Shown here: positions 1-64,000 of the stretch, piece by piece
How positions within the stretch are numbered: position 1 is the stretch's first letter
Layout of the letters: each line of letters opens with the position of its first letter
DNA from: Candidatus Omnitrophota bacterium
Lineage (GTDB): Bacteria; Omnitrophota; Gorgyraeia; Gygaellales; Profunditerraquicolaceae
Length of the DNA stretch: 64,000 bases
Reading direction: 5' to 3'
NCBI GenBank assembly: GCA_028716965.1
Contig: JAQUOV010000004.1
Span: 76,298 to 140,297, forward strand
Notes under the pieces: model-generated
The model's database searches: none
What the model was told of the DNA's origin: nothing
The model's input: only the letters and a program-made list of their open reading frames with translations
Position numbers and translations under genes: made by a program

Positions 1-926
1 CAACCAGCGATCAGATGATCATTCATAAGTTTAAAGGCAAGCTTGACCATCAATCGGTAATCCAGGAGATGGAGGAGTCGGTGAAAGAAGCGATAAAAAT
101 GGGGGCACAGACTATCGGGGTAAACGCGGAAGACGCCTCGCGTACAGGCATGGATTACCTGATTGAGTTTGCCGCAAAAGCCAAAGAGGCAGGCGCTTCC
201 AGGATCCGCTATTGCGATACATTAGGTTCTGATACTCCTTTCAGTATATACGAGCGCATAAAGTCACTGGCTGAAGCAATAGGTTTACCCATTGAGGTAC
301 ATTGCCATAATGACCTGGGGCTGGTGGTAGCTAATTCTATCGCCGGGGCCAAGGCAGCCAATGATGCGGGGGTAGATGCTTATATTAATACTTGTGTCAA
401 CGGGATGGGTGAACGTGCGGGCAACGCGGATTTAGTTTCGGTAATACTCTCTCTTAAATTCGGCCAGGGTATGCAGGATTACCATTTAGATGAGAAAGTT
501 GACCTGAAGATGGCCTGGAAGATATGCAAATATGCCTCTTATGCCTTTGGCGTGCCGATACCTATTAACCAGCCCGGGGTAGGAGCCAACGCCTTTGCCC
601 ATGAATCCGGGATCCATGCCGACGGGGCGTTAAAGGACAGGCGTAATTACGAGCTTTATGATTATGAAGAGCTGGGACGCGGAGAGCCGGAGATAATCGA
701 AACAGGCAGGAAGATTACCGCCGGGGAATACTCCGGCATTAAAGGGTTCCGCAATGTTTATGAAAAATTAGAGGTCCCTTTTAAGGATGATGCCGAGGCC
801 ACGCGCATATTGGAGTTGGTCAGGTATGCCAATGTGCATAACCAGAAACCCCTGGTTGACGATGAGTTGAATTTTATCGCCAAGTACCCGGATATCGCGC
901 ATAAGATTTTTACGATGACACCTTAA
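1..926 (+). CDS. HMGL-like alpha-keto acid/acetyl-CoA condensing enzyme (homocitrate/2-isopropylmalate/citramalate synthase family), 5'-truncated at window edge
   Basis: Open frame runs to position 1. Conserved EVHCHNDLGL (HxH metal site) and GERAGNA motifs of the DRE-TIM metallolyase/LeuA-NifV family. The short C-terminus after the barrel suggests the NifV/AksA/CimA-like short form. Confidence 0.75.
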   Translation, partial: TSDQMIIHKFKGKLDHQSVIQEMEESVKEAIKMGAQTIGVNAEDASRTGMDYLIEFAAKAKEAGASRIRYCDTLGSDTPFSIYERIKSLAEAIGLPIEVHCHNDLGLVVANSIAGAKAANDAGVDAYINTCVNGMGERAGNADLVSVILSLKFGQGMQDYHLDEKVDLKMAWKICKYASYAFGVPIPINQPGVGANAFAHESGIHADGALKDRRNYELYDYEELGRGEPEIIETGRKITAGEYSGIKGFRNVYEKLEVPFKDDAEATRILELVRYANVHNQKPLVDDELNFIAKYPDIAHKIFTMTP

Positions 927-961
927 AAACCAGAATGTAGAATACAGTATATAGAATGTAG

Positions 962-2263
<1,302 letters not shown>

Positions 2264-2278
2264 ACTATAGAAGGTGTT

Positions 2279-2312
2279 CGCCCTGCCGCGCAAGCTCAGC
2301 AGGGTTTCGTTG
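2279..2312 (+). terminator. candidate intrinsic terminator after purA (ccctgc-N12-gcaggg followed by a T-rich tail)
   Basis: GC stem at 2281-2286/2299-2304 followed by tttcgttgtatgttta. Confidence 0.35.
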
Positions 2313-2346
2313 TATGTTTATGGGTGTTCAATTCTTTTAAAACTCT

Positions 2347-2375
2347 TGACTATAATAAGTGCTTATGTTATATTT
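2347..2375 (+). promoter_or_regulatory. sigma70-like promoter (TTGACT-17nt-TATATT) for the OmpA-family gene
   Basis: ttgactataataagtgcttatgttatatt read directly; RBS aaaaggagag lies upstream of the ATG at 2405. Confidence 0.45.
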
Positions 2376-2404
2376 AATTTCCAATAAACAAAAGGAGAGT
2401 TAAG

Positions 2405-3100
2405 ATGAAAAATAATTTTCTCAAAGCCTTATTGGTTTTATTTATAACTTTAGGTTTGGCGGGATGCAGTTTTGTTTTTCAAAAGGGCAGGCGTTCCGAC
2501 GCCGAGAAGATCCAGGAGCTAAACGCCCAGCTGGATGAACTTTTGAGCTCAAAGAGCATGCTTGAACAGAAGTTAGGACAAGAGATAAATGACAGGCAGA
2601 TAAAGCTCCAAATGATGGAGAAGGGCCTGGTGATTACCGTCGTAGGCGACCTTTTGTTTGATTCCGGAAAAGCCAGTATCAGGCCGGAGGCGTATCCTTT
2701 ACTGAACAAGGTAGCCTCGGTATTGAAAGATAACATGGCACAGTTTAACATAGGCATAGAAGGGCATACGGATAATGTTCCGATCAAGGTATCAGGCTGG
2801 AAATCCAACTGGGAGCTTTCTACCGCGCGCGCCTTAAGTGTTCTGCATTATTTAGTCAAAGAACAGGGGATCTCTCCCGAACGTTTATCCGCAATCGGTT
2901 ATGGAGAATACCGGCCGGTAGATTCTAACGAAACAGCAGCAGGCCGTAAGCAGAATCGCAGGGTGGAGATTGTTATCCTGCCTAATGTTACCAAGGTTAA
3001 AAGCGGCTCTAATGGCCCGGTAGCGGTGAAAGATTCTGAAGAAAGCTCCGATACCACCGGTTCATCGGAACTTAAAGAACCCATAGATAATCTCAAATAA
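2405..3100 (+). CDS. OmpA/MotB-family lipoprotein (peptidoglycan-binding OmpA_C domain)
   Basis: Signal peptide plus lipobox LAGC; coiled-coil segment; C-terminal TDNVP...NRRVEIVIL OmpA_C signature. Confidence 0.8.
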   Translation: MKNNFLKALLVLFITLGLAGCSFVFQKGRRSDAEKIQELNAQLDELLSSKSMLEQKLGQEINDRQIKLQMMEKGLVITVVGDLLFDSGKASIRPEAYPLLNKVASVLKDNMAQFNIGIEGHTDNVPIKVSGWKSNWELSTARALSVLHYLVKEQGISPERLSAIGYGEYRPVDSNETAAGRKQNRRVEIVILPNVTKVKSGSNGPVAVKDSEESSDTTGSSELKEPIDNLK

Positions 3101-3157
3101 CTGGGTATTTACGAAGTCAGCGCAGCGTTTAGCTGACAGTAAATGTAGGTCAAATAA

Positions 3158-3499
3158 ATGGAAGATGTTTTAAAGGACCGCATACTAATTATCTTAGCGA
3201 TATTATCGTGTGTATTCCTTTTCGGTACGCTTAGCTCATGCAACAACGCGATGCGCCAAAAAGCCGGCCGGGATAAAGAAATGGCTGCCCGCCTTCAGAT
3301 GGAAGAGAAGATGAACAGGTTCTCCCAGGAGAGGTCGGTTTTAGAAGAAAAGGTTAAGGCAAAGGAAAAAGAGGCCGAAGAGGCAAAAGCAGCCCTTGAG
3401 GAAACTAAAAGAATCCTGGCTCAAGAACAAATGGCTAATCAGGGCCTTAAAGATGAGTTGCAAAAGGCAGCTAAGCTTAAAGAACCCCCTAAAAGATAA
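3158..3499 (+). CDS. hypothetical membrane-anchored coiled-coil protein (E/K-rich)
   Basis: N-terminal hydrophobic helix with cysteine, then a heptad-like E/K-rich region; no recognisable domain. Confidence 0.45.
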   Translation: MEDVLKDRILIILAILSCVFLFGTLSSCNNAMRQKAGRDKEMAARLQMEEKMNRFSQERSVLEEKVKAKEKEAEEAKAALEETKRILAQEQMANQGLKDELQKAAKLKEPPKR

Positions 3500-3583
3500 C
3501 TTTAAAAGGGTATCGCTAAGCCGGGAAGAATCCTAAAGATGGAATAAGAGGAGCTTGAATGTGAGCGTAAGCGATGGTTCTGT

Positions 3584-3610
3584 AAAAAGGGGAGATAATC
3601 CCCCTTTTTT
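3584..3610. terminator. symmetric hairpin aaaaagggg-loop-ccccttttt (possible bidirectional terminator)
   Basis: A 9-bp stem with an A-run 5' and a T-run 3'. It lies inside the N-terminal extension the ORF track gives the next gene, arguing that gene really starts at 3630. Confidence 0.35.
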
Positions 3611-3629
3611 ATTAGAAGGAGGTGGGTTG

Positions 3630-4601
3630 ATGAAAATATTAAAGAAAGTGAAAGAGAAGCTAAAGAAAATTATCCGCGTTAAGCCTGTTTCTTTGAAACC
3701 CCAAAAAAACAGGTTGCCTTCTGCCGGAAAACCTGATTCTGTATCCAGGGATATCCCGGGTTTCCAGGAGACCATTGCCGTCAATACAAAGTTTTCTCAT
3801 CCGGAAAGTACCCGCTTTAGAAGCGCCATGCCGGAAGAGCTGCCTTCTTCTTATGACCAGGACAGGATTATTTTGCAGGTCAGGGACCCGCGCTGGCTGC
3901 ATACTTACTGGGAATTAAGGGGCCAGACTATTGAGGGCCTGAAGAATAAGCTGGGAGACGAATTCTACCGCGCGAAAAAGATTCTAAGGGTTTACGACGT
4001 CACAAATATCGTATTCAACGGTTCCAATGCCAATAGTTTTTTTGATATCCAGTACAATGATTTTGCCAATAGCTGGTATATTGATACGGCCGGTCCCGGG
4101 CGCTCCTGGTGTGTGGATCTGGGGTTGATGCTTGCTGACGGCAGGTTCATTACTATCTTACGCTCCAATGTCGTCCAGACTCCTTTGGATGGGCCGTCCT
4201 GGATTACCGACGAAGAATGGATGATCCCCGAAGATGTTTTTGCCAGGCTTTATGGTATGGGTTTTGGTTTAGGCAGAAGCTCTCCCGTAGGGCGCGCCTG
4301 GCAGGAACGCACAAAGCAGGGGTTGTTCAGTTCAGGTATATCATCCAGCCCCGTAAGAAAAGAGGTCAAGGAAAGAAGTTTTTGGATGAAGGTAGATTGT
4401 GAATTGATTGTGTATGGCGCCACTGAACCCAGCGCAAAAGTTACGGTGCAGGGGATGCCGATTAACTTGAGGCCCGACGGAACTTTTACCCTGCGTTATT
4501 ATCTGCCGGACGGCAAACAGGTAATCCCGGTTAAGGCGACCTCCGCGGACCAGTTGGAAGAGCGGGTTATTACCCCAATCGTGAACCGGGAAACCAGATA
4601 A
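3630..4601 (+). CDS. DUF4912-family protein (GH57-associated)
   Basis: RDPRWLHTYWEL motif typical of DUF4912. The gene sits immediately upstream of, and nearly abutting, a GH57 gene. Start moved to the ATG at 3630, which has a GGAGGTG RBS. Confidence 0.65.
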   Translation: MKILKKVKEKLKKIIRVKPVSLKPQKNRLPSAGKPDSVSRDIPGFQETIAVNTKFSHPESTRFRSAMPEELPSSYDQDRIILQVRDPRWLHTYWELRGQTIEGLKNKLGDEFYRAKKILRVYDVTNIVFNGSNANSFFDIQYNDFANSWYIDTAGPGRSWCVDLGLMLADGRFITILRSNVVQTPLDGPSWITDEEWMIPEDVFARLYGMGFGLGRSSPVGRAWQERTKQGLFSSGISSSPVRKEVKERSFWMKVDCELIVYGATEPSAKVTVQGMPINLRPDGTFTLRYYLPDGKQVIPVKATSADQLEERVITPIVNRETR

Positions 4602-4605
4602 GCCC

Positions 4606-6186
4606 ATGACTAAAGGATACCTTTGTTTAGTTTTACACGGCCACCTGCCTTTCGTGCGCCACCCCGAGCATGAGGATTTCCTGGAGGAGGATTGGTTGTA
4701 TGAAGCAATCACCGAAACCTATGTGCCGCTTATCTCTGTCTTTGAGGGCTTGCTTTCCGACGGGATAGATTTCCGGATCACCCTTACCTTAAGTCCTACG
4801 CTTATCTCTATGCTTACAGACTCACTGCTTCAGGAGCGTTATTTAAAGCATATAAATAAGCTTATCGAGCTATCGCAGAAAGAAATGGAAAGGACAAGGT
4901 GGCAGGAGGCGTTCAGGCGGCTGGCGGAGATGTACTTTAACAGGTTCTCCCACGCCAGGGATACTTTTCAGAAATATGGCTGTAACCTGGTAAATGCTTT
5001 TAAAAAATTTCAGGATTTAGGCAAAGTTGAGATAATCACCTGCGGGGCTACGCACGGGTTCTTCCCGCTGATGGATGTTTGCCGTGATTCGGTACGCGCA
5101 CAGGTAAAGGTGGCGGCTGACCATTATGAAGGAGTATTCGGCAGAAGGCCGCGGGGTATTTGGCTGCCGGAATGCGGTTTTTACCCCGGGCATGATGAAA
5201 TACTCCGTGAAGCGCAAATACGTTATTTCTTTACCGATTCGCACGGCTTATTGCATGGCACACCCCGCCCCAAATACGGAGTTTTTGCCCCGGTTTATTG
5301 CAAGGGTACGGGAGTAGCTGCTTTTGGCAGGGACCTGGAGTCGTCAAAACAGGTATGGTCTTCTATTGAGGGATATCCCGGAGATTATAATTACCGGGAG
5401 TTTTACCGCGATGTTGGTTTTGATCTGGAGTTTGAGTATATCAAACCCTATATCCATCCCGACGGGGTGCGCATTAATACGGGTATAAAATATTATCGTA
5501 TTACCGGTTCAGGAAATCATAAGGAGCCGTATGTGCCGGAGTGGGCAAGGGACCGCGCGGCAGAGCATGCCGGTAATTTTATGTTCAATCGCCAGAAACA
5601 GGCTTGTTATCTTAACGATCTTATGGGTAAGGCGCCGATCATCGTTTCGCCGTATGACGCCGAGCTTTTTGGGCATTGGTGGTATGAGGGGCCGATGTGG
5701 CTGGATTTTCTTTTCCGTAAAGTTGCCTGCGACCAGAATGAAATACGCATGATTACTCCTTCGGAATATTTAGAAGAGAATCCGCGTAACCAGGTAATTA
5801 CCCCCTCGCTTTCCAGCTGGGGTTATAAAGGGTATTCGGAGATGTGGCTGCAGGGGTCAAATGACTGGGTCTACAGACATCTGCATGCTGCCTCCGGCAA
5901 AATGAGCGAGCTGGCCAGGGATTTTCCCCGCGCACAGGGTTTACTGCGCAGGGCTTTAAACCAGGCCTTGCGCGAGTTGCTCCTTGCGCAAAGTTCGGAC
6001 TGGGCATTTATCCTCGGCACGGGCACGCATACCAGTTATGCGGTGCGCCGCACCAAAGATCACCTCTTAAGGTTCAACAGGATTTATGAAGATGTAAAGT
6101 CTAATAATATTAACGAGAATTGGCTGTCGGATATTGAGTATAAAGATAACCTCTTTCCTAATATAGATTACCAGGTACATCAGTAG
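4606..6186 (+). CDS. glycoside hydrolase family 57 (1,4-alpha-glucan branching enzyme type)
   Basis: N-terminal LVLHGHLPFVRHPE motif and WLPECGF catalytic region characteristic of GH57 branching enzymes. Confidence 0.85.
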   Translation: MTKGYLCLVLHGHLPFVRHPEHEDFLEEDWLYEAITETYVPLISVFEGLLSDGIDFRITLTLSPTLISMLTDSLLQERYLKHINKLIELSQKEMERTRWQEAFRRLAEMYFNRFSHARDTFQKYGCNLVNAFKKFQDLGKVEIITCGATHGFFPLMDVCRDSVRAQVKVAADHYEGVFGRRPRGIWLPECGFYPGHDEILREAQIRYFFTDSHGLLHGTPRPKYGVFAPVYCKGTGVAAFGRDLESSKQVWSSIEGYPGDYNYREFYRDVGFDLEFEYIKPYIHPDGVRINTGIKYYRITGSGNHKEPYVPEWARDRAAEHAGNFMFNRQKQACYLNDLMGKAPIIVSPYDAELFGHWWYEGPMWLDFLFRKVACDQNEIRMITPSEYLEENPRNQVITPSLSSWGYKGYSEMWLQGSNDWVYRHLHAASGKMSELARDFPRAQGLLRRALNQALRELLLAQSSDWAFILGTGTHTSYAVRRTKDHLLRFNRIYEDVKSNNINENWLSDIEYKDNLFPNIDYQVHQ

Positions 6187-6187
6187 C

Positions 6188-6907
6188 ATGCAGGATAATC
6201 TCAAGATCCCCAAACATATCGCTTTTATTATGGATGGTAACGGCCGCTGGGCAAAAGAAAAGGGCTTAAGCCGTACTGCCGGGCACCGGGAGGGGATAAA
6301 GCGCGTAAGAGAGATCATTCGCGGAGCCAGCCAATTAGGTATTCAGGCAGTTACATTCTTTGCTTTTTCAACGGAGAATTGGTCCCGGCCGAGAAACGAG
6401 GTTAACGTCCTGATGCGTTATCTGGGCAATTTCCTGGATAAAGAGGTCATAGAATTGCATAAGAATAATATGCGTTTTATGGTTATCGGCAGGGGCGACC
6501 CTATTCCCTTATACCTTCAGGCTAAGATTAAGAAAGCCCAGGAGAAGACCAGCGCCAACACCGGGTTAAAAGTTGTTTTAGCTATAAATTACGGCGGCAG
6601 GCAGGAGATCGTGGACGCCGCGAAGCGGTTTGCCAGGGATGTATTGGCCGCAAACTCCGAGCTTGAGAGCCTGGAGGCGGAGCAATTCAGCGGTTATTTT
6701 TATGCCGCGGATATCCCTGACCCTGACCTTCTGATCCGCACCAGCGAAGAGATGCGCATCAGCAACTTTATGCTCTGGCAACTTTCATACTCCGAACTTT
6801 ATTTTTCCAAGAAATACTGGCCGGATTTCGGTATTGAAGAGTTAAGGGAAGCCATCAGAGAGTATCAAAAGAGGGAGCGCAGGTTTGGAGGTTTAAATGT
6901 TGCTTAA
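6188..6907 (+). CDS. uppS: undecaprenyl-diphosphate synthase (isoprenyl transferase)
   Basis: HIAFIMDGNGRWA and FSTENW motifs. Confidence 0.93.
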   Translation: MQDNLKIPKHIAFIMDGNGRWAKEKGLSRTAGHREGIKRVREIIRGASQLGIQAVTFFAFSTENWSRPRNEVNVLMRYLGNFLDKEVIELHKNNMRFMVIGRGDPIPLYLQAKIKKAQEKTSANTGLKVVLAINYGGRQEIVDAAKRFARDVLAANSELESLEAEQFSGYFYAADIPDPDLLIRTSEEMRISNFMLWQLSYSELYFSKKYWPDFGIEELREAIREYQKRERRFGGLNVA

Positions 6908-7691
6908 AAGAGTAATCAGTTCAGCTGTACTTATCAGTATTATTTCGGCAGTGATCTTTCTTGACTGGCTCTGCGCATTGGTGGCTACTATTTTTATTAT
7001 CGCCGGATTGTATGAATATTTTGTGATGCTTGAGAAAAAAGGGATCAATATCTACAAGTATTTCGGTATCGGCATGGGGGCAATTATTCCTTTATCCATC
7101 ATGTTCAGGTTTGAGCCGACAAAAAGCTGGGAGCTGCTCTTTATTGTCCTGGCCTTGTTCTTTATCCTGATTATGCAATTTAAGCGCCGGGATTCCTCCG
7201 GGGTGATCGTAGATATATCCACTACGCTCTTCGGCATACTTTATGTTTCCTGGTTCTTTAGTTTTATTATAAAGATACGCTACCTTTCCGGAGGGTTTGG
7301 TTTCCTGGTAGCTTTATTGTTGATTGTCAAGTTGGGGGATATCGGGGCATTCCTGGTGGGAAGCCGTTGGGGGAAGAACCCCCTAATGCAGCATATCAGC
7401 CCGAAGAAGACCATTGAGGGGTCTCTTGGCGGGTTATTATTCAGTGTTTTGGGCGCCTTGGTCAGCAAACCGTTCTTGCCATTTGGCTATGGGCAACTTT
7501 TGTTAACCGCAATTGGTTTAGGTGTGCTTGGCCAATTGGGGGATCTTTCCGAGTCATTGCTTAAGCGCGACTGCCAGATTAAAGATTCGGGCAGTATCTT
7601 CCCGGGTATGGGCGGTGTATTGGACCAGATTGACAGCCTGTTATTCAGCGCCCCGGTATTTTATTTCTATCTTAGCGTAACGGTAAGATAA
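6897..7691 (+). CDS. cdsA: phosphatidate cytidylyltransferase
   Basis: Polytopic membrane protein with the C-terminal KRDxxxKDSG...PGHGGxLDxxDS signature; conserved position after uppS. Confidence 0.85.
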   Translation: MLLKRVISSAVLISIISAVIFLDWLCALVATIFIIAGLYEYFVMLEKKGINIYKYFGIGMGAIIPLSIMFRFEPTKSWELLFIVLALFFILIMQFKRRDSSGVIVDISTTLFGILYVSWFFSFIIKIRYLSGGFGFLVALLLIVKLGDIGAFLVGSRWGKNPLMQHISPKKTIEGSLGGLLFSVLGALVSKPFLPFGYGQLLLTAIGLGVLGQLGDLSESLLKRDCQIKDSGSIFPGMGGVLDQIDSLLFSAPVFYFYLSVTVR

Positions 7692-7757
7692 ATCCTGTCT
7701 CTTATTTATAGTCAGAAAGTGCGGGGTTTAAGCTAACTAATATAAATATACGGGAAG

Positions 7758-8909
7758 GTGCGAGTGAAGAGAATCGCGATCTTAGGTTCCAGCGGCTCTA
7801 TCGGCCAGAGTACGCTTTCAGTCATAAGAAGCTTGCCGCGGCAATTCAAGGTTGAAGCTTTAAGCGTCAATTCGGATATCGTTAAGCTAAGACAGCAGAT
7901 AGAAGAATTTAAACCGCGCCTTGTATGCGTGAGAGATGGACAGGCAGCCTGTAAATTGCGCTCTGATTTAGGCTCATCTGTAAAGGTGCTTTGCGCAGAA
8001 GAAGGTTTGCATGAAATGGTTAAAGACAGGCAGATTGATCTGGTGATGTTTGCCATCTCCGGTTCTGCCGCGCTTAACCCATTGATTAGCGCAATCAGGA
8101 GCGGAAAAGATATTGCTTTAGCTAATAAAGAAGCTTTGGTGATGGCCGGTCCTTTGGTTATGCGCCTGGCGAAGAAATATAAGGCCAGGGTCCTGCCGGT
8201 TGACAGCGAGCAGTCAGCCATTTGGCAGAGCCTGGGAGGTTTTCGGCACTCCGATGTCAGGAAGGTATACCTTACTGCTTCCGGCGGCCCCTTCAGGAAC
8301 CTGCCGGCCAGTAAATTTAAAAAGGTCAGCCTGGAGCATGTGTTGCGGCACCCCCGCTGGAAGATGGGTAGAAAGATAACGGTTGATTCGGCGACCTTGA
8401 TGAATAAGGGGCTGGAGGTACTTGAAACAATGTTCTTATTCAGTTTGCGGCCGGAAAAAATTAAGGTCTTGATCCACCCCGAGGCATTGATCCACTCCAT
8501 GGTTGAGTTTAACGACGGCGTCATTATGGCCCAGCTTTCAGCCGCGGATATGCGTATACCCATACAATATGCCCTATCCTATCCGCAGCGCCTGGTTAAC
8601 AGCCTGGAGGGGATTGATTTTTACCGTCTCAGCGAATTGCATTTTGAAAAACCGGACAGCGATAAGTTCCCCTGCTTAAAACTTGCCTACAGGGCGGCGG
8701 AAGATTTAGGTACTATGCCTGCGGTTTTAAACGCGGCTAATGAAGTCAGTGTACATAGCTTTTTAAACAAACGGATTGATTTTTTGTCTATACCGGAAAT
8801 AGTAGAAAAAGTGATGCGGCGCCACAGAAGGATAGCTGATCCTGATCTTACACAGATAATGGCTGCCGATGCCTGGGCCAGGGAAGAGGCTGTTTGCCTG
8901 GCCGGATAA
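7758..8909 (+). CDS. dxr: 1-deoxy-D-xylulose 5-phosphate reductoisomerase
   Basis: ILGSSGSIG NADPH motif, LANKE and full-length match; GTG start. Confidence 0.93.
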   Translation: MRVKRIAILGSSGSIGQSTLSVIRSLPRQFKVEALSVNSDIVKLRQQIEEFKPRLVCVRDGQAACKLRSDLGSSVKVLCAEEGLHEMVKDRQIDLVMFAISGSAALNPLISAIRSGKDIALANKEALVMAGPLVMRLAKKYKARVLPVDSEQSAIWQSLGGFRHSDVRKVYLTASGGPFRNLPASKFKKVSLEHVLRHPRWKMGRKITVDSATLMNKGLEVLETMFLFSLRPEKIKVLIHPEALIHSMVEFNDGVIMAQLSAADMRIPIQYALSYPQRLVNSLEGIDFYRLSELHFEKPDSDKFPCLKLAYRAAEDLGTMPAVLNAANEVSVHSFLNKRIDFLSIPEIVEKVMRRHRRIADPDLTQIMAADAWAREEAVCLAG

Positions 8910-8922
8910 TTTTGGATTAAAG

Positions 8923-10005
8923 ATGCTTGCTACCCTTATTTTTATTTTAATTCTAAGCCTGCTTATTATTGTGCATGAATTCGGGCATTTTATTGCCGCG
9001 CGCAAGAATGGGGTGCGTGTTGAAACTTTTTCCCTGGGGTTTGGCCCCCAGATTTTTAAAAAGAAGAAAAATGATACCGAATACAGTATAAGCCTGATCC
9101 CTTTAGGCGGCTACGTAAAGATGGCCGGAGACAGCCGGTTGGAATACAAAGGAAAAGATGATGAGTATTTTGCTAAAGGAGCCGGAAGGCGCTTTCAGAT
9201 CATCTTTTTTGGGCCGTTTTTAAATTATCTGCTCGGTTTCTTGTTCTTTTGGTGCATTTTCTTTGCGGGTTATCCCAACCTGACCAGTAAGGTCGGGGGT
9301 TTAATTGACGGTTACGGCGCTAAAGAGGCGGGCTTGGCGGTAGGAGATAAAATTATTGCCATTGACGGAAAGAAGGTTGATTTATGGGATGACCTGCAGA
9401 GCCAAATCCAGAAAAGGAAAGCAAAAGAAAACGTGGAGCTTTCGGTTTTGCGAAATAACCGGGAGCTGAATTTCAAGGTATTGATTAAAGATAAGGTTTT
9501 AGGCGATGAATTAGGCGGTAAGCAGTCTTTAGGTATTATCGGGATTACTCCTTTTGATGAGATTGTTGAGGTCAGGCACGGTTTTCTTGAATCGGCTTAT
9601 CTTGGGGTTAAGAAAACCCTGAATCTTACCGTTTTAACTTATAAGGGGCTATGGCGGCTGCTCAACGGCAAGATCTCCATGCGTGATTCAGTGACCGGGC
9701 CGCTGGGTATATTTTATATTACATCCAGGACGGCAAAGCTGGGGATCATCGCGGTTATGCATCTGATTGCGGTATTAAGTATAAGCCTGGCCATATTCAA
9801 TCTCCTGCCTTTGCCTATTCTTGACGGCGGGCATATATTTTTACTGGGGTTGGAGAAATTAAGGAAGAAGGCGCTGGGAGTCAAGGCGGAGCACGTAGTG
9901 AACAACATCGGCTTTACGCTTATGATTACAATAGCCTTGCTGGTTACTTATAATGATATATTGAGGCTTTACGGGGATAAGATCAGCAAATTTATGGGCA
10001 GGTAA
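8923..10005 (+). CDS. rseP: RIP site-2 metalloprotease (RseP family, PDZ-containing)
   Basis: HEFGH zinc motif at residues ~20-24, PDZ region, C-terminal LPxxxLDGG motif. Start placed at the ATG at 8923 rather than the overlapping upstream ATG. Confidence 0.85.
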   Translation: MLATLIFILILSLLIIVHEFGHFIAARKNGVRVETFSLGFGPQIFKKKKNDTEYSISLIPLGGYVKMAGDSRLEYKGKDDEYFAKGAGRRFQIIFFGPFLNYLLGFLFFWCIFFAGYPNLTSKVGGLIDGYGAKEAGLAVGDKIIAIDGKKVDLWDDLQSQIQKRKAKENVELSVLRNNRELNFKVLIKDKVLGDELGGKQSLGIIGITPFDEIVEVRHGFLESAYLGVKKTLNLTVLTYKGLWRLLNGKISMRDSVTGPLGIFYITSRTAKLGIIAVMHLIAVLSISLAIFNLLPLPILDGGHIFLLGLEKLRKKALGVKAEHVVNNIGFTLMITIALLVTYNDILRLYGDKISKFMGR

Positions 10006-10006
10006 T

Positions 10007-11095
10007 ATGGGCATTATAAGAAGAAAATCCAAGGTCGTAAGAATCGGCAACCTTTTGATCGGTGGGTCTAACCCGGTAGCCATCCAGTCAATGACCAAGA
10101 CCAGGACAAGCGACGTAGAAAATACCGTTATGCAGATTAATCGGTTAAAAGATGCAGGTTGCCAGATTGTGCGCCTGGCAATCAATGATTTTGAAGATGC
10201 CGCCTCTTTAAAGCGGATTAAGGCTAAGGTAAAGATCCCGCTGGTGGCGGATATCCATTTTGATTGGCGCCTTGCTATTGCCGCTATTGAGAATGGAGCG
10301 GATAAGATAAGGCTTAATCCCGGCAATATTGATAAGAAGCAGCAGATCGCGCAGGTTGTCTCGGCATTAAAAGCAGCCAGGATCCCCCTGCGTATAGGGC
10401 TTAATTCCGGCTCGGTAAAAGATACAGTCCGGAAGAAAACTTCAATGAGCGATAAATTAGTCTCTGCCTGCATGGGTTATGTAAAGGTGATTGAGGGTTT
10501 TAAATTCAAGGATATAGTAATTTCGCTTAAGGCCAACAATGTACTGGATACTCTTGCCGCTTATCGCAAGGTTTCCAGGCTTTGCGCTTACCCTTTGCAT
10601 CTTGGCCTGACCGCTACAGGTTCTGTTTACAGCGGGATTATTAAATCCAGCGTAACTTTAGGGGCTTTACTTTTGGAGGGTATAGGTGATACAATAAGGG
10701 TATCTTTGACTGAAGAGCCGGTAGAAGAAGTCAGGGCGGCTAAATGCATATTAGAGTCCCTGGGGCTGCGTAGATTCGGGCCGCAGATCATCAGTTGCCC
10801 TACTTGCGGGCGTTGCAAGGTTAATTTGGTCGGTATAGTAAAGGAATTGGAAGGTAAGTTGTCGTCTATTAGCCGCAGGCCATTGTCCCGGCCGATGAAG
10901 CTGGCTATAATGGGGTGCGTGGTTAACGGCCCGGGAGAGGCTAAAGAAGCGGATATCGGGATTGCTTTTGGCAAAAAAGAGGGGGTGTTATTCAGGTACG
11001 GTAAAGTGGTCAGGAAGGTAACGCCGGGTGATTGTGTGCCCGTTATATTGAAAGAAATGGAATCCAGGGGTAAGTCGTGGCCCATCAAGCGCTAA
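10007..11095 (+). CDS. ispG: 4-hydroxy-3-methylbut-2-enyl diphosphate synthase
   Basis: TIM-barrel N-domain and C-terminal CPxCGR...GCxVNGPGE Fe-S cysteines. Confidence 0.93.
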   Translation: MGIIRRKSKVVRIGNLLIGGSNPVAIQSMTKTRTSDVENTVMQINRLKDAGCQIVRLAINDFEDAASLKRIKAKVKIPLVADIHFDWRLAIAAIENGADKIRLNPGNIDKKQQIAQVVSALKAARIPLRIGLNSGSVKDTVRKKTSMSDKLVSACMGYVKVIEGFKFKDIVISLKANNVLDTLAAYRKVSRLCAYPLHLGLTATGSVYSGIIKSSVTLGALLLEGIGDTIRVSLTEEPVEEVRAAKCILESLGLRRFGPQIISCPTCGRCKVNLVGIVKELEGKLSSISRRPLSRPMKLAIMGCVVNGPGEAKEADIGIAFGKKEGVLFRYGKVVRKVTPGDCVPVILKEMESRGKSWPIKR

Positions 11096-11149
11096 GAAAT
11101 ATTATCCGCGACAAAGTGATTATTAGAGATATCTTTAATAAGGATTGAT

Positions 11150-12424
11150 ATGTTTTGGAGCAAGAGCTTTATCCCGACATTAAAAGAAAACCCGCAGGAA
11201 GCGGAATCAACCAGCCATAAGCTGCTGCTTCGCGCAGGCCTCGTGCGCATGCTGATGGCCGGCGTATATTCTTATCTTCCTTTAGGGTTAAAGGTCCTGG
11301 AGAATATCCAGGAGATTATCCGGCAGGAGATGAATGCCTGCGGCGCCAGTGAATTACTGCTTCCGGCTTTACAGCCGCTTGAGCTTTGGCAGAAGACCGG
11401 AAGGGACAAAGACCTGGGCCAGGTGATGTTTGGTTTTAAGGACCGCCGGGGCAGGAGTATCTGCCTGGGGCCGACGCACGAAGAGGCGATCACGGATTTA
11501 GTAAGAAGTCAGGTTTCCAGCTACAGGCAGCTTCCCCTGGTTTTATATCAGATCCAGACTAAATTCCGCGATGAGATCCGCCCGCGTTTCGGTTTGATCC
11601 GCGCCTGTGAATTCATTATGAAGGATGCTTATAGCTTTGACCAGGATGAAGCAGGCCTGGATAAGAATTATCAGGCAATGTTCGGCGCCTATAAGAATAT
11701 ATTTTTGCGGCTGGGTTTAAAGATAATCATTACCGAGGCGGATTCAGGGGTGATGGGAGGAAAGGTTTCGCATGAATTCATGGTCCCCAGCAAGGATGGT
11801 GAAGATATTGTTTTATCTTGCTCAAAGTGTGCGGGTTCAAGGGCCTTTAAAGAGGCAGACAGCCTGGAATGCCCAAAATGCAAAATAGAAATGGAAAAGT
11901 TAAATTGCATTGAGGTCGGGCACATCTTTAAGTTGGGCACAAAATACAGCCAGGCAATCCAGGCGAACTTCTCCGACGCCAGCGGTAAGCTTAAGCCGGT
12001 TATTATGGGCTGTTATGGTATCGGCGTATCACGCCTGGTTTCGGCAGTTATTGAGCAGAATAATGACAGCGAGGGGATTATCTGGCCAGCGGAGGTAGCT
12101 CCTTTTGATGTGATTATCCTTCCCCTGGATGCAACGGATAACGATATTATGGGATTAGCTAAAGATTTTTATTGCCAGGTTATTGATGCGGGTAAAGAAG
12201 CGCTGCTGGATGACCGTGACGAACGGGCAGGGATTAAATTCAAGGATGCGGACCTTTTGGGGATACCGCTACAGGTAATTATCGGCCGCAACGCCATTAA
12301 AGATAATACTGTAGAAATCAAGGTACGCGCCAGCAAGGAAAAAATAATCTGCCCCAGGAGCCAGGCGCTTGCAGAGATAAAGCGTTTAACTAATATACAT
12401 GGATTATCAGGTATTAAAGAATGA
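11150..12424 (+). CDS. proS: proline--tRNA ligase, compact form with a zinc-ribbon-like insert in place of the editing domain
   Basis: Class II aaRS motifs. Only 424 aa, with a CSKC...CPKC insert where bacterial ProRS carries the INS editing domain. Confidence 0.85.
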   Translation: MFWSKSFIPTLKENPQEAESTSHKLLLRAGLVRMLMAGVYSYLPLGLKVLENIQEIIRQEMNACGASELLLPALQPLELWQKTGRDKDLGQVMFGFKDRRGRSICLGPTHEEAITDLVRSQVSSYRQLPLVLYQIQTKFRDEIRPRFGLIRACEFIMKDAYSFDQDEAGLDKNYQAMFGAYKNIFLRLGLKIIITEADSGVMGGKVSHEFMVPSKDGEDIVLSCSKCAGSRAFKEADSLECPKCKIEMEKLNCIEVGHIFKLGTKYSQAIQANFSDASGKLKPVIMGCYGIGVSRLVSAVIEQNNDSEGIIWPAEVAPFDVIILPLDATDNDIMGLAKDFYCQVIDAGKEALLDDRDERAGIKFKDADLLGIPLQVIIGRNAIKDNTVEIKVRASKEKIICPRSQALAEIKRLTNIHGLSGIKE

Positions 12425-12857
12425 AATAGGCGCATTAATTAGAGAGCTGATTGCTGCGCAAGGCTTTGTCTTGGTGGACCTTGTTTTCAGGCAGGATGGC
12501 CCGGGTTTATTAATGAGCCTGCTTGCGGACAGGCCGCAGGGAGGTATCAGCCTGGAAGAATGCAGCCTGCTGAACCGCCTGGTCCGCCGGTCTTTGGATG
12601 AAAAAAATATATTATCCGGCCGATACAGCTTAGAGGTTTCTTCTCCGGGCCTTGACCGGCCTTTAAAGACAAAAGAGGATTTTATACGTTGCTTGAATAA
12701 AGAAGCGGTATTTTTCCTCAATGATTTAATAAACGGGAAATGTGAATGGAAAGGGATAGTCAGCAGGGTTGATGAAACAGCCGTATTCATCGGCCAGGCA
12801 GGCGGGATTTTAGAGATCCCGTTAATTAAAATAAACAAGGCAAAACTGGTAATTTAA
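12399..12857 (+). CDS. rimP: ribosome maturation factor RimP
   Basis: LEVSSPGLDRPL motif; conserved position upstream of nusA. Confidence 0.85.
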   Translation: MDYQVLKNEIGALIRELIAAQGFVLVDLVFRQDGPGLLMSLLADRPQGGISLEECSLLNRLVRRSLDEKNILSGRYSLEVSSPGLDRPLKTKEDFIRCLNKEAVFFLNDLINGKCEWKGIVSRVDETAVFIGQAGGILEIPLIKINKAKLVI

Positions 12858-12947
12858 AGAAAGTATCCTGTTTTTAAGTGTTAGTAGTTTTATTCGAAAA
12901 GTACTATACAGGCGGGATTAATCCGTACATTAAAATGGAGAGTTAAA

Positions 12948-14231
12948 ATGAGTCATGAACTTTTGGCAATTATTGAACAAATTGAGCGTGAAAAGGGCAT
13001 TAAGAAAGAGGTTATGCTTGAGGCAGTGGAAAGCGCTATGCTTAGCGCTGCCAAAAGAGTGATTGATCTAAAACCGGATGAGGAGTTTAGGGTTGAGATT
13101 GACCGTTCTACGGGTGAGATCAGCGCTTTTCGTAATAACGAGAAGGTAACCAATATTGATTTTGGGCGTATTGCCGCATCCACCGCCAGGCAGGTAATTA
13201 TCCAGAAGATGCGCGAGGCGGAGAAGGATGTGGTTTTTGGCGAGTTCCAGAGCCGCGTAGGAGAGATCGTCAGCGGTACGGTTTACCGTTTTGAAAAGGG
13301 GAATGTGATTGTTGACCTGTTAGGCAAGGCCGAGGGCATCCTGCTTAAACGCGAACAATCCCCTAAGGAAGAATTTAAACAAGGGCAGCGCATCCGCGCT
13401 TATGTTGTTGAGGTGAAGAAAGATGTCAAGGGGCCGCAGATCATCTTGTCGCGCGCGCATCCTAATTTAGTTAAGGAGTTATTTGAATTGGAGGTCCCCG
13501 AGATTTACGAGGGGATCGTGGAGATAAAGGCGATATCCCGCCAGGCCGGGGAGCGCACAAAGATTTCAGTCTGTTCAAAGAATGATAAGGTTGATTCAGT
13601 GGGCGCCTGTGTGGGTATGCGCGGAAACCGCGTAAGAAATATCGTCAATGAACTGCAGGGAGAAAAGATTGATATAGTGCGTTTTAATGATGATGTGCGT
13701 GAATATATCAAGGCAGCCCTTTCTCCGGCTAAGGTTTCTGAGATAAAATTGGACAGGGAGAAGATGAAGGCAGAGGTTATTGTGGATGATGACCAGCTTT
13801 CTTTGAGCATAGGCAAACACGGCCAGAATGTGCGTTTGGCTTCCCGCCTGGTGGGCTGGGAACTGGATATAAGGACCAAGGGTATGATTGCTGCTGAAGC
13901 CTTGGGTGGAAAAGTGGAAGGCAAGGCAGTTGAAGCGGAAACAAAGGAAGCCCGGCAGGATGAACCTAAGGCAAAGAAGGCAAAGAAGACAGCCAAGAAA
14001 GAAACTAAAAAAGCAGCTAAGAAGAAAGAAACGAAGAGAACAGCCGGAAAAGAAGATGCTTTAGAAAGCCTCTCTGGCGTCGGGGATAAGATTATAGAAA
14101 GCTTAAAAGAGGCGGGTGTTAAGAGCATCAGTGATATTATCAAGATTAAGGAAGAGGGGTTGGTAAAAATAAAAGGCATCGGAGAGAAGAAGGCGCAAAA
14201 AATATTTTCGGAGGCAAAGAAACTAATTTAG
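12948..14231 (+). CDS. nusA: transcription termination/antitermination factor NusA
   Basis: S1 and tandem KH domains (GxxGxNVR), lysine-rich linker, C-terminal HhH; rimP-nusA-infB order. Confidence 0.93.
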   Translation: MSHELLAIIEQIEREKGIKKEVMLEAVESAMLSAAKRVIDLKPDEEFRVEIDRSTGEISAFRNNEKVTNIDFGRIAASTARQVIIQKMREAEKDVVFGEFQSRVGEIVSGTVYRFEKGNVIVDLLGKAEGILLKREQSPKEEFKQGQRIRAYVVEVKKDVKGPQIILSRAHPNLVKELFELEVPEIYEGIVEIKAISRQAGERTKISVCSKNDKVDSVGACVGMRGNRVRNIVNELQGEKIDIVRFNDDVREYIKAALSPAKVSEIKLDREKMKAEVIVDDDQLSLSIGKHGQNVRLASRLVGWELDIRTKGMIAAEALGGKVEGKAVEAETKEARQDEPKAKKAKKTAKKETKKAAKKKETKRTAGKEDALESLSGVGDKIIESLKEAGVKSISDIIKIKEEGLVKIKGIGEKKAQKIFSEAKKLI

Positions 14232-14277
14232 TTATTAATATAAAAGACTGTTTTTTAGGCAGTCAGGGGGAGATATT

Positions 14278-16437
14278 ATGCCCAAGGGAAAGAAAGAGAA
14301 AGCAGCAGTAAAGAAAACAGCTAAGCCTAAGGCCGCCGCGCAGAAGCGCGCGGAGCGCGCACCGGCTCACAAAATTGCTTCTAAAGGCCATGCCTTGAAA
14401 CCCAAAGCTGTGGTTAAGCCGCTTAAAACTAAAGATGCCGTTAAGAAGAAAAAGGAAGAAGTAAAGCCGGCAATCAAACATGCGGTAAAACATGAGCCGA
14501 AGGCCGAGCCTAAAATAGAGATTAAGCCTGTGCAGAAGCGCGCGGAGCGCGCACCGGTTCATCCGGCAGAGACTGCGCATAAGGAAGAAGTAAGGCCGGT
14601 CCATGGCCCCGAGGTTAAAGCCAGGGTAGCCCATGAGGTAAAACCGGAACCCGCCCCTGAAGCCAAAGTTGAAACTGTCCCGAGCAGGGAGATTGAGATT
14701 GAGCTGCCGATTACGCTTAAAGATTTGTCCGTAAAATTACAGGAGAAATCAAGTGTTCTCATAAAGCATTTTATGAATATGGGGATGATGGTCGGGATCA
14801 ACCAGTTTTTGGATGAAGGAGCCGTAAATAAACTGTGTTTAAAGTATGACTGCAGGATCAAGAAAGCCCTTGGTGCCGAAGAATCAGCCTTGCAGGAGCA
14901 TAAAGAAAAAGATAAGCCCGGTCAGCTTAATAAGCGTTCTCCCATCGTTACTTTTATGGGGCATGTTGATCACGGTAAGACCTCTCTTCTTGATGCCATA
15001 CGTAAAACCAAGGTTGCAGAAGGCGAGCACGGAGGGATTACCCAGCATATCGGCGCTTACCGGGTCAGCCTCCCCGAGGGTGCAATTACTTTCTTGGATA
15101 CGCCCGGCCATGAAGCATTTACCGCTATGCGCGCCCGCGGCGCGCGGATTACCGACATCGTAGTTTTGGTTGTTGCCGCAGACGACGGGATTATGCCGCA
15201 GACCCAGGAGGCAATTGACCATGCCCGGGCTGCAGGAGTATCTATTATTGTAGCCATAAATAAGATAGATAAGCCGCAGGCAAATATAGAGATGGTCAAG
15301 AAACAGTTATCTCAAGCCGGCCTGACAGCTGAAGATTGGGGCGGAAAGACGATCACTGTGCCTGTATCCGCCAAGACAGGTTCGGGAATAGATAATCTGC
15401 TTGAAATGATCCTTTTGCAGGCGGAGATCATGGAGTTAAAAGCAAACCCCAGCCGCCTGGCTTGCGGTGTGGTAGTTGAGGCAAAAATGGCTAAGGGCAG
15501 AGGGCCGGTAGCTACGCTTCTTGTGCAAAACGGAACTTTACACCTTAACCAGAATATAATTGTGGGTAATCTTTACGGAAAGATCAGGGCGATGCTGGAT
15601 GACCGCGGGCAGTCAGTGACTGTTGTCGGACCTGCTTCTCCCGTTGAGGTATTGGGGGTAAGCGGGATCCCCCAGGTAGGCGAGCAGTTTTTTGTGATTG
15701 AAGATGAAAAGCAGGCCAAGGGTTTAGTCCAGGCGCGCGTGGAAAAAGAGAGGCAGCAGCAGATAAAGAGCGTAAAAAGGGTAAGCCTGGAAGACCTGCA
15801 TACTCAAATTGCCGAGGGGAAGATCAAAGAATTAAAGCTGATTATTAAATCTGATGTCCAGGGGTCGCTGGAAGCAATCAAGGATACGCTGGATAAGTTA
15901 AATGTCTCTGAAATAAAGATTGATGTGATCCATACCGGAGTAGGCAATATTAATAATTCAGATGTAATCCTGGCGGTAGCCTCCGATGCCTTGATCGTAG
16001 GCTTTAATGTCAGCGCTGATGAGTTAGCTAAAGAGTTGATCTCCAAGGAGGGGATTGAAGTAAAAATATACAATATAATCTATGAGCTGGCCAATGATAT
16101 AAAAGCCGCTGTGGAAGGCATGCTTGACCCTAAGCTGAAAAGAGTGTTTTTAGGCAAGGCGGAGGTTAAGAAGATGTTTAAGCTTTCCCGTTCCGGGTTG
16201 ATCGCCGGCTGCATCGTAACCAAGGGCAAGATTAACCGTAACAGCCTGGTGGCGCTGGTGCGTAATGGCGAGGTTGTCTTTGAAGGCAAGCTTTCAAGCC
16301 TGAAGCGTTTTAAGGATGATGTGCGCGATGTCGCCGAAGGGTTTGAGTGCGGGATAGCTATCAGCGGTTTTGACCAGCTGATGGAGGGTGATGTTATTGA
16401 GGCATATGAAATAGAAAAGATCGCCAGGAAACTATGA
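14278..16437 (+). CDS. infB: translation initiation factor IF-2
   Basis: GHVDHGKT G1 motif, DTPGH, NKID; lysine/alanine-rich N-terminus containing two near-identical QKRAERAP repeats. Confidence 0.95.
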
Positions 16438-16512
16438 ACCCCGCACCTTATTGTAATTTAAATATTATTAGGTGTGAGGTTAAAAGAATAGATAAGAGAG
16501 AAGGTGCGGGGT
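16438..16512 (+). promoter_or_regulatory. perfect 12-bp long-range inverted repeat (accccgcacctt ... aaggtgcggggt) spanning from the infB stop to the trpS GTG start
   Basis: 5' arm begins the nucleotide after the infB stop. The 3' arm covers the putative SD (aagg) and the GTG start codon of trpS. The arms enclose 51 AT-rich nucleotides. Confidence 0.4.
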
Positions 16513-17491
16513 GAAGAAGAGAATATTAAGCGGTATGCGGCCTACAGGCAAGCTGCACCTGGGGCATCTGGTCGGCGCATTAGCCAATTGGACAAAACTT
16601 CAAGGCGAATACGAGTGTTTTTTTATGGTTGCTGACTGGCATGCGCTTATGTCGGAGTATGAAAACCCCTGCAGCCTTAAGGCAAACACGCTGGATAATA
16701 TTATTGATTGGCTTTCCTGCGGCATAGACCCTGAAAAATCCACGATTTTTATCCAGTCGCAGGTGCCGGAACACCTTGAGCTTTATTTTATCCTTTCATT
16801 GATTACCCCGCTTGGGCTATTGGAGCGCTGCCCTACCTATAAAGAACAGCTGCGCGAGGTGACCAACAGGGACTTAAGCACCTATGCCTTTTTGGGTTAT
16901 CCGGTTTTGCAGGCTGCAGACATCCTGCTCTATAAGGCCGATGCCGTGCCCGTGGGAGAAGATCAGCTGCCGCATCTGGAATTGACTCGCCAGATCGTGC
17001 GTAAATTCAACCATCTTTATAAGGCGGATTGTTTTCCCGAGCCGAAAGCTTTACTTACAGAAGCTCCCCGGCTCCTGGGATTAGACGGCCGTAAAATGAG
17101 CAAGAGCTATAATAATTATATCGGGTTATCCGAAGAGCCTGAAGATATCCGCAAAAAAGTACAGAATATGATAACCGACCCGCTGCGTATACGCCTAAGC
17201 GATCCCGGCCATCCGCATAAATGCAATGTTTTTAATTATTATTCTATATTCTTCCCGGAAATGAAACAGGAAGGCCAAGAGCGCTGCTCTAAATCCTCAA
17301 TCGGTTGCACCACCTGCAAGAAAGAGCTGGCGGATAAAATAATTAATTTATTGGCCCCTATCCGGGAAAAAAGGAAGGCATTGCTTAAGGATAAAAAGCT
17401 TATCCAGGATATTATCTCTGCGGGCAGCTTAAAGGCGTCTGGCCTTGCTAAAAAGACTATCCATGAGGTAAAGGGCTTACTGAAATTATAA
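16511..17491 (+). CDS. trpS: tryptophan--tRNA ligase
   Basis: Class I HIGH (GKLHLGH) and KMSKS motifs; GTG start. Confidence 0.93.
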   Translation: MKKRILSGMRPTGKLHLGHLVGALANWTKLQGEYECFFMVADWHALMSEYENPCSLKANTLDNIIDWLSCGIDPEKSTIFIQSQVPEHLELYFILSLITPLGLLERCPTYKEQLREVTNRDLSTYAFLGYPVLQAADILLYKADAVPVGEDQLPHLELTRQIVRKFNHLYKADCFPEPKALLTEAPRLLGLDGRKMSKSYNNYIGLSEEPEDIRKKVQNMITDPLRIRLSDPGHPHKCNVFNYYSIFFPEMKQEGQERCSKSSIGCTTCKKELADKIINLLAPIREKRKALLKDKKLIQDIISAGSLKASGLAKKTIHEVKGLLKL

Positions 17492-17492
17492 T

Positions 17493-18260
17493 ATGAACTA
17501 TAAAATACATTTAGAGATGTTTGAAGGCCCGCTTGACCTGCTTCTTTACCTGGTCAAGAAAGACCACCTTAATATTTACGATATCCCTATAGCAAAGGTT
17601 ACCCAGCAATACCTGGAGTATATTAATTTTATGCAGCTTCTGGACCTGGATATCGTAGGGGATTTCCTGGTGATGGCCGCTACCCTGATGCAAATAAAAT
17701 CCAAGATGCTGCTGCCGGCAAGCGAAACTCCGGCCGAAGAAGAACAGGAGGACCCGCGCGCAGAACTGGTGAAAAGGCTGCTGGAGTATGAAAAATTCAA
17801 GCAGATCGCCGAGGATTTAAGGGAAAGGGAGCTTAGCCAGCAGGATGTCTTCAAGCGCCAGAAGACAGAGGCGCCTCTGGATTCCCAGGCGCCCGAGAAG
17901 GGGGAAGATAAATATTTTGAGGCCAGCATATTTGACCTGATTAATGCTTTTTCCCGGGCCTTAAAAGATGTTCCCAAAGAAGTATTTTATGAGGTAATCA
18001 AGGACCAGTTTACGGTTGAGCAGAAGGTCCATGATATACTGCATCTTTTATTGCTTGAGGCAGATGTCAAACTTTCTACTTTATTCAATAAATCAAAAGA
18101 CAAGCTGGAAATAGTCGTAATCTTCCTGGCGATCCTGGAATTAACAAAAATGAAAGAGATCGTTGCCAGGCAGGATGCGGCATTTGAAGATATAATTATA
18201 TCGAGGAACAAGGAGAATATCATTCCCTATGAGCGAAGAGACCAGGCGGACCCTGCTTAA
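17493..18260 (+). CDS. scpA: segregation and condensation protein A
   Basis: ScpA N-terminal FEGPLDLLL motif and length. Confidence 0.85.
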   Translation: MNYKIHLEMFEGPLDLLLYLVKKDHLNIYDIPIAKVTQQYLEYINFMQLLDLDIVGDFLVMAATLMQIKSKMLLPASETPAEEEQEDPRAELVKRLLEYEKFKQIAEDLRERELSQQDVFKRQKTEAPLDSQAPEKGEDKYFEASIFDLINAFSRALKDVPKEVFYEVIKDQFTVEQKVHDILHLLLLEADVKLSTLFNKSKDKLEIVVIFLAILELTKMKEIVARQDAAFEDIIISRNKENIIPYERRDQADPA

Positions 18261-19281
18261 GGCTAATCCGGTTATTGCCGATATCAAGGAATCCGAAGAA
18301 GATGTGGTTTTAAACATATCCTTAAGGCCAAAGAAGTTTTCTGATTTTGTCGGCCACAAAGATATCGTGGATAACCTGAAAATAGCCATACAGGCAGCCA
18401 AGCAGAGGAAAGAGCCGCTGGAGCATGTGCTTTTAAGCGGCCCCCCGGGGCTGGGCAAGACTTCTTTATCGCATATTATCGCGCATGAAATGGGCGCTAA
18501 GATCACTGCTACCAGCGGCCCTGCTATTGAGCGTGCCGGGGACCTGATCGGCATCCTCACCAACCTGGAAGCCGGAGATATCCTTTTTATCGACGAAATC
18601 CATCGCATGTCCAAGGTAGTTGAAGAGTTCTTATACCCGGCAATGGAAAATTTCCAGATTGATTTTGTGATTGATAAAGGCCCATATGCCAAGACTATCA
18701 AGTTCAACCTTAAGCCTTTTACCTTAATCGGCGCCACTACGCGCACAGGGCTTTTGGCCGCACCGCTAAGGGGAAGGTTCGGGATATTTTACAGCCTGGA
18801 TTTCTATAAAATAGAAGAACTGGCCAGGATCATAAAGAACTCAAGCGCGTTATTGGCAGTGCTGATTGACGAGGATGCCTGCCTTGAAATTGCCCGCCGC
18901 GCAAGGGGTACCCCGCGCATTGCCAACCGTCTTTTACGCCGGGTACGCGACTATGCCCAGGTGCTTAAGCTTAAGCAGGTGGACCAGCAGCAGGCATCTA
19001 AAATACTTGATGAACTTGGCATAGACCATGCGGGTTTTGATGATCTGGACCGGAAAGTGTTAAAGCTGATCCTTGATTCTTTTGGCGGCGGCCCGGTGGG
19101 GGTTGAATCTCTGGCTGCCAGCTTAAATGAAGAGGTGGATACTATCGCCGATACAGTTGAACCGTATCTTTTAAAGGCGGGGTACCTAAAACGCACCTCT
19201 CGGGGAAGATTGGCCACAAAAAAGGCGTTTGAGCACTTTGGTCTAAAGTTTAGCAAAGAGCATCAAGAGGAGATCTTTTAG
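18229..19281 (+). CDS. ruvB: Holliday junction branch migration helicase RuvB
   Basis: Walker A GPPGLGKT, Walker B DEIH, sensor regions and winged-helix C-terminus. Confidence 0.95.
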   Translation: MSEETRRTLLKANPVIADIKESEEDVVLNISLRPKKFSDFVGHKDIVDNLKIAIQAAKQRKEPLEHVLLSGPPGLGKTSLSHIIAHEMGAKITATSGPAIERAGDLIGILTNLEAGDILFIDEIHRMSKVVEEFLYPAMENFQIDFVIDKGPYAKTIKFNLKPFTLIGATTRTGLLAAPLRGRFGIFYSLDFYKIEELARIIKNSSALLAVLIDEDACLEIARRARGTPRIANRLLRRVRDYAQVLKLKQVDQQQASKILDELGIDHAGFDDLDRKVLKLILDSFGGGPVGVESLAASLNEEVDTIADTVEPYLLKAGYLKRTSRGRLATKKAFEHFGLKFSKEHQEEIF

Positions 19282-19290
19282 CCGCCGGAG

Positions 19291-19830
19291 ATGAAGATCC
19301 TACTGCATATCTGCTGCGCGCCATGCCTGATTTATCCTTTAAAAAGGCTGAATGAACAAGGTTTTAAGGTAAAAGGATTTTTCTATAATCCCAATATTCA
19401 TCCTGTCAGCGAATTCAATAGGCGCAAAGAGGCTGTTGTTGTTTTGAGTAAAGAATTGCAGCTTGAGACAGAGTATCCTGAATATTTGCCATCTGAATTC
19501 TTCCGGGCAATTAACGTCGATGCAGCCGCTGCGCAACGCTGCCTGGATTGTTGGAGGCTGCGCCTGCTTGAAACAGCTCTTTATGCCGGGAAGAACGGTT
19601 TTGAGGCATTTAGCTCAACTTTGTTAGTCAGCCCGTATCAGGACCAGGAATCGCTTAAGTGTTTAGGCAATCAGGCTGCCAAAGAAGCAGGGGTAGATTT
19701 CTATTACGAAGATTTCCGCCCCGGGTTCAGGTCAGCCCATGAAGAGGCCAGGAGCAGGGGGATCTATTGCCAGAAATATTGCGGTTGCAGTTATTCTGAA
19801 ATTGAAAGGCGCGCCAAGATAAAAAAATGA
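19291..19830 (+). CDS. queH: epoxyqueuosine reductase QueH (DUF208)
   Basis: N-terminal LLHICCAPC cysteine motif and C-terminal CGCS motif of QueH. Confidence 0.85.
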   Translation: MKILLHICCAPCLIYPLKRLNEQGFKVKGFFYNPNIHPVSEFNRRKEAVVVLSKELQLETEYPEYLPSEFFRAINVDAAAAQRCLDCWRLRLLETALYAGKNGFEAFSSTLLVSPYQDQESLKCLGNQAAKEAGVDFYYEDFRPGFRSAHEEARSRGIYCQKYCGCSYSEIERRAKIKK

Positions 19831-21005
19831 GAAAAAAAATATTAATATTACTGTTAGCCGGTTGTCTGTTTGGCGCCAGCCATCTTTTTGCCCAGGATAA
19901 AGAGGGCCCGGTTCAACAGTCACCTGCGCGGGGTATCTGGATTTCGGTATTTTCAAGAAAGAATGTGCTTTATTCAAAGGATAAAGTAGAGGGCCTGATT
20001 GCCCGCTGTAAGAAGGCGAAGATAAATGAGATCTACCTGCAGTTTTTCCAGTCAGGCAACGCCTATTACGATTCCAATATCTGCGATAAAAGTAAATATG
20101 ACGCTATGGTTAAAGAAGCGGGAATGGACACTTTGGATTTACTGCTAAGGGAGGCCCAGGGGAATAAGATCAAGGTTTTTGCCTGGGTAAATGTTTTAAG
20201 CCTGGGCAAGAATGAAAACGCGGATATCCTGAAGAAATACGGAAGGTCTATTTTGACCCTGGACCAGTACAAGCGGGAGTCTAAAACCGATTCTAACACG
20301 GAGCTGGATAAATATTATTTAAGAGAGGACCAGATATTCTTAGAGCCCGGAGACCCCAGGATAGAAGAGTATATTTTAAATATCATCAATGAGATCATCA
20401 ACCGCTATCCGCTGATCAGCGGTGTGCACCTGGATTACATCCGCTACCCGTCGCCTGTGCCGTTTGTGCCCGGGTCAAGGTTCAAGAAATTCGGTTTAAC
20501 TTATGGCTATGGGGTAAAGAATGTAGAACGTTTCAGGGACAAGACGGGGTTGAACCCGCTTGACACGATGAATAGCGAAGACGATTATCTTGCCTGGGAT
20601 AACTGGAAACGCCAGCAGGTTACGGAGCTGTTGCGTAAAATTTCAAACCTGGTTAAGGTCAAGTCCGCGGATTTGGAGCTTTCCTGCGCGGTTATCCCGC
20701 TTACTGAACGCGCATATGCCAATGCCTTCCAGGACTGGTCAGCCTGGCTGGAAGATGGTATTGTTGATTATGTAGTATTGATGTCCTACACGAAAGATAA
20801 CCAGTTTGCCAAAGAGATAGTTAAGTCCAGCCTCGGGCACCGCGGTAAAGGAAAGGTGTATATAGGCATAGGCCTGTTCTTAATGAAAAACAACCCGGAC
20901 CTGTTCTTCAATCAATACCGGATGATCACTGATTTTGCTCCTGACGGCATAGTCCTTTTTTCAATTGATGATCTGACTGACCAGGTGATCGGGTATTTGA
21001 ATTAA
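19827..21005 (+). CDS. secreted glycoside-hydrolase-like family 10 (GHL10/YddW-like) TIM-barrel protein
   Basis: Signal peptide; pattern resembling GHL10 lipoproteins (VHLDYIRYP). Function is uncertain. Confidence 0.55.
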   Translation: MRKKILILLLAGCLFGASHLFAQDKEGPVQQSPARGIWISVFSRKNVLYSKDKVEGLIARCKKAKINEIYLQFFQSGNAYYDSNICDKSKYDAMVKEAGMDTLDLLLREAQGNKIKVFAWVNVLSLGKNENADILKKYGRSILTLDQYKRESKTDSNTELDKYYLREDQIFLEPGDPRIEEYILNIINEIINRYPLISGVHLDYIRYPSPVPFVPGSRFKKFGLTYGYGVKNVERFRDKTGLNPLDTMNSEDDYLAWDNWKRQQVTELLRKISNLVKVKSADLELSCAVIPLTERAYANAFQDWSAWLEDGIVDYVVLMSYTKDNQFAKEIVKSSLGHRGKGKVYIGIGLFLMKNNPDLFFNQYRMITDFAPDGIVLFSIDDLTDQVIGYLN

Positions 21006-21051
21006 AAACCGTATCTTGAAGCTTAGTTTTTAGCCAGCCTTCATATCAATA

Positions 21052-22044
21052 ATGCTTAAACTTAGTGAATTCGATTATCCGCTTCCTAAAGAGCTGATTG
21101 CCCAGCATCCCCTGGAGAATAGAGAAGAGGCCAGGCTCCTGATTGTGGACAGGCAGAAGGGCAGGATCACTCATGCCGTATTCAGGGATGTGGGGAGTTT
21201 TTTTAAAGAAAAAGATTTATTGGTCCTTAATGACACCAAGGTCTTGCATTGCCGTTTAATGGGGAATAAAACAACCGGAGGCAAGGTTGAAATTTTATTG
21301 ACCCGGCGTATAAACGGCTCAACATTTTCCTGCCTGGTCCAGCCCAGCCGCACAAAGGCCGGTGAGAAGATCATTTTTGCCGGCGGCAAGATTACCGGTA
21401 TTTTGAGTGCACGGGGACAGATAAGTTTTAAGCAGCCCGATGCGGATGTAATTTACGATTACGGCGTCGTACCTTTGCCTCCTTACATAAAACGTGAACC
21501 CATTGATTCGGACAAGGTTTATTACCAGACGGTTTATGCTAAGAATGAAGGCGCGCTTGCGTCACCTACTGCCGGCTTGCATTTTACGCCAAAGCTGCTT
21601 GAGGATATCTGCGCGCAAGGCGTCAACCTGGCTTATATAACTTTACATGTCGGCTTAGGCACGTTCCGCCCGGTAAGATGCGAGAATATCCTTGAGCATA
21701 AAATGGAGCCGGAATATTTCCAGGTGCCTGATGAGGCGGTTGCCAAAATCAGGCAGGCCGTCGATGATAAAGGCCGCATAATTGCCGTAGGCACTACTGC
21801 TTTAAGGACACTTGAGACTTTTGCCACAGGCCGCAGGGAAGGGAATACGGATTTGTTTATTTATCCGGGTTATAAGTTTAAATTAGTTGATTGCCTGTTG
21901 ACCAATTTTCATCTGCCGATGACTACGCTTTTTATGCTGGTCTGCGCCTTTGGCGGGGAGAAGCTGATGAAGAAGGCGTATCAGGAAGCGGTGGAAAAGA
22001 AATACAGGTTTTACAGCTACGGCGACGCAATGTTGATTCTTTGA
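21052..22044 (+). CDS. queA: S-adenosylmethionine:tRNA ribosyltransferase-isomerase
   Basis: N-terminal FDYxLPxELIAQxP and full-length match. Confidence 0.93.
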   Translation: MLKLSEFDYPLPKELIAQHPLENREEARLLIVDRQKGRITHAVFRDVGSFFKEKDLLVLNDTKVLHCRLMGNKTTGGKVEILLTRRINGSTFSCLVQPSRTKAGEKIIFAGGKITGILSARGQISFKQPDADVIYDYGVVPLPPYIKREPIDSDKVYYQTVYAKNEGALASPTAGLHFTPKLLEDICAQGVNLAYITLHVGLGTFRPVRCENILEHKMEPEYFQVPDEAVAKIRQAVDDKGRIIAVGTTALRTLETFATGRREGNTDLFIYPGYKFKLVDCLLTNFHLPMTTLFMLVCAFGGEKLMKKAYQEAVEKKYRFYSYGDAMLIL

Positions 22045-22061
22045 TATTTTGCTCTCGGGAT

Positions 22062-22199
22062 ATTGTTCGCGTGCGAAAATTTTCGCCGAGTGCTTCGGTT
22101 TACGTCTCGCTACGGCTACAGTATACTTACGCTGGTAAGATTCTGCCTCCGCTCGACGTAATTCCTCGCACTCTTTTGCCGAAAATTTTCTAATGCACG
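22062..22199. repeat. MITE-like element: imperfect ~25-30-nt terminal inverted repeats (gcgtgcgaaaattttcgccgagtgc / gcactcttttgccgaaaattttctaatgcacgc) around a ~75-nt core
   Basis: Arms read directly. Each arm contains the self-palindrome gcgaaaattttcgc / gccgaaaattttc. The core contains taagattctgcctc, related to the 5' motif of the rplS/rpmE leader family. Confidence 0.4.
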
Positions 22200-22237
22200 C
22201 TCCACAATATCCCTCGACAAAATATCTATAGATAGAA

Positions 22238-23608
22238 TTGACATTCGCGGCAAACTCGCAATTGGCGTTTAGTGATATAGAATCACGAGTTAAGAATATC
22301 ATGGATAAGCTGAAAAATATCTTTAAGAAAAATTCTATTCATTCCGGAAAAGACATAATAAAGAAATGCTATAATTTCTCTTTGTCCGAAATATATGAAT
22401 TTATACTATCTTTATATTTAGAAATTGAAAAAAATGCATATCGCAGTAGTGAAATATTAACAGAGTCTGTTTATTTGAGCACATCCGCTGTTGGATTATC
22501 TCAATTCTGTTCTTCTCCTGAATGCCGTATCAATCGGATTCAAAAAACACTAAAGTCATCTTTGCTTTTGTCCGATAGAGTGTTTATAGATAATCCTTTA
22601 GAGCGCATTGCAAATATAGAACCCAGTAGAGATACGTCGGTATTAAGATCTAATTATTGCTCAGATTTACTTTACATATATTACATTGTTAGTCTTTTGG
22701 ACATGGGTGTACTGATTAATTTACCTAGATGGGTAACTGTATGTAAGCATTGTAAAAGGCAATTAACAAAATCGATAAACGAAACCGAGAAACTGATTTT
22801 GCTAAAGAAAAAGTACTTCTATGAGCTAATGAAAAATGAATTTACAGGCAGTCTAAAATTCGATAGAGACCATTGGGAGGTATTTTATGAAGGGAACCTC
22901 AATCTAATTCCAGATGCTCATCCCATGGTAATAAATATGTTAAAAATACCAAATAAATTAAAAAAATTAAGAAATAGCCGTGTAACATTTAATGACTTTA
23001 TGAAATTTGGTCTGCCTGACAATATTATATACGATCTAATCAGTAATGCGATTTTATATTTGCCATATAAAAGCCGACATGGATTAAACGCTTTAGTTAC
23101 AAATGAACTAGAAGCGAGTATTTTTAATCAATTAATAATGGGTAAAGATAACAAAAAACACGAAATACCGTTTATTAATTTTGATGATATCAATTTAGGT
23201 AGTTTAATAAAGGCAAGGCATAAGCAACCCGAGGAGTTTCAGAATTTTCGGAAGGAAATTAATAAAGTTATTAAAGAAATTAGATTAGGTAATGGAAGCC
23301 AGACAAATGATAAGAATTCACAATTGAATGTTTTCATTAGACAGGAGATTAGCAAAAATTTAAATCGTCTTAATGCCAAGATAAATCATTATACAGGTGA
23401 TCAATTGAAGAAGGCGTTGCAAAGGGGGTTGATGGTTGGGTCTATACTTGGAATTGGTGCTTATACGGGTGTATTGCCAAATTCCGCTCAAATTTTAGTA
23501 TCAGCTAGTCTTGGAATATTACCGCATACTGCAGTAGGATTACTTAACAGAAAAGATGCAATAAAGAATGATAACTGGTATTTTTATTGGCAACTAGCAA
23601 AGAAATAA
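22238..23608 (+). CDS. AT-rich orphan protein with C-terminal glycine-zipper transmembrane hairpin (candidate horizontally acquired toxin/defence-like effector)
   Basis: Long ORF with strongly AT-biased codons unlike all neighbours. TTG start at 22238, or an ATG at 22301 preceded by a TGnTATAGA-like extended -10. No recognisable catalytic domain. The C-terminal 60 aa contain two hydrophobic segments with GxxxG spacing. Confidence 0.55.
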   Translation: MTFAANSQLAFSDIESRVKNIMDKLKNIFKKNSIHSGKDIIKKCYNFSLSEIYEFILSLYLEIEKNAYRSSEILTESVYLSTSAVGLSQFCSSPECRINRIQKTLKSSLLLSDRVFIDNPLERIANIEPSRDTSVLRSNYCSDLLYIYYIVSLLDMGVLINLPRWVTVCKHCKRQLTKSINETEKLILLKKKYFYELMKNEFTGSLKFDRDHWEVFYEGNLNLIPDAHPMVINMLKIPNKLKKLRNSRVTFNDFMKFGLPDNIIYDLISNAILYLPYKSRHGLNALVTNELEASIFNQLIMGKDNKKHEIPFINFDDINLGSLIKARHKQPEEFQNFRKEINKVIKEIRLGNGSQTNDKNSQLNVFIRQEISKNLNRLNAKINHYTGDQLKKALQRGLMVGSILGIGAYTGVLPNSAQILVSASLGILPHTAVGLLNRKDAIKNDNWYFYWQLAKK

Positions 23609-23656
23609 GGGTGACGATTTTTGATTTGTATAGCGGATGGCTTGGATTGTTTCCAA

Positions 23657-23800
23657 GCAGGGCGTTTGCAGGCCGAGCGGGCAAGGTTACCCGGCTATAT
23701 ACGAAGTAGGTAGAGCGAGGCCGAAACCCGAGCGAAGTTTGCCTCGCCGGGGCAAACGAGCGTCCCTGCGGGAAACAAGACAAGACAGACGCGTTAATAT
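23657..23800 (+). repeat. GC-rich structured intergenic element, copy A (candidate cis-regulatory RNA/ncRNA or miniature repeat)
   Basis: About 130 nt aligning with the reverse complement of 55493-55618. Shared blocks are cagggcRtttRcaggccgRgcRggcaWgg, cccgagcgaag, a 7-bp hairpin with compensatory changes (gtttgcc/ggcaaac versus gcctgcc/ggcaggc), and a 3' tail gaaacaagacaa(gaca)gacgcgtta. It ends 10 nt before the tgt ATG. Confidence 0.5.
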
Positions 23801-23809
23801 TGGGAAAGT

Positions 23810-24922
23810 ATGTTTACTTTAATTCATAAAGACAAAAATAGTAAAGCTAGGTTGGGAAAGCTGGTAACTGCGCATGGGGAGATTGATACTCCCGCATTTA
23901 TGCCCGTAGGCACGCATGCTACGATTAAAGGCCTCATGCTTAAGGATGTGGAGGAGGCGGGGGCGCAGATAATTTTGTCAAATGCTTATCATGTGTTTCT
24001 GCGTCCGGGCATAGAGACGGTTAAGAAGGCCGGCGGCTTGCACAAATTTATGGGCTGGGATAAGCCGATACTAACGGATAGCGGAGGGTACCAGATCTTT
24101 AGCCTTGCGCTTTTCCGCAAAATGCATGACCGGGGCGTAGAATTTCAGTCGCATATAGACGGCCTGAAGCATTTCCTTACCCCCGAAGACGTAATTAAGA
24201 TCCAGGAGGATTTAGGTTCGGATATCATCATGCCGCTTGATGAATGCGTGCATTATCCATGTACGCGCGACCAGTCAAAAATAGCAATGGAGAGGACGCT
24301 TGCCTGGGCAAAAAGGTCAAAAGAGGCCTATCATAAAGAAAAACAGGCATTGTTTGGAATTATTCAGGGGGCTACTTATGAGGACCTGCGCAAAGATTGC
24401 GCCGGGCGCATGGTTGATATGGATTTTGACGGTTATTCCATCGGCGGAGTTTCTGTTGGCGAGTCCAGCAATTTAATATATAATATCATTGAGCTGGTCA
24501 GCGGCTTGCTCCCGGAAGATAAACCGCGTTATGCCATGGGTATCGGCTATCCGTTTGATATAGTAGAAGCCGTGGACCGCGGCGTGGATATGTTTGATTG
24601 CGTAATCCCCACGCGTTACGGCAGGAACGGTACGGCTTTTACAAGCAGCGGCAAGGTGATCATCCGTAACTCTTCCTATGCCGAAGATTTCCGGCAGCTG
24701 GATGCCAAATGCGGCTGTTATGTCTGTAAGAATTTTTCCCGGGCGTACCTTAGGCATTTATTCAATGCTAAGGAGATGCTGGGGTTGATTTTGCTTAGTT
24801 TTCATAATGTCTATTTCTTCCTGGATTTAATGCGCCAGATCCGGCAGGCGATAAAAGAGGATAAGTTCAGCCAGTTTAAACAGATCTTTTTAAGCGGCTA
24901 CAATAACCAGATATGCGCATAG
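23810..24922 (+). CDS. tgt: queuine tRNA-ribosyltransferase
   Basis: TPAFMPVGT, zinc site CxCxxC...H near the C-terminus; full length. Confidence 0.95.
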   Translation: MFTLIHKDKNSKARLGKLVTAHGEIDTPAFMPVGTHATIKGLMLKDVEEAGAQIILSNAYHVFLRPGIETVKKAGGLHKFMGWDKPILTDSGGYQIFSLALFRKMHDRGVEFQSHIDGLKHFLTPEDVIKIQEDLGSDIIMPLDECVHYPCTRDQSKIAMERTLAWAKRSKEAYHKEKQALFGIIQGATYEDLRKDCAGRMVDMDFDGYSIGGVSVGESSNLIYNIIELVSGLLPEDKPRYAMGIGYPFDIVEAVDRGVDMFDCVIPTRYGRNGTAFTSSGKVIIRNSSYAEDFRQLDAKCGCYVCKNFSRAYLRHLFNAKEMLGLILLSFHNVYFFLDLMRQIRQAIKEDKFSQFKQIFLSGYNNQICA

Positions 24923-25593
24923 ATATAATTACTATTTTCCCGGGTATGTTTTCTGCCGTTTTGGATGAGTCTATCATCAAGCGCGCGCAGCAAAAAGGCA
25001 AGGTGGATATTTTTGTCCATGATTTAAGGCCTTACTCTTTGGATAAGCACCATAAGGTTGACGACCGGCCTTTCGGAGGCGGTTCGGGAATGATCTTGCA
25101 GGCAGAACCTATCTTCAGGGCGGTTGCGGCAATCAAGAGAAAGATTAAGGGTAGGAGCAGGGTAATTTTGCTCTGCCCTCAAGGAAAGAGTTTTAACCAT
25201 GCTTGTGCCAGGAGATTATCCAAGTGCAGCAATTTGATATTTATTTGCGGCCGTTACGAGGGGGTAGATGAAAGAGTCAGGCAGTATTTGGCTGATGAAG
25301 AACTTTCAATAGGGGATTATGTTTTGACCGGAGGTGAACTTGCCGCCATGGTTTTAGTGGACAGCATAGTCAGGTTGATCCCAGGTGTTTTGGGGGATAA
25401 AAATTCCTTGAATTTTGAGTCATTCGAAGGTAATCTATTAGAATATCCGCAATACAGCAGGCCGGCTAAGTTTAGAAAGTGGTCGGTCCCGGAGGTCCTG
25501 GTTTCCGGGGCTCACGATAAAATCAGCGCATGGCGTAAGGCCGAGGCGCTTAAACGCACCAGGCAAAGAAGACCGGATTTATTAAAAAAATAG
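24913..25593 (+). CDS. trmD: tRNA (guanine37-N1)-methyltransferase
   Basis: SPOUT fold motifs (IDIITIFP, GGGxGM); precedes rplS as in many bacteria. Confidence 0.93.
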   Translation: MRIDIITIFPGMFSAVLDESIIKRAQQKGKVDIFVHDLRPYSLDKHHKVDDRPFGGGSGMILQAEPIFRAVAAIKRKIKGRSRVILLCPQGKSFNHACARRLSKCSNLIFICGRYEGVDERVRQYLADEELSIGDYVLTGGELAAMVLVDSIVRLIPGVLGDKNSLNFESFEGNLLEYPQYSRPAKFRKWSVPEVLVSGAHDKISAWRKAEALKRTRQRRPDLLKK

Positions 25594-25720
25594 GGTTAAG
25601 ATTCCGCCTCACTTGTTCGGCGGATTTCGTTAAACAAGGGCATAGGGTGCTCAAAATTCACGCTTTGATACTTGACAGGTTTGTCAAGTATCAAGCGCTC
25701 ATTTAAAGGAGGCAACAGTA
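25594..25720 (+). promoter_or_regulatory. conserved ribosomal-protein leader/repeat, copy 1 (upstream of rplS)
   Basis: Shares taagattccgcctca...ttcggcgga...ttgac-hairpin-gtcaagcgctcatttaaaggaggca with 39985-40115. The last 23 nt before the start region are identical in both copies and include the RBS. Confidence 0.45.
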
Positions 25721-26077
25721 ATGGATATTAAAACAATTGAATCATCTTTTACGAAGAAAGATATGCCGCAGTTTAATATCGGGGACACGGTGAAGGTGTT
25801 CACCAGGATCCCCGAAGGGGTGGATAAATTCCGCCTGCATCCGTTTGAGGGGGTGGTAATTGCAAAAAGCGGTTCAGGTATAAAGCTTAATTTTACGGTA
25901 AGGAAGATTTCTTTCGGCGAAGGGATTGAGCGCGTCTTCCCGCTTTATTCCCCTACTATTGAGCGCATTGAAATTATCCGTTCGGGAAAGGTAAAGAGGG
26001 CCAAGCTTTATTATTTAAGAAGCAAGATCGGCAAGCATGCCACCAAGATAGAAAGCAAAGAAACAAAAGCAAATTAG
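25721..26077 (+). CDS. rplS: 50S ribosomal protein L19
   Basis: Typical L19 length and FxxGDxVxV motif. Confidence 0.95.
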   Translation: MDIKTIESSFTKKDMPQFNIGDTVKVFTRIPEGVDKFRLHPFEGVVIAKSGSGIKLNFTVRKISFGEGIERVFPLYSPTIERIEIIRSGKVKRAKLYYLRSKIGKHATKIESKETKAN

Positions 26078-26691
26078 TGCTGCGATACGAGAAAAGACTA
26101 AAAGATAAAGGGTATGATCTGGTTATCGGCGTAGACGAGGCAGGCAGGGGGCCTTTGGCCGGGCCGGTAGTGGCTGCGGCAGTGCTGCTGAAGGGATTTT
26201 GTTTCAACAACCGTATTGATGATTCCAAAAAATTAAGCCCCGCAAAAAGAAAAAACGCGTTCTTTGAAATAAAAAATAAATCTATATATGCGATTGCGGC
26301 AGTAAGCCATAAGCAGATTGACCGGATGAATATCCTGCAGGCTGCAAAGCTGGCTATGCGCAAAGCACTTTCAAAGCTATGCAGGCAGTTGGGGTCCGCA
26401 GAGCTAAAACGGGCATTCATACTTATTGACGGTAATATGAAGTTTGAATTAGGCCTTCCTTATCGGAGCATTGTCAAAGGGGATGCCAAGTCTTTAAGCG
26501 TAGCTGCTTCTTCTATCCTGGCTAAGGTGCACAGGGATGCGCTTATGGAAAAGTACCACAAAATTTACCCCGCGTATAATTTTGATAAACATAAAGGTTA
26601 CCCTACAGCCGAGCACCGCATGATCTTAAAAAAGATCGGCCCTTCGGCCATTCACCGGAAGAGTTTTTTAAAGTGCCTGGAAAGAATTTAG
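26077..26691 (+). CDS. rnhB: ribonuclease HII
   Basis: GVDEAGRGPLAGPVV active-site motif. Confidence 0.93.
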   Translation: MLRYEKRLKDKGYDLVIGVDEAGRGPLAGPVVAAAVLLKGFCFNNRIDDSKKLSPAKRKNAFFEIKNKSIYAIAAVSHKQIDRMNILQAAKLAMRKALSKLCRQLGSAELKRAFILIDGNMKFELGLPYRSIVKGDAKSLSVAASSILAKVHRDALMEKYHKIYPAYNFDKHKGYPTAEHRMILKKIGPSAIHRKSFLKCLERI

Positions 26692-27053
26692 AATTTGGTA
26701 AGCAAGCTGAAGATGAGGCTGTGAAATTCATAAAGGCCCGGGGTTACAGGGTTACCAGGCGTAATTATAAAAGCAAGTTTGGCGAAATAGATATAATCGC
26801 AGAGCACAAAGGAGTTATTTGTTTTGTAGAGGTAAAGGCCAGGCATTCAAAGCTGTTCGGCCAGCCCTCTGAAGCTGTTTCTGCGGCCAAGCAAAGGCAG
26901 ATCTGCAAGACGGCAATCTGTTATTTGAAAGAAAATAATCTTTTAGAGCGCCAGGCGCGCTTTGATGTAGTATCGCTCTTGTATACGGAAGATTTGCCTG
27001 GGATTGAATTGATTGAAAACGCGTTTGAATTAACTCCTTTCTTTACCGTTTAA
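26673..27053 (+). CDS. yraN: YraN-family (UPF0102) endonuclease-like protein
   Basis: GEIDIIA...FVEVK PD-(D/E)xK-like motif; usual position after rnhB. Confidence 0.8.
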   Translation: MPGKNLEFGKQAEDEAVKFIKARGYRVTRRNYKSKFGEIDIIAEHKGVICFVEVKARHSKLFGQPSEAVSAAKQRQICKTAICYLKENNLLERQARFDVVSLLYTEDLPGIELIENAFELTPFFTV

Positions 27054-27057
27054 GGCC

Positions 27058-27621
27058 ATGGAATATAAAAAACAGAGTTTAATTAAATATTTGGACGACC
27101 TTTCCGCCAAGCTTCCCGCTCCCGGAGGAGGTTCTGCGGCAGCCTTAAACGCGGCTATGGGAGCCGGTTTAATCAGCATGGTGGTTAACTTTACTTTGGG
27201 CAAGCCCGCATATGCTGCATTTGAGACGCAGCTAAAGGGGATCCTGGTAAAATCCGAGAAATTAAGAAAAGATTTTTTGGAGCTGGTGGATTTGGATGTT
27301 GTCGCCTATCAGAGCAAGGATGCGCGCCAGGCATTGGATATACCGTTGATGCTGGCAAGGCTCTGTTGCGAAGCGGCAAAATTATGCCCGCCGTTAATAA
27401 AAAAAGGCAACGCCAATTTGTTAAGCGATGTGGCGGTAGCGGCCGTTTTCTTTGAGTCGGCATTTGTTGCAGCCTGTTTTAATGTGGAGATTAATTTAAA
27501 AACCCTGGCTCAGAAAAAATTGACTCAAGGCGTAAGGAAAGAGCTGAATCAGAAAAACAGGATTATCCAGAGGATCCGCAGGAATACGGAGGACAGCATT
27601 GGCAAAATTATTAGAGGGTAA
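27058..27621 (+). CDS. cyclodeaminase/cyclohydrolase-family protein (methenyl-THF cyclohydrolase FchA / FtcD C-domain like)
   Basis: N-terminal YLDDLSAKxPAPGGGSAAA signature of the PF04961 family. Confidence 0.75.
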   Translation: MEYKKQSLIKYLDDLSAKLPAPGGGSAAALNAAMGAGLISMVVNFTLGKPAYAAFETQLKGILVKSEKLRKDFLELVDLDVVAYQSKDARQALDIPLMLARLCCEAAKLCPPLIKKGNANLLSDVAVAAVFFESAFVAACFNVEINLKTLAQKKLTQGVRKELNQKNRIIQRIRRNTEDSIGKIIRG

Positions 27622-28441
27622 GCCGGTAGCTGAAAAAATCAAAGAGCAGATAAAGCAGTCGGTGCAATCTCTGGGTTTTAAGCCGGCACTGGCAAGCGTG
27701 ATGGCAGGCGAAAATGCCGGATCCGAGGCTTATGTAAAATCACAGAAGAAAGTCGCCGAGGAGCTGGGGATAGATTACCGGTTCTCTAAGCTGGGCCCGG
27801 ATACATCAGAAGGCAAATTAGTTGGATTTATAGAAGAATTAAATTCGGATAAGTCGGTTAACGGCGTCATTGTTCAACTGCCGCTTCCTGCGCAAATAGA
27901 CTATCAGAAGATCAGCGGGCATATCTGCCCGGATAAAGATGTAGAGGGTATGCATCCGGTTAATATCGGCAAGCTCTTGCTGGGCAAGGCAAGGATCGCC
28001 CCTTGCACGGCCGGGGCGGTAATGGAACTATTGAACTCTACCGGTACAGATTTATACGGAAAGGAAGTAGTCCTTGTCGGCCATAGCGAGATTGTAGGCA
28101 AGCCGCTTGCGCTTTTGTTATTAGATAAATTTGCTACGCTGACTGTTTGCCATATCGGGACCAGCCGGGCAGGAAAACTTGAGGAGCATGTAAGAAGAGC
28201 CGAGGTTTTAATTGTCGCAGTAGGGAAGGCCGGTTTGATCAAGGGCAGCTGGATTAAACAGGGCGCTATTGTTATTGACGTGGGTATAAACAGGGTCGGC
28301 GATAAGATCGTCGGTGATGTGGAGTTTGAAGAGGCACAGAAGCGCGCCGCATATATTACTCCCGTGCCCGGGGGCGTGGGGCCGCTGACCGTAACAATGC
28401 TGATGCGTAATTTAGCAGAAGCAGCCAAAGCGCAGCAATAG
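27599..28441 (+). CDS. folD: bifunctional 5,10-methylene-THF dehydrogenase / methenyl-THF cyclohydrolase
   Basis: LDGKxVA N-terminus, GxSxxVG Rossmann motif, PGGVGP C-terminal motif; TTG start overlapping the previous gene. Confidence 0.93.
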   Translation: MAKLLEGKPVAEKIKEQIKQSVQSLGFKPALASVMAGENAGSEAYVKSQKKVAEELGIDYRFSKLGPDTSEGKLVGFIEELNSDKSVNGVIVQLPLPAQIDYQKISGHICPDKDVEGMHPVNIGKLLLGKARIAPCTAGAVMELLNSTGTDLYGKEVVLVGHSEIVGKPLALLLLDKFATLTVCHIGTSRAGKLEEHVRRAEVLIVAVGKAGLIKGSWIKQGAIVIDVGINRVGDKIVGDVEFEEAQKRAAYITPVPGGVGPLTVTMLMRNLAEAAKAQQ

Positions 28442-28464
28442 ATAAAATCGAAAGGAGGCTCGTA

Positions 28465-29112
28465 ATGGAAATGGATAAATTCCCTTTTGGAGCGGCGGTA
28501 AATTTCGGATGGCGCAAGGTTAAAGAAAACTTCTGGAGCCTGGTCATTATTACCATCATCTGGGTGGCAATCGTCGGTATTCTTAATTCTTCCGCCAAGA
28601 ACTTAGAGAAAACCATGCCCGTGATTTCTTTTCTTTTAAGCCTCTGCGCAACGCTGGTTAATATGGTTATTACCATGGGAGTGACCAGGATAGGGCTGAA
28701 GATTTACGCCGGAGAAAAGTTCAGCATCGCCGGGATGTTTTACTGCGGAGGTGAGCAGGCCCTTAATTATTTTGTCGCCTCCATCCTTTACTTTCTTGCG
28801 GTATTGGCCGGTCTTATCCTTTTGATCGTACCCGGGATCATAGTAATGATCAGGATGGGCCTTTATCTGTATCTTATCGTGGATAAGAAAATGGGGATAA
28901 TTGATTCCCTTAAGGAAAGCATGAAGCTGACCAAGGGAAATGCTTTTAACCTTTTCCTGTTCTGGTTACTTTTGTTGGGTGTAATATTGCTGGGCTTTTT
29001 AGCTTTATTCGTAGGCATACTTGTGGCTATTCCCGTAACTATATTAGCCTATGTTTTTGTCTATCGTTACCTGGAAAGCAGGAAACAACCGGCCTTTGCC
29101 CAGCAATCATAA
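28465..29112 (+). CDS. polytopic membrane protein of unknown function, embedded in the C1 cluster
   Basis: At least four predicted TM helices; no catalytic motif recognised. Confidence 0.5.
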   Translation: MEMDKFPFGAAVNFGWRKVKENFWSLVIITIIWVAIVGILNSSAKNLEKTMPVISFLLSLCATLVNMVITMGVTRIGLKIYAGEKFSIAGMFYCGGEQALNYFVASILYFLAVLAGLILLIVPGIIVMIRMGLYLYLIVDKKMGIIDSLKESMKLTKGNAFNLFLFWLLLLGVILLGFLALFVGILVAIPVTILAYVFVYRYLESRKQPAFAQQS

Positions 29113-29119
29113 ATAATGG

Positions 29120-29190
29120 GCATGCTCCAAAGGCAGGACCCCGGGGCGTAATAGGCGAGAAACAAAACAAGACAGACGCGTTAGGATCCA
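29120..29190 (+). repeat. partial copy of the GC-rich structured element (3' half), ending 10 nt before the metF-like start
   Basis: ggggcgtaataggcgagaaacaaaacaagacagacgcgtta aligns with the 3' tail of copy A; 17 nt are identical (acaagacagacgcgtta). Confidence 0.35.
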
Positions 29191-29196
29191 ACTACC

Positions 29197-30066
29197 ATGA
29201 CATTCAAAGAAAAAATACTGGCGGGGAAATTCCTGCTTACTTCAGAGGTTGGCCCGGCCAAAGGCATACATACGGACCATCTGCTTGCCGAGGCAGAGCT
29301 TTTTCTATCAAAGGCGGACGCGATAAATGTTACTGACCTGCAGAGTTCGGTTATGCGCCTGGGTTCTCTTGCCGTCAGCTGCCTGCTTAAGCAAAAAGGT
29401 TTTGAGCCGATTTACCAGCTGACCTGCCGTGACCGCAACCGCCTGGCACTGCAATCGGATTTATTATCCGCTGCCGCACTGGGGATTCGGAATGTTTCAA
29501 TTTTGACCGGCGACCATCCGGCCCTGGGCGACCATCCGGAAGCCAAGCCTGTTTTTGATTTGGATTCAGTGCAGTTATTACAGGTAGCAAGAAAGCTTGA
29601 GTCCGGACAGGATATGAAAGAGAATAAGCTTGAAGGTGATGCGCCGAAGTTTTGCCTTGGCGCGGTAGTCAACCCGGGAGCTGACCCTTTAGAGCCGCAG
29701 ATCATGAAGATGGAGAAAAAGATTTCCGCCGGGGCCGAATTCTTTCAGACCCAGGCGGTCTATGATATAAAGGCATTTGAAAACTTTGTTGCCAGGACAA
29801 GGCATTTAAAGGTGCCGGTTATGGCGGGGATCGTTTTATTGAAATCAGCGGGGATGGCCCGTTTTATGAATAAGCATGTAGCCGGGGTATTTGTCCCGGA
29901 TGAACTGATTAAAGAAATGGAAGAAGCCAAAGATAAAGCGGCTGCTTCAATTAAAATTGCCAGCCGGTTGATCAAGGAATTAAAACCCATGTGCCGGGGG
30001 ATCCATATTATGCCTATCGGCTGGAACAAAATCGTGCCGCAGGTTTTAGAGGCATCCGGATTATGA
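29197..30066 (+). CDS. metF: methylenetetrahydrofolate reductase (MetF family, short acetogen/archaeal-like form)
   Basis: FAD-binding TIM-barrel motifs of MetF. Length of 289 aa without a C-terminal regulatory domain. Confidence 0.8.
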   Translation: MTFKEKILAGKFLLTSEVGPAKGIHTDHLLAEAELFLSKADAINVTDLQSSVMRLGSLAVSCLLKQKGFEPIYQLTCRDRNRLALQSDLLSAAALGIRNVSILTGDHPALGDHPEAKPVFDLDSVQLLQVARKLESGQDMKENKLEGDAPKFCLGAVVNPGADPLEPQIMKMEKKISAGAEFFQTQAVYDIKAFENFVARTRHLKVPVMAGIVLLKSAGMARFMNKHVAGVFVPDELIKEMEEAKDKAAASIKIASRLIKELKPMCRGIHIMPIGWNKIVPQVLEASGL

Positions 30067-32630
30067 AGACCTCAAACTTGCCGCAGATACCCGGAGCCAG
30101 GAAAAAGGGGGTAATTTTACTGGCTTCCGAAGATGATTTCAAAAAGCTGGATGAGTATCATATTAACGATACTGTTTGCATTGACGGCCCGCTAAATTTA
30201 GCCTTTAACCTGGCCGAGTCAATCCGCGATAAATATAAAGTCAGGATCAAGGTTGTCAGCCAGGATAACCTTCAAAAAGAGCTGCCGGATGGTATTGAGA
30301 TTATCAGCAGCCCTATCCAGGAGATTGTGGGAGAGGGCAGGGCAGAGGCGGTTAAATTTAAAAACGGGAAAGCCGTGGGCGTATGCCTGGTTTTATTTGT
30401 GGATAAAACAATCCCCGATAAAACGCAGGATTTGAACAAGGGAGAAGATATGTCTGATTTACTTCTGCAGCTTGGGACTAAGGGCACGGAGGCGGTATTG
30501 GGTATTACCCGCCAGGCTTTAGATAAGGCGATTGTCCAAAAAGGCCAGGGTGGAAAGATTGAATTTCCCGAGACAAACTACTATTTGCCTTTGATCAATG
30601 CTTTATTGAATATTGAGGTAAAGACCCTGGGAGACTGCTTGCGCGCGTTTTCTCAGGCAGAGATGCTGGCTAAAGGCCGGGCAACTTCCGGAGGCCTGAT
30701 TATTAACAGCTTAGGCGGGATTTTAAATAAAGGGGTAGCTACTTTAATCTGCGAAGAGATTTTAGCAGCCCTGGCGGTGTTGAATCAGGAGCACCCCAAG
30801 GGCGGCTCGGGTTTTATCCCGGATAAAATCCTAAGGTCATTGGGCCTGCAATTAGTTGATGGCAGGATCAGCGGGATCGCCGTAATCCTCGGCCCGGCCG
30901 GGGATGAACAGAAGGCCGTGGATTTAATCCGTAACTTCCAGTCCAAGAGTATTGTCTGCCTGCTGGCGGGAAATGTGAATGGTGTTACTTTTAAGCAGCA
31001 GCTTGAAAATAAGGGTATTGGGCTGGGCTTAGAGAATTATATTGTTGAACTAGGAGAAGATTATTTGTCCGCCATCTATGCGGTAAACTTTGCCGCGCGC
31101 GCCCCGCTTATTTACGGAGGGTTTAAATCCGGACAATGGGAAGAGGTTGCGGATTATATACGTAAGCGCGTGCCGGCATTTGTCCTGCTGCTTGGCCACG
31201 TTGATGAAGTTATAGTGGCTACCGGCTTAGGCGCCCTTGCTTTTGGCCTGCCTATTATTACGGATTTAGATGTGCCGCAATTGCCTAAAATTGATACGAC
31301 TTTATTTGAGGCTTTAGTTACGGAGAAAGATTACCAAAAACTACCCTCGAAATGCTTGCTTACCCGCGGGATAAAAGTAAAGATGTCCGAGGTGAATGTG
31401 CCTGTGCCGTACGCTGCGGCTTTTGAAGGCGAACGCGTGCGCAGGGAGCAATTAGCTGTTGAGTTTGGAGGAAAGGCCAGCGCAGCCATTGAATTCTTAA
31501 GTATTAAAGATGAGGCCGATGTTCTTGACGGAAACGTAGAATTGACCGGGCCGGATATAGACCAGCTTACCCAGGGGTCAAAATCACTGCCCCTGGCGAT
31601 CGCGGTTGATGTCTTTGGCCGTAAAATGCAAAAAGATTTTGAGCCGATCCTGGAGCGCCAGATACACCGTTTTGTAAACTATGCCATGGGGCTTATGCAT
31701 ATGGGGCAGCGGGATATGGTTTGGATCAGGATCTCCAAAGATGCCTATGCCAAAGGTTTCAGACTTAAACACCTGGGGGTTATACTACATGCTATGCTGC
31801 ATCAGGAGTATAGCGCCATAGTAGATAAAGTGCAGGTCAGGCTTTATACTACCCAGGCGGATGTGGACAGCCTGATTGTTAATGCGCAGAAGGTTTTTGA
31901 TGAACGCGATGAACGGCTTGCCGGCATGACCGATGAAAGCGTGGATACGTTTTACTCATGTTTGTTATGCCAGTCTTTTGCCCCAAACCATATTTGCATT
32001 GTTACCCCTGAACGTTTAGGTTTATGCGGGGCATATTCCTGGCTTGACGCAAAGGCTTCTTTTGAAATCACTCCTACCGGGCCGAACCAGCCGGTTGAGA
32101 AGGGCAATATTTTAGATGCCAGGCTCGGGCAATGGGACAATGTCAATCAATTCGTGAAACAGAAATCAAATAATACTATTGATACGGTAAGCATGTATTC
32201 TTTGATGGAAGGCCCGCAGTCATCCTGCGGATGCTTTGAATGCATTGTGGCTATTGTCCCTGAAGCAAACGGAGTGATGATCGTGCACCGGGATTACTCC
32301 GGGCTTACCCCTTCGGGGATGAGTTTTACCACTTTAGCCGGTTCCGTCGGAGGGGGAGTGCAGACCCCCGGTTTTTTAGGCGTGGGGAAATTATATATCA
32401 CAAGTAAAAAATTTATTTCGGCCGAAGGCGGATTAAAGAGGGTGGTCTGGATGCCTAAAGAACTGAAAGAGATGCTGGCAGAAAGGCTGAAAAAGAGGGC
32501 CGTAGAGATCGGAGAGCCGGATTTGTTGGATAAGATTGCCGATGAAACAGCCGCAGTCAGCTCCGAAGAGCTTTTAACATTTTTAAACAAGGTAGCGCAC
32601 CCGGCATTAAGCATGGAACCGATTATTTGA
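30063..32630 (+). CDS. acsB: acetyl-CoA synthase (CODH/ACS A-cluster subunit, AcsB/CdhC family) with ~129-aa N-terminal extension
   Basis: The YYLPL N-terminal motif, the [4Fe-4S] cysteines CLLCQSF...C...C, and the Ni-binding Cys-Gly-Cys (SSCGCFEC) are all present. In frame, an internal ATG at 30450 with a GGAG RBS would give a canonical ~727-aa AcsB. The ATG at 30063 overlaps the metF stop (ATGA). Confidence 0.8.
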   Translation: MKTSNLPQIPGARKKGVILLASEDDFKKLDEYHINDTVCIDGPLNLAFNLAESIRDKYKVRIKVVSQDNLQKELPDGIEIISSPIQEIVGEGRAEAVKFKNGKAVGVCLVLFVDKTIPDKTQDLNKGEDMSDLLLQLGTKGTEAVLGITRQALDKAIVQKGQGGKIEFPETNYYLPLINALLNIEVKTLGDCLRAFSQAEMLAKGRATSGGLIINSLGGILNKGVATLICEEILAALAVLNQEHPKGGSGFIPDKILRSLGLQLVDGRISGIAVILGPAGDEQKAVDLIRNFQSKSIVCLLAGNVNGVTFKQQLENKGIGLGLENYIVELGEDYLSAIYAVNFAARAPLIYGGFKSGQWEEVADYIRKRVPAFVLLLGHVDEVIVATGLGALAFGLPIITDLDVPQLPKIDTTLFEALVTEKDYQKLPSKCLLTRGIKVKMSEVNVPVPYAAAFEGERVRREQLAVEFGGKASAAIEFLSIKDEADVLDGNVELTGPDIDQLTQGSKSLPLAIAVDVFGRKMQKDFEPILERQIHRFVNYAMGLMHMGQRDMVWIRISKDAYAKGFRLKHLGVILHAMLHQEYSAIVDKVQVRLYTTQADVDSLIVNAQKVFDERDERLAGMTDESVDTFYSCLLCQSFAPNHICIVTPERLGLCGAYSWLDAKASFEITPTGPNQPVEKGNILDARLGQWDNVNQFVKQKSNNTIDTVSMYSLMEGPQSSCGCFECIVAIVPEANGVMIVHRDYSGLTPSGMSFTTLAGSVGGGVQTPGFLGVGKLYITSKKFISAEGGLKRVVWMPKELKEMLAERLKKRAVEIGEPDLLDKIADETAAVSSEELLTFLNKVAHPALSMEPII

Positions 32631-32642
32631 AACAGATATTTC

Positions 32643-32671
32643 TTGACGTGGGCATATTAAGTGTATATAAT
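32643..32671 (+). promoter_or_regulatory. near-consensus sigma70 promoter (TTGACG-17nt-TATAAT) for the TPR protein gene
   Basis: Read directly. The -10 overlaps the GTG start proposed by the ORF track, so the gene more likely starts at 32685. Confidence 0.55.
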
Positions 32672-32684
32672 TAATGCAATAAAA

Positions 32685-33956
32685 ATGGATATCCGTCTCC
32701 TGCCTAAATTAACATTTATTATAATTATTTCAATATGTGTTTCCTGTTTTGGCGGGCTGATTTTTGCCCAGGACGAACTGGATACTCCTGCCGGCAATCA
32801 AGAATCCTTAGGAGAGTTCCCGAGCCAGGCCAGGGAATATCGTGAGGAGGGCCTGCAAAAACAGCGGATGGGTAATTTGGCTGACGCCATGAGTTTATAC
32901 CAGAAAGCCATTGCCATAGACCCCGGTTACGCGGTTGCTTATAATGATTTAGGGGTTATTTACGAAGCAACCGGTTATCCCGATCGTGCAAAAGACAGCT
33001 ATTTCAGGGCGATCAAGGCTGACCCCGGTTATTTAAGCGCCTATACCAATATCGCCCTTCTTTACGAAGAGCAGCGTGATTTGGAGAGGGCGGCTTTCTA
33101 TTGGGCTAAAAGGGCGGAATTAGGTTCTTACGACGATCCCTGGACACAGAAGGCAGCTACCCGCTTCAAGGATATCCGCGCGGTTTTATCAAACAGGCCG
33201 GTTGCTGATGCCATTGAAGAAGATGTGCTGGGGTTAATCAAGGATGTTTCAGCGTATAAAACCGCGTTTAGTAAGGCTGATAAGAAGCAGGCGCAGAACC
33301 GTTTACGCAGGGCCAACCAGTATTATAAGAAAAAGAAATTTACCCCTGCGCTGAAAGAAGCATTTGAAGCCCAGATTTTAGACCGGAATAGCCCCGAGAT
33401 CAATGCCTTTATTGAAAAGATAGATGCAGAGCCCGGAGCAGCCAATGCTTATAAGGACCTGGGGGTTATTTATGAAGCAGCGGGTTTCCCCGAGCGGGCG
33501 GAGGAGAGTTACCTTAAGGCGCTTAAACTTGACCCTACATTATTAGGCGCCTATGTTAACTTAGCGCTTTTTTATGAAAAGCAGCGCAACCTGGAGAAAG
33601 CGGAATTTTACTGGTCAAAACGCGCAGAGTTAGGCCCGGATGATGACTCCTGGAAGAAAAAGGCGTCTGAGCGGGTCAAGGATATCCGGGCGGTTGTATC
33701 CAGCAGCCCGATTACCGATACCCAGGAAGCAGAGGTATTGGGTTTAATCAAAGATGTTTCAGAATATAGATCTTCGCTTGATAGAGATGATAAGGCGCTT
33801 GCCCGTGACCACTTTAATAAAGCCAAACAGAGTTTTGCAAAAGGAGATTTGGCCACGGCGATCAAGGAGGCCTTAGACGCCCAGACTTTTGACCAGGATA
33901 ACCAGGAAATCGAGGCATTTATTGAGAAGGCAGAGTTAAGAGCTTTGTCGCGCTAG
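32685..33956 (+). CDS. secreted TPR-repeat protein with internal ~190-aa tandem duplication
   Basis: Signal peptide; two blocks (AYNDLGVIYEATGYPDRA... / AYKDLGVIYEAAGFPERA...) with about 50% identity. Confidence 0.7.
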   Translation: MDIRLLPKLTFIIIISICVSCFGGLIFAQDELDTPAGNQESLGEFPSQAREYREEGLQKQRMGNLADAMSLYQKAIAIDPGYAVAYNDLGVIYEATGYPDRAKDSYFRAIKADPGYLSAYTNIALLYEEQRDLERAAFYWAKRAELGSYDDPWTQKAATRFKDIRAVLSNRPVADAIEEDVLGLIKDVSAYKTAFSKADKKQAQNRLRRANQYYKKKKFTPALKEAFEAQILDRNSPEINAFIEKIDAEPGAANAYKDLGVIYEAAGFPERAEESYLKALKLDPTLLGAYVNLALFYEKQRNLEKAEFYWSKRAELGPDDDSWKKKASERVKDIRAVVSSSPITDTQEAEVLGLIKDVSEYRSSLDRDDKALARDHFNKAKQSFAKGDLATAIKEALDAQTFDQDNQEIEAFIEKAELRALSR

Positions 33957-33998
33957 AAGCGTACTGCAAGAAACCTTTCCCTATATTGAATTCCTTTT

Positions 33999-34046
33999 AT
34001 ACTTTCGCGGTTAAAAATTGCATTATCTATAGCATAGATGATTTTA
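33999..34046. promoter_or_regulatory. 46-nt near-perfect palindrome upstream of polA
   Basis: gcggttaaaaattgcattatctat-agc-atagatgattttaaccgc; about a 20-bp stem with one mismatch and a 3-nt loop. Confidence 0.35.
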
Positions 34047-34098
34047 ACCGCTCAAGTATTCCGCCCTTGGGAATTTAGGGCAGGCTCCATATTTAGTC

Positions 34099-36660
34099 AT
34101 GGCTGATAAAAATTTATTTTTAGTTGATGCTACCGCATTTTGCTACCGGGCTTTTTATGCCTTAAGCGGTTTGAGCACTTCCTCCGGCCAGCCTACAAAC
34201 GCAATTTACGGGTTCATAAATATCCTGAATAAGATTTTAAAGGAGCAGAAACCGGATTACTTGATCTGCTGTTTTGATGTCTCGCGGGATACCTTTCGCC
34301 TTGAGAAGTTTGCGCAGTACAAAATGCACAGGCCGCCGATGCCCGATGGCTTAAGCAGCCAGATGCCTATAATCAAGGAGGTGATCAGCGCATACGGCAT
34401 TCCGATCTTTGAAAAGAAAGGTTTTGAGGCGGATGATATTATCGCCGAGCTTGCCCGGAAGGCTGAGGCCAAAAAGATGCGCGTTACGATCGTAAGCAGC
34501 GATAAAGATATACTGCAATTAGTAAGCAGCCGCATCTGCGTGTTTAACCCTTATAAGGATAACGGGGTGCTTTACGATACGGAAAAAGTGAAAGAGGTTT
34601 TTGGGGTCAGCCCGAAGATGACCGCCGACATCATCGCGCTGATGGGTGATGACGCGGATAATATCCCGGGAGTCCCCGGTATAGGCGAAAAAACAGCAGG
34701 AAGGCTTATCTCTGAATTTGGTTCTTTGGATAAGCTGATTAAGAATGTTGCAAAAGTTGAGCCGGAAAAGACCAGGGAGGCGATAGCGGAACATCTTGAG
34801 CGTATAAAATTGAATAGAGAGTTGGTCAACCTGGATGAAAAGGTGGGCATGGAGCTGAATTTAAAAAAGCTTGGGCTTGGGACCCCGGATTACAGGCAGC
34901 TGGGCAATATCTTCAAAAGATTAGAGTTTAAGAGCCTGCTTAAAGAGCTTCCCGGCAACCAGGATGACCTGCTTGAGGTTAAATTAGATAACCCCGGCCC
35001 GGCAGAATTAAAAGGCCTGTTGAGAAATGTCAAAGAGATTGCTCTCTATGGCACGAAGGCGGAGGATTTATTCTTGAGCATGGGGGATAAGATATTCAGC
35101 GCTCAACTTCCGGGTAAAGAACTGGAAGAGGCAATGAGCGATGACCGGATAAAGAAGTCCGGGTACGACCTTAAGAAGCTGAAGGTTTCTCTTTTTAAGC
35201 AGGGCCTGATCTTAAACGGCCTTGATTTTGATGTTATGATCGCCGCTTATTTGCTGAACCCATCGCGCTCAAGTTACGCGCTCGTAGATTTGGTACTGGA
35301 AAACCTTGGTGAATTTATCCGCCAGGAGAACCTGGAAGGAAAAAACGCTTTGGCCCTGGTGCTTAAGTTAAAACCGGTGCTCAAGGGGGCTTTGGAAGAA
35401 AAAGGCCTATTGCCTCTTTTTGTTGAACTTGAGATGCCTTTGGTCAGCGTGCTTGCGCAAATGGAGCAGCACGGCATAAAACTGGATTTAAAATTACTTA
35501 AAGGACTCTCACGGGATATTGAAAAGAGGCTGATAAAGCTGATCGCGGATATCTATGAGGCAAGCGGCACGCAATTTAACATTAATTCACCGAAACAACT
35601 GGGCCAGGTTTTGTTTGAGAAGCTGGCTCTGCCGGTAATCAAAAAGACGAAGACCGGGCCTTCTACCGATGAAGAGGTGCTTAAGCGTTTAAGCGGTAAG
35701 CATGTGCTTCCGGCGCTGTTATTGGAGTACCGGCAGTTGACCAAATTAAAGAATACTTATGTCGACGCCCTGCCTAAACTGGTAGATCCTGAAACGGACA
35801 GGGTGCATACGTCTTTTAATCAGACAGGGACTGAAACCGGAAGGCTTAGTTCAAGCAATCCTAATTTACAGAATATTCCGGTTAAGACAGAGATCGGCAG
35901 CAAGATACGTCAGGCGATTATTGCTTCCGGAAAAGATAACTGCCTTTTATCTTGTGATTATTCGCAGATAGAATTAAGGGTGCTGGCTCACCTTTGCGGT
36001 GACAAAACTTTGGTTAAGGCTTTCCATGAAAACCAGGATGTGCACCGTTTGACCGCCTCCTTGATCTATAACATTGCCGAAGAGGATGTCGTTGAGAGCA
36101 TGCGCGAAGTCGCTAAAAGGGTGAACTTCGGCATCATCTACGGCCAGAGCGCTTATGGCTTAAGCAGGGACTTGGGGATTCCGGTTAACCAGGCGCAGGA
36201 TTTTATTGACGCTTATTTTTTACGTTACCCAAAAGTAAGGGATTTTATTGACGCGCAGATCAACAAGGCAAGGAGCGAGGGGTTTGTCACGACACTGATG
36301 GGCAGGAGAAGGTATATTCCGGAGATCAACAGCAAAAATATGGGTATTCGGCAGTTTGCCGAACGGCAGGCGGTAAATACCCCTATTCAAGGTACTGCCA
36401 GTGATTTGATTAAACTGGCAATGGTCAGGATATCCGAAGAGATCAATAACAACAGCTTAAAAAGCAAGATGATCCTGCAGATCCACGATGAGCTGGTTTT
36501 TGAACTGCCGGTAACTGAACTGGGCAGCTTAACCAGGCTGGTAAAAGAAAAAATGGAACAGGTAAAGAAGCTTGATGTGCCGATAAGGATAGATATGAAG
36601 AAAGGTAAGAACTGGCTGGATATGCTTGCCTGTCCGGCAGTCAGGGAGACTATTGAATGA
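34099..36660 (+). CDS. polA: DNA polymerase I
   Basis: 5'-3' exonuclease N-domain; polymerase motifs A (DYSQIELR), B (RRxxKxxNFGxxYG) and C (QIHDE). Confidence 0.93.
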   Translation: MADKNLFLVDATAFCYRAFYALSGLSTSSGQPTNAIYGFINILNKILKEQKPDYLICCFDVSRDTFRLEKFAQYKMHRPPMPDGLSSQMPIIKEVISAYGIPIFEKKGFEADDIIAELARKAEAKKMRVTIVSSDKDILQLVSSRICVFNPYKDNGVLYDTEKVKEVFGVSPKMTADIIALMGDDADNIPGVPGIGEKTAGRLISEFGSLDKLIKNVAKVEPEKTREAIAEHLERIKLNRELVNLDEKVGMELNLKKLGLGTPDYRQLGNIFKRLEFKSLLKELPGNQDDLLEVKLDNPGPAELKGLLRNVKEIALYGTKAEDLFLSMGDKIFSAQLPGKELEEAMSDDRIKKSGYDLKKLKVSLFKQGLILNGLDFDVMIAAYLLNPSRSSYALVDLVLENLGEFIRQENLEGKNALALVLKLKPVLKGALEEKGLLPLFVELEMPLVSVLAQMEQHGIKLDLKLLKGLSRDIEKRLIKLIADIYEASGTQFNINSPKQLGQVLFEKLALPVIKKTKTGPSTDEEVLKRLSGKHVLPALLLEYRQLTKLKNTYVDALPKLVDPETDRVHTSFNQTGTETGRLSSSNPNLQNIPVKTEIGSKIRQAIIASGKDNCLLSCDYSQIELRVLAHLCGDKTLVKAFHENQDVHRLTASLIYNIAEEDVVESMREVAKRVNFGIIYGQSAYGLSRDLGIPVNQAQDFIDAYFLRYPKVRDFIDAQINKARSEGFVTTLMGRRRYIPEINSKNMGIRQFAERQAVNTPIQGTASDLIKLAMVRISEEINNNSLKSKMILQIHDELVFELPVTELGSLTRLVKEKMEQVKKLDVPIRIDMKKGKNWLDMLACPAVRETIE

Positions 36661-38045
36661 AAATAGCCATGTTGGCTTCCGAGGCAGTGCCTTTTGCTAA
36701 GACCGGCGGACTGGCCGATGTGGTGGGTGCTTTGCCTTTAGCTTTAGAGGATCACGGGCAAGAGGTGATTATTATTATGCCCCGCTATAAATGCGTAAAA
36801 GAAAGGAAGTTCAGTGTTTCCAGGGTTTCCAAGGATATTTCCTCCGCGAAGATCGGAAAGGGGATAAAAGTTTATTTTATAGAGAATGATCCGTATTTCA
36901 ACCGTGAAGGACTCTATGTGGACAAGGGCGGGGATTATAAAGATAACCTGGAGAGGTTCGCTTTTTTCTGCCGCCGTTCGCTGGACTTATTCAAGGAGAT
37001 AAATTTTCGCGCCGATATCCTGCATTTACACGATTGGCAGGCATCCCTTGCGGCTGTTTATTTGAAAAACTTATATTCTAAAGACCATTTTTATTCCGGG
37101 ATGAAAAGTATCCTGACTATCCATAATCTCGGCTATCAGGGGCTATTCCCCGGGAGCGAATTTGCAAAACTTGGTTTAGAGAATAGCCTTTTTAGCGTTT
37201 CCGGGCTGGAATTTTATAACCGGGTTAATCTTTTAAAGGGAGGGATAATTTTTTCCGATTTTATCAATACGGTCAGCCCAACTTACGCGAAGGAGATCCA
37301 GACGGAGGAGCTGGGTTTTGGTTTAGGCGGACTCTTGAAACAGCGCAAGGATGTCTTAAGCGGGATAATTAACGGCCTGGACTATTCTGTCTGGGACCCG
37401 GTTATGGATAAGTTTATCGCGCAGAACTATTCTGTCAGAGACATAGAAGATAAAAGCTTGAACAAGGAAGATCTGCAGGCAAGATGCGCTCTTGCCGTAA
37501 ATAAGGATATACCTGTTTTTGGGATTGTTTCGCGCCTGGTGGAGGCAAAAGGTTTTGATATCCTCCTGCGCGGCCTGGAAGAGATAAATAAAATCGGAGC
37601 ACAGCTGGTTATCCTGGGTATGGGAGAGTTGAAATATCATCGGCTGCTTGAGGCGGCGAAGAAAAAATACCCGAAAATGATCTCATTAAATTTGAAATTC
37701 GATGATCCTCTGGCGCATAAGATCTATGCCGGAAGCGATATTTTTTTTATGCTTTCAAAATATGAGCCGTGCGGGCTCGGGCAGCTGATCAGCCTGCGCT
37801 ATGGCTCAATCCCCCTGGTTTTTAAGACCGGCGGCCTGGCGGATACGGTTGATAAGGATAATGGTTTTCTTTTTACCGGCTATACAAAGGCAGAGTTTAT
37901 CAGGGCAGTTGAAAAAGCGACAGTTGCCTTTAAAGACAAGATGAAATGGGCGAGTCTTATAAAAAATGCCATGAAATGCAATTTTTCCTGGGAGGCTTCT
38001 GCCGGTAAATATATCCAGTTATATGAACAAGCAAAAGAAAAATAA
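36657..38045 (+). CDS. glgA: glycogen (starch) synthase
   Basis: N-terminal EAxPFAKTGGLADV motif of GT5 GlgA. Confidence 0.9.
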   Translation: MKIAMLASEAVPFAKTGGLADVVGALPLALEDHGQEVIIIMPRYKCVKERKFSVSRVSKDISSAKIGKGIKVYFIENDPYFNREGLYVDKGGDYKDNLERFAFFCRRSLDLFKEINFRADILHLHDWQASLAAVYLKNLYSKDHFYSGMKSILTIHNLGYQGLFPGSEFAKLGLENSLFSVSGLEFYNRVNLLKGGIIFSDFINTVSPTYAKEIQTEELGFGLGGLLKQRKDVLSGIINGLDYSVWDPVMDKFIAQNYSVRDIEDKSLNKEDLQARCALAVNKDIPVFGIVSRLVEAKGFDILLRGLEEINKIGAQLVILGMGELKYHRLLEAAKKKYPKMISLNLKFDDPLAHKIYAGSDIFFMLSKYEPCGLGQLISLRYGSIPLVFKTGGLADTVDKDNGFLFTGYTKAEFIRAVEKATVAFKDKMKWASLIKNAMKCNFSWEASAGKYIQLYEQAKEK

Positions 38046-38628
38046 GTTAGTTTTAGGGATTACCGGCTGCATGGGGTCCGGAAAGAGCACCGTCGCCGGG
38101 ATGCTGAAAACAAAAGACTGCCAGCTTATTGACGCGGATAAACTGGCGCACGAGTTGCTTGGGGCAGGAAGCGTTGTTTACAAGAGGGTTGTTTCTTCTT
38201 TTGGAGAAGGCGTACTGAAAGACGATAAAACTATTGACCGCTTTAAGTTGGCTAAGGCAGCTTTTGCGGATAAAGCTGCCTTAAACAGGCTTAACGGTAT
38301 TGTCCATAAAGCGCTTATTGCCGAGATTAAACAGCGTGTTAAGAATTCCGGAAAGAAGCTTGTGATCCTGGATGCCGCCCTGATTATTGAAGCAGGGTTA
38401 AGGAAAATGGTTGATAAATTGGTAGTGGTTACTGCCGGGCGCAAAGAGAGGGTTGAGCGCAGCCGGAAAAGGCTGGGTTTAAGTAAAAACGAAATTTCCC
38501 GGAGAATGAAATATCAGATTTCGCAAAACGCAAAATTGCGCCTTGCGGATTTTATAATAGATAACAGCGGAGAAATCAGTAAAACCCGGAAACAGGTTTT
38601 TGAAATAAGGAGGAGTCTTGTTCGCTGA
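38023..38628 (+). CDS. coaE: dephospho-CoA kinase
   Basis: GITGxxGSGKST P-loop and length. Confidence 0.9.
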   Translation: MNKQKKNKLVLGITGCMGSGKSTVAGMLKTKDCQLIDADKLAHELLGAGSVVYKRVVSSFGEGVLKDDKTIDRFKLAKAAFADKAALNRLNGIVHKALIAEIKQRVKNSGKKLVILDAALIIEAGLRKMVDKLVVVTAGRKERVERSRKRLGLSKNEISRRMKYQISQNAKLRLADFIIDNSGEISKTRKQVFEIRRSLVR

Positions 38629-38724
38629 AGTTCAGGAGGCCCTTCCAAATCCGCGCAAGGGTTTCACTGGATAGAAACTTACAGGTGTTCAAATTTTCCC
38701 GGATAAAAACTAAAGGAGGAATTT

Positions 38725-39984
38725 GTGGAGAAATTAGATATTAAGAACCTTAAAGAGATGAAGATCGGCGAGTTGAATAAACTGGCCAAAGAGTTAAATG
38801 CTAACGGCACCAGCGGCTTAAAAAAACAGGATTTAATTTTTAAGATACTTCAGGCCCAGGCAGAGAAGGAAGGGTTGATGTTCGGGGAAGGGGTATTAGA
38901 GATCCTCTCCGAAGGTTTCGGTTTCTTAAGGAGCCCGAATTACAACTATCTTCCCTGCCCCGACGATATATATATCTCTCCGTCGCAGATCAGGAAATTT
39001 GAGCTGCGTACCGGGGATACGGTCAGCGGGCAGATTCGCCCTCCGAAAGAAGGGGAAAAATATTTTGCCCTGCTTAAAGTGGAAGCGGTCAATTTCGAGA
39101 ACCCCGAAGAGGTGAAGGAAAAAGTGCTTTTTGATAACCTTACACCTGTTTACCCGCGCCAGCCCTTTAATATGGAGACCAAACCGGATGAGATATCCAT
39201 GCGTATTATGGGCTTGCTTACTCCTATCGGGAAAGGCCAGCGCGGATTAATTGTTGCCCAGCCTTACAGCGGCAAGACAGTTTTATTACAGAAGATCGCC
39301 AATGCCATCACCGGCAATAACCCGGATGTTGTCTTAATCGTTCTTTTAATCGACGAGCGGCCGGAAGAGGTTACCGATATGCAGCGTAATGTCAAGGGCG
39401 AGGTGATCTCTTCTACCTTTGATGAGCCGCCGGAACGCCACGTGCAGGTAGCCGAGATCGTCCTGGAAAAGGCAAAACGGCTGGTCGAACACAAGCGCGA
39501 TGTAGTGATCCTTTTGGATAGCATTACCCGCCTGGCGCGCGCCTATAACTCTGTGGTCCCGCACAGTGGAAAGGTGCTTTCAGGAGGAATTGATTCCAAC
39601 GCCCTACAGAAACCCAAAAGGTTTTTTGGCGCAGCGCGCGCGGTAGATGAAGGCGGAAGTTTGACGATTATCGCAACCGCCCTGGTGGATACCGGAAGCC
39701 GTATGGATGAAGTTATCTTTGAAGAGTTCAAAGGTACAGGCAATATGGAGACCCAGCTTGACCGCAACCTGTTCCAGCGCAGGATTTACCCGGCAATTGA
39801 TATTAAGCGTTCCAATACCCGCCATGAAGAGCTTCTGGTTAAGCCGGATGTGCTGCAGAAGACATGGATCTTACGAAAAGTGTTGAATGAATTAAATAAT
39901 GTGGAAGCTATGGAGTTGTTGATAGAGAAACTAAGCAAGACCAAGAATAACGAAGAATTCTTAAACAGCATGAATCAGAAGTAA
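38725..39984 (+). CDS. rho: transcription termination factor Rho
   Basis: N-terminal RNA-binding domain, Walker A (GKT) and RecA-like core; GTG start. Confidence 0.95.
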
Positions 39985-40115
39985 GATTCCGCCTCAGAAC
40001 CTATGCCAAAATTATCGTAGAGAATTTTGGCATATTCGGCGGAATAAATTCGCGCATTGACTTACTCACACTGTCGTGTTCGTAAGTCAAGCGCTCATTT
40101 AAAGGAGGCAGTAAA
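39985..40115 (+). promoter_or_regulatory. conserved ribosomal-protein leader/repeat, copy 2 (upstream of rpmE)
   Basis: Same 5' (taagattccgcctca) and 3' (gtcaagcgctcatttaaaggaggca) ends as 25594-25720. The outer stem ttccgcc/ggcggaa encloses an extra palindromic hairpin (atgccaaaatt...aattttggcat). A second hairpin (gacttac...gtaagtc) abuts the RBS. Confidence 0.45.
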
Positions 40116-40319
40116 ATGAAAGAGAAGATACATCCTAATTACAAAGAAAGTACGATTGTCTGCGCCTGCGGTGAGACAGTACGTACCCGTTCCACCAAGC
40201 CGAGCATCCGCGTTGAGATCTGTTCAAGGTGCCATCCGTTTTTTACCGGGAAGCAAAAATTAGTGGATTCAGCAGGGCGCGTGGATAAGTTTATGAAGAA
40301 GTACGGCAAGAAGCAGTAG
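40116..40319 (+). CDS. rpmE: 50S ribosomal protein L31 (Zn-ribbon form, C-x2-C ... C-x2-H)
   Basis: KIHPNY N-terminus and length 67 aa. Confidence 0.93.
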
Positions 40320-40353
40320 GTAGTATATAGTAGGTAGAATGCAGGGTAGGGTT

Positions 40354-41424
40354 ATGAATGAACAACTGGAAAAAATAGAGGCGCGTTACCAGGAGCTGGA
40401 GCAGCTTTTAGCCAGCCACGAGCTGATTGCCGACCGTGAACAGTATAATAGACTGGCTAAAGAGCTTTCTGATATAAAGCCAATAGTGGTTTTATACCGC
40501 CAGCTCAAGAGTTTGCTTAAGGAAATTATTGACCTTGAAGTTGTGCTGACAGAGAAGCATGATAAGGATTTTCAAGAACTGGTGCAGCTGGAAATCAAGG
40601 AATTGGCTGTTAAGAAAGCGGATGTAGAGCTGAAGCTGGAGAAAATACTGGCTGGAGAAGATAAGGATGCCGGCAGGGCCTGTATCGTGGAGATCAGGCA
40701 GGGTACAGGCGGGGATGAAGCGGGGCTTTTTGCGGCTGACCTTTATCGCATGTATTCTAAATACGCGGACAATAAAGGCTGGGCGATTGAGCCGATGTTT
40801 TCCAGCACTAATGAGGCAGGAGGCGTAAAGGAGATTGCTTTCAGCGTAAAAGGCAAGGATGCATTCCGCTGCCTGAAATTTGAAAGCGGGGTGCACCGCG
40901 TGCAGCGTGTCCCCACTACCGAGTCGCAGGGCCGTATTCATACTTCTACCGCTACGGTTGCGGTTTTAGTCGAACCGGAAGAGGTGGACCTGGTGATTGA
41001 GCCGAAGGATTTAAGGATAGATACTTACCGTTCAAGCGGCCCCGGCGGCCAGCATATGCAGAAGACGGATTCAGCGGTAAGGATTACGCATGTCCCCACG
41101 GGCACGGTGGTTGCCTGCCAGGATGAGCGTTCGCAGATAAAAAACAGGGCCAAGGCAATGAGGGTGTTACGCGCCCGTATCCTGGAGTCCAAAATTGAGG
41201 CGGAAGCAAAGAAATTATCCAGCGCAAGAAAGACCCAGATCGGTACCGGTGACCGCAGCGAGAAGATCCGTACCTATAATTTCCCCGATCGCAGGGTTAC
41301 CGACCACAGGATCAATTTTACCTCGCATCAATTAGAGGCGATCCTGGAGGGACAGATGGATGAATTGACAGGTGCGCTATTAAAGGCGGAAGAAGAAAAG
41401 AAGAATGAGTCCCGCACCTTCTGA
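40354..41424 (+). CDS. prfA: peptide chain release factor 1
   Basis: PxT-like and GGQ (SGPGGQHMQKT) motifs. Start placed at the second ATG (MNEQLEKIE...) by homology to RF1 N-termini. Confidence 0.93.
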   Translation: MNEQLEKIEARYQELEQLLASHELIADREQYNRLAKELSDIKPIVVLYRQLKSLLKEIIDLEVVLTEKHDKDFQELVQLEIKELAVKKADVELKLEKILAGEDKDAGRACIVEIRQGTGGDEAGLFAADLYRMYSKYADNKGWAIEPMFSSTNEAGGVKEIAFSVKGKDAFRCLKFESGVHRVQRVPTTESQGRIHTSTATVAVLVEPEEVDLVIEPKDLRIDTYRSSGPGGQHMQKTDSAVRITHVPTGTVVACQDERSQIKNRAKAMRVLRARILESKIEAEAKKLSSARKTQIGTGDRSEKIRTYNFPDRRVTDHRINFTSHQLEAILEGQMDELTGALLKAEEEKKNESRTF

Positions 41425-41440
41425 TGTTTAATATTAGAGG

Positions 41441-42277
41441 ATGGCGGGTTATAGGATTGAGCATGATGAATACAGGAGAAGGCACGGGGTGAATGAGGCG
41501 GAATTAGTTTTAACCAGTGTTTTAAATTGTGACCGGCTGTCTTTGTACCTGAATAAGAATGCAAGGCTGGAAAAGGAAAAATGCGCGCTGCTTTCTGCGA
41601 TATTGAAACGCAGGGCCGTTGGCGAACCCGTGCAGTATATCCTGGGTGAAACCGAATTTATGGGTTTGAAGTTTAAAGTAGATAAGCGCGCCTTGATTCC
41701 CCGGCCGGAAACAGAGATTTTGGCTGAAACAGCTATAAACGCTTTAAAACAGGCGGGTATTGCCTGTCCCAAAGTCCTTGACCTTGGCACAGGTTCAGGT
41801 TGTATCGCCGTCTCAATAGCTAAAACCCTGAGCCGTTCAGAGGTATGGGGCAGTGATATATCAATTCCGGCATTGCAGTTAGCCAGAGAGAATGCCTGCT
41901 CAAACAACGCAGGGGTCAAGTTCATACGGAGCGATATTTTTGAGGCGTTTAAATCAGAGGATGATAAGTTTGATTTAATTGTCAGCAACCCGCCTTATGT
42001 ATCAACCGGAGAATTCCAGGCCCTGGCAAAAGAGATATCGTTTGAGCCGCAGATAGCTTTAAGCGCAGGCGCTGACGGGCTGGATTTTTACCGTCTCATA
42101 ACCCGCCAGGCTGCATCTTATTTGAAAGACGGCGGCTTGTTGATCTTTGAAGTGGGGAGAGGCCAGGCTGTTTTGGTCAAAGAGATGTTTGATAAGAAAG
42201 TTTTTGACCATTTAAGCCCGGTTATGGATTATAATAATATTGAACGCGTAGTTATGGCCAGGAAAAGGACAGCTTAA
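41441..42277 (+). CDS. prmC: release factor glutamine N5-methyltransferase
   Basis: GTGSG SAM motif and NPPY motif. The true start may be the in-frame GTG ~50 nt downstream. Confidence 0.85.
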   Translation: MAGYRIEHDEYRRRHGVNEAELVLTSVLNCDRLSLYLNKNARLEKEKCALLSAILKRRAVGEPVQYILGETEFMGLKFKVDKRALIPRPETEILAETAINALKQAGIACPKVLDLGTGSGCIAVSIAKTLSRSEVWGSDISIPALQLARENACSNNAGVKFIRSDIFEAFKSEDDKFDLIVSNPPYVSTGEFQALAKEISFEPQIALSAGADGLDFYRLITRQAASYLKDGGLLIFEVGRGQAVLVKEMFDKKVFDHLSPVMDYNNIERVVMARKRTA

Positions 42278-42278
42278 A

Positions 42279-43541
42279 ATGGATAAACTGGTTATTGAAG
42301 GCGGGGTTAAATTAAAAGGCGAGGTTACGGTCTCCGGGGCAAAAAACGCGGTGCTCCCGATTCTGGCGGCAACCCTGCTTACTGATGAACCCTGTGTAAT
42401 CAAGGGGGTGCCGAACCTGCGCGATACCAATAGTATGTTAAAGATCCTGCGCGCCTTAGGCAAGGTTGCCGAGTTTGATAAAGGCAGGGTCAGTGTCTGC
42501 GCGGGAAAAAATACGAACTATATTGCCGAATATAAATTGGTGTCTACTATGCGCGCCTCATTCTGCGTTTTGGGCCCGCTTTTAGGTAAACTGAAGAAAG
42601 CCAAGGTCTCCCTGCCCGGCGGTTGTGTTATCGGCGTACGCCCCGTAGACCTGCACCTTAAGGGGATCAAGGCTTTAGGCGTTGATATAGATATTGATTC
42701 GGGGTATGTGGTTGCAAAGGCAAATAAATTAAAAGGCTCATATATTTACCTGGGCGGAGTGTATGGGTCGTCAGTATTAGCTACAGATAATGTGATGATG
42801 GCTGCGGTCCTGGCAAAAGGAAAAACCATAATTGAATCCGCGGCTTGCGAGCCGGAGGTATCGGATTTAGCGGAGTTCCTGATTAAAATGGGAGCAAAGA
42901 TCAAGGGGCACGGCACTCCGGTTATTGAGATAGAAGGGGTCAAACATTTGCACGGGGCAACGCATTCTATAATCCCCGACCGCATTGAAGCCGGAACATT
43001 GATCCTGGCTTCCCTGGTTACCGGAGGGGATATATTAATCAAGAACGTACAGTATCAGCACCTGGGGTCCTTGGTTGATAAATTAAATGAGGCAGGCGCC
43101 TATCTTGAGCATTCCGACGGATTTTTGCGCGTTAAAGGCAGCAGGAGGTTGAAGTCAGTAAATATAACCACGCTTCCTTATCCGGGTTTTCCTACCGATA
43201 TGCAGGCGCAGATGATGAGTTTAATGTCGGTTACTCCGGGCATAAGTGTAATTACGGAAAAGATCTACCCCGACAGGTTTATGCATGTCTCGGAACTTAA
43301 CCGTATGGGCGCGCATATTCAAAGAGAAGGGCCGCATGCTATTGTTGAAGGCATAAAAAATTTATCCGGCGCTCCGGTAATGGCATCTGACCTGCGCGCT
43401 TCCGCCTGCCTGGTCCTGGCGGGCTTAGCTGCGCGCGGCAGGACCTCCATCTCCAGGATCTATCACTTGGAGCGGGGGTATGAAAACATTGAGCAGAAAT
43501 TAGTTAAACTTGGGGCAAAAGTTTGGAGAGAAAAAGAATGA
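42279..43541 (+). CDS. murA: UDP-N-acetylglucosamine 1-carboxyvinyltransferase
   Basis: Full-length EPSP-synthase-fold MurA with the catalytic Cys region (LPGGCVIG). Confidence 0.95.
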
Positions 43542-44104
43542 TTTTAATGATTGATAATTACGATTCTTTCACCTATAACCTTGTGCAGTACCTGGGTGAG
43601 CTGGGCCAGGCGGTCAAGGTTTACCGCAATGACGCCTTAAGCATTGATGATATCAAGAAACTTCATCCGGCAAAGATTGTCATATCGCCTGGGCCGGGCC
43701 GGCCGGAGGATGCTGGTATATCCTGCGATGTTATCCGCGAATTCAGCGCAAAGATCCCCCTCTTGGGGGTTTGCCTGGGGCATCAGGCAATCGGGTATGT
43801 TTTTGGGGGCAAGATAGTAGGCGCCAAGAAGCTTATGCACGGCAAGACCTCAAAGATATACCACAACAGGAAAGATATCTTCAAAGGTATCCCCGATCCT
43901 TTTACAGCCACGCGCTATCATTCTTTACTGGTTGAGAGGAAGAGTTTGCCTGAGTGCCTTGAGATAACCGCTTTTACAGCCGAAGATGAGATTATGGGAT
44001 TAAAACATAAGGCATACCCTGTCTGGGGCGTGCAGTTCCATCCGGAGTCCATACTTACTAAGAGCGGAAAACAGATATTGGATAATTTTATCAAGTTAAA
44101 ATGA
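43523..44104 (+). CDS. trpG: anthranilate synthase component II / class-I glutamine amidotransferase
   Basis: [15 protein letters not shown]-terminus, catalytic GVCLGHQ and HPES motifs. Confidence 0.85.
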
Positions 44105-45108
44105 TCAAAGACCTGCTTGGGCAATTGGTTAATAAGAAAGATTTAACCGCTGGACAGATGCAGCAGGTAATGCGTGAGATCTTAAGCGGCGTAACCGATA
44201 CGGCTGATATTGTCAACTTCCTTACTGCCTTGAACGAAAAAGGCGAGACAGTTGAAGAGTTGACCGCGGCGGTAAAAGAAATGCTTAAATATGTTGAGCC
44301 GATTATCATAGATACCAAGAGTATATTGGATACCTGCGGAACAGGGGGAGACAAAAAGGGGACCTTTAATATCTCGACGATTACCGCGATAGTTGCCAGC
44401 GGTTCAGGTATAACTGTAGCCAAGCACGGTAACCGTTCGGTATCCAGTAAATGCGGCAGCGCGGATATTTTAGAGGCGCTGGGCGTAAATATTAATATGG
44501 ATAAGGCAAAGATAAAGAGATGTCTTGAGGAGATCGGTATTGCATTTTTGTTTGCGCCGAGCCTGCATCCGGCAATGAAAAATGTCATGCCGGCAAGAAA
44601 GCAGATCTCCGGCAAGACCATGTTTAATATCCTGGGGCCGCTGATCAACCCTGCGCGCGCGACTAATCAGCTGATCGGGGTATATTCGGTTGAATGGACC
44701 GGGCCATTGGCGCAGGTTTTATATAATTTGGGCTCAAGGCATGTTTTGGTGGTACATGGAGCAGACGGCCTGGATGAAGTGACTACTACCGGCAAGAGTT
44801 TTATTTCCGAAGTCAATAACGGGGCGTTCAGGGGCTATGAAATAAGCCCGGAAGATTTTGGCCTGTCCAGGGCCAGACCGGAAGATTTAGCCGGAGGTTC
44901 AATTGAAGATAATGTTGAAATTGTCCGGGATGTGCTGGGCGGCAAAAAGGGCAGGGCGCGGGATATTGTTTTATTGAATGCCGGTTGCGCTATTTATGCC
45001 GCTGATAAAGCCAGCAGCATTGCCGAAGGGATAAAATTGGCCGAGAACTCCATTGATTCGGGGGCAGCATCTAAGAAACTGGAGTTATTAAAGGAGTATT
45101 CGCGCTAA
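44101..45108 (+). CDS. trpD: anthranilate phosphoribosyltransferase
   Basis: CGTGGDxxGTFNIST motif. Confidence 0.93.
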
Positions 45109-45109
45109 G

Positions 45110-45898
45110 ATGGCTAAGGTTGATATTTTAAAAGAGATTGTGGCGAAGAAAAAGGAAAGGATCGCTTTATGCAAGCAGCAACTTTCCGAGGATGACCTAA
45201 AGGCGAAGTTAACCGGCCTTGCGCCATGCCGTCCGTTCAAAGAGGCGATCAGCAAGCCGCGCCAGATTTCGCTTATTGCCGAGATCAAGCAATCTTCCCC
45301 TTCAAAGGGGTTGATCCGTCAGAACTTCAACTTGCAGGAGATCGCCCAAAGCTACCAGGATGCCGGGGTGCAGGCTGTTTCTGTCTTGACCGAAGAGGAT
45401 TTCTTCGGGGGCAGCCCGCTTTATATCAATGAGGTAAAGAAATTAATTACCGCCGCGGTTTTAAGAAAAGATTTCATTTTAGAAAGCTATCAGGTATATG
45501 AATCGCGTTATTTGGGGGCGGATGCGGTCTTGCTCATCGCGGATTTATTGACTAAAGATCAACTGGTGGAGCTAATGCAGGTTGCAGACAGCCTGGATAT
45601 GGATTATCTGGTGGAGGTGCATGACGAAAAAGAGCTCAAAAAAATACTGAAACTGAAGGTCCCCATGATTGGAATAAATAACCGTAATCTGCATACCCTG
45701 GAGGTTGATTTTAAGACTACCGAGAAGTTATTTACTTTGATCCCCCGCGATAAAGTGGTGGTTGTGGAAAGCGGGATTAAGAATTACCAGGATGTTTTAT
45801 TCCTGAAGATACTGGGCGCAAGCGCAGTCTTAATCGGCACTGTCTTTATGGAAGCCGAAGATGTAAAGAAGAAAGTAGAGGAGGTAATGGGTTGGTAG
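45110..45898 (+). CDS. trpC: indole-3-glycerol phosphate synthase
   Basis: IAEIKQxSPSKG and INNRNL motifs. Confidence 0.93.
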   Translation: MAKVDILKEIVAKKKERIALCKQQLSEDDLKAKLTGLAPCRPFKEAISKPRQISLIAEIKQSSPSKGLIRQNFNLQEIAQSYQDAGVQAVSVLTEEDFFGGSPLYINEVKKLITAAVLRKDFILESYQVYESRYLGADAVLLIADLLTKDQLVELMQVADSLDMDYLVEVHDEKELKKILKLKVPMIGINNRNLHTLEVDFKTTEKLFTLIPRDKVVVVESGIKNYQDVLFLKILGASAVLIGTVFMEAEDVKKKVEEVMGW

Positions 45899-45910
45899 GT
45901 GCTCGGGGTC

Positions 45911-45930
45911 CCTGCCTGCCGGCAGGCAGG
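45911..45930. promoter_or_regulatory. perfect 20-nt GC-rich palindrome between trpC and trpF
   Basis: cctgcctgcc/ggcaggcagg read directly, followed by a weakly T-rich stretch. Confidence 0.3.
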
Positions 45931-45958
45931 CTGCCGCTGACGTTTATAGTGTTAATGT

Positions 45959-46573
45959 ATGGTAAAAATAAAGATTTGCGGTATAACTAATTTGGAAGAC
46001 GCGCTTGCGGTTCTGTTCAGCGGGGCAAATGCCCTGGGGTTTGTTTTTTATAAAAAAAGCCCGCGTTATATCAGCCCGCTTAAAGCCAGGAACATATCGC
46101 GTATTTTGCCCAAGAAGATCGCCCGCGTGGGCGTTTTTGTAGACGAGGATATTAAGACGGTAAAAAAGATTGCTCGTCTTTGCGGTTTAAATATGCTGCA
46201 GTTCCATGGCCATGAGCCTGCCGCATATTGCCGTAAATTCAAAGGTTATAAAGTTATTAAGGCGTTTCCCGTCAAGGATGGCCTTGATTTGGCCAAGATA
46301 TCGGAGTATAAGGGATGCGCCATGCTTTTTGACACATATTTAAAAGGTTGCCCGGGCGGCACGGGTAAAAAGTTTAACTGGAATTTATTAAGAAAACTGG
46401 ATAAAATAAAACGTCCGTTTTTTATCTCCGGTGGCTTGACTGCTGGCAACGTAGGGAAGGTAATCAAATCATTAAAACCGGATTGGGTGGATGCCTCAAG
46501 CGCGTTAGAGTCGGAGCCTGGTAAAAAGGACCACCGTAAGATCAGGGAATTTTTAGACAGCTGCTGCCGTTAG
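45959..46573 (+). CDS. trpF: phosphoribosylanthranilate isomerase
   Basis: KICGIT N-terminus and TIM-barrel PRAI motifs. Confidence 0.9.
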   Translation: MVKIKICGITNLEDALAVLFSGANALGFVFYKKSPRYISPLKARNISRILPKKIARVGVFVDEDIKTVKKIARLCGLNMLQFHGHEPAAYCRKFKGYKVIKAFPVKDGLDLAKISEYKGCAMLFDTYLKGCPGGTGKKFNWNLLRKLDKIKRPFFISGGLTAGNVGKVIKSLKPDWVDASSALESEPGKKDHRKIREFLDSCCR

Positions 46574-46580
46574 GTTTGTT

Positions 46581-46940
46581 TTGAAGATGAAAAAATGCCC
46601 ATTTTGCAGGGAAGAGATCCAGGATGATGCCGTAAAATGCAGGTATTGCGGAGAGTTCCTGAATAAAAAGAAAAAAGGCTTAAGTTGTCTTTTAGGCTGC
46701 CTGGCGGCATTGCTTATATTTGTCATCCTGGTTAATATATTCCTTTACCTGGTTTTTGGTTTTTTTAAAAATGTAATGTACACGCCCCCGTTTATGGGGA
46801 TGAACCTGCCGCATTGCTATTTGCCGTTAAATGCGCATGATGCCCAGGTTATGCTTAAGGATTTAGGGGAGGGTTTGCGTGCCTTCTGGGAGAATATTGT
46901 TGGAGGATCACTGCAGGGCTACCAAAGGATTTACCCATGA
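46581..46940 (+). CDS. zinc-ribbon (CPxC...CRxCG) membrane protein inserted in the trp operon
   Basis: N-terminal [21 protein letters not shown] followed by a TM helix. Paralogous in motif to the protein at 55724. Confidence 0.6.
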
Positions 46941-48115
46941 GACAAAAGATTTTACCGGATAAAACAGGGCATTTCGGAGTTTTCGGCGGGAGGTTTGTTC
47001 CCGAAACATTGATTTATGCCCTGGATGAACTGGAAAAAAAGTATTCCTCGGCTAAAAAAGACAAAAGATTCCGGGAAGAGTTTTCCGCTTATCTTAGTGA
47101 ATACGCCGGCAGGCCGACCCCGTTATACCTGGCTAAGAATTTAAGCAGGCATATCGGTATAAAGAGGGTTTATTTGAAAAGGGAGGATCTTCTACACACC
47201 GGCGCCCATAAAATAAATAATACTTTGGGCCAGGCGATCCTGGCAAAGATGATGGGCAAGAAAAGGGTAATCGCCGAGACAGGTGCCGGCCAGCATGGGG
47301 TGGCTACCGCAACGGTTGCGGCATTATTCGGTTTAAAGTGCGATGTGTATATGGGTGAAGAGGATATCCAGCGCCAGGCATTGAATGTTTTGCGGATGAA
47401 GTTGTTGGGCGCCCGGGTGATCCCGGTAAAAAGCGGGACCAGGACTTTAAAGGACGCTATGACTGAAGCCCTGCGCGATTGGGTAACTAATGTACGCCAT
47501 ACCTATTATATTATCGGCACGGTTGCCGGGCCGCATCCGTATCCGGCTATGGTGCGTGATTTCCAGTCGGTAATCGGCAAAGAGGCAAAACAACAGATCC
47601 TGAAAAAAGAAAAAAGGCTGCCGGATTACCTCGTGGCTTGCGTAGGAGGCGGCAGCAATGCTATGGGGCTGTTTTATCCTTTCTTTAAAGATAGGTCAGT
47701 GAAAATGATCGGCGTAGAAGCTGCTGGGTTAGGGTTGTTTTCGGGTAAACATTCGGCAAGCCTGGTCTCCGGCACACCCGGAGTCTTGCATGGCTGTAAA
47801 TCCGATGTCCTGGAAGATAAATTCGGACAGATTAAAAACGCGCATTCCATCGCAGCGGGATTGGATTACCCGGGGGTTGGGCCGGAGCATGCTTATTATA
47901 AAGAGATCAAGAGGGCCGATTACGTAGCGGTCAGCGATAAAGAAGCCCTGGAAGGGTTTAAACTGTTATCTGAAGTTGAAGGGATAATCCCGGCGCTTGA
48001 ATCCGCGCACGCCATTGCTTATTTGAAAAAGGCAGGGAAGAATATAAAGAAGGGCGCGGTAGTTATCCTCTGTCTTTCAGGAAGAGGAGATAAGGATTTG
48101 CATGAATCGTATTGA
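46937..48115 (+). CDS. trpB: tryptophan synthase beta chain
   Basis: PLP-binding HxGAHKxN motif and GGGSNA motif. Confidence 0.95.
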
Positions 48116-48896
48116 TAATAAGTTTAGGGAGTTGAAGAAAAAAGGCAGGAAGGCGTTTATCGCTTTTATCACCGCGGGATACCCGAATTTAAATACGACC
48201 GCCAAGCTTGTGCTGGAGCTTGAAAAAAAAGGGGTGGACATAATTGAATTGGGAGTGCCTTTTTCCGACCCTCTGGCTGACGGCCCGGTGATCCAGGAGT
48301 CTTCCATGTATTCCCTGAGGAAGAAAACAAATTTGATAAAGATCCTGGATTTGGTAAAGTCTTTACGTAAGGATACGGACTTGCCAATCTGCCTGATGAG
48401 TTATTACAACCCCATATTTTGCCTTGGGGATAAGCGTTTTGTGGATAAGGCTTTAGCTGCGGGGGTTGACGGGATGATTATCCCTGATTTGCCTCCCGAG
48501 GAAGCAAGGGAGTTGATTTCTTACGCGAATAAGAAAGGTTTAGCTAATATTTGTTTTCTTGCTCCGACCAGTTCGCCTGCCCGGATCAAGTCAATAGCTA
48601 AAACAGCCAGGGGTTTTATCTATTATGTTTCTTTGACCGGGGTTACCGGCAGCCGCAATAAGCTGGCAGCGGATCTGAAATCAAACCTGGCGAAAATTAA
48701 GAAAGCGGCGCGTATTCCGGTTTGTGTGGGGTTTGGTATTTCTAACGCCGCCCAGCTGAAACAGGTACAGGCATATTCTGATGGCGCAATTGTCGGCAGC
48801 GCGATCGTAAATAAGATAAGGGAGAACATCAAACGCCGGGATTTGGTAAAAAGAGTTGGCAATTTTATAGGAAGTTTTAATGTTCAGAAAAAGTAA
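48102..48896 (+). CDS. trpA: tryptophan synthase alpha chain
   Basis: [14 protein letters not shown] active-site motif. Confidence 0.93.
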
Positions 48897-50148
48897 ATTA
48901 GGCAACGGCTTAAGGATAATTACCAAGCGTTTAAGCGGCGTAGGCAGCATCTCTCTGGGGATTTGGATTAATATCGGGGGCCGCTATGAAAAACCCGCCC
49001 ATAAAGGTATTTCGCATTTCTTAGAGCACCTGCTTTTTAAGGGAAGCGAAAAATACTCCTGCCGCGCGATTAAAGAGTTAATTGAAGGAGCAGGAGGCGT
49101 CTTAAACGGTTTTACCTCCGAAGAGCTTACCTGTTACCTGGTCAAGATACCCAGCCGCTATATGGTTAAAGCCTTTGATATCCTCTCCGATATGGTAGTT
49201 GCTCCGTGCCTGAAACAGGAGGATATTGAAAAAGAGAAGACGGTTATCCTGGAAGAGTTGAAGATGTATAGAGACCTTCCGCAAAGCTATGTTTATGAGC
49301 TCCTGGATGAGTTGCTTTGGCCGCATCAGGCGATCGGCGAGCCGGTAATCGGGACAGTTGAGACAGTAAGAAATACCACCCGTCATAATATAAGCTCTTT
49401 TCAAAAAGAGCATTATAGCCCCGCCAATATCGTGATCAGCGCCGCAGGCCTGGTAGACCATGGTTTATTGGCAAAAAAAGTTTCCGCAATCTTTGCGGGT
49501 AAGGCCCCCGGAGGATTGAATACATTTACGGTTGCTGTAGAATCCCAGGAAAAACAGCAGCTTAAGATATTCCATAAAGCCACCGAGCAGACCCATATGG
49601 CGCTGGGGTTCCATGGATTAAAGCGCGACCATCCTTTAAAGCATGCCCAGGCATTGCTGCATATAATCTTAGGGGCGAATATGTCCAGCCGCCTTTTTAA
49701 CGAGGTAAGGGAAAAAAGAGGATTGGCTTATGAGATAGGCACGGGGTTGAAACGTTACCATGATACCGGGGCGTTCCTGGTCCACGCCGGCATAGATAAC
49801 TACAAGGTTGTTCCCTGCCTGGAATTAATTTTCAAGGAGCTGGGAAAGGTAAAAAATAAACCGGTGACCGCCGATGAGTTTAAACGGGCAAAAGAATTTT
49901 ACCTGGGCCAACTGACGCTTGCCTTAGAGGATACTATGGAGTATATGCTTTGGATGGGGGAGAGCATGGCCTGCACGGATAAAGTCTATACACTGGAGGA
50001 GGTTATTAAAGAGGTGAATAAGGTAAAGATTGAAGACCTGCGGCAGGTTGCGCAGCAGGTGTTCAAGCGCAATAAGATAAACCTGGCCCTGATCGGCCCT
50101 TTAGAGAAGGAAAACAAGAGGATTTATTCAAGGCTTAATCTAAGTTAA
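48880..50148 (+). CDS. M16-family zinc peptidase (pitrilysin/insulinase-like)
   Basis: Inverted zinc motif HFLEH and downstream conserved Glu region. Confidence 0.85.
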   Translation: MFRKSKLGNGLRIITKRLSGVGSISLGIWINIGGRYEKPAHKGISHFLEHLLFKGSEKYSCRAIKELIEGAGGVLNGFTSEELTCYLVKIPSRYMVKAFDILSDMVVAPCLKQEDIEKEKTVILEELKMYRDLPQSYVYELLDELLWPHQAIGEPVIGTVETVRNTTRHNISSFQKEHYSPANIVISAAGLVDHGLLAKKVSAIFAGKAPGGLNTFTVAVESQEKQQLKIFHKATEQTHMALGFHGLKRDHPLKHAQALLHIILGANMSSRLFNEVREKRGLAYEIGTGLKRYHDTGAFLVHAGIDNYKVVPCLELIFKELGKVKNKPVTADEFKRAKEFYLGQLTLALEDTMEYMLWMGESMACTDKVYTLEEVIKEVNKVKIEDLRQVAQQVFKRNKINLALIGPLEKENKRIYSRLNLS

Positions 50149-50150
50149 AG

Positions 50151-51155
50151 ATGATAATTTTCTTAATTTTACTGCTTTTGGCCGCGATCTCTTTCTTTTT
50201 CTCATCCGCGGAGACCTCAATCATCGGCTTAAACAAGGTCCGCCTGCGCCATATGCTGAAAAAAGGGGTTAAGCGCGCCCAGAATGTCCAGCGGCTGGTA
50301 ACCAAGCTGGATAAAGTAATCGCCGCCATACTGATCGGCAATAACCTGGTAAATATAGCGATCTCTTCAATCGTCACCGGTATATTCGTGCAGATCTATG
50401 GTTACCATTGGGGGGTAGTTGCCGCTACTTTTACTACCACTATCCTCTTGCTTATTTTTTGCGAAGTAACCCCAAAAATATTCTCGGCAAAACATTCAGA
50501 TAAGGTAGCGCTTATTGCCGCTCCGCTAATGGAGGTTATCGTCGTAATCTTAAAACCCCTGATTGCGCTGTTTATCGGCATCAGCAATCTTATTCTAAAA
50601 ATATTCGGGGTGGAACCTTCCAGGCGTTCCCCTTTAATTACCGAAGAAGAGCTGCGCACGATGATCGAAATAGGCAAGGAGGAGGGGGTTTTAAGCGAAG
50701 AAGAGCGTAAAATGCTGCACCGTATATTTGAATTCGGTGATACCAAGCTAAGCGATGTCATGGTGGCGAAGGATAATATTGTAGCCGTTAATATCAATAC
50801 CGGTTCCGAGGACCTGCTGAATTTATTCGTGGAAGAAGGGCATGCCCGGCTTCCGGTATATAACGGTTCACTGGAAAATATCGTGGGCATAGTTTACGCG
50901 CGCGACCTGCTCTATATATTGAGGGAAAAAGGGCTGTTCCTGCTGCAGGACCTGCTGCATGATGCCTGTTATGTCCCGGGGTCAATGCGCGTTAATGAGC
51001 TTTTGAAAAGATTCCAGACAGAGAAGATACAGATCGCTATTGTTACGGATAAGGACAAGAAGACCCTGGGCCTGGTTACTTTAGAGGACCTCCTGGAAGA
51101 GATTGTCGGTGAGATTGAAGAGAGGCATTCCAAGACCAGGAAGGCCGCAAAATAA
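50151..51155 (+). CDS. CNNM/HlyC-CorC-family transporter (DUF21 membrane domain + CBS pair)
   Basis: N-terminal 4-TM DUF21 region followed by tandem CBS domains; no C-terminal CorC_HlyC domain. Confidence 0.85.
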   Translation: MIIFLILLLLAAISFFFSSAETSIIGLNKVRLRHMLKKGVKRAQNVQRLVTKLDKVIAAILIGNNLVNIAISSIVTGIFVQIYGYHWGVVAATFTTTILLLIFCEVTPKIFSAKHSDKVALIAAPLMEVIVVILKPLIALFIGISNLILKIFGVEPSRRSPLITEEELRTMIEIGKEEGVLSEEERKMLHRIFEFGDTKLSDVMVAKDNIVAVNINTGSEDLLNLFVEEGHARLPVYNGSLENIVGIVYARDLLYILREKGLFLLQDLLHDACYVPGSMRVNELLKRFQTEKIQIAIVTDKDKKTLGLVTLEDLLEEIVGEIEERHSKTRKAAK

Positions 51156-51162
51156 GAATTGT

Positions 51163-51191
51163 TTGACATAAAAATTCGGCTGTGATAAGAT
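51163..51191 (+). promoter_or_regulatory. sigma70-like promoter (TTGACA-17nt-TAAGAT) upstream of the small zinc-ribbon ORF
   Basis: Read directly; an AAGGAGG RBS precedes the ATG at 51237. Confidence 0.4.
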
Positions 51192-51236
51192 TAACCTGTA
51201 GTTAAACCTGTAATGTTGCATAACAAGGAGGAACAA

Positions 51237-51386
51237 ATGGCTGAAACAGGATATTGCGTAAAATGCAAAGGCAAGAAAGATATGAAAGATGAGCAGAAGG
51301 TAACTATGAAGAATGGCCGCGCAGCAATGAAAGGCAAATGTCCCGAGTGCGGAACCGGAATGTATAAGATCTTAGGCAAAAAGTAA
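51237..51386 (+). CDS. small zinc-ribbon protein (49 aa, CxxC...CPECG; DUF5679-like), absent from the ORF track because it is shorter than 60 aa
   Basis: Strong RBS (acaaggagg) 7 nt upstream; MAETGYCVKCKGKKDMKDEQKVTMKNGRAAMKGKCPECGTGMYKILGKK. Confidence 0.6.
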   Translation: MAETGYCVKCKGKKDMKDEQKVTMKNGRAAMKGKCPECGTGMYKILGKK

Positions 51387-51429
51387 GGGAATATACCGAA
51401 ATAGGAGTATTAAAATAGAATCAAAACAG

Positions 51430-51771
51430 TTGGCTCAAGCTATTGCCCGGGCTGCTAAATCCATAAAAGCCGAGAATGTTGTTATTCTTGATGTTGCAAA
51501 AATAGCCGGTTTCTGCGATTATTTTGTTATCGCCAGCGGTAACTCTTTAAGGCAGACCGTTGCTATTGCCCAGGCAATCCAGGACAATTTGGAAAAAATT
51601 GGGATAAAATCTCTCTCAAAGGTTCCCCGCGGCGACGAATCCGGTTGGATAGCCCTAGATTATGTTTCGGTAATCGCCCACGCCTTTTATAAACCGATGA
51701 GAGAGTTTTATTCTTTAGAGAGCCTTTGGTCTGACGCGAAGAAAGTAAGGGTTATTTCCGCAAAGAGATGA
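51430..51771 (+). CDS. rsfS: ribosomal silencing factor RsfS (Iojap family)
   Basis: DYFVIASGNS motif; TTG start. Confidence 0.85.
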   Translation: MAQAIARAAKSIKAENVVILDVAKIAGFCDYFVIASGNSLRQTVAIAQAIQDNLEKIGIKSLSKVPRGDESGWIALDYVSVIAHAFYKPMREFYSLESLWSDAKKVRVISAKR

Positions 51772-51826
51772 TTAGTTAATACCAGCTTGCCGTTTTTGTA
51801 ACCGTCTTTTCTAAAAAATAATTAAA

Positions 51827-53464
51827 ATGCAGAGAAACATTCAAGATGAACTGATAGCTTTGGTTATCCGCGCGTTGCGGGCAGGCCAATTGGACAAGCT
51901 TCCCCATGAACAGGTCATCCTTGATTTCCCCACAGATAACCGCTTTGGAGATTTTACCACCAATATCGCTTTAAAATTAAGCAAGGCCCTTAAGAACCCT
52001 CCCCGCCAGATTGCTGCCTCATTGGTTGAGCTAATCCAGAAAGAAATTCCCGGGTCCGGATTAAAAGACCTGGTCAGCCAGGTAAAAGTTGAAGGCGCAG
52101 GCTTCATAAATTTCTATCTTAACGCGGGTTATTTTTACGATCAATTAAATAAAATAATCGTTCAGGGCCAAGATGCATTAAGGCTTGATTCAGGCAAAGG
52201 GAAAAAAGTCTTAATTGAGTACGTCAGCGCTAACCCTACAGGTTCCCTGTCGGTTGCTCATGCGCGCCAGGCAGCGGTAGGGGATTGTCTGGCCAATATC
52301 CTGGAATTTTTGAACTTTAAGGTGCAGCGCGAGTATTACCTTAACGATGAAGGCAACCAGATTAATATCCTCGGCAAGTCGGTCCAGCTGCGCAGTGAAG
52401 AGTTAGCGGGTAAAAAGGTTGAATTCCCTGAAAACTACTACCAGGGGGATTACATATATGATATCGCCAAGGAAGCGGATAAGCAGAAGGTCAGCGACTC
52501 CGGATTGGGTGATTTTGCCTCGGATTATATACTGGATATCATAAAAAAGGAGCTCTCTGATTTCGGGGTTAACTTTGACTGCTGGTATTCTCAGAAGGAG
52601 CTTGCTAAGAGCGGGAAAGTAGAGCAGTCCTTTAGCCAGTTAAAAGAGAAAGGTTTCCTGTTTGAAGAGGACGGCGCGCTCTGGTTTAAGTCAACTGCTT
52701 TCGGCGATGACAAAGACAGGGTGATTATTAAGAGCGACGGCAGCCAGACATACCTGGCGCCGGATATCGCCTATCATCAGGATAAATTTAACCGCGGTTT
52801 TAACTGGTTGATCAATCTTTGGGGCCCGGACCATCACGGCTACATTAACCGTATTAAGGCTGCAATACAGGCATTTGGCCATCCTGCGGATGATTTATCG
52901 GTAATTATCGTCCAGCTGGCAACCATCTTTCGCAACGGCCAGCCTGTGCAAATGTCCACCCGGCGCGGCCAATACATTACTTTGCGCGAGATTTTAGATG
53001 AAGTAGGTTCAGATGCCGCCAGGTTTTTCTTTTTAATGCGCCGTACCTCCAGCCATCTTGATTTTGACCTTGAGGTGGCTAAGAAACAAAGCGCGGAGAA
53101 CCCGGTCTATTATGTCCAGTACGCACACGCGCGGATTTGCAGCATATTACGCAGCGTCACTATCCAAAACAGCGGCGATTTGGAGCTTTCCGTGCTCAAG
53201 GAGAAGGAGGAACTGGAGCTTATTAAGAAGATGCTTGAGTTTAAGGCGGTTCTGAACATATGTTTGGTTACCTGCGACCCTTATATGGTTACGGTTTACC
53301 TGCAAGAGCTATCCGAAGCCTTCCATAAGTTTTATGACCTGCACCGGGTTTTGGGCCAGGCTGATGCGCTTACCAGCGCCAGGCTTGCCTTGATTAAAGG
53401 GGTAAAGATTGTTTTATCCTGCGGTTTAGAGTTGTTAGGCGTAAGCAGGCCTGAGAAAATGTGA
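51827..53464 (+). CDS. argS: arginine--tRNA ligase
   Basis: Class I HIGH-equivalent (SANPTGSLSVAHAR) and C-terminal DALR anticodon-binding domain. Confidence 0.95.
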   Translation: MQRNIQDELIALVIRALRAGQLDKLPHEQVILDFPTDNRFGDFTTNIALKLSKALKNPPRQIAASLVELIQKEIPGSGLKDLVSQVKVEGAGFINFYLNAGYFYDQLNKIIVQGQDALRLDSGKGKKVLIEYVSANPTGSLSVAHARQAAVGDCLANILEFLNFKVQREYYLNDEGNQINILGKSVQLRSEELAGKKVEFPENYYQGDYIYDIAKEADKQKVSDSGLGDFASDYILDIIKKELSDFGVNFDCWYSQKELAKSGKVEQSFSQLKEKGFLFEEDGALWFKSTAFGDDKDRVIIKSDGSQTYLAPDIAYHQDKFNRGFNWLINLWGPDHHGYINRIKAAIQAFGHPADDLSVIIVQLATIFRNGQPVQMSTRRGQYITLREILDEVGSDAARFFFLMRRTSSHLDFDLEVAKKQSAENPVYYVQYAHARICSILRSVTIQNSGDLELSVLKEKEELELIKKMLEFKAVLNICLVTCDPYMVTVYLQELSEAFHKFYDLHRVLGQADALTSARLALIKGVKIVLSCGLELLGVSRPEKM

Positions 53465-53497
53465 GCTTGAGGTTACGCCGAACCCATCTTAAAATAC

Positions 53498-55186
53498 ATG
53501 TCCTCTCATAAAATATTAAGATTAGCCACCCAGCACATACATCTGCAGAATCAATTCTCCAAAGAATTAGGCATCTCCAAGGTCCTGGCCCAGGTCCTGG
53601 TTAACCGTAAAGTAAGGTCTGCTTCCGAAGCAGAAAAATTCCTTAAAGCCGGCATGAAAGATTTGTTCAGTCCGCAGTTATTTTCCGATATGCTTAAAGC
53701 AACTGCTTTAGTCAGGAAAGCGAAGGAAAATAAAGAAAGGGTTATGGTTTTCGGTGATTATGACGTTGACGGCATAACCAGCACGGTCTTAATCAAGAAT
53801 ACGCTTGTTGTATCGGGCCTGGATGTCCTGCATCATATCCCGCACCGCATTACCGAAGGTTACGGTTTGAATAAAGAGATAATTAATTTTGCCAGAGAGA
53901 ACAAGGTAAAGCTCATGGTTACTGCCGACTGCGGCACAGCCAATCATAAGGAGGTAGAGGGTTTAAGGCAGGCAAATATTGATGTAATCGTTACCGACCA
54001 CCATGAGCCGCAGGGCGCAGGAATGCCCGCGGCCTCAAGTATTATTAATCCCAAGCTTAAAAATTCCGGATATCCTTTCAGGGATTTAGCCGGAGTAGGC
54101 GTGGCTTATAAATTCTGCCAGGCAATAAGCGGCTCTTTGCTTGATGAAGACCTGGACCTGGTTACTTTAGGCACTATCGCCGACAGCGTACCTTTAAACG
54201 GAGAGAACCGTATCATCGCCAGAGAAGGGTTGTTGCGCCTGCCGGATACCAAAAGAGAAGGCCTGCGTGCCATAATTGATAACGCGGGGATCAGAAACAA
54301 GAAATTTAATTCCACTTATGTAAGTTTTATTATTGCACCGCGTTTAAATGCTTCCGGCAGGATGGGCAGCGCCGAATTGTCTTTAAAGTTATTGATGAGC
54401 AAGAGCCATGAAGAGGCTCAAGGCCTGGCCAAAGAGCTTGAGCAGTTTAACCGCCAGCGGCAGAAGGTGGAAGCTAAGATACTGGAAGAAGCGGAAGAGA
54501 TGATCAACCGGGAGATGAATTTTAAGGAGCAAAAGGTGATTGTGATTGCCAGGGATGACTGGCACCAGGGGGTGCTGGGGATTGTTGCTTCAAAGCTTGC
54601 GGACAGGTTTTATCGGCCGGCAATAGTCATCTCCTTGAATGAAGATTTATGCAAGGGTTCGGCACGCTCAATAAAGAATTTTCATCTTTTTGACGCATTA
54701 GTGGAATGTAAAGAGCTTTTGGACAGCTTTGGCGGCCATGCTCACGCAGCAGGGCTGTTGATTACAAAAGATAATATTGATGATTTCAGGAAGAGTATCA
54801 ATAAGCTGGCGCATGACCGCCTGAACATTGAAGACCTGCTTCCCAGTATGGATATTGACGCGGAGCTTTTTTTAAATGATTTAAATGAACCGATGGTCAG
54901 GGAGCTGGAATCTTTAGAGCCGTTCGGTATGGCAAATCCCGAGCCTTTATTTTATACGCGCGGGCTTAAGTTAAAAGGGCAGGTGCAGAGCTTAAGCCGT
55001 GAGACGCTTAAGTTCTGGGTAAGCGATGGAGTAACTACTTGTCAGGTTATTGGCTTCGGCATGGCAGGTTTGCTAAACAGCCTTATGCAGGCGCATTCAT
55101 TTGACTTAGTTTATACTCCGAAGATAGACAGCTGGCGGCAGGATGAATCCTTGATCCTTGAGGCAAAAGATATATTCTTTAAATAG
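53498..55186 (+). CDS. recJ: single-stranded-DNA-specific exonuclease RecJ
   Basis: DHH motifs (GDYDVDG, DHH) and DHHA1 domain. Confidence 0.93.
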   Translation: MSSHKILRLATQHIHLQNQFSKELGISKVLAQVLVNRKVRSASEAEKFLKAGMKDLFSPQLFSDMLKATALVRKAKENKERVMVFGDYDVDGITSTVLIKNTLVVSGLDVLHHIPHRITEGYGLNKEIINFARENKVKLMVTADCGTANHKEVEGLRQANIDVIVTDHHEPQGAGMPAASSIINPKLKNSGYPFRDLAGVGVAYKFCQAISGSLLDEDLDLVTLGTIADSVPLNGENRIIAREGLLRLPDTKREGLRAIIDNAGIRNKKFNSTYVSFIIAPRLNASGRMGSAELSLKLLMSKSHEEAQGLAKELEQFNRQRQKVEAKILEEAEEMINREMNFKEQKVIVIARDDWHQGVLGIVASKLADRFYRPAIVISLNEDLCKGSARSIKNFHLFDALVECKELLDSFGGHAHAAGLLITKDNIDDFRKSINKLAHDRLNIEDLLPSMDIDAELFLNDLNEPMVRELESLEPFGMANPEPLFYTRGLKLKGQVQSLSRETLKFWVSDGVTTCQVIGFGMAGLLNSLMQAHSFDLVYTPKIDSWRQDESLILEAKDIFFK

Positions 55187-55189
55187 ATT

Positions 55190-55417
55190 TTAAGCCTTTT
55201 TGAATTCGCCTTTTTTGATGCATTTGGTGCAGACGTATACTTGCCGGGGATGTCCCTTGATCAGTATGCGCATCTTCTGAAGATTCGGAAGAAATTTGCG
55301 TTTGGTCCAGCGGGCGATCTTTGAACCTGTGCCGCCTTTAGCCTTATACTGGCCTTTTCTGGATATTGATTTTCCGTTAAGCGCGCCTTTTTTGCAGATT
55401 GCACATTTCTTAAGCAT
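55190..55417 (-). CDS. rpmB: 50S ribosomal protein L28
   Basis: Typical L28 sequence (CAICxKG...VCTKC). This is the only convincing minus-strand gene in the window. Confidence 0.93.
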   Translation of the reverse strand: MLKKCAICKKGALNGKSISRKGQYKAKGGTGSKIARWTKRKFLPNLQKMRILIKGHPRQVYVCTKCIKKGEFKKA

Positions 55418-55447
55418 TGAACTTACTCCTTATTAATTAGTCTCATA

Positions 55448-55475
55448 AGTATACTTGAAATTACGGCATTGTCAA
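55448..55475 (-). promoter_or_regulatory. sigma70-like promoter for rpmB (TTGACA-16nt-TATACT on the minus strand)
   Basis: Read on the reverse complement; GGAG RBS at 55421-55430. Confidence 0.5.
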
Positions 55476-55492
55476 GATAGAATATAAATGCG

Positions 55493-55618
55493 CCTGGTTT
55501 GTCTTGTTTCTTGCAGAGGCGCTTGCCTGCCCCAGCGTGGCAGGCTTCGCTCGGGTCGGCGGCGTCGCTCTCCGCCTTCGGCGGAACCATGCCTGCCCGG
55601 CCTGTAAATGCCCTGTTT
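55493..55618 (-). repeat. GC-rich structured intergenic element, copy B (same orientation as rpmB, upstream of its promoter)
   Basis: Reverse complement aligns block-by-block with 23657-23800, including the covarying hairpin and the aaacaagacaa tail. Confidence 0.5.
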
Positions 55619-55723
55619 AAATGTAGTTGCCAATCCATCCGCGTAATTTGCGTACGTTTAAGCACGGTTTAGACAGTAGCATTTAGATGTAGGCAATGAT
55701 GGATAAAAACAATTAGTAGATGT

Positions 55724-56269
55724 TTGGGAGAGGGTATGAACCCGTTATTTAAATATCATGCAAGGGATGCAGGGGGAGCAGCAAGAGACGGCATAATCGG
55801 GTCCCTGGATGAAGCTGATGTTGTAAGCAAGCTTCAAGAGCAAGGGTTAGTTGTAGTTTCTATTGAAATGTTAAAGGATGGGAAGCCGGAAATAGCCGAA
55901 GAAGCGGTTTATAAAATACCGGCGGGAGAAAAGCAGCATGGTATGACAAAAAGATGCCCCTATTGCGCAGAAGAAATACAGGAAGCGGCAATACTGTGCA
56001 GGTTTTGCGGTAAGCAGTTAGAAGGGAAATTCCGGGATGTTAAATGGTATTTTAAGACCCGCGGGATAGTCATTGCCTCTTTATGCGTAGGCCCGCTGGC
56101 TTTGCCCCTGGTATGGTTTAATTCCCGCTTCAGCCGGAAAACAAAGATAATCGCAACAATAATAATTATTATTTTAAGTTATTTTATGGTAAATTTATTT
56201 ATGAACTCCCTAAGGTCTTTAAAGCAATATTACGGGTTATTCTCAGATACTAATCTTCAACTTTTCTAA
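55724..56269 (+). CDS. zinc-ribbon (CPYC...CRFCG) protein with C-terminal transmembrane segments
   Basis: The [19 protein letters not shown] motif matches the trp-operon zinc-ribbon protein and is followed by two hydrophobic helices. TTG start; an ATG 12 nt downstream is also possible. Confidence 0.55.
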
Positions 56270-56314
56270 AGGGGAGCAAGCGGAGTTAGGCTATGATGAA
56301 GGAGGATAAGGCAT

Positions 56315-56707
56315 ATGGGGTTATTTAATTTTTCCCGGAAGAAAAAAGATCTGCCTCAAAAACCCGGCTTTATTGAAAGAAGAATGTTGCCGAGGTGGAA
56401 GATTGTTTCTTCAGCTAAAGTAAAATTGCAGAATTCCGAGGATTACATAGCTTGTGAAGTCAGGGATTTGAACTTGAGAGGGTTTTGTTTGGGGGTGGCA
56501 GAAGAAATTTCCGGCAATGAAGTTCGGATGGAGCTTTATTTTAATGAGAAATACTTTTTTGATATTGAGGCTTCAGTTACCTGGCATAAAGAAGCTGATG
56601 GTAAACATATTTATGGTTTAAAATTCTTGAGGGTCCGTGATTCCGACAGGGAAAAGATTTATCAGATGATGAAAGATATTTTTTCCGATTATCTTGGTAA
56701 GCTGTGA
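56315..56707 (+). CDS. PilZ-domain protein (putative c-di-GMP receptor)
   Basis: RRMLPRWK (RxxxR) followed by a D-x-[SN]-x-x-G-like element (DLNLRG); size typical of stand-alone PilZ. Confidence 0.6.
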   Translation: MGLFNFSRKKKDLPQKPGFIERRMLPRWKIVSSAKVKLQNSEDYIACEVRDLNLRGFCLGVAEEISGNEVRMELYFNEKYFFDIEASVTWHKEADGKHIYGLKFLRVRDSDREKIYQMMKDIFSDYLGKL

Positions 56708-56762
56708 ATTAAATATTTGGCGTCATTTAAGAATAGCGTATTTTGTAGCAAAAGGAGGGAAG

Positions 56763-56921
56763 ATGAAAAAGAGCAAAATAATCGGGTATTTATTGCTGGT
56801 TTTTGCGCTTTACACAATAGTGGGCATGGTTGTTGATGACGCTGCTTACTGGGCGGCCTATAATTACGTGACGATAGCATTCTCTGTGATCAGCGGGATT
56901 GTGTTGTTAAGGCAAAAATAG
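56763..56921 (+). CDS. small two-helix membrane protein (52 aa)
   Basis: Strong RBS aaaggaggg 6 nt upstream of the ATG at 56763. The longer frame called by the ORF track lacks an RBS. Confidence 0.45.
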   Translation: MKKSKIIGYLLLVFALYTIVGMVVDDAAYWAAYNYVTIAFSVISGIVLLRQK

Positions 56922-56959
56922 CCGGTTACATAATAAACAAAGAAGTACGAAGGATATGC

Positions 56960-59692
56960 ATGAGAACAGAAAAGATTGCCTGCGTTTCGGTATTGACCGG
57001 GCCTTTAAAAGGCCGGGAATTTCCGGTTAAATCAGATTCTCCCGTATTAATAGGCAGGGATGATCATACGACTATTAAGATTGCTTACGATGATTATTGC
57101 TCAAGAAAGCACGCGATAATTTATCTTGAGGGCATGATCTGCCTTATTGAAGATTTAAACAGCGCCAATGGTACGCTCCTGAATAATACCCTTATCCACG
57201 GAAAGAATGAATTAAAAGATAAAGACGTTATAGGCCTCGGAGATACCAAGCTGGTTGTTTCTATAAAAGATTCTCTTAAGGAAGAAAGCATCGCGCCGGA
57301 TTTGGCTACTAACATAAAAACCGGTGATTCCATATACGGGCGTTATGAAGTGCATCATATCCTGGAAGCCGGGATAGGGATTGCCTGCGTCTGTTATGAT
57401 AATATAAACCAGGTTCCTTACGTACTGAAGACCCTGCAAAGAAAGTATTTGGTTTCCCCGCAAAGCCAATCCTGTTTTGAGAAGAAATCGCTTGCCTGGA
57501 TAGGGTTAGGCAAACATCCTTATATTGTCAGCGCCTATTTAGCCATCCGGATAGAAAACTACCCTTTTATTGTCCTTGATTATATTGTACCGGATGAGAA
57601 CGGGAGAAACAGCTTAAGCCATCTGCTGGGGAATCTAACTTTATCCGAGATCCTTAAATATTCAATAGAGTTTTGTTACGGCATGGAGCATGCTTACGCA
57701 AAAGGAATTGAGGCTCACGGAAATATAAAACCGAATAATATTATGATTACTCCAGATAAAGCCGTGAAGATAACCGATTTCGGGTTTGCAAAATTATCGC
57801 AAGAGATCGATTTTAACGAGCATATCCCGGAAAAAGAAGATTTGGATTTGGCTATTTTCAAAAGTAATAGCGGTGTAACCGCCGGCACGCTTCCTTATAT
57901 GGCTCCCGAGCAATTTGACGGACAGATGAACCAGCTAAGCGATATTTATTCTTTCGGCGTTGTCCTTTACCAGATGGCTAAGGCAGGGGCATTGCCTTTT
58001 AGCGGGAAGGGCCCATCGGAATACGAGAAGGCGCATAAGGAACAGGCAGCTGCTGGTTTTGACTCGCCTCTTTTTGCCATTATCAAGAAATGTTTGGAAA
58101 AAGACCCCGCTAAAAGATATATTGACTTTGCAGCGATGAGGATAGAGCTGCAGGAATTGCTTTTAAAGGAAACAGGGGAGAAGATAACTCTGCCGGAAGG
58201 CGCAAAGCTGGAATCTTGTGAAGCTATGAATAAAGGTGCTTCTTTATATTATCTCGGTAGGTACGAAGGGGGGATTGCCTGTTACGATAAGGCCATAGCC
58301 ATTAACCCCGCATATTCCGATGCCTATTATAACCGGGGCAATGCCTATTATGATAAAGGCGATCTTGTGCAGGCTGTCTCTGATTACAGCAAGGCCATAG
58401 AAATTAACCCCGCATATTCCAAGGCTTATTACAGAAGGGGAGTTTTCTATCATAGTAAAGGCAATCTTGTATTGGCTATCTCTGACTACAATAAAGCTAT
58501 AGAGATCAATCCCGCATATCCCGATGCCTATTATAACCGGGGCAATGCCTATTATGATAAGGGCGATCTTGTGCAGGCTGTCTCTGATTACAGCAAGGCC
58601 ATGGAGATCAGCCCTAAAGATGCCAAGGCTTATAAGGGCCGGGGTATTGCTCATTATAAAAAAGGAGAGCTTGAGCTGTCTATCTCTGATTATAATAAAG
58701 CTTTAGAGATCAACCCTAACGATGCCGAAGCTTACAGCAGCCGGGGGATTGCTTATTATAAGAAAGGTAAATTTGACCTGTCTATCTCTGACTACAATAA
58801 AGCTATAGAGATCAATCCCGCATATCCCAATGCCTATTATAACCGGGGCAATGCCTATTATGATAAGGGCGATCTTGTGCAGGCTGTCTCTGATTACAAT
58901 AAGGCCATAGAGATCAACCCTAAAGACGCCGAAGCTTACAGCAGCCGGGGGATTGCTTATTATAAAAAAGGAGATTTTGAAGAAGCTATCTCTGATTACA
59001 GCAGGGCAATAGCCATTAACCCCGCATATTCCAAAGCTTATTGTAACCGAGGCAATGCCTATTATGATAAAGGCAGCTTTGAACAGGCTATCTCTGATTA
59101 CAATAAGGCCATAGAGATCAATCCTAAAGATTCTGAAGTCTATAGAAGCCGCGGGGTCGCCTATCACGTTAGAGGCAACCTTGAGCAGGCTGTCTCTGAT
59201 TACAATAAGGCCATAGAGATCAACCCTAAAGACGCTAGAGCCTATAACAGCCGCGGGATCGCCTATTACAAAAAAGGCGATCTTGTGCAGGCTATCTCTG
59301 ATTACAGTAACGCCATAGAGATCAACCCTAAAGATGCCGAAGCCTATAACAGCCGCGGGATCGCCTATCACGTCAGAGGCAAACTTGAGCAGGCCATCTT
59401 TGATTTTAGCAGGGCTATAGCAATCAACCCGGAATATTCCAAGGCTTATTGTAACCGGGGAGGCGTCCATTATGATAAAGGGTATCTTGAAGAAGCTATC
59501 TCTGACTACAATAAAGCCATAGAGATCAACCCTGAATATTCCAAAGCTTATTGCAGCCGCGGGGCTGCTTATTTCTTGAAAAAAGACTATGATAAAAGCT
59601 GGAAAGATGTGCATAAGGCAGAAGAATTAGGATATAAGATCCCCATTAATTTGATTAATGATTTGAAAAAAGCTTCTGGTAAGGGGATTTGA
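56960..59692 (+). CDS. FHA domain - Ser/Thr kinase-like domain (probable pseudokinase) - 14x TPR repeat protein
   Basis: N-terminal FHA (GR...SRKHA...NGT). Kinase fold with DFG and APE present, but the catalytic loop reads HGNIKPNN instead of HRDLKPxN and no canonical glycine-rich loop. C-terminal half consists of 34-aa TPR units. Confidence 0.85.
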   Translation: MRTEKIACVSVLTGPLKGREFPVKSDSPVLIGRDDHTTIKIAYDDYCSRKHAIIYLEGMICLIEDLNSANGTLLNNTLIHGKNELKDKDVIGLGDTKLVVSIKDSLKEESIAPDLATNIKTGDSIYGRYEVHHILEAGIGIACVCYDNINQVPYVLKTLQRKYLVSPQSQSCFEKKSLAWIGLGKHPYIVSAYLAIRIENYPFIVLDYIVPDENGRNSLSHLLGNLTLSEILKYSIEFCYGMEHAYAKGIEAHGNIKPNNIMITPDKAVKITDFGFAKLSQEIDFNEHIPEKEDLDLAIFKSNSGVTAGTLPYMAPEQFDGQMNQLSDIYSFGVVLYQMAKAGALPFSGKGPSEYEKAHKEQAAAGFDSPLFAIIKKCLEKDPAKRYIDFAAMRIELQELLLKETGEKITLPEGAKLESCEAMNKGASLYYLGRYEGGIACYDKAIAINPAYSDAYYNRGNAYYDKGDLVQAVSDYSKAIEINPAYSKAYYRRGVFYHSKGNLVLAISDYNKAIEINPAYPDAYYNRGNAYYDKGDLVQAVSDYSKAMEISPKDAKAYKGRGIAHYKKGELELSISDYNKALEINPNDAEAYSSRGIAYYKKGKFDLSISDYNKAIEINPAYPNAYYNRGNAYYDKGDLVQAVSDYNKAIEINPKDAEAYSSRGIAYYKKGDFEEAISDYSRAIAINPAYSKAYCNRGNAYYDKGSFEQAISDYNKAIEINPKDSEVYRSRGVAYHVRGNLEQAVSDYNKAIEINPKDARAYNSRGIAYYKKGDLVQAISDYSNAIEINPKDAEAYNSRGIAYHVRGKLEQAIFDFSRAIAINPEYSKAYCNRGGVHYDKGYLEEAISDYNKAIEINPEYSKAYCSRGAAYFLKKDYDKSWKDVHKAEELGYKIPINLINDLKKASGKGI
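58244..59614 (+). repeat. array of ~102-nt (34-codon) tandem repeats encoding the TPR units, several copies nearly identical at the DNA level
   Basis: For example 58321-58380, 58525-58585 and 58825-58885 are almost identical; the repeats create the spurious 303-aa minus-strand ORF. Confidence 0.7.
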
Positions 59693-59693
59693 T

Positions 59694-60032
59694 ATGCCGA
59701 ATTCTAATTTAGTTTATTCTACTTCACAAGGGAAGGTGTGCACCGGGTGCGGGAAGGCGCTTGGCAGCTGCATATGTAATGAGATAAAGAAAGCGGCTGT
59801 GCCTGATACTTGCGGCGCGGCGCGCCTGCGTTATGAGGCTGGCGGCCGTAAAGGTAAAGGGATGACGCTGATCAGCGGCCTGGCTTTAAGCCAGGCCGGG
59901 CTTTTGGATTTGGCTAAGAAACTAAAGCAGAGGTTTGCTACCGGTGGATCGGTTAAGGATTATATTATTGAACTGCAGGGTGATTTTCGAAAGCAGGCAG
60001 AGCAGGAGTTGCGCAAACTGGGGTTATTATAA
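59694..60032 (+). CDS. yciH: translation initiation factor SUI1/YciH family
   Basis: C-terminal SUI1 fold motif (GGRKGKGMTLI...GGSVKDxxIELQGD). Confidence 0.85.
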   Translation: MPNSNLVYSTSQGKVCTGCGKALGSCICNEIKKAAVPDTCGAARLRYEAGGRKGKGMTLISGLALSQAGLLDLAKKLKQRFATGGSVKDYIIELQGDFRKQAEQELRKLGLL

Positions 60033-61069
60033 TGGAGAAAGCCGCAAAAGATTATGAAATCGGTGAGCAGGCTATAGACGGCTTGATAAATGAGCTCGTA
60101 AATAAGATAGGTAATACTGAAACTGAAAACTTATTGCGCCAGATATTGACGACTACGGTTAAACTGGGCAAAGAATCCGGTGACCGGGGCGACCTTAAGC
60201 TTGTAAACAACGCGCTGAAGGAGCTGCGCTATTCTTTCAAGATATTTTCTCCTTATAGGGCGGTTAAAAAAGTAATTATCTTTGGTTCAGCCAGGTCAAA
60301 GTCCAAATCAGCCGAATATAAAATGTCTGAGGATTTTTCCCGTAAACTTTCTGAAAAAGGCTATATGATTGTAACCGGAGGCGGCCCCGGGGTGATGGAG
60401 GCAGGCAATAAAGGCGCCGGCAGCGGTAAAGACTTTGCCCTGAATATCCGGCTTCCTTTTGAACAGAAGCCGAACCCGTATATTGATGAAAAGGAAAAGC
60501 TGATCAACTTTAAATATTTTTTTACCAGGAAACTGGTTTTTGTAAAAGAGACTGACGCAACCGCGCTTTTCCCGGGAGGCTTCGGCACCCTTGATGAAGG
60601 GTTTGAAATGATTACTTTAGTTCAAACAGGCAAGTCTCGTCCCCGGCCGATAGTCCTAATGGAGCCAAAAGGTTCCGCCTATTGGGCTACTTGGATGCAT
60701 TTTGTAAAGAGCCAGCTGGCCAAGAAAGGGTTTATTAAAAAAGACGACCTTCACCTTATCCATGTCGCAAAATCCGTTGATGCGGCGGTAAAATATATAG
60801 AAGATTTTTATAGGGTATACCACTCAATAAGATATGTTGCAGGCTTGGCTGTATTAAGGTTAAAAAGACAGGTCTCCGGGAAAACATTAAAGATGCTTAA
60901 TAAAGAATTCAAAGATATTTTGACCAGCGGTGAAATCAGGGTTTCTCCTCCTACGGTTAAAGAGATCCAGGAAGGGGAGTTTCTTAACCTTCCCCGTTTA
61001 GCAATGAATTTCAATATGCGCGATTACGGCAGGCTCTGTGAAATGATCCGTGTCATTAATAGGGATTAA
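60032..61069 (+). CDS. LOG-family (TIGR00730) Rossmann-fold nucleotide-binding protein / nucleotide 5'-monophosphate nucleosidase-like
   Basis: GGGPGxMEAxNxGA and PGGFGTLDE motifs, with N- and C-terminal extensions reminiscent of PpnN/YgdH-type proteins. Confidence 0.8.
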   Translation: MEKAAKDYEIGEQAIDGLINELVNKIGNTETENLLRQILTTTVKLGKESGDRGDLKLVNNALKELRYSFKIFSPYRAVKKVIIFGSARSKSKSAEYKMSEDFSRKLSEKGYMIVTGGGPGVMEAGNKGAGSGKDFALNIRLPFEQKPNPYIDEKEKLINFKYFFTRKLVFVKETDATALFPGGFGTLDEGFEMITLVQTGKSRPRPIVLMEPKGSAYWATWMHFVKSQLAKKGFIKKDDLHLIHVAKSVDAAVKYIEDFYRVYHSIRYVAGLAVLRLKRQVSGKTLKMLNKEFKDILTSGEIRVSPPTVKEIQEGEFLNLPRLAMNFNMRDYGRLCEMIRVINRD

Positions 61070-61075
61070 ATTATT

Positions 61076-63988
61076 ATGGACAAGGTTTTAGAGGGATTGA
61101 ATAAGGAACAGGTGCAGGCGGTTACGCACGGAGCAGGGCCGCTGTTGATTATCGCCGGCGCTGGCACAGGCAAGACGCGCGTGATTACGCAGCGCATTGC
61201 CTGGCTTATAAACCAGGGCCTGGCCAAGACCGATGAGATACTGGCGCTTACCTTTACGGACAAGGCAGCCAAAGAGATGCAGGAAAGGGTGGATATCCTG
61301 ATGCCTTATGGTTATACGGATATCTGGATCTCTACATTCCATGCGTTTGGCGACCGCCTGCTGCGCGAGAATTCCCTGGTTGCCGGGTTAAGCCCGGATT
61401 TTAAAGTGCTTGCCCAGTCAGAGGCAGCGGTATTTTTCCGCGAGCATCTTTTTGAATTCTCGCTTAATTATTACCGGCCGCTATCCGAACCCACGCGTTT
61501 TATAGAAGCACTGATTTCATTTTTCAGCCGGGCAAAAGATGAAGATATCTCAGCCGGGGAATATTTAAAATATGCCCAGGATTTTATGATTAAGGTTAAG
61601 GCCGGGCCTGAAGATAAAGCCAATGCAGAGCTGGCAGAGCAGCAGATGGAGGTTTCAGGCGCTTATCTTAAATACCAGGAGCTTCTGGCCGGCGAAGGGC
61701 TGGTTGATTTCGGCAATCAGTTTTATTTAAGCCTGCAGTTGTTGCGGGAGCATCCTTTGGTCCTGCAAAATTATCAAAAACAATTCAAATATATCCTGGT
61801 GGACGAATTCCAGGATACGAATTTTGCGCAGTTCCAGATTGTAAAACTTCTGGCAGGAGGCGTTAAGAACATAACGGTAGTCGCTGATGACGATCAATGT
61901 ATTTACCGGTGGCGCGGGGCTGCTTACAGCAATGTGTTGAATTTTATCCAGGATTATCCTAATGCGGAAAAGATCACCCTGATCCAGAATTACCGTTCCA
62001 CTCAAGCCATCCTGGACAGTTCTTATCAGTTAATCCAATATAATAACCCGGAGCGTTTTGAGGTAAAGGCAAATATTAATAAACACCTTATCGGTTTAAC
62101 TAAAGAAGGCCCTAATCCGGCTCATCTGCACTTTGATACCTATTCTAACGAAGCGGATAATGTAAGTAAGATTATACAAGATAAAGTAAATTCAGGTAAG
62201 TTTAAGTATAGGGATTTTGCCATTCTTGTGCGCTCTAATTCCGATGCCCAGGGTTTTATCCAATCGTTAAATATGCAGAATATCCCCTGGCAGTTCAGCG
62301 GCAACCAGGGGTTATACGGCCGGGAAGAGGTCAAGCTGTGTATCAACTTTCTGCGCGCAATCGCCAACCCTTCGGATTCTTTAAGTTTGTATTATTTGGT
62401 CAGTTCCGAGGTTTACAAGGTTAACCTGGCAGACCTGACATTATGCAACCATTTTGCCAGGCGCAGGAACCTTACGCTCTATTCCGTATTTAATGATTTG
62501 GGAAATATCCCGGAGTTAGGCCAGGTGCAGGATGAAACCAGGGAAAAGGTAAAACAGGTGCTTTCGGATATTGAGAAATTCATGCAGGTGTCGCGCGATG
62601 AGACAACCGGCAGGCTGCTTTATAGCTTTCTTACGGATACCGGCTATCTCAGGTATCTGACGCATAACCCCAGCTTAGAGAAAGAAACCAAGATACAGAA
62701 TATCGCCAAGTTCTTTAACCAGGTGCGTGATTTTGAATTAGTGGCTAAAGAGGACAGGGTGATCAGTTTTATCAGGCATCTTAACCTGCTTATAGAATCC
62801 GGGGATGACCCGCCGATAGTGGAGGCAGATTTAGACCAGGACGCGGTGAATATTTTAACCATACATAAAGCTAAAGGCCTTGAGTTCAGGGTGGTGTTTT
62901 TAGTCAGCCTGGTGCAGGGAAAATTCCCGCTCCCCAAGCGCTCCCAGCAGATCGGGCTGCCTGATAGCTTGATCAAGGAGGTACTGCCTACGGGGGATTT
63001 TCATATTCAAGAGGAGCGCCGGCTTTTTTATGTTGGGATGACGCGCGCTAAAGAGGAATTATATCTGACCAGCGCTGAAGATTACGGAGGCAAACGCCTG
63101 CGCAAGGTAAGCCAGTTTGTGCTGGAGGCTTTGGGTAAACAGCCCGGTGAAAATGCGGAAAAGAGGAAGGCCGCAGCCATTGAGAACATCCGGCGTTTTG
63201 CCCCGGTAAAAGAACCTCCCAAGATATCCGGACAAAAGATCGCGGCGGACAAATTGGTTAACCTAAGCTATTATCACATTGATGATTACCTGACATGCCC
63301 TTTGAAGTACAAATATGTGAATATATTGCGCGTGCCGATTATGGAGCATCATACGGTTATCTACGGCCGGGCAATGCATGAGGCGGTCAGCCAATACCTG
63401 TTGCGTAAACTTAATGGCGACAAGATTACTATGGATGAGCTCCTGGACTGCTTTGAAGCTAATTTTGACCCCCAGGGGTTCCTGGATGCCAACCATCAGG
63501 AGGAGCGTTTTCGTATCGGCAGGGAGGCATTGGCCAGGTTCTATAAGGATGAAGAAAACCGTAAATCAACCCCTAAGTTTATTGAAAAAGATTTTTCTTT
63601 TGTAATCGGGGATAATAAAATTACCGGCAGGTTTGACCGTATAGATATGGAGCAGGATGGGGCGGTAATCATGGATTTTAAGACCTCGGCGATTAAAACC
63701 CAGAAGGATGCCGATAAAAGGGTTAAGGAAAGCAAACAGTTAGCCCTTTATTCCTTGGCCTATCAGTATATATTCGGGGTTTTGCCGGTTGCGGTAGAGC
63801 TGTACTTTCTGGAATCCGGGATTATCGGCAGGTACGAGATCGGCGAAGAGGACTTAGAGGATGTAAAGGAGGATATTTTGGAGGTTTCCGCAGGGATCCG
63901 CCGGCAGAGCTTCCCGGCTAAACCCGAATATAAGGCCTGCACTTATTGCGCTTATAATCAGATTTGCCCGTCAGCAGTGATCCGTTGA
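61076..63988 (+). CDS. UvrD/PcrA-family SF1 helicase fused to a C-terminal Cas4/AddB-type PD-(D/E)xK nuclease with Cys cluster
   Basis: Walker A AGAGTGKT and helicase motifs through VGMTRAKEELYLT. The C-terminal ~250 aa carry CPLKYKY ... DRIDM...DFKT ... CTYCAYNQIC, i.e. one Cys upstream and three downstream of a DxK-like core, as in Cas4/AddB nucleases. Confidence 0.85.
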   Translation: MDKVLEGLNKEQVQAVTHGAGPLLIIAGAGTGKTRVITQRIAWLINQGLAKTDEILALTFTDKAAKEMQERVDILMPYGYTDIWISTFHAFGDRLLRENSLVAGLSPDFKVLAQSEAAVFFREHLFEFSLNYYRPLSEPTRFIEALISFFSRAKDEDISAGEYLKYAQDFMIKVKAGPEDKANAELAEQQMEVSGAYLKYQELLAGEGLVDFGNQFYLSLQLLREHPLVLQNYQKQFKYILVDEFQDTNFAQFQIVKLLAGGVKNITVVADDDQCIYRWRGAAYSNVLNFIQDYPNAEKITLIQNYRSTQAILDSSYQLIQYNNPERFEVKANINKHLIGLTKEGPNPAHLHFDTYSNEADNVSKIIQDKVNSGKFKYRDFAILVRSNSDAQGFIQSLNMQNIPWQFSGNQGLYGREEVKLCINFLRAIANPSDSLSLYYLVSSEVYKVNLADLTLCNHFARRRNLTLYSVFNDLGNIPELGQVQDETREKVKQVLSDIEKFMQVSRDETTGRLLYSFLTDTGYLRYLTHNPSLEKETKIQNIAKFFNQVRDFELVAKEDRVISFIRHLNLLIESGDDPPIVEADLDQDAVNILTIHKAKGLEFRVVFLVSLVQGKFPLPKRSQQIGLPDSLIKEVLPTGDFHIQEERRLFYVGMTRAKEELYLTSAEDYGGKRLRKVSQFVLEALGKQPGENAEKRKAAAIENIRRFAPVKEPPKISGQKIAADKLVNLSYYHIDDYLTCPLKYKYVNILRVPIMEHHTVIYGRAMHEAVSQYLLRKLNGDKITMDELLDCFEANFDPQGFLDANHQEERFRIGREALARFYKDEENRKSTPKFIEKDFSFVIGDNKITGRFDRIDMEQDGAVIMDFKTSAIKTQKDADKRVKESKQLALYSLAYQYIFGVLPVAVELYFLESGIIGRYEIGEEDLEDVKEDILEVSAGIRRQSFPAKPEYKACTYCAYNQICPSAVIR

Positions 63989-64000
63989 TATTTCGCTGTC

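Follow-up and report, generated by a model that had tools for sequence, protein, structure and literature searches.

The stem between infB and trpS very probably represents the terminal inverted repeats of a non-autonomous mobile element that inserted into an ancestral ATGA overlap of the two genes. As part of the same reading, the paired repeats would occlude the trpS start, a relay of translation would carry ribosomes across the element, and a GIY-YIG protein would have mobilised it in trans. Comparison with related loci established, at the level of sequence, the insertion, its repeats, its target-site duplication, the family to which it belongs, the autonomous partners of that family and the rebuilt start codons.

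The stem and the insertion at the infB/trpS junction

The window (the whole stretch of DNA that was analysed, 64,000 nt from an uncultured organism) carries rimP, nusA, infB, trpS, scpA, ruvB and queH on the plus strand. The infB coding sequence was placed at 14278..16437 (plus strand, stop TGA 16435-16437) from its open reading frame and translation, and that of trpS at 16511..17491 (plus strand), a 326-codon ORF whose GTG start aligns with the ATG of relatives (MKKRIL...). An exact-sequence look-up of the window TrpS and of the protein P0133 found no recorded match. The original prediction had described a perfect 12-bp pairing with a 51-nt gap at this junction, and direct inspection of the sequence re-found it, with a left arm ACCCCGCACCTT (16438-16449, plus strand) and a right arm AAGGTGCGGGGT (16501-16512, plus strand) that is its exact complement (12 nt, 100% complementary). 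The placement of the arms was also as described, the left one opening directly behind the infB stop and the right one covering AAGG (16501-16504) and the leading GT of the trpS GTG (16511-13), and the spacer is indeed AT-rich (23.5% G+C by direct count over its 51 nt). Folding of 16420-16530 returned the 12-bp stem in the minimum-energy structure (-24.2 kcal/mol, z = -3.0), with 1 of 200 shuffles as stable.

Alignment to full-length elements showed that the DNA between the two genes is a MITE-like element of 73 nt (16439..16511, plus strand), an internal-deletion derivative of a GIY-YIG element. Its left terminal inverted repeat, CCCCGCACCTT (16439..16449, plus strand; family consensus CCCCGCACCTTCT), equals the left stem arm without the flanking A, and its right terminal inverted repeat is AAGGTGCGGGG (16501..16511, plus strand; family consensus AGAAGGTGCGGGG). 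These repeats are complementary at 11 of 11 positions, the family consensus pairing over 13 bp. The outermost A-T pair of the 12-bp stem comes from a duplicated TGAA and lies outside the repeat proper, which the original prediction had overlooked. The right repeat supplies a Shine-Dalgarno-like (SD-like) (G)AAGG 6 nt before the new start, as well as the G of the GTG.

The vacant form of the site is present in a close relative. Locus L018 has the empty site ctATGAAgaagagaata, where the window reads ctaTGAA, the 73 nt and then TGAAgaagagaata; over the wider junction, ...gctATGAAgaagagaata in L018 stands against ...actaTGAA in the window, followed by the element from CCCCGCACCTT to AAGGTGCGGGG and by TGAAgaagagaata. 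The window is longer than L018 here by exactly 77 nt, which the 73-nt element and one TGAA account for in full. From this comparison the left copy of the TGAA target-site duplication lies at 16435..16438 (plus strand), divided as TGA and A, and the right copy at 16512..16515 (plus strand), where its TG completes the trpS GTG and its TGA is the stop of a short relay ORF. The trpS start codon is thus composed of the last G of the element and the TG of the duplication.

A search with TrpS gave 80 loci (63-91% identity), nearly all of them carrying the label Candidatus Omnitrophota. The order infB then trpS, directly adjacent, is kept in 79 of these 80 sampled genomes; elsewhere the nusA-infB operon usually continues with rbfA and truB, and trpS is an unusual partner. 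The C-terminal 112 aa of InfB are 50-92% identical across the 79 relatives, and the junction at the end of infB, ...aggaaactATGA, is kept in relatives, with the ancestral trpS Shine-Dalgarno AGGA (16426-16429, plus strand) lying within the last infB codons. The intergenic sequence of the window was found in none of the 79 relatives with infB-trpS synteny. The two genes overlap as ATGA in 26 of the 79, including the four closest (L001, L002, L004 and L018; TrpS identity to the window 88-91%), all four of which read ctATGAAg uninterrupted at this point.

Other, unrelated inserts of 40-180 nt occupy the infB/trpS junction in at least 17 of the 79 relatives, at about 2840-3000 of each locus (L020, L031, L033, L034, L036, L037, L039, L042, L047, L051, L056, L057, L058, L061, L063, L066 and L078). 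These are mostly long imperfect hairpins, with arms of 25-57 nt that are 70-88% complementary in the five loci measured. The arms consist of tandem repeats of about 7 nt, the unit of which varies by genome (GTAAATC/G, GTAACTA, CTAAATC, TGTAAYG, TTCGGCG and others). Such hairpins are also intergenic elsewhere in L047 (712-795 and 6766-6854), and none was seen in the window.

The repeat family and its GIY-YIG partners

We class the window feature as a MITE of a new family. It is small, carries no transposase gene and has terminal inverted repeats; the family is multi-copy, shows a target-site duplication with empty sites in relatives, and includes an autonomous element with the same ends. Aligned with elements of 295-303 nt, the window copy corresponds to their two ends (~45 nt on the left and ~30 nt on the right), with ~222 nt missing between them. 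Copies of the same 73-nt size were found in L010, L083, L136, L153 and L197.

A BLASTN query with the element matched a second one within the window, where prfA meets prmC (41410-41489), as well as the 73-nt copy in L010, which lies at the trpS/scpA junction. That site is vacant in the window, which reads ...taatATGAACTATAAAATAC there, with the empty target ATGAA at the start of scpA, a gene named by Pfam (17493..17497, plus strand; ATGAACTAT at 17493); the filled site in L010 reads ...aagATGAA, then the element from CCCCGTACCTTCT to AGAAGGTGCGGGG, then TGAAttataaaatac. A metagenome scan with one end, ATGAACCCCGNACCTT, returned at least 120 loci, roughly 50 of which have AGAAGGTGCGGGG followed directly by TGAA 40-300 nt downstream. 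In the window and the fetched loci together there are at least 47 paired copies, 45-295 nt long, most of them within the metagenome-scan loci.

The target duplication is usually TGAA on both sides. Only two clean duplications of another sequence were seen, TAAA/TAAA in L118 and TCAA/TCAA in L136 (found via the right end alone). In L121 (1473-1690) and L090 (6957-7070) copies stand in tandem, the later one having entered the GTGAA that its predecessor created, and a 144-nt nested composite occurs at two different sites of one L093 contig. Taken together, the filled and empty sites, the duplications and the tandem and composite copies point to a transposable element with a 4-bp target duplication of TNAA type. 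A third repeat variant, CCCCGCCCATTCT / AGAATGAGCGGGG, was observed among the L090, L121 and L093 arrays.

The family was seen in Omnitrophota MAGs and in metagenome contigs without taxon assignment; the source labels of relatives of the nuclease described below also name Sedimentisphaerales and Nitrospirota. A scan of viral contigs with the right end gave four chance matches, none with a left end. The proteins P0099 and P0039 are present on many contigs, but each proved to sit in a single context recovered from many samples, with no sign of recent copies. The 12-mer AATTACAATAAG was considered as a relative of the element and rejected, as it belongs to the TPR repeats of a 910-aa protein; the ORF in question (56960-59692) has many TPR-like repeats (AISDYNKAIEINPKDAEAY...), and the 12-mer occurs in it at 58893, 59097 and 59199.

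The second window copy is older (80 nt, 41410..41489, plus strand, by BLASTN and alignment), with ends TCCCGCACCTTCT and AGAAGGCACGGGG and flanks aaTGAG and TGAAtgagg. Its repeats have decayed, with two central mismatches and one G-U pair, and the long-range stem is no longer predicted in it (z = -0.44). The prmC coding sequence (41489..42277, plus strand; Pfam PrmC_N and MTS) begins at a GTG made of the element end and the duplicated TG. The PrmC of relatives starts MNEAELVL and that of the window VNEAELVL at GTG 41489, a match which indicates that this second copy also lies on an ATGAA start. The public PrmC model MDD5561129.1 (278 aa, from ATG 41441) wrongly runs into the element (41441-41488). 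On the other side, the frame of prfA (RF1; 40339..41424, plus strand, stop 41422-41424) runs 12 nt into the element, which adds SRTF. The fetched loci contained no prfA/prmC junction of a relative, and PrmC N-termini were compared instead. Among PrmC orthologues at 61-72% identity, P0244, P0246, P0247, P0249, P0258, P0260-P0262 and P0297 have a V (GTG) start, and P0284 has an N-terminal extension, MCRQRKECG-VNEAELVL, that resembles a translated right repeat. The sequences suggest an insertion at the prmC start that is either ancient or has happened repeatedly in Omnitrophota.

Full-length elements measure 295-303 nt and contain a single ORF for a 100-aa single-domain GIY-YIG nuclease. In L102 and L201 the repeat type of the window surrounds such a 100-aa ORF, with GIY-YIG as its sole Pfam domain (3.8e-16). 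The L102-type protein (MNPAPS...MYHVYLL...FYIGYT...KKEGAG-stop) has 297 relatives, and the full-length ones start MNPAPS and end EGAG-stop; the first and last codons of the ORF are the inverted repeats themselves. At the infB/trpS junction of L045 there is a 270-nt insert, TGAA followed by CCCCGTTAGACCTC...GAGGTCTAACGGGG and again TGAA, filled by a 91-aa ORF that likewise has GIY-YIG as its sole Pfam domain (3.9e-13), takes the ATG of the host as its start and has as its stop a TGA that overlaps the new trpS GTG. This sister subfamily has CCCCGTTAGACCTCC ends and the protein form MNPVRP...GGLTG-stop, with 473 relatives, nearly all of 88-92 aa; these termini, common to the great majority of the 23 L045-type relatives sampled, are the translated inverted repeats. 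By tblastn the 64-kb window itself holds no full-length GIY-YIG gene. One such gene, MDD5561039.1, which is 65% identical to the L102 protein, shares a 204,696-nt contig with the window's PrmC MDD5561129.1, their accession numbers lying 90 apart. The nearest solved structures to the GIY-YIG protein are UPF0213 BH0048 and EF2693 (PDB 1zg2, 1e-6; 1ywl), followed by SLX1, and NCBIfam gave no family-level match.

We infer that the GIY-YIG protein mobilises the full-length elements and, in trans, the MITEs. A 4-bp staggered cut with strand transfer is, to our knowledge, not a known GIY-YIG activity. On the sequences in hand we put forward, tentatively and at somewhat less than even chances, that the full-length elements are an undescribed class of prokaryotic transposon, and the smallest autonomous transposon of prokaryotes (~275-305 bp). 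The only gene in them would encode a single-domain GIY-YIG nuclease of Slx1/UPF0213/Ssn-like type, with the repeats themselves as its boundaries; lacking expression signals of its own, this gene would depend on a captured host SD and ATG. The host would be repaid with an SD and a GTG, built from the 3' end of the element and the target duplication, and the MITEs, the window copy among them, would keep host genes expressed by way of a translated relay ORF that melts the hairpin.

Single-domain GIY-YIG nucleases acting on single-stranded DNA, Ssn (cd10448), have genes bracketed by NTS/SRM hairpins (Chenal et al., Nat Commun 2025, PMC11893778); the authors likened NTS-ssnA-NTS to an insertion sequence, mobility not having been shown for Ssn (PMC11893778). 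The repeats studied here could likewise be host-domesticated hairpins like NTS/SRM of Neisseria, serving as sites for a resident single-domain GIY-YIG nuclease of single-stranded DNA with a cellular role (e.g., control of incoming DNA) and no longer mobile. The partner is, as in Ssn, a 90-100-aa single-domain GIY-YIG protein, the short copies (45-46 nt) are simple hairpins, and the published Ssn genes are bracketed by their repeats in the same way. We consider this unlikely, as the filled and empty sites, the precise duplications, the nested and tandem insertions and the composite found at two sites all argue for recent mobility, and the published SRM motif (HGTCWY..RNCYNB), searched as a regular expression, fits nowhere in or next to the elements of the window, L010, L045, L102, L201 and L204. 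The domesticated-repeat reading and the mobile-element reading are mutually compatible.

Rebuilt start codons and the expression of trpS

On the evidence of their sequences, elements of the family appear to lie mostly on ATG/AA start codons. The scan pattern demanded ATGAA at the left end, so this bias is partly imposed; independent support comes from the long downstream ORFs and from the elements that were found via the protein. Of 47 paired copies, 37 have a long ORF that starts at the terminal GTG (median 173 codons, vs 0 and 6 in the other two frames). More than 20 different host genes are used. Host genes checked by Pfam are scpA, trpS, prmC, gcvPB and dnaE; from their N-terminal sequences we take others to be queC, nrdR, metG, purN, lpxA, queA, rpmC and rpmJ, and presumably also lolC-like genes and glycosyltransferases. 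Independent public gene calls place a full-length element between gcvPA and gcvPB, overlapping each of them by 4 nt, one between guaB and dnaE, where the ATG begins 1 nt past the guaB end and a 4-nt GTGA overlap leads onto dnaE, and a further full-length one between two uncharacterised genes with a 4-nt overlap with the downstream gene. The SD-like purine-rich block in the 3' repeat is either GAAGG 6 nt before the GTG or GGAGG 9 nt before it, according to subfamily (two were seen).

It would appear that the element takes the host SD and ATG for its own ORF, and that its 3' end gives back GAAGG together with the G of a new GTG, which the duplicated TG completes and which is in frame with the host gene. 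This structure would account for the elements being tolerated on the starts of essential genes (trpS, dnaE, metG, ribosomal proteins). The start annotation of two window genes is hereby corrected, as trpS and prmC begin at element-made GTGs, and gene callers will systematically mis-start genes downstream of such elements.

At infB/trpS the ancestral trpS ATG opens a remnant relay ORF of 26 codons (16434..16514, plus strand, by translation). Its ATG (16434-16436) overlaps the infB stop as ATGA, and its TGA (16512-16514) overlaps the GTG as GTGA. Both of its termini match those of the full-length GIY-YIG proteins (MNPAPS...K[KR]EGAG-stop), and no GIY-YIG or other Pfam domain is left in it. In the infB-trpS mRNA the paired repeats would hide the new SD and GTG. 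Ribosomes ending infB at its UGA would reinitiate on the AUG that overlaps it and read the 26 codons of the remnant across the two arms. Those coming from infB, like those on the relay ORF, would expose GAAGG and GUG, then stop at the UGA atop the GUG and restart on trpS.

Opening of 16498-16516 was calculated to cost 10.1 kcal/mol in the free mRNA, and 3.0 kcal/mol when 16420-16449 was held single-stranded as a stand-in for a ribosome at the infB stop; at the uninterrupted junctions of relatives the opening cost is 3.6-5.3 kcal/mol. These modelled energies suggest that independent initiation on trpS should be poor, and in silico they uphold the earlier claim that the stem would occlude the trpS start. 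The claim that unwinding by the infB ribosome would couple the two genes is supported in part, in silico: the predicted cost does fall as it requires, and the 73-nt gap across which direct coupling had been proposed is bridged by the 26-codon ORF, which the original prediction had missed, so the coupling would take the form of a relay. On this modelling we infer that trpS is still translationally coupled to infB, as before the insertion, and it is plausible that the coupling is now a by-product of that insertion.

The relay ORF is intact in 17 of the 47 copies, the window's included, and not intact in the other 30. A length that keeps the frame is found in 25/47 copies (p = 0.004), or in 14/30 when each size class is counted once; as the excess shrinks in this way, selection for the relay ORF is only suggested. 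The ATG frame is free of stops in 20 of the 47 copies vs 5 of the 47 in the only other informative frame. The 30 copies lacking an intact relay ORF, together with the loss of the stem in the prmC copy, indicate that neither is required for host-gene expression.

It had been proposed that the stem is an evolved cis-regulatory device dedicated to trpS, acting through coupling to infB or by sensing uncharged tRNA-Trp, a TRAP-like protein or another trans factor. This is very improbable. The stem does cover the SD and start codon and is thermodynamically strong. Conservation of its arms in relatives was looked for at the 79 syntenic loci and they are absent from all of them, an outcome that by the proposal's own terms speaks against it, and the closest relatives have the plain ATGA overlap. 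The arms are near-invariant across copies and do not covary, and the pairing is lost in the second copy of the same genome. The sensor idea is left without support as well, as the element is not specific to trpS: the same arms precede many unrelated genes (scpA, prmC, nrdR, gcvPB, rpmJ, rpmC and metG). Rfam at gathering threshold gave nothing relevant for the whole window, neither a T-box nor any other match, and a permissive Rfam search (E up to 10) of 16300-16700 gave only a chance microRNA match of 21 bits vs a threshold of 200. A tempting false lead is thereby removed, there being no tryptophan-responsive or infB-specific regulator at infB/trpS.

The window holds four distinct perfect 12-mer inverted pairs with a loop of at most 100 nt, where ~0.57 are expected in a 64-kb first-order Markov (dinucleotide-matched) random sequence, and by this chance count alone the infB/trpS stem is only modestly unlikely. 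The other perfect inverted repeats of at least 12 bp in the window (25665-25694, 38253-38283 and 40002-40034) have loops of 4-9 nt and may be intrinsic terminators. That the infB/trpS stem is a chance inverted repeat, for which that expectation per window would leave room, or an intrinsic terminator or attenuator between the two genes can be given next to no weight, because dozens of other copies, in a family of at least 47, end in these two arms, and because the loop is 51 nt, no U-tract follows and the terminator scan was silent at 16438-16512 (in 16200-16700 the promoter and terminator scan reported a single weak promoter-like match, on the minus strand, and nothing at the stem).

Comparison with known systems

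The predicted behaviour of the mRNA resembles that of rpmI-rplT (E. coli infC operon) and of MS2 coat-replicase, in which a ribosome-binding site is paired with upstream sequence and opened only by upstream translation. Those are conserved, evolved operon structures, whereas the stem described here is missing in relatives and would have arisen incidentally from the ends of a transposon.

Rickettsia palindromic elements are palindromic mobile repeats that are tolerated in genes by keeping the reading frame. They sit inside coding regions and add peptide segments, whereas here the first codon is the insertion site and the GTG start is the only change to the host protein. The Correia elements of Neisseria are likewise small MITEs without coding capacity; they have terminal inverted repeats and a short target duplication, occur in many gene-adjacent copies, and form long hairpins that alter the expression of neighbouring genes when co-transcribed. 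They differ in duplicating TA, whereas the present family has a GIY-YIG partner and rebuilds the host SD and start; no autonomous partner of GIY-YIG type is known for Correia elements, nor are they reported to replace start codons.

Free-standing GIY-YIG homing endonuclease genes of T4-like phages (seg genes) are listed in PMC2988022, and resemble the full-length elements as small selfish GIY-YIG genes wedged between host operon genes. Homing enzymes have separate DNA-binding domains and one cognate site, without inverted ends or target duplications, whereas here the protein has a single domain and there are many sites. A free-standing homing endonuclease was considered as an identity for the element-encoded protein and rejected, as this single-domain protein has no added DNA-binding domain and more than 20 host genes are used. 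An earlier survey regarded the stand-alone Slx1-like GIY-YIG domains of prokaryotes as a product of vertical inheritance (PMC1564403).

In the literature on bacterial GIY-YIG genes with inverted ends and target duplication, or on MITEs of these, we found no description of such a family, the nearest being the Ssn paper. The likeness to Ssn lies in the ~94-aa GIY-YIG protein without an extra DNA-binding domain and in the multi-copy, hairpin-forming repeat that brackets the nuclease gene. Compared with Ssn by published description and motif, an end consists here of one arm only, which pairs with the arm at the far end of the element, and both lie inside the ORF, where they encode MNPAPS and EGAG-stop; there is also a 4-bp target duplication, and the insertions are on start codons. 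If the GIY-YIG protein is the mobilising enzyme, a nuclease fold would be added to the known transposase repertoire, and the IS-like architecture that was only remarked on in the Ssn study would gain evidence of mobility.

Follow-up and report, generated by a model that had tools for sequence, protein, structure and literature searches.

The closest described counterparts of the element reported here are structured bacterial repeats and folded recombination sites. REP/BIME and REPIN sequences of Proteobacteria, which are mobilised by RayT, are simple hairpins of 20-40 nt with a GTAG head, and ERIC, Correia (NEMIS), RUP and BOX elements are MITE-like sequences of 100-200 nt that conserve their terminal inverted repeats, with Correia elements also duplicating TA. 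Correia and ERIC elements are transcribed together with adjacent genes and can influence how the mRNA is processed, and both REP and Correia elements have been reported to act as boundaries or stabilisers of transcripts. The attC sites of integrons are two-armed hairpins of 57-141 nt with extrahelical bases, set in same-orientation arrays by intI, and transposon-borne RNAs of the HEARO/omega-RNA type were first found as orphan motifs. Members of the Omnitrophota, a widespread and uncultured phylum, are very small and possibly predatory or parasitic, and their non-coding DNA has, to our knowledge, barely been described.

A stretch of 64,000 nt from a Candidatus Omnitrophota genome assembly (the window) was analysed, in which a GC-rich structured element had been noted upstream of tgt, with a second copy near rpmB and a partial one near metF. 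These three copies (A, B and C) are members of an undescribed family of GC-rich intergenic repeats of approximately 165-175 nt that occurs across Candidatus Omnitrophota and is loosely like REP, ERIC or Correia elements. Their positions in the window are given below.

23627-23797, + strand: copy A, an intact full-length family member matching model positions 1-172 of the covariance model (cmsearch; 145.1 bits, E about 1e-42)
55485-55648, - strand: copy B, a decaying member (cmsearch; 96.5 bits, E about 1e-27) upstream of rpmB (55417-55190)
29135-29187, + strand: copy C, a 3' fragment that starts in the loop of hairpin P4 and reaches the 3' arm; it has lost an internal segment and lies 13 nt before metF

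Copies A and B were found to be homologous from end to end (23627-23797 against the reverse complement of 55485-55648), in agreement with the block-by-block alignment described in the sequence-only reading; the repeat finder reported an inverted repeat common to both (I1) with a 76-nt arm at 79% identity. A profile built from A and B matched the window at just three places, namely A and B (nhmmer, E =4.5e-54 and 8.6e-50) and C (29155-29183, E =0.011). The partial third copy is likewise real, its 29-nt 3' block at 29155-29183 (repeat D18) being 93% identical to A, and it was not detected by the covariance model (cmsearch). The length of about 130 nt originally given to the element proved too short, as its real length is approximately 165-171 nt; the start assigned to copy A (23657) lies inside the element, the 5' arm of which begins at 23633. 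Copies were also said to end exactly 10 nt before the start codons of tgt and metF, and the spacing is indeed equal at the two genes, but it measures 13 nt from GCGTTA to ATG. In the single-sequence fold copy A formed a closed rod (-74.5 kcal/mol, z =-5.6), while the fold of copy B was weaker (z =-1.7). In copy B, 11 nt have been inserted and G has become A at positions that are invariant or nearly so in other copies; in the window strain, 8 nt of the outer stem P1 have also been deleted relative to a near-identical strain (L154). A promoter-like TTGACA-N16-TATACT (55475-55448) lies between copy B and rpmB.

A genome scan with the pattern CCCGAGCGAAG-N(24-44)-GAAACAARACAA returned 25 loci, 23 of which were full copies, all in Omnitrophota MAGs, several of which hold 2-4 copies. 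Two matches in Flavobacteriia (L022, L031) and one viral match (L008) were discarded as chance matches inside a coding region. Some of the MAGs with copies are labelled Planctomycetales; their flanks are orthologous with those of Omnitrophota MAGs. At least 120 stretches were obtained from a metagenome scan with an independent anchor in the 5' half, and the covariance model (R1) identified 156 copies in about 1.1 Mb of fetched loci. The search for further copies, suggested as a check in the sequence-only reading, thus yielded more than 150 from pattern scans and model together. They fall into 57 clusters at <80% identity. All recovered copies are in Candidatus Omnitrophota genomes or metagenomes, and the host of a GC-rich lineage of copies is likewise Omnitrophota. 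There were no copies in the phage and plasmid collections IMG/VR, PLSDB and INPHARED. Copies are strictly intergenic and form GC-rich islands within AT-rich intergenic DNA, with 2-3 copies within a few kb at no fewer than 12 loci; counting non-seed copies and the window, the density would be roughly one copy per 30-50 kb.

Novelty of the element, claimed in the sequence-only reading, was upheld. No Rfam 15 model matched anywhere in the window at the gathering threshold, nothing better than E =1 was obtained around copy A (E up to 10), and a scan of 20 diverse loci (E up to 0.1) gave no match on the element. A literature search, which included the string CCGAGCGAAG, found no description of the family, and repeats are not mentioned in the main Omnitrophota genomics paper (PMC10066038).

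The fold of the element consists of a long rod, P1-P2, capped by a three-way junction from which P3 (with the variable hairpin P3a) and P4 emerge. In copy A the rod is closed by pairing of the 5' arm GCGGATGGCTTGG..., which begins at 23633, with the 3' arm ...CAAGACAGACGC, which ends at 23792 (...CAGACGC), and the parts are arranged as follows.

23633-23654, + strand: 5' arm of P1 (GCGGATGGCTTGGATTGTTTCC), pairing with 23770-23792 with purine-purine mismatches that include tandem G.A, its ends closed by the single-sequence fold
23657-23664, + strand: 5' strand of P2 (helix 5; GCAGGGCG), with its partner at 23761-23769 (CGTCCCTGC, one bulged base)
23665-23727, + strand: P3 domain (helix 6), with the stem TTTGCAGGCC/GGCCGAAAC, the internal loop GAGCGGGCAAGG / GAGCGA and hairpin P3a
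23687-23712, + strand: variable hairpin P3a (helix 7; TTACC...GGTA) within the P3 domain
23727-23737, + strand: invariant junction strand CCCGAGCGAAG, in which CCGAGCGAAG does not vary in alignment A2
23737-23757, + strand: P4 hairpin GTTTGCC-TCGCCGG-GGCAAAC (helix 8), the hairpin first noted from the sequence
23770-23792, + strand: 3' arm of P1 (GGGAAACAAGACAAGACAGACGC), the end adjoining tgt, whose ATG is at 23810

The hairpin on which the claim of compensatory change had been founded (GTTTGCC/GGCAAAC in A, GCCTGCC/GGCAGGC in B) is genuine and corresponds to helix P4 of the family-wide fold. A supposed insertion in copy A, gtaggtagag, is really the 3' side of P3a, the loop of which ranges from 3 nt to 15 nt across copies. 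The family consensus is (T)AGCGGATGGCTTGGCTTGTTTC-TAA-GCAGGGCG-T-TTGCAGGCC-GAGCGGGCA.GG-[P3a]-GAGCGA-GGCCGAAA-CCCGAGCGAAG-[P4: TTTGCC C.CGC.GGG GCAAA]-CGAGCG-N-CCCTGC-G.G-GAAACAAGACAAG.CAGACGC(TA). Four invariant GAGCG motifs occupy the joints of the junction, each directly after the 3' strand of a helix, and these could pair two by two as putative CGAGCG duplexes with sheared G.A. The strings AGCGGGCA.GG and GAGCGA were invariant across 54 sequences, as was CCGAGCGAAG, although the invariance of the latter is partly forced because the string served as a search anchor, and that of core anchors in general is inflated by the way in which copies were found. Copies recovered by the model only, which are free of this bias, scored from 134 down to 29 bits. 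Unlike the invariant internal core, the termini (P1) are entirely different from one subfamily to the next. An extra hairpin of approximately 50 nt is present in P4 of six loci (L063, L102, L112, L114, L124 and L150), and L015 is a mini-variant without the P3 domain.

Selection on structure, inferred in the sequence-only reading from one stem in two copies, was borne out by the covariation of 115 copies. In this alignment 91.4% of paired cells were complementary, compared to 68.2% after shuffling, and compensatory (double) changes were observed in 38 of 41 pairs, and support extended to all eight helices, the long outer stem P1 among them; because this alignment had been fitted to the model, its counts lean somewhat toward structure. 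The covariation score was 0.548, against 0.147 for shuffled alignments (none of 500 shuffles reached 0.548) and 0.07-0.12 for slid registers. These slid controls and RNAalifold on a MAFFT-based alignment agreed with the model-based counts: with 54 diverse copies, RNAalifold predicted P2, P3a and P4, with compensatory changes in 20 of the 30 predicted pairs. By helix, P1 was 76-93% paired with double changes at every pair, P2 was 94.8% paired (6 of 8 pairs compensatory, e.g. GGG/CCC to GCA/TGC), P3 had double changes in all 4 pairs, P3a was 96.7% paired (4 of 4) and P4 97% paired (7 of 8). The structure of the element is thus under selection, and compensatory changes maintain the fold across highly divergent subfamilies.

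The mismatches that remain are not symmetrical between strands. In the rod, those on one strand are purine-purine (tandem GA/AG, G.A, G.G), and among all modelled pairs purine-purine mismatches outnumbered pyrimidine-pyrimidine ones by 206 to 88; the strand with this purine bias in the rod was taken to define a functional 'top' strand. G.U cells (117 of 4514) were no commoner than A.C cells (96), which is unlike typical RNA families and is expected with neutral decay or with pairing at the DNA level.

The element had been proposed to lie in the same orientation as its downstream genes, as would a cis-acting RNA. This was not the case: among the 156 copies, with elements masked and genes called by a simple ORF caller, those between tandem genes were divided into 43 sense and 44 antisense. 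Nor did a preferred orientation emerge when copies were compared with the local gene majority (55:59) or with GC skew (54:60), the latter being a weak test of replication-direction bias as skew tracks gene strand in these genomes. Within single loci the orientations are mixed (- + + in both L042 and L119). The 228 nearest proteins formed 164 clusters, the largest of which had 6 members. Those that recur are housekeeping genes (ruvB, tmk, crcB, tgt, recJ/rpmB, a heptosyltransferase, an addA-like gene and leuS), and their recurrence reflects orthologous sites in different species; other neighbours include metF and glycosyltransferases, and the downstream genes share no function. The 136 distinct 5'-side proteins included at most 3 members of any one Pfam family, with no enrichment of transposases, integrases or reverse transcriptases, and no IscB, TnpB, TnpA or IS110-type gene was found beside the 156 copies.

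No positional promoter signal was detected in 109 unique 5' flanks except for a weak TTTA at -4 to -1, which extends P1. For copy A, a consensus scan gave no promoter-like site within approximately 55 nt upstream, such sites being no more frequent than in shuffled sequence, and there was no terminator-like site after the element and no anti-terminator or RBS-sequestering arrangement. We conclude that the element is not a regulator of tgt, metF or rpmB.

A polarity was observed in the surroundings of the element. The distance to the next gene, which may be in either orientation, had a median of about 20-30 nt at the 3' end and about 100 nt at the 5' end, and the close spacing to tgt and metF follows from this general tendency of the 3' end to abut genes of either orientation. 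At 300 nt, AT content was higher in the 5' flank for 78 copies and in the 3' flank for 36 (GC 0.44 in the 5' and 0.47 in the 3' flank, P =3e-5), and this bias persisted at 1 kb (50 against 27, P =0.004). Where copies are paired within a locus, eight independent pairs are divergent, with their 5' ends inward and 9 nt to 2.1 kb apart, and one is convergent. The segments enclosed by inverted pairs have a GC content of 0.30-0.42 and contain orphan or defence-like genes, among them a PDC-S31 candidate, a SIR2-like gene, DUF5677, a pseudopilin and one RayT. At L042, a gap of the queA-tgt type has the order [E<-][two orphan genes][->E][two orphan genes][->E][tgt], where E is the element.

In the window, copies A and C each have a strain-specific ORF on the 5' side.

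22238-23608, + strand: orphan ORF of 456 aa on the 5' side of copy A, AT-rich and strain-specific (GC 0.29-0.34, flanks 0.45-0.49)
28465-29112, + strand: membrane ORF of 215 aa located 5' of fragment C in the folD-metF interval, with a weak similarity to DUF975 that is below the curated Pfam cut-offs

The 456-aa ORF has no match in Pfam or PADLOC; copy A starts 20 nt after it, and the AT-rich island of the window ends at copy A. No protein identical to the Tgt of the window is on record; its best homologues (91% identity and below) are from Candidatus Omnitrophota, and two relatives (L001 and L005) have the common gene order queA-[gap]-tgt-trmD-rplS-rnhB-...-folD-metF-CODH/ACS. The queA-tgt gap is variable, containing a 280-aa orphan ORF and HigB/HigA in one relative and a restriction-modification/HNH set in the other, and the 456-aa ORF can be read as the variable 'cargo' of this gap in the window strain. 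One copy of the element is present in the gap of the 91%-identity relative (L001:9012-9175); homology between the ORFs upstream of this copy (280 aa) and of copy A (456 aa) was considered, and the two are unrelated. The 215-aa ORF is absent from both relatives, in which folD and metF are adjacent or overlapping with no insert. A and C thus both lie at the junction of a strain-specific inserted ORF and a core gene.

Turnover of copies was evident. Many are decayed or truncated, model-only copies included, and 5'-end fragments adjoin full copies at two loci (L012, L088). Orthologous sites are occupied by copies of different subfamilies; for example, the two copies that precede tgt, one in the window and one in L042, have a common 5' junction (GATTTGTATA|GCGG) and differ in P3, P3a and P4, which suggests replacement or gene conversion and not stepwise change. 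Other palindromic repeat families (U1, U2) adjoin the 5' side in 28 of 150 copies, indicative of nesting. No pair of empty and filled sites was found among the fetched loci.

Taken together, these data on balance favour a non-autonomous structured repeat, the core of which is recognised in trans as folded single-stranded DNA or RNA and which is located at, and perhaps creates, the boundaries of variable insertions. Such a repeat would be selfish or recombinogenic, and a factor with its gene elsewhere in the genome would bind the conserved core in folded, single-stranded form. The repeat may spread or be exchanged without duplications, e.g. by single-strand or site-specific recombination or by gene conversion between copies, and would mark, and might mediate, the edges of inserted variable genes; in the case of tgt and metF it would be a mere boundary between an inserted strain-specific ORF and a core gene. 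Mobility is an inference here, the search having yielded neither a mobilising enzyme nor an empty and filled pair that would define the inserted unit. Some observations sit less comfortably with the repeat reading. With its variable termini and invariant core, the element is the reverse of a classical inverted-repeat element bound by a transposase. Purine-rich junctions, tandem G.A motifs, optional hairpins and the mini-variant L015 give it the look of a functional RNA with tertiary structure. Intact copies are also found upstream of tmk, crcB and tgt at the same place in several divergent lineages, which could reflect selection on individual copies.

Other explanations were weighed against the same data. 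Those features that resemble a functional RNA would be accounted for if the copies were structured non-coding RNA genes transcribed independently of their neighbours, the product being, for instance, a protein-complex scaffold or a scaffold of the guide-RNA type: an invariant core with peripheral helices that vary and covary across the whole phylum, purine-purine mismatches kept on one strand of the rod, length variation in P3a, the optional P4 insertion, the mini-variant and the GC-rich island in AT-rich intergenic DNA would all be in keeping, and random orientation is what independent genes would show. Against it stand the lack of any upstream signal beyond the weak TTTA, of a terminator, of a preference for G.U over A.C and of a linked partner protein gene, as well as the many decayed or truncated copies, and RNA genes would not be expected to show a polarity toward AT-rich cargo or inverted pairs around genes; we regard this explanation as unlikely, though with an appreciable chance of being correct. 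Ranking after it, and also unlikely, is a two-way boundary element domesticated by the host, whether as a hairpin barrier to transcription, a stabiliser of mRNA 3' ends or an insulator that separates AT-rich acquired genes from core genes. The very stable rod, its position between AT-rich islands and core genes, a few to approximately 30 nt from the stop or start codons of the latter, and its retention at orthologous sites in several lineages would suit this role. A generic barrier, on the other hand, needs neither an invariant three-way-junction core nor strand-specific G.A motifs, there is no U run after the element, and copies such as B decay without replacement; moreover, a boundary function explains why copies are retained and not why they multiply. 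Doubtful to a somewhat greater degree is a folded single-strand recognition or recombination site of a hitherto unrecognised Omnitrophota gene-cassette system, analogous to integron attC or to Xer-dependent modules. In that case the three-way junction with its invariant GAGCG motifs would be bound by a trans-acting enzyme, through which AT-rich orphan and defence genes would be inserted or exchanged at sites between housekeeping genes. The 3' end of the element would then be left at the boundary of the core gene, and inverted pairs around the cargo; if true, this would represent a new mechanism of gene mobility.

Mobilisation as a REP/REPIN-type element by a RayT (Y1 HUH) transposase appears very improbable. 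The inverted pair at L063 does enclose a RayT-family gene (Y1_Tnp, 28.9 bits; homologues named RayT), which is a genuine Y1 transposase, head-to-head doublets occur 9-19 nt apart (L141, L134), and a strand-specific fold with no target-site duplication would be in line with such an origin. Nevertheless, four other distinct RayT loci, homologues of the L063 gene and at least three of them from Omnitrophota, have no copy within 3 kb, and the L063 RayT has a classical GTAG-type REP hairpin of its own (GTAGGGGCGGG...CCCGCCCCTAC), hairpins of this type being present in L061 also; the link to RayT was rejected on these two grounds. The element is in addition 5-8 times longer than REP, has no GTAG head and is oriented independently of GC skew. 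The most improbable of the explanations is the one closest to the original proposal, in which genes such as tgt, metF and rpmB would carry the element in their 5' UTR as a riboswitch or leader RNA acting in cis. Strong covariation, a GC-rich and highly structured element (as seen in the z score of copy A) and sense copies that end 2-40 nt before start codons (tgt, metF, tmk, crcB) were in its favour, but it was rejected on account of the random orientation and the diverse neighbours, and the outcome of the orientation check was the one named in the sequence-only reading as pointing to a passive repeat. The regulatory arrangements searched for at copy A were lacking, the near-equal frequencies of G.U and A.C do not fit, copies decay and fragment, and close relatives express tgt and metF without the element.

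The abundance of the repeat has practical consequences for annotation, where masking in MAGs is advised because copies give rise to spurious ORFs; a 172-aa 'gene', for example, had been called over the L001 copy. As the repeat may mark the edges of variable, defence-like gene insertions, it could serve to find such islands. A lesson for screening is that strong covariation alone does not equate to a riboswitch or an RNA gene, the statistics of orientation and turnover having been decisive in this instance.

Compared to the known systems, the element is similar to REP/BIME and REPIN sequences in being a high-copy, GC-rich, strictly intergenic palindromic repeat with a strand-specific hairpin and no target-site duplication, in occurring as singles and inverted doublets, and in persisting and evolving within a lineage. 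It differs in being approximately 170 nt long and branched, with an invariant core and a 5' end of (T)AGCGG, and in its taxon, and the RayT genes tested are not flanked by it apart from the one inside the L063 pair. With ERIC, Correia, RUP and BOX elements it has in common its size, the folding of the whole element as a long imperfect hairpin, its placement in either orientation near gene ends and its insertion and deletion variants. Its ends are inverted repeats (P1), though completely different between subfamilies; those elements conserve their termini, whereas in the Omnitrophota element the termini vary and the junction is invariant. No parent insertion sequence or transposase was found near the 156 copies. 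The absence of a target-site duplication (longest flanking direct repeat, mean 3.56; null expectation, 3.47 +/- 0.08) speaks against a MITE of the DDE type.

HEARO/omega-RNA (IscB, TnpB) and the bridge RNA of IS110 are likewise multi-copy structured non-coding elements for which solo copies are possible. Unlike these, none of the 156 copies is beside an IscB, TnpB or IS110-type gene, no Rfam model matched, and the closing stem joins both ends of the element and leaves no obvious guide segment. Neither was a TnpA, TnpB or IscB neighbour found of the kind that characterises IS200/IS605 (PATE) or omega-RNA elements, and orientation to GC skew, a weak test of replication direction, was 54:60. Integron attC sites are similar in that a recombination-site-like single strand is folded and selected for structure over sequence, and in their location immediately behind a variable ORF that has no promoter of its own and directly ahead of the following gene. 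Of the attC core sites (RYYYAAC ... GTTRRRY), GTTRRRY is resembled by the GTTA(R)(R) ends of a subset of copies: A, C, L017, L018, L028, L030 and L032 end in CGC-GTTAAR or GTTAGG, but most copies end in CGC-WAAA, paired to TTTW-GCG. In contrast to attC arrays, the Omnitrophota element has mixed orientations, inverted pairs and a conserved junction core, and no integrase is enriched nearby. It is odd among bacterial repeats in that its branched internal core, and not its ends, is conserved across the phylum, which points to a partner acting in trans.

Further repeat families were identified in the 5' flanks of the element (the GC-rich structured intergenic repeat) at the following Omnitrophota loci:

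L027:1860-2049; also L021, L054, L130, L053, L096 and L017: U1, the second repeat family
L024:6734-7019; also L121, L088, L059, L126 and L071: U2, the third repeat family

U1 forms an imperfect ~190-nt palindrome (GATATTTTGCTCTCGGGATATTGTTCGCGTGCGAAAATTTTCGCCGTGCGC...GCGCACATTTGCCGAAAATTTTCTAATGCACGC...GGCAAAATATC) which is frequently positioned directly 5' of the element, and U2, which has inverted ends (GAATGAACCTGG..TTTCTCGCTCAGGTCGATTTT ... AAAATCGACATTCGCTGCGAAATTTAT..CCAGGTTCATTT), likewise adjoins it. The GC-rich lineage has a ~200-nt module of its own 5' of the element, and at the start of this module the element's 3' arm is repeated in inverted form.

Variation was also observed within the element itself. 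A sub-family (L063:837-1088, L102, L112, L114, L124, L150 and L087) carries an extra segment of ~50 nt, with the sequence CCCTTCGTTACCACTCAGGGCTTCGTCCTGAGCAAAGCGAAGGACGAAG, between CCCGAGCGAAG and helix P4; a hairpin of its own lies within this segment, as does a second GCGAAG motif. Full copies arranged head-to-head, with their 5' ends facing, were found at L141:1842-2207 (9 nt apart) and L134:4555-4917 (19 nt apart), each pair forming a palindrome of ~350 nt.

Genes called over element copies were also considered. A called gene of 172 amino acids (L001:8953-9471, minus strand) covers a copy on the strand opposite to it, has no match in Pfam and is probably a spurious ORF arising from the GC-rich repeat. 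Two ORFs of the window that overlap copy B (near rpmB), 55423-55665 and 55499-55672, also look spurious.

The gap between queA and tgt is a hot spot of variation. In the window (22050-23610) it is occupied by an AT-rich island (GC 0.29-0.34) containing an orphan ORF of 456 amino acids, for which no match was found in Pfam or PADLOC, whereas in close relatives it holds either a HigB/HigA pair together with an orphan of 280 amino acids or a set comprising DNA methylase, Vsr and HNH. The window's Wood-Ljungdahl-related gene row (FTCD_C, folD, metF, CODH/ACS) is split by an insertion between folD and metF, a membrane ORF of 215 amino acids (28465-29112) with weak, sub-threshold similarity to DUF975/UPF0259; in two relatives, by contrast, folD and metF are adjacent or overlapping.

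Repeats were also present inside ORFs of the window:

58282-59601: 11 tandem 102-nt units (34 codons each, 69-78% identical) within the 910-aa ORF 56960-59692
14340-14369 and 14532-14561: direct repeat of 30 nt inside a lysine-rich ORF (copies 192 nt apart, 97% identity), encoding the repeated peptide AQKRAERAP

We take the 34-codon period to be compatible with a candidate TPR-type repeat protein.

Rfam scans of related Omnitrophota contigs identified a c-di-GMP-I-GGC riboswitch scoring 72 bits (L067:1707-1798) as well as a 5S rRNA gene (L057:1006-1122), both unconnected with the element.

Classical REP-like hairpins and a transposase gene were located as follows:

L063:3130-3165, and L061 in the 5' flank of its element copy: GTAG-headed REP-like hairpins (GTAGGGGCGGGTTTAAAACCCGCCCCTAC; GTAGGGGAGGTTGAAACCTCCCCTAC)
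L063:2424-2954, minus strand: RayT-family Y1 transposase gene

In L063 one REP-like hairpin lies beside the RayT gene, so the new repeat appears to exist alongside a conventional REP-RayT system.

Follow-up and report, generated by a model that had tools for sequence, protein, structure and literature searches.

The question raised by this locus is why rplS and rpmE, two ribosomal-protein genes that lie well apart in a 64,000-nucleotide stretch of a Candidatus Omnitrophota genome (hereafter the window), should share so much of their leader sequence. A preliminary description had proposed an architecture of RNA hairpins common to both leaders, and with it the possibility of a cis-regulatory RNA acting on ribosomal-protein genes. 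The shared architecture is confirmed by our analysis: positions 25597-25714 and 39982-40110 share a 15-mer at the 5' end, the pair of hairpins and an identical 24-mer that closes with a Shine-Dalgarno (SD) sequence, none of which would be expected by chance. The 23-mer already recognised as identical, CAAGCGCTCATTTAAAGGAGGCA, occurs exactly twice in the window (25692-25714 and 40088-40110), where no match would be expected even if up to three mismatches were allowed, and the identity really extends over 24 nt. The 15-mer TAAGATTCCGCCTCA is exact at 25597 and 39982, beginning 3 nt past the trmD stop codon in copy 1 (TAG, 25591-25593) and overlapping the rho stop codon in copy 2 (TAA, 39982-39984). 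Pfam identifies the surrounding genes as trmD/rplS/rnhB and rho/rpmE/prfA, respectively, and both leaders are more stably folded than shuffled sequence (z = -5.2 and -6.5). The parts of the two copies, together with two candidate relatives elsewhere in the window, are as follows.

25597-25626, + strand: copy 1, hairpin P1 as read from the sequence; stem UCCGCC (25603-25608) with GGCGGA (25619-25624), loop UCACUUGUUC.
25625-25652, + strand: copy 1, optional module P2 (UUUCGUUAAACAAGGGCAUAGGGUGCUC); small hairpin GGGCA (25638-25642) with UGCUC (25648-25652).
25653-25705, + strand: copy 1, core hairpin Hp; AAAAU-UC-ACGC, stem 25664-25677, loop GGUU, stem 25682-25694, GCGC-UC-AUUUA.
25705-25723, + strand: copy 1, SD AAAGGAGG (25705-25712), 8-nt spacer and the rplS ATG (25721-25723).
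33993-34060, + strand: candidate degenerate relative of Hp (UUUCGCGG-hairpin-CCGCUCAAGUA); 17.9 bits with covariance model R2, E = 0.12, not significant alone.
38650-38724, + strand: possibly related rho leader; GC hairpin, UUUCAC, GGUGUUCAAAUUU (P2-like), then GGAUAAAAACUAAAGGAGG, without Hp; weak match of 15.3 bits to covariance model R1.
39982-40045, + strand: copy 2, hairpin P1, beginning at the rho stop codon; stem AUUCCGCC (39986-39993) with GGCGGAAU (40038-40045).
40003-40014 and 40024-40035, + strand: copy 2, inner hairpin of P1 (UAUGCCAAAAUU with AAUUUUGGCAUA), enclosed by the AUUCCGCC/GGCGGAAU stem.
40045-40101, + strand: copy 2, core hairpin Hp in its consensus form; UAAAU-UC-GCGC-A-UUGACUUAC (40057-40065)...GUAAGUCAA (40082-40090)-GCGC-UC-AUUUA.
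40101-40118, + strand: copy 2, SD AAAGGAGG (40101-40108) and the rpmE ATG (40116-40118).

Some details of the hairpins differ from those first given. The initial stem, written as ttccgcc/ggcggaa with a 9-nt loop in copy 1, is present in both copies, but in copy 1 it is the 6-bp UCCGCC/GGCGGA with a loop of 10 nt, because the 3' arm reads GGCGGAU. Similarly, the insert of copy 2 exists but comprises 44 nt rather than 47, enclosed by an 8-bp stem, and this long insert is also found at five other loci (L021, L027, L034, L075 and L089). The second hairpin, ttgac...gtcaa, is real but was drawn too short, being closed by (A/G)CGC...GCGC and including the flanks AAAUUC and UCAUUU. In copy 1 the upper stem of Hp has diverged yet is perfectly paired, and it scores 56.4 bits with R1 (E = 4e-10) and 32.1 bits with R2 (E = 5e-5); copy 2 reaches 93.1 and 73.4 bits, respectively. 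Scans with these two models return just two copies in the 64-kb window, and the high copy number discussed below is shown only for other lineages. For the rho leader we infer a possible relationship to the module. A word related to P2, GGTGYTCAAWWTT, also occurs at 2323 and 38684, and the candidate at 33993-34060 sits in a 142-nt spacer preceding an ORF at 34099. A related 5' motif had further been suspected in a MITE-like element at 22062-22199, but the 14-mer concerned (at 22136) has two mismatches, with about 0.16 such matches expected per window, and neither R1 nor R2 finds a match in the palindromic element at 22048-22222. This link was consequently rejected.

Considered across all copies, Hp is a long imperfect palindrome, UAAAU-UC-GCGC-(A)-nnAACUUACG...CGUAAGUUnn-GCGC-UC-AUUUA, in which the flanks AAAUUC (5') and UCAUUU (3') pair with one another around a constant 2x2 UC/UC internal loop. 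An alignment of 97 Hp sequences has 95.9% of its cells paired, and it contains 101 double-change cells compared with 15.8 in shuffles, none of 500 shuffles reaching the observed values. The covariation extends to the outermost pair (UA 84, CG 6, AU 1, GC 1), and one subfamily, UAAGU-UC-GGAC...GUCC-UC-ACUUA, shows a compensatory change in every helix around an unchanged UC/UC loop. All helices of the module covary strongly, and the compensatory arms that had been put forward as a sign of RNA hairpins are genuine. P1 lies 5' of Hp in most copies; its stem sequences are unrelated and vary freely, and they covary across loci (AUUCCGCC/GGCGGAAU against AUCCCGCC/GGCGGGAU, plus unrelated stems elsewhere). 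Both the P1 insert and P2 are optional among orthologous leaders, with P2 present in five orthologous or paralogous leaders (L033, L021, L030, L007 and L034) and absent from four others (L005, L002, L018 and L027) as well as from window copy 2. The anatomy of the module is P1 at the upstream stop codon, an optional P2, and then Hp, which runs right up to where the next gene has its ribosome-binding site or start codon. The repeated units measure 55-80 nt and whole modules 130-190 nt. Read on the strand of the element itself, G-U pairs are commoner than A-C mismatches, at 19:9 for Hp, 42:17 for P1 and 61:26 overall, a bias that favours this strand and that may follow the direction of transcription, in a set with few reverse-context copies.

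Both leaders belong to a repeated element of modular build that occupies intergenic DNA across Candidatus Omnitrophota. Among GTDB species genomes the 18-mer GCGCTCATTTAAAGGAGG matched 35 loci, 22 of which carry the hairpin. These 22 come from 19 Omnitrophota assemblies (four of them labelled Planctomycetes), and every one lies directly upstream of a start codon, the genes that follow being rplS, rpsP, rpmE, rpsC, gyrB, ribH, an HtpX-like gene, a pilin and lipoproteins. When a model was derived independently, from a metagenome set, it picked up each of the 22 Omnitrophota loci but none of the 13 non-Omnitrophota matches. A metagenome scan anchored on AAATTCGCGC...GCGCTCATTT yielded at least 120 loci. 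Overall, no fewer than 19 Omnitrophota assemblies and over 100 metagenome contigs carry the module. There are about 140 model matches in 643 kb, with up to six copies in about 8 kb (L150) and six in 13 kb (L082); some contigs have one copy per 1.5-2.5 kb, including mosaics of the form HpA(reverse)-P1-HpB(forward) and tandem arrays such as L108, with a period of 107. When the orthologous rplS, rpsP and rpmE leaders of relatives were checked, the module was present. The trmD-rplS spacer keeps it in lineages whose L19 is from 92% down to 68% identical to that of the window, and whole modules have been gained or lost among orthologous rplS leaders. Phage-borne copies were looked for in IMG/VR viral contigs and the idea was rejected, none of the 10 pattern matches there having the hairpin. 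The Hp/P1 element is undescribed in Rfam 15, which gave no match in the window at gathering thresholds and only chance matches on both leaders at E values up to 10, and in the searchable literature, which holds no description of the motif and no relevant work on Omnitrophota repeats or leaders.

The genes next to the element are varied. More than 40 different gene families lie downstream of it, including gyrB, ribH and genes for glnB-like protein, ACP, GAPDH, enolase, DnaK, GlmS, Dxr, LpxD, RecJ, Mfd and pilins, and it also adjoins tRNAs. True copies are all located between genes. Where the neighbours are co-directional, 27 copies are forward and 11-14 reverse, the reverse-oriented ones being found after stop codons; a further five lie between convergent and six between divergent genes, roughly as such contexts are available. 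The junctions themselves are tight. UCAUUU is separated from the start codon by 0-3 nt or by one SD-length, genes begin 0-20 nt past Hp, stop codons overlap the outer Hp helix and tRNA ends are 1 nt off. In about 27 copies a bona fide start codon follows UCAUUU after 0-3 nt without an SD, and these starts are backed by the conserved N-termini of GlmS, AccC, Dxr and L11; SD-type and SD-less copies can occur in one contig (L129, L154 and L110). In five cases the outer helix opens with the UAA stop codon of the upstream gene, whose three bases pair with a UUA directly ahead of the AUG. Where genes diverge, head-to-head pairs have one P1 in common and 23-150 nt between them, copies without any downstream ORF exist (L023), and one copy lies in sense orientation within an rRNA operon spacer (L070). 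The genomes are compact, with 60 of 65 ORFs on one strand and most gaps below 70 nt. The SD of the window copies, AAAGGAGG, is complementary to the 16S rRNA 3' end CCUCCUUU, read from the 16S gene in L070. An extended anti-SD pairing of UCAUUUAAAGGAGG was considered and rejected; the L070 16S 3' end is GGAUCACCUCCUUUCU, which limits the pairing to AAAGGAGG.

From the observed family membership, structure, distribution and junction geometry, our best reading is that the module is a REP/BIME-like (repetitive extragenic palindrome) mosaic of palindromic units and not a ribosomal-protein operator. If it is co-transcribed, it may serve as a putative intercistronic RNA hairpin spacer, a proposal whose mechanism is deduced from sequence and to which we give an even chance of being correct. 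The module would be transcribed within polycistronic or 5'-untranslated RNA and would there most likely act as a structured spacer that uncouples the fates of the adjacent cistrons, any processing or stabilising effect being putative. P1 would act as a 3' cap for the upstream message (trmD or rho), whilst Hp would supply the downstream message with a stable 5' hairpin, or else be cut by an RNase specific for double strands, for example RNase III. Directly after Hp come an A/U-rich unpaired stretch and then a consensus SD. The helix length and internal loop of Hp do fit a putative RNase III site, for which a helix of about 20 bp or longer with an internal loop is expected. In the window, the outcome would be that the highly needed L19 and L31 are expressed independently of the low-abundance products of trmD and rho. 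Where a stable hairpin stops just 0-3 nt short of an AUG, ordinary 30S initiation should be impeded in the absence of cleavage, and for those copies the spacer model therefore calls for a putative processing step. Both-orientation, convergent and divergent contexts would also be expected of a neutral or selfish repeat, and a purely structural role leaves the conservation of the stem sequence (ACUUACG/CGUAAGU) unexplained.

One explanation was that L19 and/or L31, or a shared factor, binds a common RNA and represses rplS and rpmE. Both window copies do precede ribosomal-protein genes, and the subfamily with GGAGGCA and UUGACUUAC...GUAAGUCAA recurs at rplS, rpsP and rpmE in relatives. The distribution refutes this reading, since the module, that subfamily included, stands upstream of many unrelated genes (at L075, L150, L092, L003, L012 and L008, amongst others), an outcome that the preliminary description had itself named as refuting a common regulator. 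L19 and L31 moreover bind different rRNA sites, and no Rfam ribosomal-protein leader matched even at E values up to 10. A leader specific to ribosomal-protein genes was rejected on the distribution and the absence of an Rfam match, and we regard autoregulation as having a very slim chance of being right; the other suggestion of the preliminary description, an expression-signal cassette or miniature mobile element, came much closer to the data. The element could be a purely selfish palindrome, mobile DNA of the REP/RAYT or MITE type, its single-stranded hairpin recognised by a transposase, with the rplS and rpmE sites incidental and any expression effects a by-product. This would account for the multiple copies in both orientations, the HpA-P1-HpB mosaics and the period-107 array, the gain and loss of whole modules at orthologous rplS leaders, the copies lacking a downstream ORF and the occupation of every intergenic context, including the rRNA spacer. 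A constant mismatched loop combined with a conserved stem sequence, as in Hp, is what HUH transposases and integrases that recognise hairpins rely on, and because G-T pairs are tolerated in DNA hairpins too, the G-U:A-C bias is compatible with selfish DNA. However, there is no target-site duplication, the terminal positions covarying as complements (C...G, A...U) and not as direct repeats; the core and its trmD-rplS position are conserved down to 68% L19 identity, whereas REPs are usually species- or genus-specific; and compact genomes still keep modules of 130-190 nt with zero spare nucleotides. A phmmer search also found no IS200/RAYT-like ORF among 3,713 ORFs from about 1.1 Mb of loci, a weak test in that the IS200 TnpA query was approximate and such genes are single-copy. 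We consider this explanation unlikely, though far from negligible. A MITE with TA duplication was rejected as the terminal bases covary as complements (CG 6, AU 1, GC 1), the ends being complementary because the whole unit is a hairpin. There is a loose likeness to integron attC sites (helix, unpaired spacer, helix with bulge, variable tip). An attC-like site was rejected, as there are no GTTRRRY/RYYYAAC boxes, the copies adjoin core housekeeping genes and their orientations are mixed.

Signals of transcription and translation were weighed in the same way. In a terminator plus expression cassette, P1 (a GC stem followed by UUUCGUU or AUAAAUU) would end the upstream gene, and transcription would resume at or after Hp from an internal promoter, for example one using TAAATT as its -10 box or the TAAGTT found in the 3' arm. 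P1 is rich in GC, and U-rich sequence comes after it in copy 1 and two other window spacers; TAAATT matches TAnnnT; a transcription start at UCAUUU would suit its closeness to start codons and to a tRNA 5' end; and the close head-to-head pairs with their common P1 point the same way. Against this, neither window leader matches a sigma-70 promoter (-35/-10 hexamers, 16-18 nt spacing) or a canonical terminator, and in 93 copies the strong sigma-70-like matches all lie 47-120 nt upstream of AAATTC, before P1, with none inside the element. Critical -10 positions are broken in functional-looking copies (TAAATC in L026, TTAATT in L003 and GGGTTT in L031), the loop differs in length between copies, which excludes a -35 box at a fixed place in the 5' arm, the outer-helix covariation needs both flanks on one strand, and the reverse-oriented and rRNA-spacer copies misfit, all of which makes the cassette improbable. 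A promoter inside the element (TAAATT, TAAGTT, TTGACT) was rejected given the broken positions, variable spacing and negative scans, as was an intrinsic terminator (GC stem and direct U run), for which scans were negative, the tails are UCAUUUA and AUAAAUU/UUUCGUU, and genes start right past Hp. The boxA consensus of the Nus-factor antitermination site is of the GCUCUUUAA or GUUCUUUGAAAAC type and stands next to a hairpin, and GCGCUCAUUUAA resembles it with one inserted base. A Nus-site reading is so far unsupported; the rRNA spacer in L070 has its own, much better boxA-like sequence, TGATCTTTGACAACTA, about 75 nt downstream of the element. Translational coupling or SD-independent initiation, where the hairpin base joins the upstream stop codon and downstream AUG or cleavage leaves a near-leaderless mRNA, and translation starts at SD-less AUGs, would explain the roughly 27 SD-less copies, their presence alongside SD-type copies in single contigs and the five UAA/UUA pairings. 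The window copies carry a full consensus SD and hence have no need of coupling, and there is nothing to couple at tRNA-adjacent, rRNA-spacer, convergent or reverse copies; we assign it a low probability. More speculatively, Hp and P1 may form a conserved system of hairpin punctuation in Omnitrophota, set flush against stops, starts, tRNA ends and the rRNA spacer, in which a dedicated factor or RNase would read the constant UC/UC loop (GA/GA on the other strand) and the ACUUACG/CGUAAGU stem and cuts polycistronic RNA, many genes then being translated from near-leaderless, SD-less mRNAs. Such a system would be the bacterial counterpart of the way tRNAs punctuate mitochondrial RNA, and we think it distinctly unlikely, with an outside chance of being right.

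The REP/BIME-like reading may be judged against the systems it most resembles. REP/BIME elements of Enterobacteria and Pseudomonads are co-transcribed, with a proposed role in mRNA stabilisation or termination (PMC3733652, PMC3184786), and REPs end in a GTAG or CGTC tetranucleotide tag (PMC3733652). Like them, the Hp elements are imperfect palindromes confined to intergenic regions, with several copies in single contigs of other lineages, in both orientations, as mosaics and tandem arrays and often within operons. Unlike them, Hp lacks the terminal GTAG/CGTC tag, its ends being UAAAU...AUUUA and CGTC occurring only inside the upper stem of some copies; its units measure 55-80 nt rather than 20-40; its core is conserved across a phylum-level group rather than within species; its copies leave just 0-3 nt to start codons and tRNA ends and have the constant UC/UC loop; and no RAYT gene was found with the approximate query. 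The Correia repeat enclosed elements of Neisseria (CREE or nemis) are gene-adjacent repeats of about 100-150 nt that are co-transcribed, form hairpins which can be cut by RNase III or protect RNA, and alter adjacent gene expression (PMC2649163). They have no sequence similarity to the Hp module, in which their 26-bp terminal inverted repeats, TA target duplication, IHF site and end promoters were not seen. Pneumococcal BOX elements are built from boxA, a variable number of boxB and boxC modules, are transcribed with their neighbours and have predicted stable RNA structures (PMC3049150). The Hp module shares with BOX a make-up that varies among copies (P1 insert, and P2 optional in orthologous leaders), but it differs in sequence, host phylum and module logic, and BOX is not known to lie flush against start or stop codons. 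The intercistronic RNase III hairpins of phages T7 and SP82 are repeated, similar in sequence, have an internal loop and stand just before the next ribosome-binding site; when they are cut, one product retains a protective hairpin and the other has a short leader. Those are phage signals of fixed orientation and proven cleavage, whereas Hp occurs in both orientations, its cleavage is putative and none of the 10 pattern matches in viral contigs has the hairpin. Finally, the Rfam L19_leader and L31 leader families are structured RNAs directly upstream of rplS and rpmE, as are the window copies, but they are operon-specific and mimic the protein's rRNA site, whereas the Hp module is common to dozens of unrelated genes.

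Omnitrophota is an uncultured phylum that includes ultra-small-celled members, and we know of no work on its gene-expression signals. The present analysis defines a structured intergenic element conserved across the phylum, with a consensus, two covariance models and more than 100 examples, and it cautions against naming such leaders ribosomal-protein regulators. Were the element merely a new REP/BIME-like family, it would still be useful as an annotation feature and taxonomic marker. If it is true that the hairpins direct RNA processing or SD-independent initiation, then they would represent an unusual organisation of operon expression in compact genomes.

Inspection of the sequence bears out the two matching leader regions of the preliminary description at rplS and rpmE, which lie within the gene orders trmD-rplS-rnhB and rho-rpmE-prfA (confirmed by Pfam):

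25597-25714, copy 1, the trmD-rplS leader
39982-40110, copy 2, the rho-rpmE leader

Both sequences reported as shared occur exactly twice in the window, namely the 15-mer TAAGATTCCGCCTCA and the 23-mer CAAGCGCTCATTTAAAGGAGGCA (at 25692 and 40088); for the latter, shuffled sequence predicts no match even when up to three mismatches are tolerated, and in the repeat finder the identical stretch grows to 24 nt (family D15). In both leaders folding is far stronger than that of shuffles (z = -5.2 and -6.5). The first hairpin, P1, is present as described but its dimensions needed revision: in copy 1 a 6-bp stem closes a 10-nt loop, and in copy 2 an 8-bp stem encloses 44 inserted nt. The second, core hairpin, Hp, is likewise present but had to be redrawn in extent, since it is closed by (A/G)CGC...GCGC and includes the flanks AAAUUC and UCAUUU. 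Both copies carry AAAGGAGG, which is fully complementary to the 16S 3' end CCUCCUUU (taken from L070, an Omnitrophota rRNA contig), and UCAUUU, immediately 5' of it, has no complementarity to rRNA at that same 16S 3' end. Scans gave no promoter or canonical terminator match in either window leader, about 60 of the 65 ORFs in the window are on the plus strand, and intergenic gaps are mostly below 70 nt, so that the two leaders are most simply regarded as intercistronic RNA. The few long gaps of the window hold palindromic elements.

An alignment of 24 copies gives a hairpin with compensatory changes in 8 of 13 pairs. The covariance model built from it, R1, found only the known copies in the window with all filters off (93 and 56 bits; the next hit scored 16 bits), and six additional diverged copies in the Omnitrophota loci. 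A larger alignment (A4) holds 97 distinct Hp copies from the metagenome matches listed; 95.9% of its cells are paired, 101 double-change cells were observed against 15.8 in shuffles, and neither shuffles nor slid registers approach the observed pairing. The Hp flanks pair with one another, UAAAU against AUUUA, and covariation extends to the outermost pair (UA 84, CG 6, AU 1, GC 1). A sister subfamily, UAAGU-UC-GGAC...GUCC-UC-ACUUA, has all helices altered in a compensatory way whilst keeping the two facing UC dinucleotides. Taken together, the pairing, the covariation and the sister subfamily establish Hp as a long imperfect palindrome.

Features of Hp
A constant 2x2 internal loop
A bulged A, usually present
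A well conserved ACUUACG/CGUAAGU stem
A tip of free form

A second covariance model, R2, built from the A4 copies, recovered 22 of 22 hairpin loci and none of 13 chance loci from the GTDB set described below. Counted on the strand of the element itself, G-U pairs are more frequent than A-C mismatches, at 19:9 for Hp and 42:17 for P1, with reverse-context copies too few to relate this bias to the direction of transcription.

Most copies have P1 upstream, its 3' arm abutting AAAUUC. Its stems are wholly different between lineages (for example ACCCCACAC/GUGUGGGGU vs AUACCUGCA/UGCAGGUAU), which is covariation in its plainest form. Orthologous trmD-rplS leaders from nine Omnitrophota lineages are mosaics, in which P1 may be short, may enclose an inner palindrome of 38-44 nt or may belong to a different type, and a small 28-nt module, P2, is variably present. 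In other lineages a whole co-directional gap consists of a reverse Hp with an embedded stop codon, P1, a forward Hp and the AUG, with zero spare nucleotides, and at L108 (700-1160) Hp-like and P1-like hairpins alternate in a tandem array with a period of 107 nt. The P2 end, GGTGYTCAAWWTT, was seen in three plus-strand leaders of the window (2323-2335, 25646-25658 and 38684-38696), all intergenic and each with a GC-rich hairpin and UUUC(G/A)YU preceding it; the count alone is marginal, three matches being reached in 7 of 100 shuffles.

Scanning the 18-mer GCGCTCATTTAAAGGAGG against one genome per GTDB species (596 Gb) returned 35 loci, in 22 of which a start codon directly follows the hairpin. 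These 22 come from 19 Omnitrophota assemblies, including four labelled Planctomycetes but with near-identical L19 or S16; the L19 of the window is itself 92% identical to that of Omnitrophica UBA6253. The other 13 loci lie inside coding sequence in unrelated phyla and are about the chance yield of an 18-mer in 596 Gb. A metagenome scan with AAATTCGCGC-N20-50-GCGCTCATTT, chosen against the bias of a Shine-Dalgarno (SD)-containing seed, gave at least 120 loci, with the hairpin in about 100 among the matches listed, and R2 found about 140 copies in the 643 kb of the loci listed. Up to six copies occur within about 8 kb (L150) and the most crowded contigs have one per 1.5-2.5 kb; R2 finds two in the window plus a doubtful relative at 33993-34060. 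The viral contigs of IMG/VR contained no true copy.

Context was counted for 106 metagenome copies among the matches listed. A co-directional start codon follows 67 of them, either at one SD-length from UCAUUU or, in about 27 copies, 0-3 nt after it without an SD; both types coexist within single contigs (L129, L154 and L110). The SD-less start codons are genuine, given the conserved N-termini of GlmS (MCGIVG), AccC, Dxr and L11. A further 18 abut or lie within 150 nt of the 3' end of a convergent gene, whose stop codon mostly overlaps the terminal UUA. In three, a single nucleotide separates the copy from the 3' end of a convergent tRNA (tRNA-Lys, tRNA-Phe or tRNA-Gly; L067, L125, L148), where the reverse Hp starts 1 nt past the discriminator base, and a further Hp stops 1 nt short of the mature 5' end of tRNA-Ser (L111, 2384-2540); CCA is not encoded in these tRNA genes. 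Where both neighbours could be assigned, 27 copies are forward co-directional, 11-14 reverse co-directional, six divergent and five convergent. In an Omnitrophota rRNA operon (L070, 1880-2760, minus strand) a sense-orientation P1 and Hp lie in the transcribed spacer between tRNA-Ala and 23S, the order being 16S 3' end, tRNA-Ile, tRNA-Ala, P1 and Hp, boxA-like TGATCTTTGACAACTA, 23S. The family membership, structure and geometry of the element are matters of observation. Separately, L023 (6077-6375) has two diverged copies in inverted orientation, both followed by CATCGCTGCGAAGGCAAGGTTATAAGCGC with no ORF downstream, which could be small-RNA genes or decayed copies.

Several other features of the window were recorded. 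A nested palindromic element of about 175 nt takes up the 193 nt that separate queA from the following ORF; it has a fold z of -3.05, contains a small CUUAC-GCUG-GUAAG hairpin and matches neither R1 nor R2.

Arms of the element at 22048-22222
22048-22066 with 22204-22222
22075-22085 with 22180-22190, perfect
22088-22106 with 22155-22173

A second leader motif, GCG(G/A)GAAACAA(G/A)ACAAGACAGACGCGTTA, occurs at 23768-23796 and 29155-29183 (93% identity), ending 13-14 nt before the ATG of tgt (23810) and of an ORF (29197) with no obvious SD between. By eye, a near-consensus sigma-70 promoter (TTGACT-N17-TATATT) occupies the spacer at 2340-2404 before the ORF at 2405, with a terminator-like hairpin upstream of it. 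The roughly 13 tandem 102-nt repeats at 58282-59601 encode 34-residue TPR-like units within a 910-residue ORF (56960-59692) and are ordinary.

A regulatory RNA common to ribosomal-protein genes had been considered, with unrelated genes behind the motif named as the observation against it. At the 22 genome loci rplS (7), rpsP (3), rpmE and rpsC are joined by gyrB, ribH, an HtpX-like protease, a pilin-like protein, lipoproteins and others, and the metagenome copies precede a broad housekeeping mix of which highly expressed genes are only a part; specificity for ribosomal proteins is contradicted, and a ribosomal-protein operator is essentially excluded. A terminator-promoter cassette is improbable. 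In the surroundings of 93 copies every strong sigma-70-like match (at least 10 of 12 positions) is upstream of P1 and none falls inside the element; eight such matches stand 47-120 nt before AAATTC, and L023, L092 and L063 show the arrangement clearly. Where a promoter is visible, the whole module is therefore within the 5' UTR. The SD-less junctions and embedded stop codons hint at a device for translational coupling or SD-independent initiation, but such a device is inapplicable to the two window copies, and we consider it similarly unlikely.

Rfam 15 holds no family matching the element, and full-text literature searches gave nothing relevant on the motif words or on Omnitrophota repeats, leaders or hairpins. 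Its features most likely place it with the repetitive extragenic palindromes (REP), their mosaics (BIME) and co-transcribed repeats of the Correia and BOX kind: its units are palindromes found only in intergenic DNA, it occurs in several copies and in both orientations, it builds modular mosaics and arrays, and modules are gained or lost at orthologous sites. A purely selfish DNA element is a plausible minority reading. The element departs from REP/BIME in unit length, in the absence of a GTAG/CGTC tag, in that no RAYT gene was detected (a weak test), in its flush junctions with stop codons, start codons and tRNA ends, and in the conservation of its core and retention of the trmD-rplS position throughout lineages in which L19 identity has fallen to 68%. 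Functionally, the RNase III hairpins that lie between cistrons in phages T7 and SP82 are among its nearest counterparts. Correia elements, described as cleaved by RNase III (PMC2649163), are another.

With moderate confidence, we favour a structured intercistronic spacer acting at the RNA level, for which we infer transcription, processing and stabilisation. P1 would flank the upstream message on its 3' side, and Hp may serve as a 5' hairpin, as a cleavage site for a double-strand-specific RNase, or as both, with an unpaired A/U-rich stretch and, in the window copies, a consensus SD coming after it.

Follow-up and report, generated by a model that had tools for sequence, protein, structure and literature searches.

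The acsB open reading frame in this window (the whole 64-kb stretch of Omnitrophota DNA that was analysed) raises the question of how an acetyl-CoA synthase (ACS) came to begin with about 129 amino acids unlike AcsB, at a locus without carbon monoxide dehydrogenase (CODH) genes. The explanation that accounts best for the data, and that we consider likely, is a folate-C1/ACS locus whose AcsB carries a relic domain of an FAD/NAD(P) oxidoreductase (FNOR), left behind after the CODH genes were lost from the locus. On this reading, one reductive history left both traces, the missing CODH and the odd N-terminus. The features are:

27058..27621, + strand, fchA-like methenyl-THF cyclohydrolase, FTCD_C family, 187 aa (Pfam PF04961, 4.8e-42)
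27599..28441, + strand, folD, bifunctional methylene-THF dehydrogenase/cyclohydrolase, 280 aa (Pfam THF_DHG_CYH and THF_DHG_CYH_C)
28465..29112, + strand, DUF975/YciC-like polytopic membrane protein, 215 aa (weak Pfam matches under the gathering score)
29197..30066, + strand, metF, methylene-THF reductase, 289 aa (Pfam MTHFR, 5.3e-34, model positions 4–287 of 287)
30063..32630, + strand, acsB, acetyl-CoA synthase fusion, 855 aa (NCBIfam NF040764)
30075..30398, + strand, predicted relic Rossmann domain, residues ~5–112 (AF2, Foldseek, profile search, hhalign, dN/dS)
30399..30449, + strand, linker, residues 113–129 (pLDDT, alignment variability, dN/dS)
30450..30452, + strand, ancestral acsB start codon, Met130 (aligned to Met1 of the L004 AcsB)
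30450..31379, + strand, AcsB domain 1 (identity and bit-score comparisons)
31959..32234, + strand, A-cluster ligands (alignment to 3i04_M and 6ytt_A)
32661..33956, + strand, TPR protein (Pfam TPR families)

The region is an Omnitrophota folate-C1/acetyl-CoA synthase locus of the form fchA–folD–(variable slot)–metF–acsB, situated within a conserved housekeeping array. The original prediction had named five linked genes (fchA-like, folD, membrane protein, metF and acsB), and Pfam and NCBIfam bear out their positions; the ATGA it described, where the end of metF overlaps the beginning of acsB, is present in the sequence. The fchA-like product scores 138 bits against NCBIfam FchA, under the equivalog cut-off of 275, and its gene is syntenic across 55 related loci. 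The folD gene has a TTG start and overlaps fchA by 23 nt; folD of locus L001 has the identical length and overlap. MetF was earlier called short, which is incorrect, as it covers the Pfam model at full length. In NCBIfam it matches best the MTHFR half of PRK08645, and metF lies immediately 5′ of the FNOR/acsB position in 74 loci. No metV was found in the 64-kb window. The AcsB sequence is 100% identical to an NCBI MAG protein (MDD5561121.1).

CODH, the corrinoid iron-sulfur protein (CFeSP) and AcsE had been said not to be adjacent; none of these, nor CooC or Fhs, is encoded anywhere within the 64-kb window. This check took in open reading frames of at least 150 aa other than 55724–56269 (+ strand, 181 aa), each of which was either scanned or identified from its place in the synteny shared with annotated relatives. 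They are housekeeping genes with the exception of 22238–23608, an unassigned frame; 2405–3100 (+ strand) is among those scanned.

Residues 130–855 of the window AcsB align end to end with the solved bacterial AcsB of Moorella thermoacetica (1oao/3i04), Carboxydothermus hydrogenoformans (1ru3) and Clostridium autoethanogenum (6ytt), with E-values of ~1e-199 to 1e-202, and all A-cluster cysteines and the three-domain layout are common to both. C633, C636, C645 and C655 correspond to the [4Fe-4S] ligands and C722-G723-C724 to the Ni-Ni site, as aligned with the cysteines of Moorella 3i04_M and C. autoethanogenum 6ytt_A. These ligands are invariant in 57 homologues. The intact ligand set that had been noted earlier thus holds against solved AcsB, and the window AcsB is predicted to be a complete, ligand-intact acetyl-CoA synthase with a three-domain core. 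It differs from the solved proteins by an extra N-terminal Rossmann-type domain and a markedly diverged domain 1, and from CODH/ACS by the lack of acsA/cooS, acsCD and acsE nearby.

The N-terminal extension is real. NF040764 matches AcsB with 969.5 bits (cut-off 800) but covers only residues 140–855, in agreement with the earlier observation of an in-frame segment of ~129 aa unlike AcsB. More than 100 Omnitrophota AcsB homologues have the extension. Among 120 homologues listed (732–882 aa), 118 have 839–882 aa and match 98%–100% of the query with 74%–100% identity; the other two are shorter, with the extension partly or wholly missing. The long form includes 23 species representatives, and it is also kept where the gap between metF and acsB is 19 or 154 nt. 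The dN/dS ratio is 0.11–0.16 for the relic (computed at near-saturated dS), 0.055–0.08 for the AcsB core and 0.17–0.58 for the linker. The extension is therefore conserved at the translation level and is not an annotation artefact, and purifying selection acts on the relic. The linker varies in both length and sequence between homologues, has an AF2 pLDDT below 50 and is probably disordered.

Pfam gave no match to the first ~130 residues even at E ≤ 10. The AF2 model of the relic (pLDDT ~70–85) displays a beta-alpha-beta-alpha-beta plus beta-meander topology, and Foldseek searches of the PDB with this model yielded AIF, NADH oxidase and glutathione reductase (E ~2e-5, probability 1.0), as well as FMO. 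On the predicted structure, the relic is an NAD(P)-binding-type Rossmann domain of the two-dinucleotide-binding flavoproteins. A profile search of 1.84 billion representative proteins gave only 97 matches, with E-values down to 1e-30 over FNOR residues ~111–225. Most of these are proteins of ~290–450 aa aligned at residues ~111–240; the remainder comprise a single fusion of 1024 aa and a handful of short fragments. An hhalign comparison of the relic with the long FNOR gave 97.2% and E = 3.6e-11. Database alignment and structure prediction, which had been proposed as checks for the N-terminal 129 aa, thus point to FNOR-type Pyr_redox_2 proteins and a Rossmann fold. The kinship with FNOR is visible only by family-level profile, fold and synteny searches.

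Across 80 Omnitrophota species surveyed, four types of locus occur, all sharing one tgt...aroA synteny. The first type is metF-(cooC)-cooS-cooF-FNOR-acsB (18 species), with an FNOR of 418–450 aa that consists of Pyr_redox_2 and Rubredoxin_C. The second has metF, a short degenerate FNOR (294–300 aa) and a separate acsB (727–737 aa), and is found at L004, L005 and L007. The third is a full FNOR::AcsB fusion of ~1025 aa (L003 and L030), and the fourth is the truncated relic-AcsB fusion seen in the window. Of 78 informative species loci, 68 have FNOR or its relic next to acsB or joined to it as a fusion. The relic is what remains of the FNOR from a cooS-cooF-FNOR module once present at the same position between metF and acsB.

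The order of steps is inferred from this series of locus types. The cooS and cooF genes would have gone from the locus first; FNOR would then have lost its C-terminal domain and cofactor motifs, become fused to AcsB, and finally been trimmed to one domain and a flexible linker, with the old acsB start codon persisting as Met130. The linker stands in place of the C-terminal half of the FNOR FAD domain. In phylogenetic trees the main truncated clade has the full fusion L003 as its sister (bootstrap 88% for AcsB, 98% for PolA). The truncated fusions are not monophyletic in the AcsB-core tree, where L019, for instance, falls with separate-FNOR loci at 100%, although one signature is common to all relic domains. 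The history is therefore less simple than a linear series and involved cassette exchange or repeated events. The scatter of truncated forms could also suggest a mobile module, i.e. an extension newly recruited by domain accretion from an unrelated Rossmann protein and not a remnant of a neighbouring FNOR. This is most improbable, as, out of 1.84 billion proteins, those closest to the relic are the FNORs encoded at this very locus, where the full-length fusions sister to the main truncated clade also occur. In addition, deletion can yield a lone NAD domain from the discontinuous FAD/NAD fold, and the reverse is impossible.

The FAD domain has been lost from the relic and its glycine motif is degenerate (G42-P-L-N-L-A47). 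The first glycine and final alanine of G-x-G-x-x-A are kept, but the second glycine, which contacts the pyrophosphate, is replaced by variable, often bulky residues. Compared with the long FNOR, the NAD domain also lacks ~17 residues that follow beta-2. Decay of the dinucleotide motif runs from long FNOR to short FNOR to relic. With a decayed glycine motif and no FAD domain, the relic would almost certainly be without redox chemistry; judged from the motif loss only, dinucleotide binding is unlikely. A ligand-binding sensor, tuning ACS to redox or acyl-CoA status by binding NAD(P)(H), a different dinucleotide or a ligand with an ADP moiety, for example CoA, is a doubtful but not negligible alternative. 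The retained Rossmann-type fold, the two conserved motif residues, the strong purifying selection and the many invariant charged residues (K14, D25, D36, K59, K63, E87, E95 and K98) are in accordance with a sensor, while the altered second glycine, the ~17-residue deletion and the lack of a sequence-level match to any nucleotide-binding family argue against it.

The original prediction had also pointed to an internal ATG at 30450 that would give a standard-length enzyme. This ATG is present with a Shine-Dalgarno-like AAGGGAG five bases 5′ of it, and Met130 aligns exactly with Met1 of the separate 727-aa AcsB in L004. Met130 is the ancestral acsB start because it aligns with the start methionine of relatives' separate acsB. 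The strong internal ribosome-binding sequence and ATG suggest that a second, minor isoform of standard length may therefore also be made from 30450. Together with the poorly conserved linker, these properties could be read as signs of a non-functional leftover, with translation from 30450 or a dispensable N-terminus not yet decayed. Such a leftover is very improbable: over 100 homologues, 23 species representatives among them, keep the frame open even where overall identity falls to 74%, the relic dN/dS is low even though dS is near saturation, Met130 is missing in several homologues, and the 30063 start is translationally coupled to metF. For the same reasons (long-form conservation, purifying selection and a Met130 that is not universal) the starts at 30063 and 30450 do not form the either/or choice posed earlier.

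Domain 1 in Moorella CODH/ACS is the CODH-docking and CO-tunnel domain. Its identity between cooS-linked and FNOR-degenerate cassettes is 43.5%, as compared to 77.6% and 67.4% within these groups, and domains 2 and 3 display no such gap. Against solved AcsB domain 1, the window sequence scores 113–164 bits and the AcsB of one cooS-linked Omnitrophota relative 159–188 bits. The Moorella alcove position F229 is Tyr in the window. In these comparisons domain 1 is the only AcsB domain remodelled in cassettes without CODH genes. The relic may persist as a part of ACS with a structural or docking role, most likely in concert with the remodelled domain 1, whose CODH is no longer co-encoded. The full-length AF2 model of AcsB (pTM 0.41) is too poor to give a docking position for the relic. 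The gene set may couple folate-bound C1 units with acetyl-CoA through ACS and a CFeSP/methyltransferase encoded elsewhere; ACS would use free CO or cleave acetyl-CoA, and would not take part in full CO2-to-acetyl-CoA fixation.

Among solved structures the long Omnitrophota FNOR comes closest to AorC (8c0z chain E; full length, E = 3.8e-53), the FAD/NAD subunit of AorABC, a tungsten aldehyde oxidoreductase complex. AorC is an NAD-linked flavoprotein docked on a polyferredoxin subunit. This agrees with the arrangement inferred for CooF-FNOR, although the catalytic partner of AorC is different and the window protein keeps the central domain only.

An ACS without a CODH partner that is tied to folate C1 metabolism is also known from Dehalococcoides mccartyi. 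In 2014 Zhuang et al. reportedly described an incomplete Wood-Ljungdahl pathway in this organism, in which a CODH-less ACS cleaves acetyl-CoA to yield methyl-THF. Unlike the window, Dehalococcoides is not known to have metF, and no FNOR relic is known there.

The CooS-CooF-FNOR unit itself (Ni-CODH, ferredoxin-like CooF and an FAD/NAD(P) oxidoreductase, COG1251) is known from Clostridium ljungdahlii/autoethanogenum and Geobacter sulfurreducens (PMC6344411, PMC4703632); as of a 2019 survey no biochemical study of its FNOR had been reported. Related Omnitrophota carry exactly cooS-cooF-FNOR directly 5′ of acsB, and the window relic shares ancestry with the NAD domain of this FNOR. The window differs in that cooS and cooF are absent and ~112 FNOR residues are left, fused to AcsB and without cofactor motifs. 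No description of direct cooS-cooF-FNOR-acsB linkage or of an FNOR-AcsB fusion was found in the literature searched.

In the same phylum, Seymour et al. 2023 (PMC10066038) describe a partial Wood-Ljungdahl pathway in Velamenicoccus archaeovorus and other Omnitrophota, with methyl-branch genes and AcsB-E but without Fdh, AcsA and CooS/F. The paper gives 24 Omnitrophota species that keep AcsB-E and lack AcsA/CooS/F genome-wide, including members of Profunditerraquicolaceae and Velamenicoccaceae. These two families, as named there, contain degenerate-FNOR and truncated-fusion loci of the present survey. In the passages searched, gene presence and absence are scored, and nothing was found on the FNOR gene, on its decay or on an extension of AcsB.

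The membrane protein between folD and metF had been proposed as a MetF anchor or electron-transfer component. Its gene has the same orientation as its neighbours, and DUF975-like homologues recur in this slot at five other, divergent loci (L010, L011, L041, L046 and L064). Most of the roughly 60 related loci have nothing in this slot, and elsewhere it holds DMT_6 (15 loci), tRNA methyltransferase (a few), DUF975 (only 6) or other open reading frames; the closest relatives, L001 and L002, are among the loci that lack the protein. The similarities to DUF975, GPDPase_memb and UPF0259 are weak and all under the gathering score, Pfam and NCBIfam gave no redox-cofactor family match, and no cofactor motif is visible in the protein. 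A MetF-associated subunit is thus highly unlikely; the slot is a variable one, and the protein is conserved neither as a partner of MetF nor as part of the C1 module.

The gene 3′ of acsB encodes a TPR protein, as had been stated, and matches Pfam TPR families. It holds this position in 59 loci, whatever the cassette type. A promoter-like TTGACG-17-TATAAT lies at 32643–32671, and the gene is probably a separate transcription unit outside the C1/ACS function.

The compact methyl-branch cluster ending in acsB that was originally predicted is confirmed in the window by the ORF map and by family scans. All five genes are present, and an intact acetyl-CoA synthase (ACS) core lies close behind fchA, folD and metF in the same orientation.

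Genes of the cluster
27058–27621, + strand, fchA-like gene (FTCD_C)
27599–28441, + strand, folD (ORF map, family scan)
28465–29112, + strand, 215-aa polytopic membrane protein (weak DUF975/YciC-like similarity only)
29197–30066, + strand, metF (Pfam PF02219 MTHFR, E-value = 5.3e-34)
30063–32630, + strand, acsB (NCBIfam NF040764, CODH_ACS_al_bet)

The metF gene was first described as short, but it is of full length and covers positions 4–287 of the 287 in the Pfam MTHFR model. Its neighbours are the DUF975-like gene and acsB, and its stop codon overlaps the acsB start as ATGA, as had been noticed. No MetV-like ORF is found among the window ORFs of at least 150 aa that were scanned or placed by synteny.

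The AcsB has the same amino acid sequence (100% identity) as NCBI MDD5561121.1, a protein of a Candidatus Omnitrophota MAG. It scores 969.5 bits against NF040764 (cut-off 800), and positions 2–705 of the 705 in the model correspond to residues 140–855. The complete set of A-cluster ligands attributed to it is present: C633, C636, C645 and C655 of the [4Fe-4S] cluster and C722-G-C724 of the Ni-Ni site align with Moorella and C. autoethanogenum, and these cysteines are invariant in 57 homologues.

Genes for CODH, CFeSP and AcsE, predicted not to adjoin acsB, are not found anywhere in the 64-kb window. The ORFs of at least 150 aa that were scanned or placed by synteny, a set that includes all but one on the + strand (181 aa, 55724–56269), yielded no CODH (Prismane), CFeSP, AcsE, CooC or Fhs gene. 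AcsC/AcsD and AcsE, absent from the window, adjoin acsB in the distant relatives L078, L080, L086 and L087 (L numbers denote acsB loci of related Omnitrophota used for comparison). In 22 related loci an fhs gene (formate-THF ligase, 564 aa) separates yraN from fchA; it is missing at the 26673–27058 junction of the window. Since fhs is missing from both the locus and the whole window, the methyl branch here is without its entry enzyme, at least locally.

The N-terminal extension of AcsB matches no Pfam family in its first ~130 residues, even at E ≤ 10, and a PDB sequence search with a profile of the extension gives only noise (E ≥ 0.3). Among the 120 best homologues listed (74%–100% identical), 118 have a chain length of 839–882 aa and match 98%–100% of the query; in the remaining two, of 789 and 732 aa, the extension is wholly or partly missing. 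L001 (89% identity) has a metF-acsB gap of 19 nt and an AcsB of 855 aa, and L002 (77%) a gap of 154 nt and an AcsB of 853 aa. An alignment of 26 extensions displays a highly conserved block at residues ~5–112 followed by a variable linker (residues 113–129), with 25 invariant columns that include NDTVC39, G42, EIVG90, G92, EAVK98 and C108. The dN/dS values (Nei-Gojobori, window against four relatives) are 0.11–0.16 for the conserved block, 0.17–0.58 for the linker and 0.055–0.08 for the AcsB core. The original prediction also offered an internal start, Met130 (ATG at 30450). This residue aligns with Met1 of a separate 727-aa AcsB and is substituted in several homologues. The conservation of the long form, the selection acting on it and the replacement of Met130 show that the long form is the conserved product. 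Thus the in-frame extension of ~129 aa is real and selected, and a choice between the two starts is not supported; a minor second isoform from Met130 may also be made.

The structure prediction suggested for the extension was run with AlphaFold2 on the 26-sequence alignment, and shows a beta-alpha-beta-alpha-beta unit with a beta-meander. The pLDDT is about 70–85 in the conserved block (termed here the relic) and <50 in the linker. Foldseek matches in the PDB are the NAD(P)-binding domains of apoptosis-inducing factor, NADH oxidase, glutathione reductase and flavin monooxygenase (E-value ~2e-5, probability 1.0, TM 0.55–0.60). A full-length AlphaFold2 model built with 57 close homologues (pTM 0.41) has a poorly modelled C-terminal half and does not show the docking position of the relic.

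Searching 1.84 billion representative proteins by profile yielded 97 matches in all, mostly at residues ~111–240 of ~290–450-aa proteins, along with a single protein of 1024 aa and some short fragments. The longer of these proteins (Pyr_redox_2 + Rubredoxin_C, COG1251) has a central NAD(P)-binding domain homologous to the relic. It is the FAD/NAD(P) oxidoreductase (FNOR) of the known CooS-CooF-FNOR unit (PMC6344411, PMC4703632), and its closest solved relative is 8c0z_E, the FAD/NAD subunit of a tungsten aldehyde oxidoreductase complex (E-value = 3.8e-53, full length). The relic profile matches FNOR residues ~111–225 with E-values down to 1e-30, an HMM of short FNORs matches the window protein at 9e-34, and hhalign of the relic with long FNORs over the NAD domain gives 97.2% probability (E-value = 3.6e-11). 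In the alignment, window residues ~5–118 correspond to residues ~108–226 of the ~294-aa proteins. The FAD-binding domain (N-terminal GxS/GxxG, C-terminal GD) has no window counterpart to HMM positions 1–109 and ~225–294. The GxGxxG/A motif is not intact: GGGLIG of the long FNOR is G42-P-L-N-L-A47 in the window, and homologues vary at the second position. A Rubredoxin_C-type C-terminal domain is present in the 418–450-aa forms and absent from the short, fused and window forms.

The acsB loci of 80 Omnitrophota species representatives were fetched, ORFs were called and the HMM of the short proteins was run; flanking ORFs were clustered and cluster representatives annotated with Pfam.

Forms of the FNOR at acsB loci
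Long FNOR, 401–450 aa, Pyr_redox_2 + Rubredoxin_C, between metF and acsB: 25 species loci
Short FNOR, separate, 265–313 aa, without C-terminal domain: 19 species loci
Full fusion, whole FNOR fused to AcsB, 1027 aa: 1 species locus, plus L003
Truncated fusion, relic fused to AcsB, 842–865 aa, window type: 23 species loci
No FNOR, nothing detected between metF and acsB: 10 species loci
Uninformative, AcsB N-terminus outside locus: 2 species loci

L004, L005 and L007 display a ~294–300-aa Pyr_redox_2 protein between metF and acsB, and L003 a 1024-aa full Pyr_redox_2::AcsB fusion. The window and these four loci have a common synteny, tgt-trmD-rplS-rnhB-yraN-fchA-folD-metF-X-acsB-TPR-polA-glgA-coaE. 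Several forms occur within one family: L015 (truncated fusion, Amyimicrobium silvilacustre), L030 (full fusion, genus B70-G16) and L028 (short FNOR, genus UBA6233) are all Profunditerraquicolaceae. In 18 of the 25 long-FNOR loci, cooS (a ~635-aa Prismane/CODH) and cooF (~150-aa 4Fe-4S), sometimes with cooC, lie upstream; both cooS and cooF are absent from beside the relic in the window. No Prismane/CODH gene is present within ±10 kb in any of the 23 truncated-fusion species loci, and none of the best 120 CooS homologues listed (at least 79% identity) was matched to a contig of a truncated-fusion acsB. Three informative loci among the ten that lack an FNOR have full acs clusters (acsC, RACo, acsE).

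A few loci are irregular. The FNOR of L032 (6776–7583) is split into ORFs of 162 and 117 aa, the fused acsB of L073 (4421–7037) is split into ORFs of 397 and 497 aa, and L022 has no metF ORF of at least 80 aa between folD and acsB; these breaks are possibly pseudogenisation or assembly errors. In L005 (separate FNOR), a Rex-like regulator and a NuoE/NuoF/HydA-type [FeFe] hydrogenase set (11272–16903) follow acsB and replace TPR-polA.

The FNOR motifs are lost in steps. Long FNORs have GNSAAG as FAD motif and GGGLIG as NAD motif, and also a conserved YCRCLISY and a C-terminal AGD. Short forms L079 (a Velamenicoccus species) and the similar L081 retain the GD, and L079 also GxGxxA. Most short and fused forms are without the second glycine of the NAD motif, the GD aspartate, the cysteines and the C-terminal domain, and the window retains only G42-x-x-x-x-A47 of the cofactor motifs. 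The short, fused and truncated forms also all lack ~17 residues that follow beta-2 in the NAD domain of long FNORs. The FNOR partner was therefore probably a pseudoenzyme already before fusion and trimming.

YCRCLISY lies at residues ~38–47 of the long FNORs next to cooS-cooF (e.g. L056, 8743–10008); C41 is nearly invariant and C43 invariant, and none of the short, fused or relic forms retains the motif. A redox-active cysteine lies at about this position in CoA-disulfide reductases and NADH oxidases/peroxidases.

ACS is normally studied as one half of the CODH/ACS machine, and domain 1 of the Moorella enzyme touches CODH and carries the CO tunnel. A neighbor-joining tree of 81 AcsB cores (100 bootstraps) splits cassettes with a degenerate FNOR (short, fused or truncated, without cooS) from cooS-linked ones at 100%. 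This split is carried by AcsB domain 1 alone.

Amino acid identity of AcsB domains (between types; within cooS-linked; within degenerate-FNOR)
Domain 1: 43.5%; 77.6%; 67.4%
Domain 2: 68.4%; 69.2%; 71.6%
Domain 3: 76.1%; 75.8%; 79.2%

Against solved AcsB domain 1 structures the window scores 113–164 bits, compared with 159–188 bits for a cooS-linked relative. The position of F229, an alcove residue of Moorella AcsB (PMC11321310), is Phe in 25/25 cooS-linked sequences and Tyr in 40/46 degenerate-FNOR, fused or truncated Omnitrophota AcsB. In the window it is the Tyr of APLIYGG (~31125–31127; AcsB core alignment column 236). A tunnel signal was also sought at the positions of Moorella A110, A222 and A265; cooS-linked and CODH-less AcsB of Omnitrophota have the same residues there.

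In the AcsB-core tree the window falls within the main truncated clade (97% support), and the full fusion L003 is the sister of that clade (88%). A tree of concatenated flanking genes with missing data was unreliable and was replaced by a tree of PolA only, in which these groupings have 100% and 98% support. The AcsB-core tree does not unite the truncated fusions as a whole in one clade (0% bootstrap for all-truncated monophyly): the cores of L019, L017, L018, L020, L021, L024, L025 and L027 are scattered relative to L047, L026, L028, L041 and L030. L019 groups at 100% with separate-FNOR loci; mid-gene recombination is ruled out for it, as its core is nearer to these relatives over the whole length. 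Such a distribution may reflect repeated truncation or an exchange of cassettes. All relic domains have one signature and the same N-terminal boundary, both lacking in short FNORs, and the PolA tree also interleaves the cassette types. The simplest reading is that Omnitrophota have exchanged the metF-acsB cassette laterally, with repeated truncation as a possible alternative.

The feature is a vestigial but conserved domain of an FNOR, fused to an ACS that is probably decoupled from CODH. Its parts are of known kinds (bacterial ACS and the CooS-CooF-FNOR unit); no description of the fusion was found in the searchable literature. The original observation is confirmed and its interpretation partly supported. 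In one published study, 24 Omnitrophota species, including the closed V. archaeovorus genome and members of Profunditerraquicolaceae, are without AcsA/CooS/F and have kept AcsB-E and a methyl branch without Fdh (PMC10066038). We infer that the window ACS works without a co-encoded CODH. Acetyl-CoA would be linked to methyl-THF by ACS together with CFeSP/MeTr encoded elsewhere, and the ACS would either draw on free CO or run in the direction of acetyl-CoA cleavage.

The relic is a conserved Rossmann domain on a flexible linker and its cofactor motifs are lost. These properties suggest a non-redox structural or docking module that has co-adapted with domain 1; the main rival is that the domain acts as a ligand sensor. 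A bolder version of the docking reading, which we hold to be rather unlikely, is that the degenerate FNOR or relic replaced CODH in the role of a partner that ACS domain 1 requires. There it would cap or gate the CO-tunnel face, or dock a low-potential electron donor for reductive activation. The result would be a self-contained, CODH-independent ACS that uses free CO, or cleaves acetyl-CoA for folate C1 units, in ultra-small Omnitrophota, with a cassette that may spread laterally between lineages.

This uncultured clade thus displays steps by which an ACS was uncoupled from a co-encoded CODH: cooS and cooF were lost from the locus, and the flavoprotein became a probable pseudoenzyme, then an ACS fusion and finally one domain still under selection, with remodelling confined to the CODH-docking domain of ACS. 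This explains the puzzling 855-aa "AcsB" annotation in hundreds of MAGs. The genomes also provide evidence for a physical link in Omnitrophota between ACS and FNOR, which partners Ni-CODHs; no biochemical study of FNOR had been reported as of a 2019 survey. The relic offers a handle on how a CODH-less ACS works. In pathway calling, "AcsB present, CooS absent" in Omnitrophota should be taken as a structured evolutionary state and not as MAG incompleteness.

The membrane protein gene between folD and metF was suggested to encode a MetF-associated component, of which there is no sign, the slot being mostly empty or occupied by other genes. A DUF975-like gene is present in six loci (the window, L010 at 8460–9110, L011, L041, L046 and L064), a ~108-aa DMT_6 membrane protein in 15 and a tRNA U5-methyltransferase in a few, with other small ORFs elsewhere; in L005 and L007 the slot coordinates are 5521–5850 and 6800–7126. 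The slot is a recurrent insertion site.

The remainder of the window consists of housekeeping genes. Over the whole window, all of the ~50 credible genes lie on the + strand; every 2-kb bin has a positive GC skew, so that cumulative skew rises monotonically. Family scans identify purA, uppS, cdsA, dxr, rseP, ispG, proS, nusA, infB, trpS, scpA, the trp operon, argS, recJ and others, and synteny with annotated relatives assigns ruvB, queA, tgt, trmD, rplS, rnhB, polA, glgA, coaE, rho, prfA, prmC and aroA. Scans of the 64 kb gave no tRNA genes, Rfam families or PADLOC systems, and promoter and terminator scans within the cluster gave no signal above chance.

A 456-aa ORF at 22238–23608, between queA and tgt, has no Pfam match (E ≤ 1e-5) and no PADLOC match; the stretch 22001–24000 has 36% GC, compared with ~46% elsewhere. 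In relatives the queA-tgt position is empty or holds other unrelated genes, e.g. an HNH_5 protein in L001, and it looks like a variable site or insertion hotspot. The 910-aa protein at 56960–59692 has an FHA domain together with a Ser/Thr protein kinase domain and a long array of TPRs. Just past the acsB stop, TTGACG-17-TATAAT (32643–32671) is the best promoter-like match in the region (11 of 12). It coincides in part with the GTG start listed for the TPR gene, so that the true start is probably a later Met, and the TPR gene is probably its own transcription unit.
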